Source: Vermamoeba vermiformis (Eukaryota). From it: 46,177 nucleotides of DNA. The stretch covers positions 372,001 through 418,177 of the forward strand of contig JBEWZL010000102.1 in the NCBI GenBank assembly GCA_045837725.1, written 5' to 3'. How positions within the stretch are numbered: the stretch's first letter is position 1; every line of letters begins with the position of its first letter. Positions 1 through 46,177 of the stretch are shown here, piece by piece. The notes beneath the pieces were generated by a model, which did not search any database, was not told the origin of the DNA, and was given only the letters and a program-made list of their open reading frames with translations. A program made the position numbers and the translations under genes.

Positions 1-133
1 CCAACTGACCGTTTCCAGGACCAACTTGGTAATCAGTGCCTGAGCCAGCAACGCAGTCGGTGATGCCTGGTAATGCAAGAGTATTAAGTGCGAGACATGC
101 ACAAACCAAAATAACGATTTGTTTGTGGTTCAT
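1..133 (-). CDS. 5' part of a secreted protein, runs off the window edge
   Basis: ATG at 133 gives MNHKQIVILVCACLALNTLALPGITDCVAGSGTDYQVGPGNGQL..., a signal-peptide-like N-terminus with the frame open to position 1. Confidence 0.6.
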   Translation of the reverse strand, partial: MNHKQIVILVCACLALNTLALPGITDCVAGSGTDYQVGPGNGQL

Positions 134-368
134 TGTCGTGAGCAATAAAAATGAAGTCAAATTTACTTAAGCGATTTGCTTCATCGAACTTTTAACGGTG
201 AAAATGCACGTGGTCTTGTGAATCTATCTTAGTTCATTCCAATCCCGAAAAACAAATCCTTACCCGAACGGATCCGTCGGAAATTTGATTGTGGGTGCTC
301 TATCTCTGGCTTAGACTCCGTATAGTAAGAACCGAAGGCAGCATTTCATGGCTATAGCCATCTCTTTA

Positions 369-1323
369 TTACAATGCAGACAGATCCAAGGCTTCAATGT
401 CACGCTGCGCTTGTCTCCTTCGTTGCTTTTTGTCCACGACGCCCATACATGTTTCGCAGCTGCATCGGTAGCTCCACGAAGTGGGATATTGTTCCAAGTG
501 GTAATTTGTCTTAGGATTGTGTCGTTGAACGAGAACGATCTTTGAGCTTTCCTTTGGTTCGTCATCTGAATCTGAATCTGCTCCAGACGAATCTCGTGAT
601 TGAGATTTAGCATTTTGTTCGGTTGTAATGTTGTTATTATTGTTATTTTCGGCATTAGCGTAGCCTTTAACGCCTTTCTTGCCCTGCTTTCGTTTTTGTT
701 TGACGAAGTGTCCTTTTCTATTAGTACCGCTAACATACTCAGGTTCGTTATTATTGCTGTCGTCGTCTGTTTCTGTGACTTTGTTTGTGCCGTAGATTCG
801 GTGATAAATCTCCACTCGTTGGGCTGTTTTATTCAATCGAGGGTCGAATTCCACATCCACAACGCGACCATAATCAACTTGGATATCTTGATTATAGTAT
901 TAGTATTTGTGGTTGGTAAGTTGATATATTTTAGCAATCATAAAGCATAATTCGAAGGTTGGCAGTTTTTGCATTTTGGTAAAATTTGAATTTCTTAAGT
1001 TCAATATCGACGATAAAAGTTGTTGTTAAATATTTGTGGATGTATATCGACTTACCATCTTGTGAAGACCTTAAATGATTTTTATCTAATAAATCCCAAT
1101 TTTTGTTGGCATTCAAACTGATCCCCACGCCAAGTTCCAAGCCATTGTATCTACTCGCCTCTTGGTCGTTCGTATCAATTATTGATATTGATTCTTTTTC
1201 TAGACGCTTTCTTGTAACGCCCCAATCGAACTTGAGTGTCTTATTTGTTTTGACACCAAATCTGCCTTTTGTTTCTCGTGAATTGTTTTGTTTGCGATGT
1301 AAATCTATTTCCTCGTGCTCCAT
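369..1323 (-). CDS. Orphan family protein copy 1 (about 261 aa; exons 1323-1056 and 886-369)
   Basis: A phase-1 GTAAGT..AAG intron joins ...SSQD to DIQVDYGRVVDVEF. Shares GRFGVKTNKT, GTNRKGHFVKQKRKQGKKGVKGY and a C-terminal Cys cluster with three other copies in the window. Confidence 0.85.
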
Positions 1324-1562
1324 GGTTGCTTAGTGCGTAATCAGACGGGTACTGAAAGTCACTCCACAAAACTTAAATGGATTTTCTGGACTGGTGACGA
1401 ACGTCAACGCCCATTGATGAAAAACCGCTGCAATACCTATATATAGCACATAATCAGCTATACATACGCAGCGTTATGCCATATGGACTTCGGTTTAGTT
1501 ATTACGAAAAAAATGAGTTAGATCATCGACCTGCAAACAAGACTTTCTACGTGTATTACTAA

Positions 1563-1982
1563 CTACACGTACTTCTTGTCAATATTACGGACGTCTCTCT
1601 TTAATAGCCACCAGCCAATGTGGACACAAGGAAATTTTGTAACGAAAGTCGGATCCTTTTCGAGTTTAAAATTGTTAAGGTTCTGAGCCAATTGGGATTT
1701 CGAGATGCATAAATCGCCTCTGAATAAGTCTTGATATTGTTCTGGAAGATTTTTATATCTGTCGCTGTTCATATTGATGGTATCACTCTCATACATCGCG
1801 GACGTTCCAAAATAAAATGAAACAGGGCCTCCGTACACAAAGAGGCGCTTATTGTGGACACCGTTTGTGTTGTACATTCGAACTCGCCACACATCTTCAA
1901 TGAATAATTCTGAAGCGTTTTCATCCACGCAGTAATCCGATCCTTTTTTTTCTCTATTTCTTTTGTATAGTTTGCTAGCCAT
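1563..1982 (-). CDS. Hypothetical intronless protein (139 aa)
   Basis: ATG-initiated ORF with globular-looking composition; no family recognised. Confidence 0.5.
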   Translation of the reverse strand: MASKLYKRNREKKGSDYCVDENASELFIEDVWRVRMYNTNGVHNKRLFVYGGPVSFYFGTSAMYESDTINMNSDRYKNLPEQYQDLFRGDLCISKSQLAQNLNNFKLEKDPTFVTKFPCVHIGWWLLKRDVRNIDKKYV

Positions 1983-2054
1983 AGCGACCTATTTATCGTT
2001 TCTAGATGCATGACATTGCGTTATAACCGAATTTCGTTTTTGAACACCCTTAAA

Positions 2055-2716
2055 ATGAGTTTGACCAATCGTTGACCAAACCAAAAAGAAAAATGAATTT
2101 CCAATTTGTTCGCTCATTCTCATTGCACTTCCAAAGCCACGACCATGAAAGAAGCAAGTATGTAATATAAGCATTGCCTCATCATGATCATTCGTGGCAA
2201 GAAGGAGTCCTCAGTATGAGTACTCGAGATCTTCGTACCCGCAGCCTTTGGCAAGTACTGATTCTCTTTTCAATTTAGATATTGCTTCTTTCATACTGCG
2301 GATACTAATTGATATTTATTCTTGTCGCAGATTCACCAGACGGACTCAGACAAAGCTCTCTGACTTCCAGTACGCGAGTCAAACTCGCAAGTAAGTTTTT
2401 TATTAATTGAGCAGCGATCGTCTAAATACCATAAAATAATCATAGATAATGTATTGAGCTGCTATATAATATTCTAAAATTATGGAAGTCTTAATTTTTA
2501 TTTTCTTAACTCTGACTCGGACTTTTTTTGTGGTCGTTTGAGTTCCTATATTTATAACCGACCTTAACAATAGTAGTCATATTATTTTTATACGCTAAAA
2601 TTGGAGTTTATTCGGTGGAATTCCCTTGTTCAATTCTTAAAACAGCTCGCGCGCGCAAACTCGCCCTTCACCTTTGTCGAACCAGACAAAATTGAGTCCT
2701 ATCTCTCCGCTAACCA
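2055..2716. repeat. Segmental duplication block A, copy 1 (degenerate gene-like sequence)
   Basis: Closely similar to about 6432-7089; shared strings include gaccatgaaagaagcaagta, cggactcagacaaagctctctgacttccagtacgcgagtcaaactcgcaagtaag and aaaattgagtcctatctctccgctaacca. Confidence 0.9.
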
Positions 2717-3345
2717 TGCTGCTACAGTGTACGATGTCATAAAACGAACGAAGTATGCTTGTTTTGCAAATTATTATACCGCACAGTGAGCTGCCCGCGA
2801 AGCGGCTTCTTAAATGTCTTGGTTGGGCACGTCAGCTACATTAGTGTTGTTTTGTGAATGCTCAGCTCATGAACCATCAAGCAGATCAGGGACTCCTCTG
2901 CAGATCGGCAGAGTTTCTACAAAGTAGTTAACTCGCTTGCATGAGCATCGGCAGTGAGCTAACATTATTATTGCTATATTAACGTTTTTATTGCTCTTGT
3001 AGCCCTAAAACAACTCTTCACTTAGCTTTTTCTACGTTTTTTGCATCACTGTCGAAGGAAGCGTTGATAGCGTTATTTGTTTTGGATGACAAATTAATTC
3101 TGCAGACAGCAAGGCATTTGAAAGTCGACCAGATCACCGGTAAGTGCTGTTATGCTCTTGTTGTAACTTAGATTGGTATTCGTTTTGGACGATAAATTCA
3201 TGATCATAAACGTTAACGATTCATTCCCAGATTGCATGAGGCAACCGGTCAAGCATGTATCCGGTCTGACCAACAGACACGTTGTCTATCATAAACGAAA
3301 CGGAGGCGTTTAAATTTATTAAAGGTGTCAGAAGAAAATATAAAA

Positions 3346-4980
3346 TTGAATTTAAATTACGATTTGACGCAATTTTCTTTTCTTAAAATAGCCTGTGTGA
3401 TTCAATAATTCCATCACGAATAATCTCCGGCGCAGATACAAGTAGTAATTTCGGTAATATATTATTTTAATCGGTTTTTATTTCACATTGTACAGTCTGT
3501 TGGAGGTTATTAAAGTAATAACGATGAAATAACAGTCATAATAGTCGCTGGTATAATCATTACGCCAGAGCTAGCCTTTTTAGCGATGGGCGTGGAGATG
3601 GGAGCAGCGACAGGAACGGAAACAGGTGCTGCAATTGGTACAGGGCAAGTAGTACCGCTGCAAGTTCCAGCGCTTGAGCACATGTCGTTGCAGTTATTGG
3701 CATTGCCGTCATCGCAGGTAGCATTGGTCTGGACGACGCATGAGCCAGACATGCACATACCACATCCGACGTCAATGGAGTTGGTCGAGCAAGCCATGCT
3801 ATCGTTATAAATGCAACTGCCGGTTTCGTTGAATACACCAAAGCAGGGTGCGATGCCACATTGGAAGCCAGGAGCGAAGCAGGTGCCGTCATCACCACAT
3901 GTTCCATTCACGTACATGGCGGCTCCATTCTGTGAGTAGCGGAAGTTGCAACGATCTCCAGCGTTCAGGTTCGCGCAGATGCTGCCTTCACAGTCGTCAG
4001 TTCCAAAGTTGCAAGCGCAATTTAAGAGACAAGCATCATGGAAAAAGGTAGGGTCAGGGTCACCTCCGTTGGCACCCCAATTGCTGAAGTTATCAGTCGA
4101 CGAGCATTCAATAGTTTCCCAATCGCTTTCGTTGGTTCTTTCTGGATGGAAGTGCCCTCCAACAGCATTGCCGGTATGACGACTAGCGATTGCGTCAAAA
4201 CCGCCGTACTCTTCGCAGATTTGATTGCATGTAAGACCAGTAGCGTTGCCAGTGTAGAAGAAACCGCCGTTGTAAGCGAAGCAGATCGAAGTCGAAGAAA
4301 CTGCCCAGAAAAGGCAGGAAGAAGCAAATACGGTGAACACGAGCAGTTGCTTCATTGTTGAGCTAGAAATGAAAATTGAATTAAAATCGTTCGAACGAGT
4401 CGCTTCATATACTTTACCGACTCACAACGAGATTGCATTCTGGAATATCAAGAATTTAAGTATACTATAATTAGTTACGCACCTTAAAAGGTGATTTCGA
4501 ATTTTTACCCGAAAGATAGAACCGTGGATTGCTTATTTATAACCTTCTTTACTCGTGTAGTATTAATACCGAACTAAACTTGACGCTAAAATGATCATAT
4601 TCAAGACGAAACTTTTCGCGTCCTCTTACGTATGCGTTGTACGGACCACTTTTTAAGATTATGCTGTATCTTCTGGATTGAGCGTTAGTTCACATGGATG
4701 AATTTCTGTTTTTTGTATTAAATGGACAATACTTTTAATCAGTCAGCAGATCGTGGCAACGTGGCCACTCTACCAAACTTACGTAGTGCGCGTCTCCAGA
4801 GGATCTTCCGACGATTGATCACCTTCAATGTTATGGCAAGCATTTAATTGCATTGACATATCTAGCTTTTGCAGTAGTTAGTTTCGAAACTTTACTGTGT
4901 TCGCAATAAATAAATTTGCTGAATCGAAAAAATGCGAACATGACTTACTTTGATCATATTAATATAATAGTACTCGCACT
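3346..4980. repeat. Segmental duplication block B, copy 1 (Cys-rich gene plus flanks)
   Basis: Homologous to about 9241-10610, covering the 3' flank (gattcaataattcc...taatctccgg), the CDS and patches of 5' flank (cgcaataaataaa, tcgaaaaaatgc, gacttactttgat). Confidence 0.85.
3510..4355 (-). CDS. Cys-rich secreted, probably GPI-anchored surface protein, paralogue 1
   Basis: Signal peptide MKQLLVFTVFASSCLFWAVSS; Cys-rich repeats (CDDGNANNCNDMCSSAGTC); Pro/Ala/Val stalk; SSG followed by a hydrophobic C-terminus. Confidence 0.9.
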   Translation of the reverse strand: MKQLLVFTVFASSCLFWAVSSTSICFAYNGGFFYTGNATGLTCNQICEEYGGFDAIASRHTGNAVGGHFHPERTNESDWETIECSSTDNFSNWGANGGDPDPTFFHDACLLNCACNFGTDDCEGSICANLNAGDRCNFRYSQNGAAMYVNGTCGDDGTCFAPGFQCGIAPCFGVFNETGSCIYNDSMACSTNSIDVGCGMCMSGSCVVQTNATCDDGNANNCNDMCSSAGTCSGTTCPVPIAAPVSVPVAAPISTPIAKKASSGVMIIPATIMTVISSLLL

Positions 4981-5363
4981 ATCGTGGATATTTCTTCCGC
5001 TCTATTCGATATTATGTTTCAACCGCCAACTTGTAAATTGCTTAAAACGAACCTAAAAACGAAACTCTGGATTATTTTCTAAAAGTAGTAAATTTCTCTT
5101 CGTTCATCTCCGGCTTAGTGATATTGAATTATTCTATTGAATCACATGTTCCGTTGGAATCACAGACGCGAACTTTATCTTCAATGAACAACGCAACTGT
5201 TTCGTCTTTTTGCCTCATCCGTGTTGGCCTTTGGTCATTGTGCTCCACAACAGGTGTATTCATAGAGCGTGTCTAGTTCTTCTCGCGATCTTACGGGTAT
5301 GTTCTTCGTTGAAGGATAGCAGTTAAATTAAAATTCAGTTGCAGTGCATTTTCTGAAATTCGA

Positions 5364-6228
5364 TCATGTGCGAAGAGCGGATCTCGTTTGATCATATCCG
5401 ACAAGTACCATCGCGCCCATCAACGCTGAAATGAATCCAAAGGGTCCTCGATAAAGTCCTCTCAATCCTTCTTGTCTGAAGATGTCTCTCGCGACTCGCC
5501 AGCCACGAGGTCGGATCGACTGGTCTATCATACATGTTCGTCGTCTTATCACTTGAAGTGGATGTGCTACTACGAGTGCTGTATATGAAGTGGCTGTAGC
5601 AAGCATAAGTGACTTGATTGGACTTCGTTCGGGATCCTCGATCAAGATCGGCTTCAACGTCTCGTATAATCCAAAGTAGAGACCCTTATGTACCAACGTC
5701 GGTATTGCTGCCTCTTGGAATCCATCATAATAATGCATAAACCGTGCCCATCCAGGAGCTGTCGATCCACTTGGAAGTTTAAACGGAACGTGTAGTCTTG
5801 ACAATGGGTGTAACACAGAAAGTGCGAAAAATCCAGCTAATGAACCAGCGCAGAAGTTTCCTATAGCTTTTTGACCCAGTTGATCGCTATTGAACATTGG
5901 TTTTGAGATGCGTGTCCAATAATGAAAGACACCAAATTGTATTCCCATTGCAAGGCCATACCGAGCTGAATTTTGCAAATTTTTGGTCCAAAATTTTAAT
6001 CCTACGCGTTTTGCACCTTCTATGATTGATTTGGGCGCAGGATCTGAATAAAATTAATTAGATCAAAAATTTTGACCGTAAAATATTAATATTAAAATAT
6101 GGCATACCTAAATACAGGATCAACCTATGGTTTTCAACGGGTGCCATGATAGTTTTAATTGCGGCCGCAGTCGTGCCAGCAATAATAGCATCCAACACAA
6201 AATATTTCGCTGCTGTACTTTGGCTCAT
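5364..6228 (-). CDS. Mitochondrial carrier (SLC25) protein, divergent ADP/ATP-translocase-like (about 266 aa; exons 6228-6108 and 6043-5364)
   Basis: AGTTAAAIKTIMAPVE, GNFCAGSLAGFFALSVLHPL, KGLYFGLYETLK, HPLQVIRRR, IFRQEGLRGLYRG and GAMVLVGYDQ follow the ANT pattern; phase-1 GTATGC..CAG intron. Confidence 0.85.
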
Positions 6229-6431
6229 GCTTTGTATAAGCTTAATTAGCTAAAATCGATACGAATGTGGTTTTAACCTTCAGCTTTTGCCCGCGCCACG
6301 TGTGTTGAGCTCCAGATGAACTCAAAACTAAAATTCTAGTTTCAATCTAGAATTCTACTTACGTGTAAATTGTAAGCTTCATATACAGAATTGTACATTA
6401 TTACCGACAGACGTTGCAAGCTCTTTTTCTT

Positions 6432-7089
6432 TAGTTTGACCAATCGTTGACCAAACGAAAATGAAAAATGAACTTCCGATTTGTTCGTTCATTCTCATTG
6501 CACTTCCAACGCCACGACCATGAAAGAAGCAAGTATCTAATATAAGCATTGCCTTATCATGACCTTTCGTGGCAAGAAGGAGTCCTCCGTACGTCCACAG
6601 ATCAACAGATCAAGCTCTCCGTACCCGCAGCCTTTGGCAAGTACTGATTCTCTCTTTTTCAATTTAGATATTGCTTCTTTCATACTATAGATACTAATTG
6701 ATGCTTATTCTTCTTGCAGACTCACCAGACGGACTCAGACAAAGCTCTCTGACTTCCAGTACGCGAGTCAAACTCGCAAGTAAGTTTTTTAAAAATTGAA
6801 CAACGATCGTCTAAATACTATATATTAGTCATAGATAATATATTGAGCTGCTATATAATATTCTAAAATTATGGAAGTCTTAATTTTTATTTTTTTGAAT
6901 CTAACTCGGACTTTTTTGTGGTCGTTTGAGTTCGTATGATTACGTCGCCTTTACAATAGTAGTCGTAGTATTATTATGCGCTAAAATAGGAGTTTATTCC
7001 GTTTCAGTTTGAAAACAGCTCGCGCTTGCGAACTCGCTCCTCACCTTTGTCGAACCAGATAAAATTGAGTCCTATCTCTCCGCTAACCA
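6432..7089. repeat. Segmental duplication block A, copy 2
   Basis: Near-identical to about 2055-2716, with small indels. Confidence 0.9.
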
Positions 7090-9205
7090 AGTTGTCAACG
7101 ACGCGCAGTTTGTTGAGCGAAGCCTCTCTTATATCCCCCTAATCTCATTAGCAGCTACCGAAAGATGCAGGACTTTACTTCAAAAGAAAAATCCCCGTTG
7201 CTATTTTTGAGTGGCAGAGTTCCAAAAACATCGAAGACGCCGTTCGAGATAGTCGTGTTTTTTGGCCAATTGGAATAGCACATGCTCACCGTCAAATTCA
7301 CGAACAAGGAGTTAGTTAACACGTAGTTGTCGATCTGTGCTCAGACTGAGGCTAACTAATTTAGTGGCTTCACATATGATCGAGCACCGTTCCCTCAACA
7401 AGGCACGCCACAGCTAGCTTCATAGAGAAGGTAATTTAAAAATTAACTCGTTCGACAGTTGTACGCGCAGAAGGAAGCCGTGTCCTTCAAGAAGTAGCTC
7501 ATTAAGCCGCGCACGAAGCAATGCGCAGGGTCTTGGATGGTCAGTAACCTTCTCACGTCAAACCATGTTGATATTAATTGTTCTTTCGTAGAGGATTGGA
7601 CCCTTCTTCCGCGACCGAGGTGCAGCGCGCACGCACAGATACGGTTAATTATTACTATTTGGCGGTGGCAGTGCTGCTAGCTATCTTCATTGGCGTCAGC
7701 TATGTAAATGTATTTGATCCAACGGTAACCCAGTTCCTGCGATTCGACTTAACAATTGGGTAAGATGCACTAGTTTTGTGTAACGATGTGCTATTCTCCA
7801 GGTACTCACACTCATCAAATAACGAAGATCAAAGAGAATTGTGTAGATAATGCAGCCGGTAAGATGACTAGAGTTTAATATCAGCATTGCACTAACGATC
7901 ATTAATGAAGGGCTCGTATTAAAATTAAAGAAGAGAAATCAGAGCCAGCACTTCGTAGAGACAACGAATTTCGGTGTTAATTATGCGACAAAGAAAACGT
8001 ATATCTACGTCGAATGGAATGCACTTGTTCCGGAAGTGTCCGTTCACATGCCTTGCGTTGCCGAACATCACTCCAGGCCTCTTCGTGCCAGAATATGACA
8101 TCTTCGAAGTAACTCCAAGCATGAATCCTCGTCAGCTCCTTGCCACAGACGATTATGGTAAGCTGACTAAAGGTAGTGTAGACGCAATTCGTCTGATTCG
8201 ATTTTTTGTAGTCTTCTGACGATGAAGGTACCCCTTCCTGGTCTCAAATAATTCTAGCGCAATTTGAGCTTGCTGGAATAGATGCCCGAAAGGTAATTGA
8301 CTTAAAACAATTGTTCGCCGAAGTCGAGCGAACCGCTTCGTAAGCCATTCTTCGACCTAATTACGAAATTGAGTAAAAGTTGTTACCTTTGTTGTTCTTG
8401 ACGAGGTCTCTGTCCTCTTGGATAACGCTCGGTTCCTTCAGGCTAACCACTGCTCGTCTGCCCCGTTTACCTGGACACTCGTCGGCAAAGTGACTCCAGA
8501 GGTGCATCATAAAACAAGGGACGACTTGTGCGTCTTCAACGTACCTACAACTGCTACCGGCTTTGAAGACAGGCTGAAACTTCCATCAATACGCCGTACG
8601 GACTTCGTGCCTTTTTTAAAGGTTTTTTTGGAAAGATTGTATTTGATATTAAACACTTTTTCAATTCATTGTATTTCTTATTGTCTTTTGTTTGCCGAAA
8701 TCGAAACGTACATCTTGGGTTCGCGCTCTTTTTCCATTGTTTGACCAACACCTCAAGCACTCGTACCAACTCTACTTTCCAGCTTTTGGATTCTTCGGCG
8801 TCGATCTGCCCATTTTTGACATCATTTGGTGCAACGAAACGCGACTGATCATCGCTGGCCTTTTCATCGTCTTGTTACGTTCGCCTCGTTTCATCTTCCT
8901 AACAACTCACGAGTTTGCCTTGATCTATCCTCATCTATAAGGTCAATGCAAAGCGTTTCGCCGAAACATTGGGGCAACGCATAAATAATACTGCAGATCC
9001 CCTTCACAAAAATTCCGCTATCGGAAAATAAGCCTCGAAAGTTGCAAGGTATTACACTGTTGTTTATTATTGTTTCCAGTTTCGGGGTAACACAAAGGAC
9101 CCTCTGGAAAAGAAACCAACAGATTACAGAGGTGACAGACTTGGCGGATCTGCAAACCTTTGAAGTGCTTCAGGTTCTTAGCGTCATCAGTTATCAACAG
9201 CGAGT
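6468..9205 (+). pseudogene. Probable decayed multi-exon gene (fragments only)
   Basis: Protein-like exon fragments flanked by splice signals (e.g. LPKDAGLYFKRKIPVAIFEWQSSKNIEDAVRD, NITPGLFVPEYDIFEV, DNARFLQANHC), but I could not join them into a continuous frame and there are in-frame stops. Confidence 0.35.
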
Positions 9206-9240
9206 GAGTTTTTGATAATGTTGTGCTTTGGCGGAACTCT

Positions 9241-10610
9241 TTGAATTTAAACTACGACTAACCTAAAAAGAGCCTGTGCGATTCAATAATTCCACACGAA
9301 TAATCTCCGGCTGAGATACAAGTAATTTGGTTAATTTATTAATACCGTTTTTATTTTCACATTGTACCGGTTGGAGGTTGTTACAGTAATAACGATGAAA
9401 TAACAGTCATAATAGTCGCTGGAATAACCATTGCACCAGAGCCAGACCTTTTAGCGACGGGCGCGGAAACGGGAGCAGCAACAGGAACGGAAACAGGAGC
9501 AGCAACAGGGACGGAGACAGGAGCAGCAATCGGCACAGGGCAAGTAGTACCGCTGCACATTCCGTCACTTGAGCACATGTCGTCGCAGTTGTTGGCATTG
9601 CCGTCATCGCAGGTAGCATTGGTCTGGACAACGCACGAGCCAGACATGCACATACCACATCCGACGTCAATGGATTCGGTCGAGCAAGCCATGCTATCGT
9701 TGTAAATGCAACTGCCTGTTTCGTTGAATACACCAAAGCAGGGCGCGACGCCACATTGGAAGCCAGGAGCGTAGCAGGTGCCGTCATCACCGCATGTTCC
9801 ATTCGTGTACATGGCTGCTCCGTTCTCTAAGTAGCGGAAGTTGCAACGGTCACCAGCGGTCAGATTCTCGCAGATGTTGCCTTCACAGTCGTCAGTTCCA
9901 AAGTTGCAAGCACAATTTAAGAGGCAAGAGATGTGAGAAAAGTTAGGGTCAGGTTCATCTCCGTTGGCACCCCAATTGCTGTCGTTATCAGTCGATGAGC
10001 ATTCAATAGTTTCCCAATCGCCTGGATTTGCTTTTTCTGGATGGAAGTGCACTCCAACAGCATTGCCGGTATGACGACTAGCGATTGCGTCAAAACCGCC
10101 GTACGGTTCGCAGATCTGATTGCATGTTTGAGCAGTGACGTTGGTAGTGTAGAAGAAACCGCCGTTGTAAGCGAAGCAGATTGAAGTCGAAGAAACTGCC
10201 CAGAAGAGGCAGGAAGCAAAGAATACGGTGAACACGAGCAGTTGCTTCATTGTTGAGCTTGAAATGAAAATGAAATCAAAATAGTTAGAACAAAACTCTT
10301 TGCCGAGCTCACAACGAGATTGCATTCTATAATTGGTTAGTCGCCTTAAAAGGAGATTTACAATCTCACCGAAAATAGAGCCGTGTAGTGCTTCTTTATC
10401 ATCTTATTTACCGTGTAGTATTGACGCTAATATAATTATATTATCTTGAAGACGAAACTATGTGTGCGTTGTACGGATCTTGGAGATCCCCTAATCCCTA
10501 ACAAAAAGTAACAAGTAAAAATAAGGTAGAAAGTTAACTGAGTGACGCAATAAATAAAATTTACGTGCATCGAAAAAATGCACGACTTACTTTGATTATA
10601 GTACTGGCAC
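9241..10610. repeat. Segmental duplication block B, copy 2
   Basis: Homologous to about 3346-4980. Confidence 0.85.
9381..10250 (-). CDS. Cys-rich secreted, probably GPI-anchored surface protein, paralogue 2
   Basis: Close paralogue of 3510-4355 (MKQLLVFTVFF start at 10250) with one extra PVAAPVSV-type stalk repeat. Confidence 0.9.
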   Translation of the reverse strand: MKQLLVFTVFFASCLFWAVSSTSICFAYNGGFFYTTNVTAQTCNQICEPYGGFDAIASRHTGNAVGVHFHPEKANPGDWETIECSSTDNDSNWGANGDEPDPNFSHISCLLNCACNFGTDDCEGNICENLTAGDRCNFRYLENGAAMYTNGTCGDDGTCYAPGFQCGVAPCFGVFNETGSCIYNDSMACSTESIDVGCGMCMSGSCVVQTNATCDDGNANNCDDMCSSDGMCSGTTCPVPIAAPVSVPVAAPVSVPVAAPVSAPVAKRSGSGAMVIPATIMTVISSLLL

Positions 10611-10644
10611 CTTCAAACTACATTTCTTTTCTTTGATATTGGTT

Positions 10645-11140
10645 TCAACTTAAAACTAACTCATTCCGCAGTACGTAAAGCCTTAAAATAGCATCGTCAG
10701 TAAAGCTTTGAAATAAGATTTGAGCAAACTTTGCATTAAATTCTACTTCCTCCAAAAATAGAAAATCTGTATCAACTTTTAAAACCTGCGGTATCTGCAT
10801 TCGTATATCACGTATGGTGGAATACTTGTCGATTTCCTGCCTAACTACGCAAATAAATAACAATACCGTATCGTGCAAAAAAATGATCAGGTAGGGATTG
10901 AGATGCCGAAACACGCTGGCAGGATCTCCATTCGATAATTCAGGCTGAGATAATGATATATTCTCAATGATGCTCAAACGAACCTTTTTAAGTATTAAAT
11001 GTGCAAGAGAAAGACGAATCTGAATAAATTATAAAAAACCGTATTAGTTTAGATCTGCTTATGCAGAGCATCGGATCCACTTACGTAAGAATTTCAGTGC
11101 TGCTTGACTGCTAAGAAAAGTATTCCAAGATCTAAGGACA
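10645..11140 (-). CDS. Possible small gene or gene remnant
   Basis: 110-aa ORF (10645-10977) with a GTAAGT..TTCAG intron just upstream; start not resolved. Confidence 0.25.
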
Positions 11141-11179
11141 TGTGGTGTCATTCGCGAGATATGAAATGTTTGGTGTTAA

Positions 11180-11210
11180 TTTTTTTTTTTGGTTTTGTGT
11201 TTTTGTTTTG

Positions 11211-11243
<33 letters not shown>
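11180..11243 (-). repeat. Poly(A)/A-rich tract (T31 at 11213-11243 on +)
   Basis: Homopolymer read directly from the sequence, with a degenerate T-rich continuation. Confidence 0.9.
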
Positions 11244-11244
<1 letters not shown>

Positions 11245-11472
11245 TCTAGGGTGCAGGTTGTGCACAAACTTTGAGAAGACATTAGCAGTGACCAAATACC
11301 GTATGAAATCGGTTGGTGCACCAAGTGTTTCAATTTCAATGACAAAAAAAATACGTGCATTTCGTGACCTAACTTGCTAAATTTACTTAACAAACTACAA
11401 ACTACAAGCTACAAGCTACAGCTAATAGCTAAGTATTGCATCAGTGCAGTGGTGTTCGAATCACAAAGCCCA

Positions 11473-14400
11473 TTAAATGTAAAACAACTTCGTAGCCAAG
11501 GTGTTGTCAGGTCTGCTTGGCAACATCGCAGCGGCAGCGAGCTTGGCCAACTTGTCAGCGTACTTCAACGGAGCGGGGCACGAAATAGGACCAGGCCAGT
11601 TGTAGTATAAGTGGCACAAGCTGTACGACAAGCGTTGCAAGTCCTTCATGTCAAAAGTCACCAGCTTCTTGTCGTCGGGCTCCTCGTGGTAGGCCAAGAT
11701 GTACTTCGGAGGTAGAACGGATTCTGAACACGTAGAATGTTAGCACTGATGCGCGTCACAGGTAAGAGCGACTTACTTTGTCCAGCATCGTGTGAGACCA
11801 AGTAGAACTCGCGCTGGCCGTTGCAAATGTGCTTCTCAACGAGGGTGCCAGGCTTGACGTTGGACACAACACCGTTCTCTTGTACGAACAAACGAGTGGT
11901 GCCACCACGACACACTAGCACGAACAACACTTCGGGCTGTGGTTGACCCTTGTACAGCTCAGCAACTGCATTCTTGACCTCTTTGACGTCATTGGTGTGC
12001 TAAGCTTAAGTTAGCGACAGTTCGTTAAAAGATAGTTGATTGTTTTAAAGACTTACCACGGCAACGAGCGAGCCCTCACTGGCACCGCTGCTGTAGAAGA
12101 CCAATCGGCCGGGCAACTTGTTGTTCTTCGTCTTGAAGGCAGCCAAGCCACGCTCAATGATGCTTTGCAACGACGGAATGCTGCCCGCGTTCTCACCCAC
12201 GTGATAGTTGAAGTACTCGGAGAATCGAGTCGGCTCTTTATCAACCGTGCACGTGACTGCAATCTTTGTCGTAGTTCTATAATTTAAGAGATTAGTAAGC
12301 CAGCCATATTGATAATTAAACAATACGTACGCTGTCTTTCTGTGGATCGATCGCTCAATGCCAAACACGCACGTGTGAAGCGCTGCCAACTTGTTGCCCA
12401 ACGGATCACCAAGTTCGACTACACCAGGAAATATATTAGTAATTCGTGCAATAAAAATTACGCGTGTTACGTACAAGTAGTGCTCCACAACACTGCACCG
12501 GCCTTGGTGAGCAGTTGCAAGCCAGCTTTCGTGACCTTGGACATGTCGGGACGGCCACCCTTGTTCAAGAATTTGCTGTCAACGAGTTAGTGATGCTGTC
12601 GCGGTGGTGGTCTAATTTGCAACTTACTCTCGCACAACAATTTGGCCAGGAACACCAGCGAGCAACAAGTCGCGCTTGACGGAGTTGTAAATGTTCACGT
12701 CGACACTTGCCAACACGACCAACACGACGGCTGGTTTGGGATTGGCCTTGCCAACTTGACTGATGTTTTTGTAGTTGTCAGTGACCCACTGAGGCTGTTC
12801 GATACCGTTCGGACACAATGGGCGCATCAACTTCACGAAAGTGTCGTAGAAGTTTCTGGCGTCACCCTCGAGCTGTTAATGACACGTGTCAGATCAAGGT
12901 TGGTGTGAAATGTCCTATTGTAGACTTACCGATCGATCAGTGACCCAGATCTGCCATGGGAACGTCGGCACGTTGAGCATCTTGTTGTTGGAATCATTGC
13001 GCAGCAAATGATCCCACAAGGGTTTCTCGGGTCGGTACTCTTGCGCGTGGAACTTGATCTTTTGAGGACGCAAGACGACAGCTTGAGGGTTGAAGAACTG
13101 ACTGTCCAACTGGACCGTTGAAAATTTGCTCGCTTTGGCCGTGGTTGCAAACTGCGTGATGAACTGTGAGAGCTGCTTGTGGCGGTCAACAGTTGAAGTC
13201 ACTGGCAAGCGTGTGTTCTTGAGTTCACTGGGGGGACTACAGTTCAAGTGTTAGTGCAACGGTCCTGCGAACACTAACGAGCTACTTACATTCCAGCGAT
13301 CTTGCAGAACTCGGGCACGAGGAAAATCGACTCCACACCTTGCTTTCGGCGCTGTGTCACTTCGAGCATGGGCTGGTTAACGGTCTAAAGTGGCACGTGT
13401 CAGATCAGATCCGATCCTCAATTGAAATATTTAAACGATATCGTTTTAGTACTTACGCGCAGTCGCAGACCATATCTAGTCTGATAGTAGTTGGCGTACG
13501 ATTGCTTCGTGCCATCTTTCAGCTCAAAGACGCTGTTTGGAGTCATGTCTCTGCGGACCTTGTCTACGATGTAATGGCGTCTATTGTGCTCGCAGTACAC
13601 CGACTGGCCCCGCATCTTGTCAGGGTCAGTGGTGTTGACGTAATGCAAGGCATTATCTGCCATAAGGAAAGTGAGTTAGTGCGTGGTAAATCTGTCATCG
13701 GAAAATTAAATTTCCTCCCAAACACGTGCTTTATCCTTATTTAGAAATAAAATCTTTACTACGTAATTTGATATATATTAAAGTTGTACTATAATTTATA
13801 AGCTTGATTTACCTCGTGCGATGGCGCGGTACTGAAAGTCGGTGTGCAAGTAGAGCTGCTTGTTGTGCAACACTACGACCTGTAATTATAGTCAGTTATA
13901 TTTGCAGACCATAAGACCGACGTACCGGATTAAAACCAGGCATAAACGAGACATTTCTGTCGTTTCCTTCGCTGGCATTGGCGTTGAAAAATCCTCGGCG
14001 ACCCATTGGTGTGAGACCCATGCCTTTCGTCAAGATCTAACAAAACAACGAAATTAGCTTGAGCATATTATAATAAGGTCCTATATAATGCAGTACTTAC
14101 GGGTTTTAAAAGAATGTTAATGATTTGGCAGATGAAAGCGCCCTCTGCAAATTTGAGCCAAAATTAGATCGTGCACTTTAGCGGATCTGGTTCGACTTAC
14201 CTTTACGCCAAACCATCTCGTATTCTTCGCCACCTGATTGCCTATACACGCGCTGCATGCCTTGCACGTCGGCTTCAAAATTGAACGCATCTGGGCCCGA
14301 GATTATGATTGAACAAACAGGTACTTCAGTCTCCACGCCATCCGTTTTGATTTTCTCCGTGAGCTCTAGCGGGGTCTTAAGATAGTTGGCGGGCAACGGG

Positions 14401-14955
14401 GCAAGTGTGAATAACGAGTTTCCCCACACAAAGCGCCTGCTCTTTTCCTTCTCTGTGATCTCTATAATAAAAATATATTGTTAGTAAGATCTTTAACTCT
14501 TTAAGGAACTTACTCATCGCGATAAAAGCAAGACGGAATATTCTTCGGACTTGCATGGGCTCCGTGATGATTTTACCATCCTATATTAATTTAATCTAAA
14601 ATTAGTAACTTGATCAGATCAAAATTTGATCAAAGATTGGCATCTTTTGAAACAGCATCATGCTTTTTATCGTTATTATATTTATAATATTAATATACGA
14701 TATTCGACGAGAAAAAACAAAGATATTTAGTGAAGTAAATAAAAAAAGCAGATTTGTAATGTGAAAAATTATTATGAAAGTTAAACGTACCGCAAATTCA
14801 AAATGGTACTTGTAGAGCGTTTGGTTCGTGAGGAGCGTCAAGGGCCAGTAGTTGGCTCGCACGTTCGCCGCCGGCATCTCAAGTTTAAACGCCGTGGTGT
14901 TTTGGCGCTTTGGATCGCGGTTGTCGATGCCCTCCGTCTTCCTTTTGAGATCCAT
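11473..14955 (-). CDS. PIWI-clade Argonaute (N-PAZ-MID-PIWI), about 15 exons, predicted non-slicing
   Basis: N-terminal VRANYWPL; PAZ (DMTPNSVFELKDGTKQSYANYYQTRYGL..QPML..IFLVPEFC); MID YNSVK..VPGQ..SKVTK..QLLTKAG; PIWI PGTLVE..REFYLVSH, LQRLSYSLCHLYYNWPGPISCPAPLKYADKLA; C-terminal KLFYI. Confidence 0.95.
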
Positions 14956-15829
14956 TGTTGAGTTGATGAAAAATAATTAAAATGAACACTCGTGGTCGTG
15001 GCCTCTTTAGTACAGAATAAATAATTCTGTCGCGAAATTGACCACCAAAATTTAAATTTTTGCCTACCAAAACCGCGGTAAACTAGCAAAATCTCCCTGG
15101 GTAATACTAGTACGATTCACTCGTAGATAATACATTAATTGCATTGTTACAATGGCTTTTTGTCCTCAGATGATCTGAGATCGAAATCAAAAACGCGTAG
15201 ATGCGTTGCATTAATTACTACGTGGTAAGATAAAAATAAGCTACAATGACTTATTACTGCGGGAACAATTATTATTTAACTTCGCCGCTTTTTTGTAAGT
15301 CTGTTAGCTCGACTAGCGTGAGGGTATAAACGGATGCTATTCCGATTTATTTAGGAGTTACTGATGGCTCTTCAACGCAACAATATTGTGATAACAAATA
15401 TTTGGCAGTCCTTATTGCGCCTGAGTTGATAGTCGAATCAGTTCGTTTAGTAAGTCTTTCAATTGAACTTCTGTTGATTACTCGTAACAAATAAGCAAAT
15501 ATCTTTCGCTTTTTAAGGGATCTAATCGGATTTTGCTTCTGTTAAAGTAAAATTCGTCCGCGCCCGCATACGTGTTTGCAAACAACTACGAGCGATTAGC
15601 CTTCATAGAGCGGGCTAGTAGATCTCCATAGCGTGTTATATTACACATTTTTGAAGTTTGAAGGATGCTACCATTCGGATCTTGACGCTTCCTTTGCTTC
15701 CAGAATTTTTCAAGTCCTAATAAGGAAATGTTTAATTAACTGCCACAGACTATAAAATATATCGTACTTTAATATACTATCATAGTAACTGCTTTTTTTA
15801 GTGAAAGCAACGCAATAGAACAAGAAAAA

Positions 15830-17021
15830 ATGTTGCACCAAGCCTTGCGCAAGATCGACCGAGTTATTAAGCCCACAACCATGTTCGACGGTAAGTAGAG
15901 TGCGATTAATATCAACACGAGAGTTGGTAATAATAGTTTACTACAGGAGCCTTTACGTTAAAAAGTACTATTGGCGGATCGAAACTCAAGTACTACGATC
16001 CGTTTTTATTGTTTGACGAATTCAAATCCGAATCAGTAAGCGGACGAAAATGACACTAATAAATATACACGAATACTAACAGCTTATTTATATTAGAATA
16101 AAGACATGGGAGGTTTCCCTGATCATCCTCATCGTGGATTTGAAACAGTGTCGTACATGTTAGCAGGCAGTTCCGAGCACAGAGATACAAAAGGCAATCA
16201 CGGCATACTTAAGGCTGGTGCCGTGCAATGGATGACTGCTGGCCGCGGTATAGTCCACTCAGAAATGCCAAAGCATGAAGACGGCTTGATCTGGGGCTTT
16301 CAAATGGTACGCACTTGACTAAACATCATTATAATATACATACTATCGAATATATACGCATATTAGTATCGAGGTGAGTGATTTTGATCAATACTAACGA
16401 GAATTCAATTTCAGTGGGTGAACTTGCCTAAAAAGGATAAAATGTCCGAGCCGAGGTACCAAGACATTCAAGCGGAGAATATACCCGTTGTAAAGCTTCA
16501 AGACGGCGTGACAATCAAAGTTATTGCTGGAGAAGTCAACGGCGTGAAAGGCGCTGTCACGCAAGTTGCGACCAAGCCTACGTACTTAGATATTCAAATG
16601 CCGCCCAATGCCAAGTTCAATCACGCAGTGCCTGCCGACTACAACGCATTTGCATATATATTTCAAGGCGAGGCTACGTTCTTGTCTGGCACAGATGTCA
16701 AACAAACCTATGAGGCCAGCAACATGATCCGTAAGTCCCGATTGACAAAACTGACCTTTAAGAACGCTTAATTGATATTAATACATTAATGTAGTATATG
16801 AACGAGGTAACGAAGTCGTTAGCATCGAAACTCAAGACCAAGCAGCGCGTGTGATCTTGGTGTCGGGACAAGTTATCGATGAACCCGTAAGTATCATTCA
16901 AATTATAAGCAAAATATAGGCTAATATATTGCATTAGATGGTCTCTTCAGGTCCCTTCGTTATGAATACCCGCGAAGAACTCGCGCAAGCCTACAACGAC
17001 TTCCGATCAGGCGACTTCTAA
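15830..17021 (+). CDS. PIR: Pirin family cupin protein (6 exons)
   Basis: [77 protein letters not shown]. Confidence 0.95.
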
Positions 17022-17197
17022 CATCAACGAATGAATTCAAGAGCGACTCATTTGTTTATAGTATGTAGTTAACATAAATCCTATTTTTACGGCTGTAGGT
17101 CATTATTTTGAATTCATTCTGGTGAACCGATTCACTAAAAAACTTCGCGAACAAATTTCATTTTATCCGAGATTAATACAAGCAGCATACAACATAG

Positions 17198-18741
17198 ATG
17201 GATTTTTTTGCAGGAGGCTCTACTCACGCTCCTAAACCGGGGGTTGTCTTAAGCGAGGATGAGATCAAAAAGAGAGCACTGGAGGTAAATTGAATCCGTT
17301 GAATTAATTACTGCATAAACCATGCATTATAATATTTATTGGTCGCTCGCAAGGATTACACTGATTGATTTGATTTTTTTTAATTTACTGAATTTTTTTG
17401 AAGGATCACTCAAGACTACTCCAACAATGCAACTATAGATTACGAGCCTACACAAATACTTTTCAATTTCTATCATGGAAAGACTATAATTATTGGCTCA
17501 ATATCTCAACGGTCAGTAAATTTCAAATCCGAAAGCTTGAAGACCAACCATGCTATCTTTAGAACACTCGCACCTTGAAATTTGTTACCTACAATATCTG
17601 GTTCGCCGATTTTCATTGTCAAGTACGGTGGCAAGGCTTGGCCAATTTAGTTCGAGATCAGGATCCCGACTTTATTTGTTTTCAAGAAGGTAAAGCAATT
17701 TAAATATACAGAATATACCATTTGTATAATTATTAGTATTGTATTTAATCTTAATTTTCGATTACAGTGACGAGACCGTTCCTCGAAGTACTCGTGGCTC
17801 AGCCTTGGGTGCGCGAGAAATACATAACTTCGGATGCTATGGGCAACACTTTTCAATGTAAGAAATATATATAGGTCCCGCCTACATCTAAAAAATCGGT
17901 ATACTAATATCTTCTGACGTAGCATATGGCGTAGTCATTCTTTCAAAGTACCCGTGTCGCAAGTTTGAACTTCACCCGTTCCCTTCAATTATGGGCCGCT
18001 CGCTGTTGATTGGTCATTTTTATATTAATGGAGAGGACGTAAGCATAACTTGAACTATATTAAGAACCGAATTGAACAGTTATTGTTTCGATCGGGATGT
18101 GACCTTGCAATCCGGACTTGGGCCATACCTTCGATAACTTATTAATAGTTACTTCTTATAGGTAGCGGTAGCCACGTCACATCTTGAAAGTCTCGAGAAC
18201 GGTCATTTTAGAAGGTCTCAATTGATCATCACTGAAGAGCTGTTGCGACAGTACCCCAACGCGTTCTTCATGGGAGATTTCAATTTTGACGCCACGAGCA
18301 ATTACAACGACCCAAAGCAGACTCATTTGGAGAATAACAACTTAATGTATTGGATGCCTGAGTATATCGATACGTGGCAATGTATGCATCCGGAACTCAA
18401 AGGATATACTTTTGATACCGATAATAATGCTATGATTGCTAATAATAGCAAGGAAATTACCCGGTAAGCACTACGATAAGTATAATCATACAATTTTCGT
18501 CATCAAATTTAGGTTTATTTTCAGTACGCGATCCAAATGAAACTTGTTAATTTCTTCTTTTCGACAATCGTACTCGCATTAACTATTAGTCATTAGGTAC
18601 GATAGGATAATGTTCAAATCGAAGAAATGGACGCCAACATCAATCCAGATCATAGGCGACAAGGAAATTACGCGAATAGGCAAGCATCCAATTTTGCCGA
18701 GCGATCACTACGGCCTGGTCGCGCAATTTCAATACAAGTAG
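17198..18741 (+). CDS. TDP2: TDP2-like endonuclease/exonuclease/phosphatase (EEP) protein
   Basis: Spliced motifs VTYNIWF, PDFICFQEV, MGRSLL, ATSHLES, FMGDFN, YTFDT, RYDRI and PSDHYGL occur in the expected order. Confidence 0.8.
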
Positions 18742-18870
18742 GCCATTGGTAAATACAAATTGTCTGGCTCTGGGCATAAATAATTTTCAGATCCGGTACA
18801 AAGTCTGGATTTGGACTATTTATAAATAACTATCAGACGCTGCTATCGAAACGAATTTCATCTTATTTAT

Positions 18871-19837
18871 TTACAAATTTAACACATCCAGATTTACTGA
18901 TTTGATCGCTCGATTGGTTCTCGGACTCGTATCGTGTTGTCGTTCTTTCATCATTTCTTCTTCAGCGCACATGTCGCAATTGAAAAGACCGCATTTGGAA
19001 GGGCCATGAAATGATTGATGTTTGGGCTTGCCGTGTTTGTGGCGCTGTACAATAACGAGCACTTCAGGTTTCTCCTTCGATTCATTCTTTTCTCGATCCG
19101 AATCTGAATCTGATTCTGACGACGATGAATCTCGCGATCGAGATTTATTTTTTCGTCCTTTTTGCGTATTAGTACTATCACCATCTGAGCTGTAGCCTTT
19201 AACTCCTCTCTTGCCCTTCTTTCGTTTTTGTTTGACGAAGAAGCCTTTCCTGTTAGTTCCAGTTATGATTTCGGGCTCCTCTTCGTTGTGTTCGTGGCTA
19301 TGGTCATTTTTGTTAGTACCGTAGACTTGTCTGTAGAATTCTCCTTGGTGATTCGCTTTGTAATACACGTTGTTGAAGTCCAGATCCGCCACACGACAAT
19401 AGTTCACGTCAATATCTAATAATTATAACGTTAAACCCACGGAGTCATTGCAATAGCCTTATAGCGTTGAACAGATCTTGAATTTCAATTTCAAATTTTC
19501 GATTTTTTGTAGTTCGGATTTAAAGGATTATCCTTGTTGTTAATTATTTGTGGATGTATATTGACTTACCATCTCGTGAAGACCTTAAATGATTTTTATC
19601 TAATATTTCCCAATTTTTGTGGGCATTCAAACTGATCCCCACCCCAATATCCAAGCGAGGCCTCCAAGTATACGTAGTCGGAGTATCATTGGAATCAACA
19701 ATTGCAATCGTTTCATTTTGCTTTCGTAGCACGCTGCGGTCAAACTTGAGTGTCTTATTTGTTTTGACACCAAATCTGCCTTTTGTTTCTCGTGAATTGT
19801 TTTGTTTGCGATGTAAATCTATTTCTTCGTGCTCCAT
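18871..19837 (-). CDS. Orphan family protein copy 2 (about 270 aa; exons 19837-19570 and 19415-18871)
   Basis: N-terminal 33 aa identical to copy 1; same phase-1 intron; GTNRKGFFVKQKRKKGKRGVKGY; C-terminal CGLFNCDMC. Confidence 0.85.
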
Positions 19838-19980
19838 GGATACGATTAGTGCTCTTCTCTATTTGAGAATTCGAAACTAATAGTTCCGTCCTTTATTTAC
19901 ACAACAACAAAAATTTGTGGAGGGAGCCACAAAATCTGCTAGAAAAAACGTAAATATCCAAAGTACAATCGATGCAAATT

Positions 19981-21438
19981 CTATTCCATAGGAACTTCAA
20001 CACCGGTCAAGGATTTCTTTCGTCGTTGTTGCTGGTACTTTCTAACGCCAAAGAAAACTCCCAAAAATATTCCTACAGCACCAACGACTGAGAACACAAC
20101 AGCAAGTATTGTTGCCAGCTTCGAGTAAGACTTTGATTCGGCATTCCAATCATTATGGCATTCTTCATAGACGGTGTTGGATCCTGCGAAGAAACTGACT
20201 TGGTCGAGATCCATAGTTACGACAACATTTTCAGGGTAGAATCGATGCAGACAGCTGGATGAATATGGCGAACTGATAGGCACTCCCGAGTACTCTGGAT
20301 TGATATCAATTTCAAAGTGTAGGCGTGGCAGTATACAGCCCACTTGGTGGTAGATTGTGATGTTTCGGCTCGGGGCTAAATGCACAGTGACGCCAGTATT
20401 ATCTGTTGACTTCAAGCATCCAGTGATATTCAAGCTTGACGCTATCCACATGCTGCTCGTTTTAACGTCACCAAGTACTACTAAAGGTGCTGCTGTCTTC
20501 ACGATGGGATTGACAAGATCATTCGGGTAAGTCCAAGTCGCAGATCCGTCACCTCTAGGCATGCAATGCGCACCATCAATGGACGTTAGCTCGCACCCTG
20601 TGCATTTTTAATGTGAGTTCAATGATGAACTTGAAGTGTAAGTACATACCAGTCGCGCACAGTTGATAGTTGTAAATGACTTTTACAGGACTATAGTAAG
20701 AACTAGAAACGAATCTAATGTCTCGTATTAGCAGGCTTTGTGTCGTGGCATTATTAGCAATCGGTGTGCTAGTGGCACACGTCAAGCCAACCCGAATATA
20801 TCTACAAGTGTCAAAATGTCAAAATGATAATTGCGATTACTGTCAAACGTTAGGTACCTAGTCGATCCATCAAAAGTAGCGTTATTTAAGTGAAATTTTC
20901 TCGTGTACCATTGGTTCAATGCGAACTTGCTTGTCTCCTGAGATTTCATTCGATTAGATTCGATTGTGCGGAATAACTTCAAGTTATTTCAAAGCTTTGA
21001 AATGTGACAATACGAATTATGCCATATGATTCGACATTGACGTACCTCTAAAGGATCATTAGACAAACCATTTTGATCGGTCAAGTTTCGTGGTTCCCCG
21101 GCAATGAGACTGACCACGCAATGCGAGTCCACATCCGTCGCCATCATAGTATACTCGAATGTGTGTTGATACTGCTCTTCCATATAATGAAGTTTGTTAA
21201 AGTACACGCTCGAAGACGAGGTACCTGTCGCATCTGAATTTATACAACTTTCTAACAATGCAGAGACGGTCATATAATTTTCAGTGAAAGAATACTGCAA
21301 ATGCGGTGCATTTTCGCAAGTGGTAATATGTATATCTGCATCTGGTGCGCCTTCGATCCGAACACAAGTCCCTGCCGTACTCCATCGAACCAAACATGCA
21401 ATGATTAGCATAAGCCAGGCTGATTTCTTGATGATCAT
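19981..21438 (-). CDS. Type I membrane protein of unknown function (4 exons)
   Basis: Signal peptide MIIKKSAWLMLIIACLVRWSTA; three GT-AG introns join the four ORF pieces in frame; TM helix LATILAVVFSVVGAVGIFLGVFFGV followed by basic RKYQQQRRKK. Confidence 0.8.
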
Positions 21439-21715
21439 ATTTGTGGTATTGCAACGTCGTTTAAATTGAAAACAACAAAGAAAAATTTGTCGGCAGAGTA
21501 CACGCACCCCAAAAAATCAAACGATTTTTCCAAATTGGGGCAATCTGAAGAACGATTTGACAGCAATTTCGATTTGTTACATAGGCGTAATGAAAAATGG
21601 AGATTTCCTAGAATTGTAATTAGGCAACATAATGAAATTAGTAGGGATCCGCAGCGATGTTCGGTTCAAAGAAACTAATTCATTAAATTATACAAAAAAT
21701 GGTTATATTTTCCGC

Positions 21716-23295
21716 TTACGCTCCATTAGTAATTAATATAGGCTCATGTTCGTTCTTAAACGCGTTGTACTCTTCTTCACTGAACGTACGAGTACCGCAA
21801 CAGCGCGCTTCATTTTTCAACGCTTGGAAGAAATTTCGCGAAGGATAAACAATGGCATCGAAGAAGCCCTAAATTATCATTGTTAATAATAATGATATTA
21901 TAGATGTGACCACGTACTTCTAATGGCAGAAAAGTCACTTGTAGAATGTACAAAACATAAATCGGCGACTCCGGCGCGAACAGGTTTTGGAACCTATTGA
22001 TCAATGCTATATTGCGACAATTAGGACGGTTTCGGTACGCATTTGTAAGTAGATGCCAACTACACGATTAATATAAAATACTATCAAATTTGACGCTAAA
22101 GAAAATACAAGAAGTGATCGAAAGGGACCTGGATCCGTGGGTGGAAATTTCAAAAAAAAGCTTTCGAACAAATAAATTTAGTGACAGCACGTACCTGGCA
22201 TATTCGACACGATCGAAACGAGCAAAAACAAGCTTAATCTGAATGCAGTTCGTTTCCATAAGAATGACAACAAGCGGCTGACTTGTTTCATGACCGTAAT
22301 GTACAACACGATCGTGAATATCCACATGATGATCAACGGTATATAATACATTGTTAATCGAAGAATTGGCCGGTCCATTGTGATCCAACACCTAGAAAAC
22401 ATAACGTGTCAAACTACTTTTGTGACACGTGTCAACAAGATCTGCACTCACCACGCAATTTCTGCGCCGGGATTGGCTTGCCCAAATGCACCGTCAAGGA
22501 ATAAAATAAATACAGGCACTAATGGCACCCCAAAACCTAAGCCAATAAAGACTTTGATAGCTTTCTTCAGGGCCTCTTCTTGCCACATTTTATAGACACC
22601 CTTAATAGACGTAAGCCTGTATTGATATATAATAGATCTTAGGTCTTACCAAGTATAAATATGTCGCTATTGAAGCGGCCCATAAGCTCGCTGAAACGTC
22701 AAAATACTGAATGAAACCAGCCTGTCCGAACGAAAATTAAGCACGGAGAATCTTTCGTATTTAGAGATTTTAATAGTGTTACCTGTACATAACAAAGGTG
22801 TTGTTTTTGATGCGGTTGTAATGTTGGATATAATCCGCTTAAGACCCCAGATATGGCTTTTCCAAAATTAGCAACGCTTCGAAAAACAAGACGTAAATAA
22901 ATATTTTAACGATTCTATGCTGTTTAAATAATAAATAAAAATACAGGAAATGCTGCTATTGAGGTTAGTTACTAAAAGGGAATTGGCGTTGCAAAAAAAA
23001 TGGGATCTAAAATCGTTTTTGATTTTAACTACTTACCACAAGTAAATTATAAGCGAGCGATGATATGATTGTAAACTCTTAACACAAAGGTACGTTGATA
23101 TAACGAATACGCTTCCAACAATGCCAAAACAGCTTGCAATGACAGATGCCAATCTGCGCCAATAAAATTAAATCAGTCAGGCCGATGTAATTGCAGTCGT
23201 GATAGCTGAAAAATATTTCGTGTATTACATCGTTGAGTACTGATGACGCACCTTATGGCGTGGATTTGGTCTTCGTCAAATGGAAATTCGCTCAT
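21716..23295 (-). CDS. 7-TM GPCR, cAMP-receptor-like (class E / GCR1-like)
   Basis: Spliced product has GIVGSVFVISTY, LCYVQAGFIQYFDVSASLWAASIA, WCWI, YYIPL, ALINRFQ, FLPLEGFFDAIVY. The last stop is uncertain because it overlaps a possible GTAAGC donor. Confidence 0.85.
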
Positions 23296-23696
23296 GTTAG
23301 TATCAACAACTCATCGCTATGTATATATTTATCGTTAGTCTGCCAGTTGTAGTGTAATCCAGAAGAGTTTGCTTGAAATGTGTCAGCGCAAATAGAAAAT
23401 ACGAAAATTGATGATTAGTGGACGTCAACTCTTGCCGAACCAACACGGGTAATATTAATTCTTCATCTTAACTAGTATGGCGTTGAGGGAACCAACTGGA
23501 ACTGCGATAAAGATCTTTCTGGTCTCGGAATCCATAAAAGGAAACAGAATCAATTCGTATAACGAAAAATACATCAGTTTTGCGAGTATTCCACATCATA
23601 TTTTAGTTCGTGCGACCACGGCTCTATATTTTGTATATTCCGTGGCTTGACACTATCACAGAAGAACATTGACACGGATTTGCATTCCCGAGCAAG

Positions 23697-25139
23697 ATGT
23701 CACGAAGTTTATTGCACGGAGGAGTGGACAGCGCAGCTCCGTTATCCCCAGAAGAATATAATACCTTACTGGGTCTGAAAATCGGTTGCATTGCTCTTAT
23801 TCCAGCCTTGTCATTTTGTGGAGCGTAAGTCACATCTAATTTTAATTAAATAAATTTTATCGTATAACCACATAAACTTGACCAAATAGTAATTAAAATA
23901 TGTAATAATACTCTGAAGTGTATTATCTTATTTCTTTTAATGATTTGAAACGGTCAGAAATTCCTAAACAAGATCGAAAATCTTTGTCGCACGAACGCGA
24001 CATTATTTCTTGCTATCCGTATTCTCATATTAACATATATAATGTACTTAACTACTGATCGCGTTCTAACCGGAATTTCTTCATTCTCAGACTAGCGCCA
24101 TTACTCTCGAAGCAGATTCGCAAGAACACAACTGCCATTTCTTACTGCAATATATTAGCAGGCAGTATTCTTCTCGGCTTTGGTTTTCTTCATATTCTAC
24201 CGGATGCAGCTGAATCATTCTCCGATTGGGACGAAGCCGTCAATCACTTCCCAATCCCGTACGCGATGGTGCTGGTTGGATTCTTCGTCGTCTTATTGAT
24301 AGAAAAGCTTCTTATTATGCGTATCGAGAAGATGGCCGCAGAAAAGCGACGTGCAAAAGAAATGAAGAAAATTGAGTCTGCGTCGCCGGATGTGGCTGAG
24401 AAACTTGGTGACGAAGAGTGCGGCAACTGCGGAGAATGCAAAGAAGTGTCTGAGAAGTCTACTTCAGCCCACATTTCACAACGAGAGCTTTTGCAACGCA
24501 AGGACAATGAGGAAGTGGTGGTCGATCTTGAGGCCTCGAAATCTCATGCCCACCACGACCACAATCATGACCACCATGGCCACAACCACGCGCATGCCTT
24601 CCACACCCACGACGTACCGTTGGATAATGAGAGCAAGAGCGCCACGCCCTATGTTTTGACAATCGGTTTAGCGTTTCACTCAATTTTTGAAGGACTTGGC
24701 CCTGGCTTTCGCTGCAAGTCTTGATGGTATGTTAGCGCTTATATAATATTATTCATGACTTAGACTTACCGTATCATTAGCTATGATATTGTTGATCATC
24801 GGTATCGGATTGCACAAGTTCGCTGAAGGATTCGCTATGGGATCGAGCTTGGTCAAGATGGATTTGCGCCTCCGACGTGCTCTATTACTCGTAGCAGCTT
24901 TTTGCATCGTTTTGCCCATTGGTATTGCCATTGGATTGGGTCTTGGAGAAGCTTTGGACGAAGATGCGCTGAATCTGACCATGTCCCTTACCAACTCATT
25001 CGCAGTAGGTGTATTTATTTACATCGCTATTCTTGGTGTTTATGTCGAAGAGCTTGCCGGCAAGAACCACGTTATTGCCAAGATCGGTCTCGCGCTCGTG
25101 ATGTGCCTGACCATGGGCTGCTTGTCCTTTTTAGAATAA
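23697..25139 (+). CDS. ZIP (SLC39) zinc/iron permease with an apparent +1 frameshift near 24698
   Basis: GFLHILPDA, His-rich loop (HAHHDHNHDHHGHNHAH), LAFHSIFEGL, LHKFAEGFAMG, PIGIAIG, AVGVFIYIA..EEL; exons about 23697-23824, 24091-24727 and 24781-25139. Confidence 0.9.
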
Positions 25140-25411
25140 GCCTAAAATAGTATAATAATTAATACTATTTTTGTAGCGTAGTTGTAGTGTAATTAGCCCG
25201 CCTTTAAAGGCGTTGTACAGACGTAGCAATTTGCTCGTTGTGAATTAATAAACAATATCGAGTTAAATCGAATTCTAATTATAATAGATTACCAGTTAAT
25301 CTATTATTGTACCATGTCTTTAGTGGATGAATCACAGGAAGACAAAGCGTGTTCTGCGCTTGCAATTTGTATCAACGACTTTTTTTTTATTTTATTGATT
25401 GCTCCAGCACT

Positions 25412-26369
25412 ATGGACCACAAAGAGATTAATTTAGACGTTAAACAGACAAATAGACGACACTCAACTGGTCGTTATGGCATCAAAACGAACAAAACGGT
25501 GAAGAAGCATCCAATCCACACGAACGACGCCCGTAACGCCACTGAAGAAATTATTAGTACTGTAGAAGTAGATAATACGGCCCCGCCAGCAACTTACGCG
25601 TATCAAGCTGCGCCAGTAAGCGTTCCAGTGAGTTTGAATAAAAGAAAAAATTGGGAAACCGTCAATAATCTCAAAAAATCTCAAGATGGTACGTATCGTT
25701 AGTAATATTATTAAGCTATTTGATGCACGATTGATTATTTTAAAAATCTACATACAATTCTGGAATTTCAGATTTTTCCTTTACCTTAAATCCGGTCGTG
25801 GGTCTTATGCACGTAGCATAGCTATATTACTCACGAAAAAATTTTATTTCGCAGATATCAATGTTGGCTATCGCGTGGCGGAGATCGAGACTTACAGCAC
25901 CAAATCCGACTACACAGACACAGGCATCGCTAAACTAAAAATGAAACTGTACCAACTCGATCGAGCTCCGCCTAAAAACGAACAAAAGACTGTTATTGAA
26001 TCTGGCGTCAATCGCAAAGGCCACTTTGTTCGAGAAAAACGGAAGAAAGGAAAGAAAGGAGTTAAAAACTATAATAATAGCAATAGTAGTAGTCCTAATA
26101 ATAGAAATAACAATAACGGCCGTTCTCGAAGCGATTCTGGATCTGGATCAGAAAACGAATCTACAGGCGAAGGAAGCGGTGAAGAAGATAACGACAAATA
26201 CACATTGTACGTAGTTCAAAAACGTATCAAGAATCCAGCGTCAATTCGAAGCGGTCCTTTCTATGGCTGCACTTGCACTCGTACTTGTCATTGTGGCAAA
26301 GAACTTGGAACAAGGCGCAGACGAGATGTTGCACAAGATATTGCAGGATTGGATATCAATGCGCTATAA
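25412..26369 (+). CDS. Orphan family protein copy 3 (about 263 aa; exons 25412-25688 and 25855-26369)
   Basis: GRYGIKTNKT, SLNKRKNWE, same phase-1 intron, GVNRKGHFVREKRKKGKKGVKNY, YGCTCTRTCHCG. Confidence 0.85.
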
Positions 26370-26459
26370 ATGTATTATTATTGGCATGAACAAACCTTAG
26401 TGTTTTTCTGAGCTGATTTTTTTGGTTGGGACCGAGATTTTGTTAATCGCCAAGTGATC

Positions 26460-27476
26460 ATGGACCACAACGAGATTAATTTAGACGTTAAACAGACAAA
26501 TAGACGGCATTCAACTGGTCGCTATGGCATCAAGACGAATAAAACGGTGAAAAAGCATCCAATCCACACTGTCAGCGCCAACAAGGCAGCAGAGACTATA
26601 AGCACCTTGGATGTCGACGAATCAGCTCCACTTACAAGACATAATTATATTTATGGCTTTCTTAGTGCTCCTGTAAGCCTGGGAGTGAGTTTGAACAAAA
26701 GAAAAAATTGGGAAACCGTCAATAATCTCAAAAAATCGCAAGATGGTACGTATGCGTTTAGAAATGCAATTGTTTATTTGATTTGAACCTTGAATTACCT
26801 CGAAAATATACTGGGAATTTTTAAATAATTATTTTGATACTTCGTTTTCGTACCAAAGTAAACCTTTCGCCTTATCATTATTTACACTTTTTAATAAACG
26901 AATATTGAGTAATAATAATAATAATATATTTGATTAGATATTAATGTTGGTTACCGGATCGTGGAGGTAGACAATTACACCCCTAAAGGCGACAGTTCTC
27001 GGCGAGTCGTTGGTAATTTAAAAATGCAACTCTATCGTCTCGATAAAGCACCAGCTAAAGATGAAAAGAGAACTCAAATTGAATCTGGCGTCAATCGTAA
27101 AGGCCACTTCGTTCGAGAAAAACGGAAGAAAGGAAAGAAAGGAGTTAAAAACTATAATAGCAACAATAGTAGTCCTAATAATAGAAGGAATAATAATTAC
27201 GAAGGTGATAGAAGTAATACCAGTTCAGCCTCAAATTCAAGTTCTGGATCCGTATCCGACAATTTTGACGAAGAAGGCGGCGAACAAAATGGTGATTATG
27301 GTAATTATACCCTATATATAGTGCAAAAACGTATCAAGAATCCGGCGTCAATTCGAAGTGGTCCTTTCTATGGCTGCACTTGCACTCGTACTTGTCATTG
27401 TGGCAAAGAGCTTGGAACAAGGCGCAGACGAGATATCGCGCAAGAAATTGCTTCGTTGAATATCAACCTACAATAA
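26460..27476 (+). CDS. Orphan family protein copy 4 (about 274 aa; exons 26460-26745 and 26938-27476)
   Basis: Tandem paralogue of copy 3, starting 90 bp after its stop; same motifs and intron position. Confidence 0.85.
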
Positions 27477-27837
27477 ATTAGATAATGGTCTTTGGCATGA
27501 CTTGTTATTGAACACAAATCAAACGTATGTACCTCAAATTTAAATTTAAACTAAATTTACGTTAACTTTAAATTATCAGGAATAAATCCTTCCTTTCTAC
27601 TACGTTTACTGGGTGGATCGGTGCTTGAACGAAGCGCGAAGGGACTCTCAAGTCTCCTGTCAGATTCAATTTTTCGGTTGGATCTGCTGCAGTGCTTATC
27701 CGATTGACAACAATGGTTTCATGAACGTATCAATAGAGCACAAACGTAAATGGTATGCCAAGACTAACAACTACGGCAAAAGTTGATCCGACACAATTTG
27801 TAGGCATTGCACACTGCCGATAAATAATCTTGCTATT

Positions 27838-27857
27838 GAAGTAGGGATCCCTACTTC
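27838..27857. repeat. Perfect 20-bp palindrome GAAGTAGGGATCCCTACTTC
   Basis: Equal to its own reverse complement; intergenic. Confidence 0.85.
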
Positions 27858-28435
27858 TTACTTCTAGCGTGGAGCTGTGGTACTTTGAAAGAAAATCAAG
27901 CCAGGCGAGTCGTTGGCTTCCTCGGTCAGGTAATTAAACGGCAAATCTCCGGGTCAAAGCGGAGCCAATTTTAGACTTCTGTAAATTACCATAGTTTTGA
28001 CATGCTAATTTAATTTATATTGATACAGCGGTCGATTCATTATTATATTCAACAGCCCAATAAGCTCGGTGCGTTCCGGCCACAACTATCAAAATTCGGT
28101 AAAAAGGCCTCCGGTGTCCGAGTCCAGTTACAACATAGTTACGAGTCTTGATAACGTGAGTCAAGACTAGCAGTGTGTAAGTTAAATTTAAATTTATTTC
28201 CTTAATTACTAATATTGCGACCAAATCGGGAAATAGACATATTTGTGCACATGTCTCCATTCAACGTTGTGAACTTTTTATTAATCTCTGCGACAAGATA
28301 CAGCCGTTGATTCTTGCCGAAGATTTGTTGGCGCTTTATGTATCTCAAGACGAGATTATAGCTTTGGCCATAAATAACCAAGACTCGCCGTTCATTTACT
28401 TCATCTCAAGCATAACAACAACACACTTCATCACG

Positions 28436-29940
28436 ATGCTATTAAAAGCATTAATCCTCGCTTGCATTCTAGCATTGGCCACGTGTCAATCTGGCTCTAG
28501 TTGCGGCAGCACTTCATTCAACTTTTATAATGGATACGGCATTAGTGGTGCCTACGGAGAGCAGTTGTGGGACTGGGAAGGCTCAGACTTTTCTGACGGC
28601 ACTAGCGACACCTTTGACTCCTACTTATACTTGGATTTGATTATCGACAACGTCACCTACTCAATTAGCAACATTTACGGCTCTCCTATTGATTACTACT
28701 GCGACGTTGGCACTACTGACTGGAACTCGACTTCATATGCCAGCTATACCTACAATATCACCGACACTATCCAGATCTTCCGCGAGTTTTACGCTCCTCG
28801 TTCAAGTAAGCAAAGCCTATTAATATTAGTCTTTAGTGTATTCCCTATTCAATTGAATATTACACACAAAAAAGTTTCGTCTAACGTCATACTAACTGTG
28901 TTGTTTTAGCCACGTGGCTTCGTGTCCTCGATACAGTGCGTAACTTCGGAACTTCGGCGGTTAGTATCTCAATGACTTACTACGGAAACCTCGGATCCGA
29001 TGGTAGCACTACGTTTGCCGTTTTGAACGATTATTACTGGGTCAGGTAAGAATTCCCGTTACTTTTGATTTATGTAATTCTTCTTATATTAACCGAATTT
29101 ATTTTTAGCTCCGACGGTGGAAACGGCAGTGATGATCCTCCATTTTCAGTGAACGCTGCTAGCTTTGGCGGTCAAGTCATTCCTACCAAGTTGGCCGGTG
29201 AATTTGTTCCTGGAAACGACGATACTTCATGGACTTATGAGTCGGTCTCTATTCCTGCTGGTGAGGCCAGAAGCATCATGGTTATTCTCGGTCAATACGG
29301 AAACCTCAGCGACGCTATCGACGGTGCTCGTCAGATCGACTTATTGCCGGACTTGATCTACTCTAACATCTCCGTGTCCTTGGCAAGCATCGTTAACTGG
29401 GACTTGTGCGGCGTCAAATTTGAAGTTGTGGATCCGCAGACTACTTACTGCACAACTCCTATGCCCATCACCTTCACTGCTTACGCTGACGTCCCAATGT
29501 CGTTCAATGGCAGCCCCGTCACTTTGTCCAACCAGCAGTTCACCGCTGACGTTGTGAATGGCAACAGCAAGATCTCGTATCAGCGTCAAGTCGGAAATTG
29601 TGCCGCTAGAACCGCCAGCTTTGACTTCAAATTGCCTCCCGCCAACTTGTCTGTCTCTGTTGACAACAGCGGAACTTTGCCTAAGGTCAGCACGACTGGT
29701 GGTTATGGCACTTACGAATACACCTGGAAGTTCAGTTCTGGTGGTGACTTGACCGCCGCATTCGGTGGTAAAGCCACTGTAACTGTTACTGATATGGAAG
29801 GATGCGCTGCTTCAGCTCAGATCGATGTTCCTCAGATGCCTCAACTCAGCGGAAATACTCCTGGTAGCAAAATTACTTCTAGCGCTTCTCAAGTCATCGC
29901 TTCATTCGTTGGCTTGATTGGTTTGGCCATTGCTTTGTAA
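28436..29940 (+). CDS. Secreted, probably GPI-anchored beta-rich surface protein (3 exons)
   Basis: Signal peptide MLLKALILACILALATC; exons about 28436-28805, 28910-29045 and 29110-29940; GNLGSD motif; SprB-repeat-like GGYGTYEYTW..TVTVTDMEGC; SSAS plus hydrophobic tail. Confidence 0.85.
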
Positions 29941-30176
29941 TCTATTCATTTGTAACATCAGTAAATATATTCCGTTTAAATCGAAAGTTGTGTACGAAAT
30001 AATTTGAACGTTGAGTATTTCAAGAGCTCTTTTCTTGAACGGTTGTAGCAGCGCATTACTCTCCATGCCTGCTAAAGCGTTCTTGGACTCCGAATTTTCG
30101 TTGTTTTCATGAACGAGCAAATTTTTATTTCAAAATTTGAATTCCGAACAAAACACCACAAGTCCTCTTGCCCTAA

Positions 30177-32151
30177 ATGAAGAGGCTGTTTGTTCTATCA
30201 GGCATCGCTTTGATGCTTGTAACGCTTGCTGCAGCGGATGTAGACAATTTCGTGCATACTGTACCAGCAAGCGAATATCTTTATTTCAAGTAAGATGATT
30301 AACAATAATTATCTTGGAATTTTTGAAAGCGAAAGTGATTGATAAATGCCTCTAGTAACCACTTTTTTGGTGACGTCACCTTAACAACTAAATTTAAAAA
30401 TCAGGAATTCCACTTCAATAACTCAAATATCGTTCTAATACTACATAGTTATCGACACAACCATACGACACCATTTTGGATCGTGGTTGATCCTTGCACC
30501 GGAAATCCAGATCTGTTCGTTTCCGAATCCAATCAACGACCCTCGCTACAAAGCTATACATACCTCTCAATTAATAGCAAGGGTTCTGAAGCTATTCAAA
30601 TCGCATCGGTAAGTCATTTAATTTCAATTAAACCGAAATTTTATTCGGGATCTGATCCACCTTCTCTCAACCAGGGTCCAGGTACTTATTATATGGCTGT
30701 ATATGGCATGACCGAGAGTCAGTTTAGACTTGTCATCGAGGACCATGGTGAGTCATCAGTTTTGTGAACTACTAAAAAATCATTATTTTACGTGACGTGT
30801 TGCCTCCTTTCATTCTTTCGCGAATTTTATTTCCGCGAATTTAATTGGCTTTTTATGAGATAATTAGACTATGAAGAGTGATTATTAATGATTTTTGCCT
30901 CAGAACGAGTCAAGCCGATCATTCCAAACAAAGGTCACATTCACGTTCATTTCACCTCGCCTTCACGCATTGAAGTTATGTGGGACCCTATTCGCATTGC
31001 TGGTACGTAATAATATACTACATTATCACATTAAAATCATCCGACTTGATGAAAGTACATCCGTAAAATTTTTTTTTGGCGGATGAGTTTCCTTGTATAC
31101 TATCGTTAATAGCTAAATTTAATTATGATATATCATTGGTGATGGTTAATATTAATTTTTAGATGATTTTCGAAATTTGGGCACGACATTAGAATCAAAT
31201 GACGATGGAAGTGCGAAAGCTAGATCCGAAGTACTCGTATTATGTTTATTATGCCCGTGAAACCGAGAATATGACAGATTGTCTAAGACTGAACGATTAG
31301 TTGACACGGAGTGTGGTGCGGAAAATTTATCGACAGCTGCTGGCAAAGGCGAATTGATCAGTTTTGAAGGCGAACAAAAAATTTTCAAAAGAATTGATAA
31401 TTTGCAGCCAAATATGGTATATTCAGTGAACATATTAGCAGTGAATGAAATCACGCAAGATCGATCGGTCTATTCCTCCGTAATTGTCCGAACGGTAAAT
31501 TCCCGATTGATCAAGTTGAATTCTCCGATTGAAGATGACGTCGAACAAGGCCAATACAAATATTATCAGCTGCAAATCAAAAATCCTGAACGATTCAATC
31601 AAGCTAAAGACAATTATTATCAACGAAAAGACGTCAAATTGATATTCGATCTGCTGAGCAATCAAGGTGACGCGGATATTTATGTCAGCACACATAGTCC
31701 TCCAACATTTGATGATGCCGAATTTAGCTCTGAAGGTGCATACAGAACTCACACAAAAAACATGAAATTTCATTTTTCACTGAACGGCAAAAAACCCAAT
31801 TTTTTCTCGTTCGCTCTGAAAAACCATTTCAATTGTAGGATTTTATTGATAATAATGGTTGGTTATAGGGTTGCAAAATGATCGTTTAGAAGTGGATGTG
31901 TATGACAACGCCATCACGTACTTCATCAGCATCTACGGCAAGACTAAAGCGAGCTACGAACTGACAGCCACTTTGCAAGTCGGCGATGAAGACAATACGA
32001 TTTTGGGCGTGCCTGTTGATCCTGAAAGTACGTACCGTACATTGATGATACCCGATTTCATTCTTAACACTTATTATTATAAGGTCAAACTCCTGTTTGG
32101 TTACAAGTGTTGTTTTTTATTCTTGAAGTACTTTTCGAGCTCTTGGGTTGA
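30177..32151 (+). CDS. Secreted/membrane-anchored protein with PPC-like and fibronectin-III-like (NDNF-like) modules
   Basis: Signal peptide MKRLFVLSGIALMLVTLAAA; two G(N/D)xD(L/I)(F/Y)VS..P modules, each followed by Y(Y/F)xx(V/I)YG; FN3-like NLQPNMVYSVNILAVN; hydrophobic C-terminus VWLQVLFFILEVLFELLG. Confidence 0.7.
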
Positions 32152-32237
32152 AAACAACATAAAAAAACTTGGATTTTTTTTTTTAGTCTGACCATTAACT
32201 ATCTATGAACAACTTTATTTTTTTTTTACAAATTATT

Positions 32238-35200
32238 TTACTGCAGTTGTCTTTTCTTTTGCAATATGAACTCATTAACCGCATCAAGGTCCATTTCGTA
32301 GCTGCCGTACCAAGCAGATGTGACAAAATGAGCGTCACCACAAAGTGTCAACATCAAGTCTAAAAATAGTCTTTGACTTAATTGCAGTGGATAGCCTTGT
32401 CTCCAACTTGGCTCTAGTACGAATTTTCCGAACGATTCGATGCCAGATCCAATGAACTGTCGTTGGAATTTTTGCATTTGTTTCGGTTCATGAACCTCTT
32501 GGCCAAATTCAACGATTGGCACAGCATTTTCTGCGTGCTAATAATACGAGAATTAGAATCGACATAATGAGAAATAGGTCTTCTCGAAGTCTTTGCAAAT
32601 ATTTTTGTCCCACGTGACAAACATTCACTGAACCAATTTAGCCAAAATCTACTTACGTCAATGACAGCAATTCTGAACAACATCATTTCAGCTAGTGTTT
32701 TGTCGTACAAAATGTGCATGATGAACACGTGCTCTTTCAGTGAAAAGCGAATGACGCGTGAGTACGTGTAGACCATTCTGCGCCACCAAGGGTGCATCTC
32801 ATAACAGCCAAATCCTTCGTCCCAATCTTTAAAATATGAAAGAATTAGTCAAGTTTAAGTTAATGAAAGTGTCTCAAGGGCACTTGCCTAATATGGAAAT
32901 TCCCTCCGCAAGTGTTTTAATAGCTTTGTACTCCTTTTCTGCTGAATCCTTAGACCTTGCCGGCACATGGAATAATCCGCGCCAACTTCTTCCGTCCCGC
33001 AATTTGTCGCTTAAGATCTGTTTCATGAACCGTGTTAGTTCCGACTTGGATGTGTTTGAATTGTTTTTACCTTGTCAAGCAGCGACATCATGGCGACCTT
33101 CTTTTCTTGCAAATGTGAGTATATTAGTCCATTATAGAGTACACCAGTGCCTTTGTAAGATGACACCAGTGGTTGAACACCAAGATCTGGCCAAAAAAAA
33201 TTGGTCACCAATCAATCATATGAATATCTTATTAATATATCGTTGACTTACTGCCATTTTGAATCGTTTTGATGATTGGAAAGTTTTGTTCGAACAACAA
33301 GGTCTGAAGCAAATTGAAAAATCCTTGGACGGATGTCGTTTTGACGTTCAATTCTTTCATGAGCCAAATAAGGTTATCTTCTTTTAATACGACCATTGGT
33401 GATTTGACGGCTTTCGTAGTGTACCTCAATGTGACTGGCTGATAATTTCGGTCTACGATGAACCTCGGTTTTCCGCATTGATCTTCCATTTGAACATAAG
33501 ACACCAAGTCTAACGTTTGATTTCCTTTTTTGGCTTTCATATAGCACGTGTCAATAGGTGGCCACAGGTCTGGACCGTCATCGCCTTCTTCACGCGTCAT
33601 AAACGATTGCGTGAGGACCATGTGTTTGTTGAAGCACCACTCGAGTTCTAATAACTCGCCGTCATTCAAAACAAAGTATAGCTTCTCGTAGTCTACGGGC
33701 ACATATTAATATTAATAATTATATATTTATCATTATTTACCTGATCGGTCTGATGATCGTCCAACATAGGGGTGCTCACGGAAAAAATGTTGCAATTCTA
33801 CAGCAAAATATGAGATATTTAAAATAATATGCTAAGTTAATAATATTAATGGTACATTATAATTGAACGGTATGGCCTAATAGAATGAAAAAAAGTGAAA
33901 ATTCGCGGTACGTACTGGCAAAATAAACGCGGTCAACGACGTGTTGGAATTCTTTGACTTCATCATTCTTCGGCTCGTATTTAGTGATACTTTTCATCAA
34001 ACTTCGCCAATTTTGTCGCATGTACTCTCGCTTCCATAAACGGAAATATTCCGGCGCGTTAATCTCATTAAACATCTTGCGTAGTTTTTCCGCCTGTTTC
34101 GGTCAGTAATCTATGATAGATTCAAAGTTAAACTTACGTTTTGATAAGTCGTCTTGATTTTTAACGCTTGTTGAATAGTTTCTTCGGCCTCTGAAAAAAA
34201 ATTGTTAATGAAATTTCGAGGTATTTTTCGTTCAATTTTTTCTTACTGTACTTCAAATGAAACAAGCTGTAGACCTTCAAATATTCTTTGACAGGAAGAC
34301 CTATTCTGAATTATTAGTATTTGATAACCTTATATATTATAGGCTTGGTCTTACCAATCTCTTTTTGAACTCGTCGTTGGATCTCCGTCAAAATTGCATT
34401 GTTCCACGATTTTGACACTGTTCGAATAACTATCAAATTTGATCCTTGCAGTGCTACTCGGCATTATTTCTGGCAGCAATATGATCAGTCTGTCATCGTC
34501 ATTCGACTTTTTTTGTACCGATGCCTTCGGAACAGTACCGACGGTTTGACCAGGCTCAGTTTTGATTGGTTCAAATGGATTTGGTTGATTATGCTTCACG
34601 CCGTCACTTTCAAAGTAATCGCCTCGTTCTCTGGCTTTTAAATCCAAATAATCATTGATCGCTTTAAAATCCAGGAACACCTCTAGCTCCCTGTGAAAAA
34701 AACAAAAAATCATAAATTGCTGTATCTTCATATAATATATGCTTAATATTTCTTACCCTTGGTCGTCATTAACTCCACGAACAAAAGCAATGTCGCCAGT
34801 GATCGTTAGAACGAGATCCAAGAACGCCTTTTCGTCAATCGAATTCATCACTAGTTTGCTCGGCAAATAATTTTGTATGTCAACATCAATCGAGTAAATA
34901 TGCATGGGCTTCCAAGCAGCTTCAACGATCAATGGGTAGTTGAACTCTTCGTAGAACAACGATTTGCTGGTCAATTGTTGGCCAGGCTGCAAAGATAGAT
35001 AGACTAGCGTTAATGAACTAGATATAATAGATGTTACGCCGAAAGAAGAGCAACCGAAAAAAAAAAACAGAAACAACACGCGCACGGCCGAGCGGAGGAG
35101 AAAGGTGCGTCGAGCTGTGAAAAATAAGAGCGGTAAGAGTACTGTGTATGGAGATACGCGCAGCTCCTTAAAATATAATGCCTTTTGACTCTCCGGTGGA

Positions 35201-37365
35201 AGGGTGCAGGGGTGGAGAAGGCTTTTGCGTGAATCCACCAACCGCTGGAACTCCAAGCCCATATTTTATTCGAGTGAGAGCTTCTCTGGAGAGAAAAAAA
35301 AAAAGGAGAGAGGCGCTTTTCCGGGAGGGAAGGCGGGGCGGGAGTCTTATGTAGGGTGGGGGAGGAGGGGGCGGGGGGGGAGGAGTTGAGATTTTGTTGT
35401 TGCACTGTTTCGGCGTAACAATAGAACGTTGTTCATATGATGCAAAAGCTTACTTGAATTTGATAAACATAATATTCGATGGATCCGCCGAGCGTTTTAT
35501 CGTGCAAGACTCGCATGAAGAAATTGATGCCGTAGAGTTGAAACACAATCACGCGCCAATACGACCAAACATTCGTTTTGTACCATGGATGTATATCAAG
35601 GACTGCATATTGCTCCTCCCATTCTGACCAATCATAAATTAGATCCGGACAAAAATAAATAAACATATTACTTACGTAATATCGACGTGTTTTCAGCAGC
35701 TCGTTTCATCTTCGCGTAATATTGTTCTTTGTGGCCAATGGCTTCATATACTCCACGCCAACTGTTGCTATCGTGAGACTTGTCTTCGATGATCTGGATC
35801 CAGAACAAATTAATACAGGCTGGTGTAAATAAGAAAAAGTCTTACTGTTTTCATTAAGCACATCATAGATAACTTCTTCTCGTGTAAATGTGCGTAAATT
35901 AATCCGCGGAACAAAGGCGCTTCATTATCGTTGATCTCAATATCAAAATCAATTTCAAGATCTACATTAGTGTATTAGACTATGAAAGTACTATAGTAGT
36001 ATATAATGTCTCTTACCGTTATCTTGAATTGACTGCGCAGGACGATAATTGATTTCATAGACGAGTCCAGCAAGGAAGTTGAAAAAATCACGGCTCGGCA
36101 CATTTTTCACGCCCAATTGGTTCATCATCCAGTGCAAATTATCTTCGTTCAATTGCACCGCAGGGTCCTTGAAGTATCGGCTCTTAGGCCTACTCATCAT
36201 ATACAACAAGTTTGTCTCGGTCACGAAAATTTGTCGATTTGCCATGTCGTGTAGTTGGACGTATGTTACCAACTCGTGAGAAGTTCCATTCAACGTGCAA
36301 GTGAGTCTTAGTATATCTCTTGGCGGCCACAAGTGCTCCAAGCCTTTGACAACTTCGCCAATGCTATGTGCTGCCACCACGTCCTTCTCAAACACGTACT
36401 CTAACGTCATCAAATCACCGTTCTTAAGTACGATTTGTAACCGTTCGTTATCTTATAAAAACGTTAATAACGTTATACTAAGTATGACATTACATACCTC
36501 TACGGTCTGCGGATTGATCATGAAAAGGATATTCGCGCCATAAGTGTACAATTTCTACGGGAAGTTAGATGCGGATCTAATTTGCAGTCAAGACTTACTC
36601 TTGTAAAAAGTGCGTTGTACAATACTAAATAAAGTATTATAGTGCGGTCCTAATGCCGTTTGAGAGGCGGCGGACCAATACTGCAACATGTGCTGTCGCT
36701 TCCAAACGAGGTAATTCTCCGGCGTGTTTAATGCCCCAAATTCAATGCGTAAATCATCGGCCTATAAATTAATATCGTTAGTTTATATTCTTTTACCTCC
36801 ATAATAATTTTTGTACCGTTTCCCAAGTCGTTTTTCGATCCATAAGGTTTTCAAGTTGTATTTCAGCCTCTATTGATAATAATTAATATATATATGGAAA
36901 GCTATCATTATTTTAGTACCAATTACGGGCTTGACCAGCTTATAAATCGTGAGTAGCTTCGTTGGTGAGTCCTCGATCTGCGGCATCTCCTCACCTTTGA
37001 AAGTGAATTAGTCTTGACAAAGGCAATTTCAATTATGAATAATTTATACCCAGCTCTTCGATAATACGGAGGTAAATCTCGTCCATAATAGTCTCATTCC
37101 ACAACTTCGAGACAGATCGAACGCTTATAAGGTCTACGTAATCGAAAAATATTCTAATCGTTGCATAGGCCCAATACTCTACATTTCCCTCTAATTAAAG
37201 TGGTTAGAGCAATTTTAAATAATATTTTCAAAAATTTCATTCAAGCAGATTCAGCTTTCGTGGCGAATCTTTGTCGTCGAATCCAAGTAATTTTTATATT
37301 AATAATACGAACATACCTGAAAGGTACTTCTCGTAAGTCTTTCGTTCGTGTGCGTGTGGATCCAT
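32238..37365 (-). CDS. Large multi-exon protein with an N-terminal F-box-like motif and two tandem copies of an unrecognised domain
   Basis: Start MDPHAHERKTYEKYLS; IRIFFDYVDLISVRSVSKLWNE; paired motifs in both halves (NxPExxxxWKR, NGDL/DGEL..LWPPxD..LVxYVQ..LxEDNLxWxMxxLxV..FFNxL, HPW..DKTL, FLDLxLTxxGD); unit 1 splices in frame into unit 2. Confidence 0.7.
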
Positions 37366-37554
37366 TTGCAGTCGTTTAAATAAACGGTAACGCTGTTAAA
37401 TTAAACGAAGAACAAGGGTTTAATAAATAATTGTAGTGTCGTTAGTGGTAATGTACAAACAAACAAAATCTTTTTAAGTCGTAATAATTATCTCTGGTCA
37501 AGGAAAAGTTTGTTTACTAAAAATAGACAAAAGAAGGAAATTCATCCTATTAAA

Positions 37555-39294
37555 TTATTGCGCCCATCCTTCCGCTGCAGCGACCTTAAATAAGAAATTG
37601 TCCATACCCGCGGGCAATTTCTTTTGCTGCAATAATTTGTACGTGATATGACCTTGATCTCCTTTCCACGAGTCCAACTTGGCCAATAAATTCTTAGTTC
37701 GCACCATTAGCTCCTAAAATACATTATTAATACACTACTACGATCATATAATGACTTTTAAAGTAAACTCGTACCTTAATTACGGCTTGATCTGCTACAT
37801 TCTCGTCTTTGCTACTTTCAGACAAGTACGTGGCTAACTCTTGGTGCACGGAACTCTTACTAAAGTCTTCTTGGACATTATCGTTTACAGTCACCGTTCG
37901 GTTTGTCACTAAATAAAAATTGACTGTTAAAACCCGGCCAGATCTTGTATGATACACAAGCTATGTATATTCTTTGTAAGCAACGTACCATCAATTAAAA
38001 CATCGTAGTATTGTTGGCTAGTCTTAATATCCGGGTTAGTAAAGCCTGCAACGTAAACACCAGTGTTTGTCAACTCGCGCAATTCGAGGTCATTCATTCC
38101 AACCCACGGTCTACAATAGAACTCTATTAGTAATAATTCTAACCACAGTGCCGAGTAATTAACAAATTACTAAATATTATGTATACGGGTAAATTAGTAA
38201 TTGAAGAAAAATTATGTCAAAGTAACAGATCGGATCCTGTTTGAAATTTCGAAAAATTGAAACTTGTTCATGTTTGTTAGCGATAAAAAATAGGTACCTA
38301 AGCACGTTCCAATCTTGTCTATGGAATACAAACAAAGGCATGGCTCTAATGAACTTCAATAAGGCACTCAATTTCTCGCAAAACACTGCAATTCTCTTCT
38401 TCATCAACAACGCGCTCCAAATAGTAACGATATCTTCTTCAAATAGACTAATAATATCTATGCACGAGTTAATATTATTATAACTTAAAATATATGAATC
38501 TTACCTTTAATTGATGTAGCCAAGTAGGATTGTTTAATGTCGAAGGCAGAAATGTCGAATTTGTCGGTCTTTCCATCGATAAATGTGTTCAAATATGCTT
38601 CCATTACTTTAACGGGGTCTCCGCTAGCATTATAAATAGCCGATAATACTTTGCAAAGTGCTCCGTATTTTTCAGGATGAAAATTCTGTAAAATCGAACT
38701 GTTAATTACTATATACTTAAAAATACTATAAGAAGCTATTACTAAGCACGCTTATTATGTTAGTAATATTTTGTTCGAGCTTACGTCTGTTACAAGGCAG
38801 ATCGAGAAAGCAACGACCTGGCTTCGAAGTTGTTGACCAGCATTAGGTGCAGTGAAAATATATAGCCAATTATTTTGATATTTGCTGAATGAAAATGGAA
38901 TAATAACGTTCTCGCTCAATGTGGAACGATTAATAATGACTTTAGATATTTCTTTTGGTTGAAGGAGCGGATGGGACCTGTAACAATATTAAAAATTAAA
39001 ATGCATATTATTTCATCAGTGTAATAATAATTTGTGGTTCTGAATACAAAAAATAGTGCAGCGTACGGGTGATCAAAAATTTAGATAAAATAATCAATTA
39101 CTTTCGCAAGGTTTCTGTCAATAAATTTACCAATAATCTACGTGCATAATACTAAAAATAATAGAGTGCTACGTTTTTTGAAGCTAATTTTCGTGAGATT
39201 TTTCTGATCTAGATGTTGCAACTTACCAAGCCAAGTACACATCATTTGTATCATCCTTTTCGATGATCGCGACTGTTTTGAGACCTAGTTCCAT
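37555..39294 (-). CDS. DENND10: DENN domain protein 10 (FAM45)
   Basis: IIEKDDTNDVYLAWSHP, FSICLVTDNFHPEKYGAL, GDPVKVMEAYL, YLATSIKDII, ALLMKKRIAVF, HRQDWNVL, YVAGF and NFLFKVAAAE match the FAM45A pattern along the whole length. Confidence 0.92.
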
Positions 39295-39512
39295 TTTATA
39301 CTAATAATTTGTGGTTGTTCTATTGCGTCTCAAAAAAAGCAATTTTATGCTGAAACGAATAATACTGAATCCGATCATTGAGAAACTACGAAGTAGCTCT
39401 GGGCAACAAGTTCTTTATTTCTTATGATGAATCTTTAAGCATTACATACACTAATAGTAAAACAATTGGGCCCATGCTCCGCCCGAAATAAAGCTCAACT
39501 GTCAGTTGTCAA

Positions 39513-42500
39513 ATGTCTGGTCCTAGAACAAAATCTGCAACATTTCAGCGACGTTTTAAGTGGTGCACCACAATGTCTAAGTACGCTAAAAGGCAGATAG
39601 AAAAACAGCAGTCCGATAATAGGCATCGTGGCGGATCTGTCGATATTTTTGAAGAGGATGTTGACAGTGACGAGTTTGCTATCGACTCTGAAGACTCGGA
39701 AGAAGAGATTAAGAAAGTACATAAAAAGAGCTTCGGAAAAATTAAATTAGATCAACCTTCTGACGTTGTTGGCTGGGGTAAGCGAATTTAATCAAAATTA
39801 TTTTCGTTCTTGTCTTTTTCCATCCGACGTGATTTTTATCGAAATTATATGCTATGTATATAGCAACACGATCATAATATTAGTTTGCACGAAGAATGCA
39901 CGCTAAATTATTTTTTGACAGACAAAACCAGATTGAGCATTGCCGAAAAAGGAGGTAAGCGTTTGTGTGGCTAATTATCGTTGATTAATTCATATGTATA
40001 ATAAATAATTATAACAGGATTTGGAGCCTCGCTAGTTTCACTTTTGAACCACAATTCAGCTCAAGTTAAAGATCTCACCAACGCTGCTATCTCATCCTTA
40101 AACATTACAGGTAAAATACCAAAAGTACTATTTTTAGGGTGCCGGAAATATTATCGAAGAATTTTCGAAATGGAGCCGTAACGGATGTCAACAAAATTAC
40201 TAAAAATTTAAATTTGTCAGAGGAAGGCGTGATCACCATCAAATCGCTCGAAGGCCTCATTCCTATATTTAAATTGGCCAAAATAGACGATGCTGAGGTC
40301 CAATGCAAAGCTGTCTGGGCTCTGGCCATTATTGCCAGCCAAAATGGTACGTGCATCTCGTTACAAAACCGCCAAAAACCTACAATTAAGCCAAAATATT
40401 ACGTTAGTCCCAAATAATATTATTTACAATAATTGTTTAATCGGATTGTATTTTTAAGACGGATCTTATAATTTAATAACTTTTTCTTCATTACTCACCA
40501 CTCGTTATTTTTAGGCGGAAATTTGCGTCTATTTAATCTCAAAGGCAGCTGGTTACTTTTGAAGCGCCTATCATTCTCTCACAACACCGCGACTCAATGG
40601 GGCATTGCAAATATTGTCGGACACATGGCCTTATACGGTACGACGATATTCTCGAGTCTAAACATAGCACCATATTAATATACAATAGGCCCTAATCTCC
40701 CACAAATGGTCGAAAAAGGTGTCGTGCAAATGCTCAAAGTTTTTTCAACGAGTGAAAGTTTGTACGTGCGCAGATCTGCAATGAATGCCTACGCCCTGTT
40801 GAGCTCTGATGGTACGACCTATATAATGATTATATAGTAGGTGCCTAATACTATTTAATGCATAGCTAAGAATGCTGCTATTCTCGCACAAGACGGCGGA
40901 ATTGATTTCGTAATGACACAACTCAAATACAACGACCTCGAACTTCAACGTGCAGTCGTGCATTGTATTGCGAACATTGCTAATGCTGGTACGTCTAATC
41001 TATTACTCTTCATCTATGCTGTAGTTGTCACAACGAATGTTCAAATTGTGACACGTGTCAAGCACGAAGTTGAATTTGACCGGGTTGACACGTGTCACAT
41101 TCTTTCTCGTACCGCGTAGGAAATATTTTGCACGTGAATGTACCTTACAAACTCATTTTATCGTTCACATAATATAACTATCATAATTTTTTACGAAAGT
41201 GGAATTGACGTGTTGCAATTTCTAGGCGATGTATGGCAAGAGGAAATCGTCAAATGGAACGGCATTGAATTGCTACAACATTTGCTGCAAAACAAAGACT
41301 GGATCTTGCAACAAACTGCCGCGCTGTGCTTGTGTCGCTTGACCTCGAATCGTACGTGACACTTTCAATGACACTTTTGACATCTTTTTTGACATTTGTA
41401 CTACCAGCTCTTGTGTGCAAGGAATTCTGCACCCGAGGTTCGTTTGAAGTGCCGTTTGAATTGCTCGTGATTGAAGATTTGGATCTAAGACTGAGTCTCG
41501 TGACTACGATCAATAACTTGGCCCAACACACCTCGTGTCGTGACCGAATGTTAGCGAGCATTGAGATCAGCAAGAAGACTAAAGAGACTGATAATTTGGC
41601 CTTTTTGATTCAATTGATTCGCAACACCGAAGATCATGACATTCAACGCGAGTGTCTCGGTGCCGTGAAACAATTGCACCCCGAGTTCTTTGACCGTAAG
41701 TCGAGATTTCCTTATTTGGTATAACCACGTGACTAACATTGCCGGTCTCTCATAGCTGCATTGTACGCAGCCGCACAGCTACAAATGCTGGACTCGATGG
41801 CCTCGAGCGAAGATGACGATGAAGATGTCAAGCCAAAGGTATCCAAACGTGAATTGAAACGTGTGGAGAGCAAGAAGGAAGCTAGAAAGAGCGATAAGAA
41901 GGCAAAGGACAAAGATAAGAAGGATGACACGAAAGGTAAAGTTAACTGCATAGTCGTAGCATTGAATTAACATTAACGTACTGATTGCTTCTTAGCGAAA
42001 AAAGATCGTGCCCTGCGAGTGCGACAACAAATCAGCAATTTCTTCTCGACAGACAAAAAACTCTCGCAAGACGCGTTAGCGAGACTGTTGCAACACGCGT
42101 CATCTGTCACGCGCACTGGTGACAAGAAGACGGACTTTATTAAGGTTATGTTGGCGCTTATTCAAGAAGACAAGAGCCACGGTGTTCAAAAGCAAGCTAT
42201 AATCGGCATTAGAAGGTTGGCAAAACGAGGTATGACACTTTGTGACACGTGTCAACATGTCACTTCAGACTGGTCTGACACTCTTGGCAGGCACCAAATC
42301 CAAATCGCTCGTGCGTCACTCTGGAGCCGTTGAGATCTTAATTGACGTCGTGAAGTCTGACAAAAAGCCTCGCTCTGTGTTGTCCGTGGCATTGCGTACT
42401 TTGTCGTACTTGATCACGACCGTTAAGGATCAGAACAAGATCAGAGAATCATCTTTATTTCCTTATTTGGTTAATATTGCCGAGAGCTCTCCTTCCGACA

Positions 42501-43716
42501 AGATACGTCAGAATGCCATTAAGCTCATTTTCAAGGCCATCTTTGACAATGGTACGCATCAAATCTTTGAAATTTCGTGTGACTCGAGGCTGACTTGTCG
42601 TTCTAGCCACATCACAATTCGCGATGAGAAATGCAGGAGGCTTGAAATTGGTGCAAAATATCTTGAACAGCCCTGCCCTCGACACGTACTACCAATCACT
42701 TGCGTGCCGCGTAATATCTGGATTCAGCTACAGCAATGGTACGTCGCTCATGCACTTTATTTCTATTACATTGTTCTGGTCCTAATTGTTTTTGTTGCAG
42801 CCACTATTCAGAAACAAATCGTTGAGATGGGTATCTTGGACAAATTGATCGAGATTGTGCGCAGCTCTCCATCGGTCATGTTATTGTACAGATCAATCGA
42901 CGCCATCCATGCCTCGTGCTTCAATAACAGTACGTCGATAAGAATGCATTTCCAAATTAGGAAAGTCAAATGCTAATTTAATTTTTTCACGTCAGACACG
43001 AACAAGGAATTAGTGCTGCACAGCGGTGGCATCGAACAAATCATCGCACTGCTCGACGAGAATGAAAGCACTAATGTGCCCAATGTGCTTTTGTCGTGCG
43101 TTTTGTCGTGCTTGTCCGCATTAGCTGACGGCAATCGTAAGTGGTCCATGATGTTTGCAAGCCTCAGTATTAACCTTGAAATGCTTAGCTGAGATCCAAA
43201 AGTACATCTACGAGAAGAATGTGCTGCACTTGCTCGGTTCACAGCTTCAAAAAGATGACGCGAGTTTGTTAGGACATGCGACACGATGTCTCATGGACTT
43301 GCTCAAGAACAACGGTACGGACCTTGATACTATAGCTATTCACTATACTTATGCTTATCCAATGCTCTGTAGTGGTTATGCAAGAGGCACTGGCGAAAAG
43401 CAACGAAAAAATTCTCGAAAAGATTGTCGAGTTGCTGGATTCAGAAAACCAAGGCGTGCAACAGAATTGTGTGGCATTGTTGGCGTTGCTTGCACGCATT
43501 GAAGGTTCGTTTTTTTATTCCAACATGAACACTGCTTCTTCACGCACTCGTCCAGTACTCACAATTATGTTTTTTATAGAGGGTCACAAGAGAATTCTCG
43601 AGACCGACTTCAAACGCCGCTTATTGGCCCTACTTCAAACAAACAACGTAGAGATGCGCCAGCTGGCAGAAGTGTGCTTAAGACTGTTGTCCAATGTGGC
43701 TGACGAATCTTTTTAG
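39513..43716 (+). CDS. Armadillo-repeat protein, many exons
   Basis: Repeated ARM helices (EVQCKAVWALAIIA, ELQRAVVHCIANIA, ILQQTAALCLCRL, GVQQNCVALLALLA) and a central Lys/Asp-rich linker; divergent from DENND10 across about 220 bp. Confidence 0.85.
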
Positions 43717-44082
43717 ATAAAGAAAGAGGTGTAAGTAACGAAATCTCGTTTGTGCTTGCTGGCTCTAAACAGGTGCACAAGCACGCCGTACGGCGGATCC
43801 GCTTATCAGCAGTTTTCACAAATTTGTGAGCAGCGACATTTTCTTTGGAGAAGTTCCCAGCCCGTACAATCTGACGCCGATCTATCCGCTTATCACCAAC
43901 TTCCATGAGCAAGTAGCCGACCTTATATTCTCAACGTAAGTATTGCGAAAACGTCACTGAAATATTGTTGTTGGTGCACATCTTCGAGCACAAAATTGTT
44001 GAACAACTAGCAAGGCGTTTTGTTGCTGAGTTCGGCCTACAATGACACGGCGAAAATTTTGTTGAGGATCGCATCAACGCCA

Positions 44083-44155
44083 GCCCGCTTAGCTCAGTCG
44101 GTAGAGCGCACGGCTCTTAACCGTGTGGTCGTGGGTTCGAGCCCCACAGCGGGCG
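44083..44155 (+). tRNA. tRNA-Lys-CTT: tRNA-Lys (anticodon CTT)
   Basis: 73 nt; acceptor stem GCCCGCT/AGCGGGC, D arm GCTC-AGTCGGTA-GAGC, anticodon arm CACGG-CTCTTAA-CCGTG, T loop GGTTCGAGCC; followed by T runs consistent with a Pol III terminator. Confidence 0.98.
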
Positions 44156-44472
44156 TATTTCTTTTTATTTTTTTGTTTTGTCCTTTCTTGTGAAGCCTTC
44201 TTCTGGTTCCTGTTCCTATCAACGAGCTCTTTATTATTTCCCGAAGGTATGCCAACAACATGTGTTTTTTCCATTGCGCTACGAAAAGGACCCGAACATG
44301 AGGAAGCGAACGGAGATGCGATCCATGGTAGCTTATAACACCGCAAGCGTTGTCGGAAAAGAGTTTGGTCGGGAAACGATCAAACCAAGTGCAAAGACCC
44401 GCCAAATCTCCATGGCCACCAATTTTTGCTGCAAAGAAGTTTATTCTAATTCTGATTCTTGATCTCTGCACC

Positions 44473-46177
44473 ATGGCTAATAGTTCAGCATTTGATACAT
44501 CACCAGTAACTGTTGGTAAATATAACGAATTTTAATATTATTATGATCCTTCCTTGTAAATTACTAATTTTAAATCCAGGTGATCGGCCAAACGCTGCTT
44601 TAATAGCAGAGGAAATCAAAAATAACGCCCCCAATTGGGCTGAAGCGATGAAAATACCCTTTTGGAAAGCCTTAAGCAAGCAAACAACAAAAGATAATGC
44701 TTATAAAAGGTACCGTCGTTCCTTTGTGCTCATCTGACCAGACTGCAGCGTTGAGGAGTTTTTTGCTCGAAAGAAAATAAAGCCTTCGTGGATCAAGCTC
44801 GATCGTCTTTGTGAAGGACAAATGTGCGGATTTTTTGGATACAAAGGTTGTCTCTTGTCCAAGCTTTGGGACACAGTTCAAGAGGTCCACAAATTCCTCA
44901 ACACCGTTTCAGAGGTACCTCAGCCATTACAATTAACATCATTATCAACTAGCATATTGTTAGGAAGTTAGCAGACCAGACAAATCTGCAAAAGAGGTGC
45001 GACAAGCGCTTTCAGAGCACGTAGAAATGTTAGTAGTAAGTGTTGACTTAGGGCAGAATTGAGATTCAGCTATATTAATTGTGACTGTGTTAGCCACCTC
45101 TGCTGCTTGACTTGTTCCCACACGACTTTGAGTGGCACTTACAATCACTGTACATGGATCTGGCAACTCCAAACAACACAGAAGTTCTCTCTTCCATTTT
45201 CTATCGTTACTTTAAATATTCGTTTCCCTTCACCAGGTATTGCAATCACAAATGATTCATAATATTTGTTTTCTGACCAGTTGAATGCAGCAACAAATCA
45301 ATGTGTTTTCCCACACAAGCTCTAGCTGAAGATCAGGGACCAGATCTGGAGTTGTATGCAGAAGAAGGCAAGAACAATACCATCTTCTTGGTTTGTGAAT
45401 ATGAAGATGTTGAGCACAAGAATCTGCTCAAGTTGATGGATACTCTACAGAGTGTGATTTTACAGAGGGTTCAGCAATACCCATCTGCCAGCAACAATGC
45501 ACTGGGTGTTCTTTGCAGAGGAAACAAAATGACAATGTTTCTTATGCTTTACAACCAGACCAGCAACGACTTTACTTGTTCCTTTCTTGCTGAAAACCAA
45601 ACAGACTTGTATACAGCTTTGATTGACTTAGAGAACATCAGCACACTTCTGCACTGCAACATTGTGATAATGATTGCTGGCAAAACTTTATACTTGGGCC
45701 CAAGCCAGTGCCATGACACTGATCTGAATAACAATGAAAAGAATCAAAATACAAAGGATGAGAAGGAAGAAGAAAGGCATCAACAAGGTGGAATATTTGA
45801 GAAGCTCATAAGTGACAAACTGCAACAGCACAAGTACATTGTGCAAGAGATGCTCTCCACGAAAGTTTATCAGGTCTACTTTAATGATCAAGACTACGTT
45901 GCTAAGGTACATACTTACTAGTAGTAGAAGAATGAATTCCTCCAAAACAATGCTAATTTGTCCTATTTTAGTTCTACTTCACTTCAGAGGCAAAATCAAG
46001 GGAGGAATTAATATTGGAGAAGCTCAGCGACAAATTTTTGAAGCCAGTTGACAGCTTCAAGATTTCAGATGAGATTAGGTGTGTTATTTTTCCATACATT
46101 GAGAACTGTAGCTGGCTTAAGCGACATGAATTTGTCGAAGATGTACGATCAGTTCTACTCGCCCTTGCTGAGTTGCA
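44473..46177 (+). pseudogene. Nuclease-like plus protein-kinase-like gene (Crinkler-type architecture), probably pseudogenised; runs off the window
   Basis: PDLELY..IFLVCEYE (PD-(D/E)xK-like), then a kinase N-lobe (KVYQV..YVAK|F..REELILEKL..VIFPYIE..VLLALAEL); in-frame TGA at 44735; strong CpG depletion. Confidence 0.6.

Follow-up and report, generated by a model that had tools for sequence, protein, structure and literature searches.

The Argonaute gene on the minus strand between positions 14955 and 11473 of the window, the 46,177-nucleotide stretch of Vermamoeba vermiformis DNA analysed here, is expressed and correctly spliced, and it is under purifying selection. We put at about 0.8 the probability that its product is a functional PIWI-clade Argonaute working as a non-slicing, RNA-guided binder. 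A guide-binding, non-cleaving PIWI had been proposed by the sequence-only reading of this DNA; as far as sequence goes, the proposal stands on the domains, the pocket and the replacement of both catalytic aspartates, but its description of the catalytic tetrad had to be corrected.

Gene model and transcripts

In the splice model, the joining of 15 exons yields an open frame of 2445 nt encoding 814 amino acids, which runs from an ATG at 14955-14953 to a TAA at 11475-11473. All 14 introns have GT..AG borders, their lengths being 210, 52, 56, 64, 46, 156, 72, 53, 57, 52, 56, 54, 57 and 53 nt. The features are the following:

11473..14955, minus strand: Argonaute coding span of the splice model (15 exons, 14 introns, 814 aa)
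14791..14955, minus strand: exon 1, with the ATG at 14955-14953; splice model, and joint 14579/14790 (cut +1), which skips 210 nt, in X1 and X13
14514..14580, minus strand: exon 2; splice model and transcript joints
14201..14461, minus strand: exon 3 (N domain); splice model, joints 14461/14514 and 14144/14201
14101..14144, minus strand: exon 4; splice model and transcript contigs
13926..14036, minus strand: exon 5; splice model, joint 14036/14101, and joint 13879/13927 with one replaced letter, equal to 13879/13926
13813..13879, minus strand: exon 6; splice model, joint 13656/13813, which skips 156 nt
13457..13656, minus strand: exon 7 (PAZ core); Pfam PAZ 5.2e-15 on 13418-13675
13290..13384, minus strand: exon 8; splice model, joints 13384/13457 and 13236/13290
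12930..13236, minus strand: exon 9 (linker L2 and start of MID); splice model and transcript contigs
12628..12872, minus strand: exon 10 (MID), with the 5'-phosphate pocket residues Tyr501 (12689-12687), Lys505 (12677-12675) and Gln516 (12644-12642)
12475..12575, minus strand: exon 11, with pocket Lys537 (12529-12527)
12331..12418, minus strand: exon 12, with Gly574-Ile-Glu576; Glu576 (12356-12354) is at the site of the first catalytic Asp
12057..12276, minus strand: exon 13, with Glu612/Asn613 (12194-12189, glutamate-finger region) and Ser646-Ser647 (12092-12087) where Arg-Asp is usual
11777..11999, minus strand: exon 14 (Piwi domain, VCRGGTTR segment); Pfam Piwi 4.6e-09
11473..11723, minus strand: exon 15, with Asp788 (11556-11554, fourth tetrad position), the C-terminal LFYI and the TAA (11475-11473); Pfam Piwi 1.7e-11

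Spliced joints were found at all 14 predicted introns in contigs of X1, which is presumed to be RNA, and at 11 of the 14 in contigs of X13, an RNA-Seq library on record. These contigs, 95-99% like the window sequence, extend over at least 11441-14992. The exons are thereby confirmed at the RNA level, and the full N-PAZ-MID-PIWI frame that had been read from the letters is borne out by the open frame of 814 aa, the spliced joints and the Pfam PAZ and Piwi matches. Among the differences listed, X1 and X13 carry a synonymous AGC>AGT change at 12087, in the Ser647 codon. The list holds 5 of the 6 differences in exon 13 for the X1 contig and 3 of the 7 for X13, and Ser-Ser can therefore not be asserted for the near strain.

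The raw reads of X21 and X23 are 90-95% alike to the window and mostly continue into unlike sequence (share 0.84-0.88). They match the residues of a relative, P0003, which shows that a P0003-type gene is transcribed; given these residues and the 90-95% likeness, they were rejected as proof of expression or splicing of the window's own gene. The Glu576 codon of these reads differs solely by GAG>GAA. Thus, as far as the listed differences go, transcripts present Glu and Ser codons where a GID or RDG motif had been looked for. A joint at 11810/11887, confined to X21 and X23 reads, was rejected as an intron and is taken as a divergent stretch.

Domains, guide pocket and slicer site

Pfam recognizes PAZ and Piwi on the exon pieces of the window, Piwi on three of them, the PAZ domain covering about residues 246-346 (genomic 13636-13209). 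On full-length relatives the matches are stronger, reaching 2.9e-41 for Piwi and 1e-24 for PAZ in P0003. Members of the eukaryotic Argonaute/PIWI superfamily are recognized by a single polypeptide of ~800 aa that combines PAZ with an RNase H-like Piwi domain and adopts the N-PAZ-MID-PIWI fold. When P0003 was used as a query against PDB sequences, the best 11 were all of the PIWI clade (1.6e-50 to 1.2e-35), the best AGO-clade match being at 5.1e-17. P0003, 73% identical, also stood in for the window protein in structure prediction: its AF2 model (pLDDT 86.8, pTM 0.88; the N-terminal 14 residues disordered) matches Argonaute structures with TM of about 0.7-0.86 in alignments of about 810-880 columns, and the top 14 Foldseek matches are all PIWI-clade structures (TM 0.69-0.86). 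Sequence and modelled fold, the two comparisons that had been suggested as checks, both assign the window protein to the PIWI clade, not to the AGO clade. PIWI proteins of the animal piRNA pathway carry N-terminal Arg-Gly/Arg-Ala repeats, which are symmetrically dimethylated and bind Tudor proteins, and their guides are 24-31 nt long, 2'-O-methylated and Dicer-independent. Within the first 80 residues of the window protein there is no RG or GR dipeptide, and hence no repeat of this animal type.

Residues were compared in an alignment of 148 rows, made up of the window protein and 147 homologues of at least 560 aa. The 5'-phosphate pocket is complete: Y501 (Y in 148/148 rows), K505 (K in 145/148), Q516 (Q in 146/148) and K537 (K in 124/148). 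The motifs that contain them, YNSVK, PGQ and SKVTK, had been reported as retained, rightly so, as had the C-terminal LFYI, which lines up with the C-terminus of the family. With its Tyr-Lys-Gln-Lys pocket and a conserved tail that ends in a free carboxylate, the protein has most likely kept guide binding, judging from established Argonaute biochemistry.

The slicer tetrad is defined as D-E-D-H/D (PMC12477606 and an excerpt of PMC7015924), and canonical DEDH is read in 95 of the 148 rows. At the same positions the window protein has E576, N613 (with E612 adjoining), S647 and D788. Glu576 (GAG, 12356-12354) lies in the motif CVFGIERSIH and Ser647 (AGC, 12089-12087) in FYSSGASEG, exactly as described earlier. 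Both are real departures from the family, because their columns hold D in 137 and 136 of the 148 rows, respectively. Four rows have E in the first column: the three of the window clade and Tetrahymena Twi9 (P0052), which is the sole one outside the clade and reads E-T-Q-E at the four columns, at an identity of 25%. The residue preceding the third position, an Arg in 142/148 rows, is also replaced in the window protein (Ser646), and Ser in this column is confined to the window clade.

The assignment of Glu576 to position 1 follows the multiple alignment and is anchored by two conserved neighbours, a Gly two positions before it and an Asp 20 positions after it; in a phmmer pairwise alignment with Drosophila Piwi, the Asp of the latter falls opposite Gly574, not Glu576. 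The glutamate finger, E in 107/148 rows, is placed differently by the two methods. In two HMMER pairwise alignments of P0003, Siwi Glu708 and Piwi Val653 face the equivalent of Asn613, whereas MAFFT sets the finger opposite Gly615. The finger was not covered in the earlier description of the tetrad; it is taken here to correspond to Asn613, with the conserved Glu612 one residue ahead.

The fourth column is H in 111/148 rows. According to the excerpt of PMC7015924, the tetrad may end canonically in either His or Asp, which makes Asp788 (in KYADKLA) a permitted state at this position. The claim that the last position alone keeps an acidic residue consequently fails: position 1 is acidic too, and Asp788 is itself permitted. 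VCRGGTTR had been read correctly, but it lies outside the tetrad and is no element of it. With a composition other than D-E-D-H/D, the window protein is unlikely to slice. The change from Asp to Glu at position 1 is conservative, Glu612 stands beside the finger and Asp788 is permitted; because three acidic residues thus stay near the site, a weak or re-wired activity is conceivable.

Relatives, constraint and placement

Two full-length relatives, P0002 (72.1% identity, 581/806) and P0003 (73.2%, 587/802), are colinear with the window protein, with no indels at exon junctions. One full-length relative stems from a Vermamoeba vermiformis transcriptome. The slicer-site substitutions are common to the full-length relatives at 70-73% identity and to the fragment P0016. 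Beyond this clade, the next best full-length match has 29% identity. A word-indexed protein search with full-length P0002 returned solely P0002, P0003 and one springtail Piwi, which means that the family is too divergent for this kind of search. Metagenome and viral contigs, scanned by pattern for orthologue DNA that could serve in a dN/dS estimate, gave no confirmed relative, and neither the introns nor the flanks contain an RNA family that Rfam recognizes (positions 10500-16000, E up to 0.1).

Purifying selection is shown by the nucleotide differences in related transcripts (147 in all): 32 of the 40 listed are synonymous and 33 of the 40 fall at codon position 3, whereas a share of 0.77 would be expected to be non-synonymous (P = 5e-14 for the listed 40). 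The synonymous changes include one in the Glu576 codon and one in the Ser647 codon. Of the unexpressed pseudogene under relaxed constraint that had been envisaged as a refutation, there is no sign.

FastTree, run on the 148 rows, joined the window clade to P0127 of Acanthamoeba with a support of 98 and a long-branch warning. A quick IQ-TREE run under a mixture model, with 28 rows selected from the 148, set it beside Tetrahymena Twi9 (support 84, not starred). The stem branch of the clade is very long, 2.45 changes per column. The Twi9 grouping may be long-branch attraction, since FastTree chose Acanthamoeba; the two trees conflict on the position within the PIWI clade.

Proposed mode of action and known systems

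In the reading that we favour, a small guide RNA would be bound with its 5' phosphate in the MID/PIWI pocket and its 3' end in PAZ. The loaded protein would then pair with target RNA, make no cut, and serve as a binding platform; silencing would come from its occupancy of the target or from factors that it recruits. By analogy, the role might be a nuclear one, in transcriptional or chromatin silencing.

Drosophila Piwi is a nuclear protein of the animal germline piRNA pathway, with an N-terminal NLS. The Drosophila melanogaster protein (PDB 6KR6) is the best PDB sequence match of P0003 (1.6e-50), and shares with the window protein the PIWI clade, the N-PAZ-MID-PIWI fold, the guide pocket and a non-canonical tetrad, at an identity of only about 23%. 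It keeps both catalytic Asp and is without the Glu finger and the His, whereas in the window protein the two Asp have given way to Glu and Ser, the supporting Arg is gone as well, and position 4 is occupied by Asp. According to the excerpt of PMC7015924, Drosophila Piwi, with its DVDK tetrad, does not slice and is an RNA-guided binding platform.

It is possible, though unlikely, that the protein is no platform for silencing targets and that, like Tetrahymena Twi12 with the exonuclease Xrn2, it serves a partner enzyme as a cofactor that binds guides or RNA fragments. Protist PIWI proteins devoid of an active site have adopted such roles (PMC5340916, in excerpt), and a stem of 2.45 changes per column fits a change of function; the sequence, however, has no feature specific to such a role, and its PAZ domain and 5'-phosphate pocket are canonical. 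We note that Glu576, Glu612 and Asp788 are invariant across the window protein, P0002 and P0003.

In hAgo2, replacing either catalytic Asp abolishes slicing, which makes it quite improbable that a re-wired metal site, built from the three invariant acidic residues and possibly another one, still cuts RNA. An unorthodox slicer of this kind would account for that invariance and for the strong constraint on the pocket, and in DEDD Argonautes the Asp of the fourth position takes part in catalysis (PMC7015924, in excerpt). Nevertheless, all lineages seen have Ser in place of the third Asp and of the Arg before it, and the finger position differs among relatives (Asn or Thr), unlike a catalytic residue. 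Furthermore, the excerpt of PMC7015924 states that Arg and His both stabilise the plugged-in glutamate finger in hAgo2, where His600 has Ile579 as its equivalent in the window protein.

That the gene is decaying or an assembly artefact, its odd motifs being errors or neutral drift, is suggested by the loss of both catalytic Asp and by the divergence of the lineage from other PIWI proteins (29% identity to the next full-length match), and was rejected as very improbable in view of the frame open over 15 exons, the spliced transcripts in two runs, the same motifs in independent relatives and the predominance of synonymous change, down to the Glu576 and Ser647 codons.

Two bolder views, to which we give little credence, are that this is a long-lived, fast-diverged PIWI branch in which Glu576-Glu612-Asp788 make up a metal site built anew, for another chemistry or another substrate, or that it is the main or sole Argonaute of a tubulinean amoeba, whose RNA-guided defence would work wholly without slicing.

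Non-slicing Argonautes are well known as RNA-guided binders in animals and ciliates, and a further member of a kind already known leaves the general understanding of Argonautes unchanged. As a putative non-slicing binder, the window protein would add a clear, expressed and conserved case for Tubulinea (Amoebozoa), and an independent example of a protein that has lost the two catalytic Asp yet retains its guide pocket. A full-text literature search for Vermamoeba together with Argonaute yielded a single review, on an unrelated subject. Vermamoeba-like amoebae host giant viruses and Legionella, and the gene offers a well-defined candidate for the study of small RNAs in them.

Among protists, Tetrahymena thermophila Twi2 and Twi8 are likewise PIWI-type proteins with missing active-site residues, being described as devoid of the residues for cleavage in the excerpt of PMC5340916. 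The Dictyostelium discoideum proteins AgnA-E, amoebozoan Argonautes that contain PAZ and PIWI domains and are assigned to the PIWI subfamily, differ from the window protein in that each is stated to retain a complete DEDH tetrad and to be a probable slicer (PMC4559204). The named matches include no sequence identified as coming from Dictyostelium. The nearest named amoebozoan match is an Acanthamoeba castellanii "piwi domain containing protein, partial" (XP_004353057, P0127), with a BLASTP value of 1e-39 against P0003 and 25% identity over 677 columns. It is not joined to the window clade in the mixture-model tree. As a partial model, P0127 is without the segment of the first motif; unlike the window protein, it still reads Arg-Asp (YRDD) at the third position. 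It shares with the window clade the C-terminal LCHLYYN...PAPL(K/R)YAD(K/R)LA, with Asp at position 4.

Gene structure and transcription

The Argonaute gene lies on the minus strand, where 15 exons, joined by coordinate, give an open frame of 2445 nt (814 aa) that runs from 14955 to 11473, from an ATG at 14955-14953 to a TAA at 11475-11473. Its 14 introns (210, 52, 56, 64, 46, 156, 72, 53, 57, 52, 56, 54, 57 and 53 nt) are short and of the GT..AG type; their donors resemble GTAAGT and their branch sites CTAAC. The sequence-only reading had placed the start, the end, the motifs and the codons correctly, including those for Glu576 (GAG, 12356-12354) and Ser647 (AGC, 12089-12087). Parts of the stretch occur in 20 public sequencing runs, and four of the 23 listed were compared with it. 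Contigs from X1 (a run whose kind is guessed as RNA) and X13 (recorded as RNA-Seq) show 95-99% likeness to the window, lack the Argonaute introns and span 11441 to 14992. Spliced joints are present for 14 of the 14 predicted introns in X1, two of them with 1 or 2 replaced letters, and for 11 of the 14 in X13. The raw RNA reads of X21 and X23 are just 90-95% like the window and their differing letters match residues of P0003, a full-length relative, so they show transcription of a P0003-type gene rather than of the gene in the window itself.

In X13 another contig, of low depth (record 9), covers exon 3 (14201-14461) with 29 differing letters, plus an insertion and a deletion of 1 nt each, paired at 14324/14330; this suggests that the X13 sample contains a further, more diverged form or relative of the gene. 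About 230 nt past the stop codon, at 11213-11243, the minus strand has some 31 consecutive A (T on the plus strand), outside the transcript-contig coverage, which starts at 11441. Rfam has no match in the gene or beside it (10500-16000, E up to 0.1).

Catalytic site, guide pocket and constraint

The active site was examined in an alignment of 148 rows, made of the window protein and 147 homologues of at least 560 aa drawn from 163 sequences, three near-identical copies of the second full-length relative, P0002, being excluded. A complete DEDH tetrad is found in 95/148 rows. "This clade" means the window protein, P0002 and P0003.

Catalytic positions in the 148-row alignment
First catalytic Asp: Glu576 here; D in 137/148; E in 4/148, namely this clade (3) and Tetrahymena Twi9
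Glutamate finger: Asn613 or Gly615 here; E in 107/148
Arg preceding the third position: Ser646 here; R in 142/148; S in this clade (3) only
Third catalytic Asp: Ser647 here; D in 136/148; S in 5/148
Fourth position: Asp788 here; H in 111/148; D in 7/148

Glu576 is anchored at position 1 by a conserved Gly two residues earlier, by a conserved Asp 20 residues later, a spacing equal to that in Siwi and Piwi, and by the multiple alignment; when phmmer aligns Drosophila Piwi pairwise, this region comes out shifted by two residues. In two pairwise alignments the finger (Siwi Glu708, Piwi Val653) faces a Thr of P0003 that corresponds to Asn613 here, while MAFFT sets the finger column against Gly615. 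None of these three alignments has a Glu at the finger position, which the invariant Glu612 adjoins. Ile579 is the counterpart of hAgo2 His600, which together with Arg668 keeps the finger in place, according to the accessible text of PMC7015924. The tetrad is described as DEDX, X being H or D, in the accessible portions of PMC7015924 and PMC12477606, so Asp788 is an allowed state. The tetrad of the window protein reads E-(N)-S-D; calling it dismantled, as had been done earlier, is fair, but the last position is not the sole acidic one, since Glu576 is acidic as well. The 5'-phosphate pocket is intact: Y501 (148/148), K505 (145/148), Q516 (146/148) and K537 (124/148).

Twi9 (P0052) reads E-T-Q-E in the four tetrad columns, both catalytic Asp being gone; apart from this clade, no other row has Glu at position 1.

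The window protein, P0002 and P0003 are colinear, with exon junctions free of indels, and have identical motifs CVFGIERSI, YSSGAS, VCR(G/S)GTTR, KYADKLA and LFYI; YSSGASEG also occurs in a fourth lineage, represented solely by the fragment P0016. Nucleotide differences between the transcripts and the window number 147 in all, of which 40 were listed and the remaining 107 not shown. Among the 40, 33 affect third codon positions and 32 leave the amino acid unchanged, including GAG>GAA at Glu576 in X21/X23 and AGC>AGT at Ser647 in X1 and X13. Non-synonymous changes thus number 8 of the 40, against an expected share of 0.77 for random changes (P = 5e-14 for 8 or fewer); the far set (X21/X23) is biased here, because reads that are 90% alike come from conserved stretches. 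The near-strain subset (X1/X13), free of this bias, has 2 non-synonymous differences out of 13 (P = 5e-06).

Relationships and proposed mode of action

P0002 (808 aa) comes from JGI contigs of 2.6-3.6 kb, one member of its cluster being labelled 'aubergine-like', and P0003 (807 aa) from the EukProt transcriptome of Vermamoeba vermiformis. The window protein is 72.1% identical to P0002 (581/806) and 73.2% to P0003 (587/802); these two share 70.0%. The family is isolated: in a search of 1.84 billion representatives, which put 3068 proteins below E 0.001, the next full-length match after P0003 stands at 29% identity (E = 6.4e-45). Named matches include Tetrahymena Twi9, Acanthamoeba castellanii XP_004353057, Physarum, Anaeramoeba and animal Piwi/Aub proteins.

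Pfam matched 4 of 8 exon pieces of the window gene (PAZ 5.2e-15; Piwi 1.1e-07, 4.6e-09 and 1.7e-11) and found no family on the other 4; on full-length P0003 it gives Piwi 2.9e-41 and PAZ 1e-24. P0003 also stood in for the window protein in the structural comparisons. It matched 44 distinct PDB sequences, the best 11 all of the PIWI clade, from Drosophila Piwi (1.6e-50) and Siwi (1.1e-47) through MIWI, EfPiwi and MILI/HILI down to 1.2e-35, the top AGO-clade match being at 5.1e-17. Its AF2 model (119-row alignment; pLDDT 86.8, pTM 0.88) has PIWI-clade structures as its best 14 Foldseek matches (TM 0.69-0.86). FastTree joined the clade to Acanthamoeba XP_004353057 (support 98, with a long-branch warning), whereas a quick IQ-TREE run with 28 selected rows and a mixture model set it beside Twi9 (support 84), its stem measuring 2.45 changes per column. 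Its placement within the PIWI clade thus differs between the two trees.

With both metal-binding Asp and the finger-docking residues lost, and the guide pocket and PAZ domain retained under strong constraint, we infer from sequence that the Argonaute most likely loads small RNA and binds targets that it does not cleave. Silencing would then most likely occur by occupancy or via recruited partners. Such behaviour would resemble that of Drosophila Piwi, a non-slicing protein with a DVDK tetrad (PMC7015924, accessible text), and of Tetrahymena Twi2 and Twi8, counted among Ago/Piwi proteins without active sites in the accessible part of PMC5340916. Slicing-free PIWI Argonautes are an already known kind, to which the window gene probably adds a member. 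The Dictyostelium Argonautes also belong to the PIWI subfamily, but all are reported as DEDH in the accessible part of PMC4559204, unlike the E-(N)-S-D found here. The main text of an amoebozoan RNAi survey (PMC11014262) mentions neither Vermamoeba, nor tetrads, nor Piwi, and a literature search for 'Vermamoeba' together with 'Argonaute' returned a sole paper, an unrelated review. The N-terminus of the window protein has no RG repeats and carries a small, conserved basic patch.

Genomic surroundings

The gene sits in an ordinary eukaryotic gene region.

Annotated neighbours in the window
5364-6053, minus strand: mitochondrial carrier (Pfam 4.9e-16)
24059-24724, plus strand: ZIP zinc transporter (Pfam 5e-23)
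42236-42976, plus strand: armadillo repeats (Pfam 3.2e-07)
44083-44155, plus strand: tRNA-Lys (CTT) (ARAGORN)

Two paralogous Cys-rich ORFs, 3510-4421 (-) and 9381-10403 (-), are 83% identical (252/302); both begin with a segment resembling a signal peptide and have a tail of Pro/Ala/Val repeats that is hydrophobic at its end, and Pfam has no family for either. Four ORFs, 369-899 (-), 18871-19422 (-), 25638-26369 (+) and 26934-27476 (+), form a dispersed lineage-specific gene family, each having the basic motif NRKGHFV.(E/Q)KRKKGK.GVK.Y, then a low-complexity stretch rich in Ser and Asn, then a tail that contains Cys; Pfam found no family in the two examined. ORFs 33232-33705 (-) and 35991-36452 (-), of about 155 aa and without a Pfam family, look like paralogues, with LWPP.D and VTYVQ-type stretches in common.

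Follow-up and report, generated by a model that had tools for sequence, protein, structure and literature searches.

A methylation-type footprint of CpG depletion in an apparently intact, lineage-restricted kinase gene of Vermamoeba vermiformis

Deamination of 5-methylcytosine (5mC) leaves a classical footprint of CpG decay, and where methylomes are mosaic the observed/expected ratio (o/e) of CpG is bimodal, with methylated and unmethylated genes forming the two classes. A different form of local C-to-T hypermutation, repeat-induced point mutation (RIP) of Neurospora, acts on duplicated DNA and is recognized by a CpA-to-TpA bias and raised TpA. Targeted methylation of genes in an amoebozoan has been described in Acanthamoeba castellanii, in which 381 genes (2.4%) are reported to be highly CpG-methylated, mostly silent and poorly conserved, with kinase activity among the functions enriched in methylated genes and with methylation of silent genes spanning promoter and body; the same study contrasts this with the gene-body methylation of animals and plants, which marks conserved housekeeping genes (PMC12344493). 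Its Supplementary Table 1 lists two DNMT1 genes, one DNMT2 gene and no DNMT3 gene for Vermamoeba vermiformis, whereas A. castellanii has both DNMT1 and DNMT3 (PMC12344493). We describe here a CpG-depleted stretch at the end of a 46 177 nucleotide segment of V. vermiformis DNA (the window, to whose forward strand all positions refer). We consider that this stretch is probably a local domain of 5mC-driven CpG decay within a weakly expressed, lineage-restricted kinase gene, the 5mC being deduced from the footprint that it would have left. The footprint itself is of a known kind, in a lineage for which our search of the literature on Vermamoeba methylation, 5mC or DNMT found no methylome. The ZIP protein encoded in the window shares 86% identity with a V. 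vermiformis EukProt protein and 86–89% with the nearest records; with identities no higher than this, the DNMT complement of the present strain is assumed from that listed for V. vermiformis.

The first-pass annotation had reported a single CpG between 45241 and 45840, at 45567, and our recount agrees exactly, the neighbouring CpGs lying at 45221 and 45860. The resulting core island of 638 bp (Table 1) would be expected to hold 30.3 CpGs at the o/e of the window (Poisson, 2e-12), and the two adjacent CpG-free gaps inside it (346 and 293 bp) are the longest of the whole 46 kb, in which the next longest measures 147 bp and the median 15 bp. The surroundings had been described as otherwise rich in CpG, which is borne out by a whole-window o/e of 1.18 at a GC content of 40.4% and by values of 0.80–1.78 in all 600 bp sliding windows that start before 44401. 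The same sliding-window calculation, which had been proposed as a check, falls to 0.60, 0.60, 0.24 and 0.12 in the final four windows, and the claimed abundance of TG and CA in the depleted part is equally evident, the TG+CA o/e rising there to 1.51–1.57, the maximum of the window. Two background contigs that are syntenic via the neighbouring ARM gene, L001 and L002, have CpG o/e values of 1.30 and 1.24 with no 600 bp window below 1.04; both end short of the position of the kinase gene. Around the core, a wider depleted island contains six CpGs in 992 bp (45036–46027), while five CpGs between 46028 and 46160 represent a partial recovery over the last 150 bp, so that the depletion is an island of about 1 kb and not an open-ended block. 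The remainder of the kinase gene is more mildly depleted, and the change is graded along this one gene, with no sharp-edged block.

Table 1. Features of the CpG-depleted kinase locus and its upstream flank (positions in the window)
Feature	Position	Strand	Evidence and remarks
tRNA-Lys (CTT) gene	44083-44155	+	ARAGORN; 317 bp upstream of start codon; CpG-normal side
Spacer/putative promoter, tRNA gene to ATG	44156-44472		14 CpG in 317 bp, o/e 0.99 (normal)
Exon 1, begins with ATG	44473-44515	+	Donor 44515/44516 confirmed by X5 spliced contig; frame, codon log-odds
Intron 1, 64 nt, GT..AG, TACTAAT branch motif	44516-44579	+	X5 joint skips 64 nt
Exon 2	44580-44709	+	X5 contig, frame, codon log-odds
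Intron 2, 39 nt, GT..AG, TGA 44735 within CTGAC branch motif	44710-44748	+	X5 joint skips 39 nt
Exon 3	44749-44914	+	X5 contig, frame, codon log-odds
Intron 3 (in-frame model), 49 nt, GT..AG	44915-44963	+	Frame analysis; X5 loose end at 44970
Exon 4 (in-frame model)	44964-45035	+	Codon log-odds 3.5 versus -16.3 and -7.0
Intron 4, 58 nt, GT..AG, TGA 45060, 0 CpG	45036-45093	+	X5 joint skips 58 nt
Exon 5, TGAs 45108 and 45129 out of frame	45094-45236	+	Codon log-odds 0.6 versus -1.2, marginal
Intron 5 (predicted), 54 nt, GT..AG, TGAs 45253 and 45274, 0 CpG	45237-45290	+	Sole GT..AG option uniting two open frames
Exon 6, conserved N-domain, low-complexity linker, kinase start	45291-45906	+	3 CpG in 616 nt; homologues P0001-P0006
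Intron 6 (predicted), 65 nt, GT..AG, TGCTAAT branch motif, 0 CpG	45907-45971	+	Relatives read through conserved YVAK/V boundary
Exon 7, kinase N-lobe, runs off window end	45972-46177	+	47% identity to P0003, E 7e-19
Core CpG-free island	45222-45859		1 CpG in 638 bp, at 45567

The depletion carries a CpG-to-TpG/CpA transition signature that is context-dependent, strand-symmetric and also intronic. Exon 6, the core of the depletion, would be expected from its own residues and the codon usage of the window to contain 21.0 ± 3.6 CpGs in place of its three, and none of 5000 codon resamplings gave three or fewer (minimum nine); exon 7 has five CpGs in 206 nt against 11.0 expected from codon usage. 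When third codon positions are divided by the base that follows, C is scarce in exon 6 before G (2/28, 7%, versus 335/748, 45%, in 18 reference ORFs) but not before other bases (46/81, 57%, versus 741/1525, 49%), the effect of context within exon 6 being significant (Fisher, 2e-06) and the difference from the reference in the non-G context not (P = 0.17). NCG codons number 1 of 30 in exon 6, compared with 174 of 865 in the reference, and none of its three Arg codons is of the CGN type, which makes up 72% of the reference. The missing CpGs (a deficit of 30.0) are matched by near-equal, strand-symmetric excesses of TG (21.9) and CA (22.6), although the summed excess of 44.5 is larger than the deficit, so that part of it must be compositional, exon 6 being rich in Gln. 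Introns 3–6 have no CpG in 226 nt, whereas six neighbouring introns have 11 in 363 nt, and the depletion is therefore regional and not confined to coding sequence. At the protein level, in an alignment with five relatives from which P0001 (96% identical to the window copy) and P0008 (which clusters with P0004 at 90% identity) were left out, 11 columns hold Arg in at least two relatives; the window copy keeps Arg at one, and has at the other ten Gln six times and His once, the outcomes of CGN-to-CAN changes. The low o/e, the reciprocal TpG/CpA excess, the strand symmetry and the involvement of non-coding sites are all shared with classical CpG decay, from which this case differs in being confined to about 1 kb of one gene, within 46 kb that is otherwise at an o/e of 1.2. 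With fungal RIP the locus shares hypermutation of C to T confined to a local segment; RIP was rejected, as TpA is depleted in the segment (o/e 0.44) and CpA+TpG raised (CA o/e 1.60), no repeat is detectable in the DNA run X1 and the host is an amoeba.

It might be argued that the paucity of CpG reflects selection or composition instead of mutation, either because the protein has an unusual make-up or because CpG is selected against in the mRNA. Exon 6 is indeed poor in Arg (1.5% versus 4.8%) and rich in Gln (8.3% versus 3.4%), with a GC content of only 0.26 at second codon positions. We nevertheless regard this as very unlikely: amino acid content is excluded as the cause by the resampling, in which 21 CpGs are still expected with the residues held fixed, introns 3–6 are CpG-free as well, and the replacement of Arg by Gln or His at family Arg positions accounts for the shortage of Arg. 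Decay of the methylation type, as the first-pass annotation had suggested, thus stands as far as the transition signature is concerned (third-position context, TG/CA symmetry, introns and Arg-to-Gln/His replacements); the second part of the suggestion, that the gene is decaying through TGA stops, does not.

The six TGAs on which that part relied are present, at 44735, 45060, 45108, 45129, 45253 and 45274, but in our gene model none is in frame, four being intronic and two out of frame. The locus is best explained as a gene of at least seven exons on the + strand, encoding a protein-kinase domain preceded by an N-domain that is lineage-restricted, and a frame of 458 codons can be read through all seven exons to the end of the window. 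This frame has the best codon log-odds in each of the seven, most clearly in exon 6 (41.9 versus -100.4 and -128.3). All six introns are short, of the GT..AG host type and have CTRAY branch motifs, three are confirmed by joints in cDNA-like contigs of run X5, and CTGAC is found in neighbouring introns also. The TGA at 44735, said to interrupt an exon frame, lies within the CTGAC motif of a 39 nt intron that is spliced out in an X5 contig and is not a former CGA codon; as the length of this intron is a multiple of three, the frame had appeared to run through it. Similarly, the TGA at 45060, which had been placed in a plausible coding frame, is inside an intron confirmed by X5, and those at 45253 and 45274 (the latter within the branch motif TCTGAC) fall in predicted intron 5, leaving 45108 and 45129, which the model reads out of frame. 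There is a lesson here for annotation of this organism, whose introns of 39–75 nt carry TGA in a CTGAC branch motif: where the intron length is also a multiple of three, the motif can mimic an in-frame stop.

On this evidence the kinase gene is apparently intact and not visibly broken, its frame being open in the predicted model, and we consider it improbable that transitions at CpG, CGA-to-TGA among them, have inactivated it and left a decaying pseudogene. Such a pseudogene would be compatible with a single X5 contig, the only transcript evidence on intron 3, which uses an alternative acceptor at 44971 and so shifts the frame to end at the TGA at 45108; with the fact that exons 6 and 7 have no RNA support; with the Arg-to-Gln/His replacements; and with features of the window copy itself, in which motifs conserved elsewhere have lost four residues and carry Arg in place of a Gly, and in which the linker is much shorter than in the relatives. 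It is opposed by the absence of any in-frame TGA given canonical introns, two of the four intronic ones being part of a branch motif, by the open frame of 458 codons and the codon log-odds of all seven exons, by the retention of the 12 invariant family columns, which the window copy keeps by definition, and by P0001, an independent record 96% identical to the window copy in which the same frame is open.

Six credible relatives of the gene product (P0001–P0006) were found among 1.84 billion cluster representatives, the second, P0002, at 55% identity; a further match (E 2.8e-05), to the Mytilus SRCR protein P0007, was excluded from the alignment as a spurious hit due to low complexity or repeats. 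Word-based homology searches gave no match for the 214 aa ORF among longer proteins and none for the 77 aa exon 3 ORF among proteins of 42–135 aa, a result that speaks neither for nor against a coding role of exon 3. The window stops short of the kinase catalytic loop, and Pfam searches with its exons and ORFs returned only sub-threshold noise. Assignment of the kinase domain comes from P0003, to which exons 6 and 7 both align in the same domain order and in which the residues following the exon 7 match score as Pkinase (PF00069; 7e-09, 35.9 bits, cut-off 31.7), with a sub-threshold match to Pkinase_fungal (E 0.0074, 15.5 bits versus a cut-off of 24.1). These alignments bear also on the possibility that the CpG-poor segment was joined to the contig from another organism during assembly. 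Although none of the X1 contigs listed, which are unitigs of 167–410 bp, spans the whole stretch, a chimera is highly improbable, as CpG-poor exon 6 and CpG-normal exon 7 share one continuous reading frame and the P0003 domain order, the same DNA of exon 6, intron 6 and exon 7 is read through in P0001, which comes from a separate record, X5 contigs join exons 1–5 and the introns are of host type throughout.

The first-pass annotation had called the locus a nuclease-kinase gene, and for the nuclease half of this name we found support neither in Pfam nor in fold comparison. No nuclease family was matched by Pfam in the exons of the window or in any of eight family members. A structure model of the exon 6 ORF, built from eight sequences, has a mean pLDDT of 48.6; a Foldseek search of the PDB with it gave no match at E ≤0.001 (best 1.1e-03). 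With VIA-align the best Z was 6.4, and the strongest fold matches of this low-pLDDT model were, recurrently, CE-clan cysteine proteases and deubiquitylases, while the nuclease-type chains among the matches listed were weak (Rai1, Z 4.3; exonuclease 5, Z 3.4). The predicted likeness of the N-domain to a CE-clan protease or deubiquitylase is only a lead. The same applies to the nearest clusters in a protein atlas, Pkinase_fungal (0.81 and 0.80) and SPOK2_N (0.76), all of which lie below 0.9. With Spok spore-killer proteins, which combine a nuclease and a kinase, and with the FunK1 fungal kinases, the gene product shares a layout in which a divergent kinase comes after an N-terminal domain of another kind; it differs in that the searches revealed neither a family nor a fold of nuclease type, and membership is not claimed. 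A PDB sequence search with a Piwi-domain ORF returned no matches.

A further explanation is that the depletion did not arise in place but was inherited with exon 6 or with the whole gene, the CpG-poor source being a giant virus, a mobile element or a heavily methylated paralogue that acted as donor in gene conversion, and that composition has yet to drift back to that of the host. The family is tiny and patchy, with six relatives, and the gene adjoins a tRNA gene; giant-virus-derived genes are reported in Vermamoeba genomes (bioRxiv 10.64898/2026.05.21.726589), and in Acanthamoeba the sharing of kinases with giant viruses is reported to be frequent (PMC12210455). One X1 contig agrees with the window from 44634 on but not before it, where its 5' flank differs, a hint of a second copy or a structural allele. 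Against such a source, no viral signature was found for this kinase gene: searches for DNA of the relatives gave 26 pattern matches in IMG/VR viral contigs and 80 in JGI metagenome contigs, none of which was confirmed, in which respect it also differs from the Acanthamoeba system (PMC12344493, PMC12210455). Its codon usage at sites unaffected by CpG, as judged from third-position C before non-G bases, is like that of the host, it has six host-type introns with their branch motifs, and the graded depletion has none of the sharp edges of an inserted block. The word depth of the gene in X1 (55.6–243) is similar to that of its flanks (87–375), which excludes a high-copy repeat. We therefore regard inheritance from a CpG-poor source as unlikely.

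The kinase gene is weakly expressed at best. The depth of X5 is only 1.4–3.6, limited to exons 1–5, and is zero past 45220; none of the sequencing runs listed as containing the sequence is recorded as RNA. No reads from the raw RNA runs X15 and X17 fell on 44240–46177, though the neighbouring gene was covered; both runs have the same species label but come from a divergent strain, most reads being <90% identical, so that their silence may mean absence or divergence of the gene instead of repression. Local CpG decay driven by 5mC, the explanation that we favour, accommodates these data in a profile like that of Acanthamoeba, since the gene has six credible relatives only, has no reads in X15 and X17 and is thinly covered in X5. 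Gene-body methylation of the animal and plant type, the targets of which are conserved and constitutive, was rejected in view of the same few relatives and low or absent RNA. When this locus is set beside Acanthamoeba (PMC12344493, PMC12210455), the two systems have in common an amoebozoan host with DNMT1 (assumed here), a background that is largely unmethylated or CpG-rich, and targets that are silent or weakly expressed and lineage-restricted, kinase activity being enriched among them in A. castellanii. They differ in that 5mC itself has been described in A. castellanii and is known here from a mutational footprint alone, and in that methylation there covers promoter and body, whereas here CpG is at a normal level between the tRNA gene and the ATG; the pattern is thus not the same.

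Our current working hypothesis is that a roughly 1 kb domain with exon 6 at its centre is, or was in the past, symmetrically methylated at CpG, and that this methylation would most plausibly be maintained by DNMT1. Spontaneous deamination of 5-methylcytosine would then have turned nearly every CpG of the domain into TpG or CpA, with purifying selection admitting changes at synonymous sites, in introns and in Arg codons able to become Gln or His, so that the reading frame would have stayed open; the tRNA gene and the CpG-normal spacer would mark the unmethylated side. We infer each of three elements here, 5mC as the cause, DNMT1 as the enzyme and a repressive role for the mark. If the footprint does reflect real methylation, it would be evidence at the level of sequence that the DNMT1 genes listed for Vermamoeba are active on the DNA of the nucleus, and that 5mC is directed to a very small number of lineage-restricted genes while the genome is otherwise rich in CpG. 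The picture drawn from Acanthamoeba, in which 5mC represses young or foreign genes, would then have a second example in a distantly related amoebozoan lineage that lacks DNMT3. Scanning for CpG-free islands would be a cheap screen for loci that may be methylated in those amoeba genomes that lack a methylome. A bolder and improbable version would have this tubulinean, with DNMT1 but no DNMT3, keep a 5mC island that is heritable, has sharp boundaries and measures about 1 kb, in an intact, spliced, single-copy gene whose promoter is spared, the tRNA gene being a possible barrier; its target could be a selfish gene of the Spok type, protease- or nuclease-like with a kinase, silenced by the host. 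Such an island would be unlike both the promoter-plus-body repression of Acanthamoeba and the gene-body methylation of animals and plants. The tRNA-Lys (CTT) gene itself has a very high word depth in X1 and is therefore multi-copy.

The stretch is CpG-rich overall (46 kb of eukaryotic DNA at 40.4% GC, with a CpG observed/expected ratio, o/e, of 1.18), as are two related metagenome contigs (o/e 1.30 and 1.24). CpG o/e lay at 0.80–1.78 in all 600-bp windows starting before 44401, whereas the last four windows gave 0.60, 0.60, 0.24 and 0.12, and within this low-CpG end TG+CA o/e reached the maximum for the whole stretch (up to 1.51–1.57). The first-pass annotation had counted one CpG within 45241–45840, and this count is exact, the only sites around the core being at 45221, 45567 and 45860. 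Indeed, 45222–45859 (638 bp) contains one CpG against 30.3 expected (Poisson 2e-12), and the two longest CpG-free gaps of the 46 kb (346 and 293 bp) lie side by side in the kinase-type gene at the end of the stretch, the next longest being 147 bp and the median 15 bp. In 300-bp windows, CpG falls gradually from ~44400 to a minimum at 45300–45800 (o/e 0.08–0.09) and begins to recover past 45860; the depletion is therefore an island of ~1 kb in a gene whose depletion is otherwise mild. Upstream of the ATG, the spacer of 317 bp is CpG-normal (14 CpG, o/e 0.99).

Protein composition or selection as the cause of this deficit is rejected by the introns and by codon resampling, in which the exon 6 residues were kept fixed and codons were sampled from 18 of the window's ORFs taken as reference. 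Exon 6 has 3 CpG against 21.0 ± 3.6 expected, and none of 5000 runs gave three or fewer, which rules out amino-acid content; corresponding values were 17 against 24.6 for exons 1–5 (P = 0.026) and 5 against 11.0 for exon 7 (P = 0.006). The depletion extends, moreover, into non-coding DNA, with no CpG in the 226 nt of introns 3–6 as compared with 11 in 363 nt of six neighbouring introns. Loss of C in exon 6 is strictly confined to the CpG context: C occupies the third position before G at 2/28 sites (7%; reference ORFs, 335/748, 45%) and before non-G at 46/81 (57%; reference, 741/1525, 49%), Fisher's test giving 2e-06 for G versus non-G context inside exon 6 and 0.17 for non-G sites in exon 6 versus the reference. 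NCG codons make up 1/30 in exon 6 and 174/865 in the reference, and all three exon 6 Arg codons are AGR, as against 72% CGN. A CpG deficit of 30.0 is accompanied by near-equal excesses of TG (21.9) and CA (22.6), which fits change on either strand and speaks against a deaminase confined to one. A RIP-type process was excluded by the depletion of TpA (o/e 0.44) and the rise of CpA, and word depth in the DNA sequencing run X1, similar over the gene (55.6–243) and in its flanks (87–375), shows that the segment is no high-copy repeat. CpG loss appears also to have altered the protein. When aligned with five relatives, the window copy retains Arg at one of the 11 columns where at least two of them have it, and its ten replacements include Gln six times and His once, as would be predicted from CGN to CAN changes; exon 6 contains 1.5% Arg (reference 4.8%) and 8.3% Gln (reference 3.4%).

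The same annotation had pointed to six TGAs as possible stops in this gene. All six exist, but in a seven-exon model those at 44735, 45060, 45253 and 45274 lie inside introns, and neither the one at 45108 nor that at 45129 is in frame. The model, open for 458 codons and running past the window end, combines three introns backed by run X5 with three further canonical ones. The X5 contigs are RNA-derived, given their GT..AG joints, and these joints remove the TGAs at 44735 and 45060 from the RNA. The frame had looked interrupted only by the TGA at 44735 because the 39-nt length of the intron concerned is a multiple of three. Codon-usage log-odds preferred the model frame over both alternatives in all seven exons, from exon 6 (41.9 versus −100.4 and −128.3) to exon 5, where it was only marginally ahead (0.6 versus −1.2). 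The TGAs at 44735 and 45274 fall within a CTGAC branch-site motif common to neighbouring introns, and are splice signals rather than former CGA codons.

Features of the kinase-type gene and its upstream flank
Feature	Coordinates	Strand	Evidence
tRNA-Lys(CTT) gene	44083–44155		
Intron, 64 nt	44516–44579	+	GT..AG joint in X5 contigs
Intron, 39 nt	44710–44748	+	GT..AG joint in X5 contigs
Intron, 58 nt	45036–45093	+	GT..AG joint in X5 contigs

Introns here are very short (39–75 nt in the 12 examined, at 42230–43579 and 44516–45971), with a strong CTRAY branch motif (CTGAC, CTAAT) near the 3' end; a CTGAC branch site puts a TGA in many introns and can thus mimic in-frame stops. In four of the six neighbouring introns, one of the first six donor positions starts a CpG-containing GTACG or GTTCG, so placing a CpG inside those six bases. 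The tRNA gene is multi-copy, as its X1 word depth is ~6700 compared with ~100–370 in the flanks, and the T-rich tract directly past it (44156–44192) draws poly-T loose ends in RNA runs.

It is possible that the gene is a decaying pseudogene. Intron 3 was found in one X5 contig only, with its acceptor at 44971 and not at the model's 44963, and the resulting isoform is frameshifted and terminates at the TGA at 45108; X5 depth is 1.4–3.6 across exons 1–5 and zero past 45220, so that introns 5 and 6 and exons 6–7 are without RNA support; and the window copy has divergent motifs. However, the long reading frame is open, and the six TGAs are no evidence for decay. The raw RNA runs X15 and X17 gave no read on 44240–46177, though the neighbouring ARM-repeat gene was covered. 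These runs share the species label of the DNA run that best matches the window, but at <90% identity for the majority of reads they come from a divergent strain; the label seems to cover deeply divergent lineages. Over 42000–43800 they show many third-position-like differences from the window.

With the 214-aa ORF of exon 6 as query, an exhaustive HMMER search across 1.84 billion cluster representatives yielded seven proteins: P0001, a 96% variant of the window ORF, P0002 (55%), P0003–P0006 (33–39%) and a spurious Mytilus SRCR match. None of the six relatives bears a name. They have in common a conserved N-domain of ~130 residues, a low-complexity linker and a kinase start ending YVAK, past which each ORF continues into sequence that is intron in the window. 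Exon 7 aligns to the continuation of P0003 (47% identity, E 7e-19), whose next residues match Pfam Pkinase (35.9 bits; curated cut-off 31.7), and the earlier designation as a kinase is therefore reasonable. That exons 6 and 7 share one frame and align to a single relative, and that P0001, a separate record, reads through the same DNA, makes an assembly chimera with another organism unlikely. The accompanying label ‘nuclease’ is unsupported: no Pfam family was matched by the N-domain in any of eight members, its AlphaFold model is poor (mean pLDDT 48.6), and the weak fold matches, mostly CE-clan cysteine proteases and deubiquitylases, are in the indecisive range (Foldseek E at least 1.1e-03, VIA Z at most 6.4). 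Protein-atlas neighbours, as leads only, were Pkinase_fungal (0.81 and 0.80) and SPOK2_N (0.76).

Low CpG with a symmetric gain of TpG and CpA is what deamination of 5-methylcytosine classically leaves behind where CpG is methylated on both strands. Of the methylation-driven decay proposed earlier, the part concerning TGA stops has thus fallen, while the part concerning CpG is supported by signature and context: symmetric CpG methylation followed by 5-methylcytosine deamination would account for the loss at this locus. The mechanism is plausible in the lineage, given that Supplementary Table 1 of PMC12344493 lists two DNMT1, one DNMT2 and no DNMT3 for V. vermiformis, and given the reports of methylation in Acanthamoeba. 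For A. castellanii, 381 highly CpG-methylated genes (2.4%) are described, mostly silent and poorly conserved, with kinase activity among the enriched functions (PMC12344493), and methylation of viral and non-conserved Acanthamoeba genes is described as well (PMC12210455). Our gene, which encodes a kinase, is restricted to its lineage and has at best weak expression, fits this methylated class, yet differs from the Acanthamoeba pattern in its undepleted 5' spacer, in its short island and in that no viral relative was found among IMG/VR contigs. We regard the locus as a further instance of a known footprint type, in a lineage for which full-text literature searches found no methylome. As a single locus it is of moderate-to-low interest, which would rise should genome-wide scanning together with methylome data reveal DNMT1-only, promoter-sparing methylated islands.

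The gene may instead have been acquired from a CpG-poor donor or converted from a methylated paralogue. One X1 contig matches the window only from 44634 on, after 255 unrelated letters, and its deviating 5' flank is a hint of a structural allele or a second copy; another, at 45188–45388, has 15 letter differences and 9 gaps. Together they suggest that the gene has a paralogous copy, a structural allele or a second haplotype. Against acquisition or conversion, codon usage is host-like at sites unaffected by CpG, the introns are of host type and the CpG profile is graded.

For the window's ZIP transporter ORF, identity is 86% to a EukProt protein of Vermamoeba vermiformis and 89% to other records. 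The source is therefore a Vermamoeba-like amoeba of the Tubulinea (Amoebozoa), and may be a divergent lineage within the V. vermiformis species complex. Two ORFs at 11661–12578 (− strand) match Pfam Piwi (E 7.8e-09 and 1.1e-07), the 177-aa one having no PDB sequence match at E 0.001. The stretch is gene-dense, its 46 kb containing ~50 ORFs with 110 or more codons, and most long ORFs are without a Pfam family, matches being found in 7/40 scanned (Mito_carr, two Piwi, Pirin_C, two ZIP and ARM). Water and aquifer metagenomes are among the sequencing runs in which short pieces of the stretch occur.
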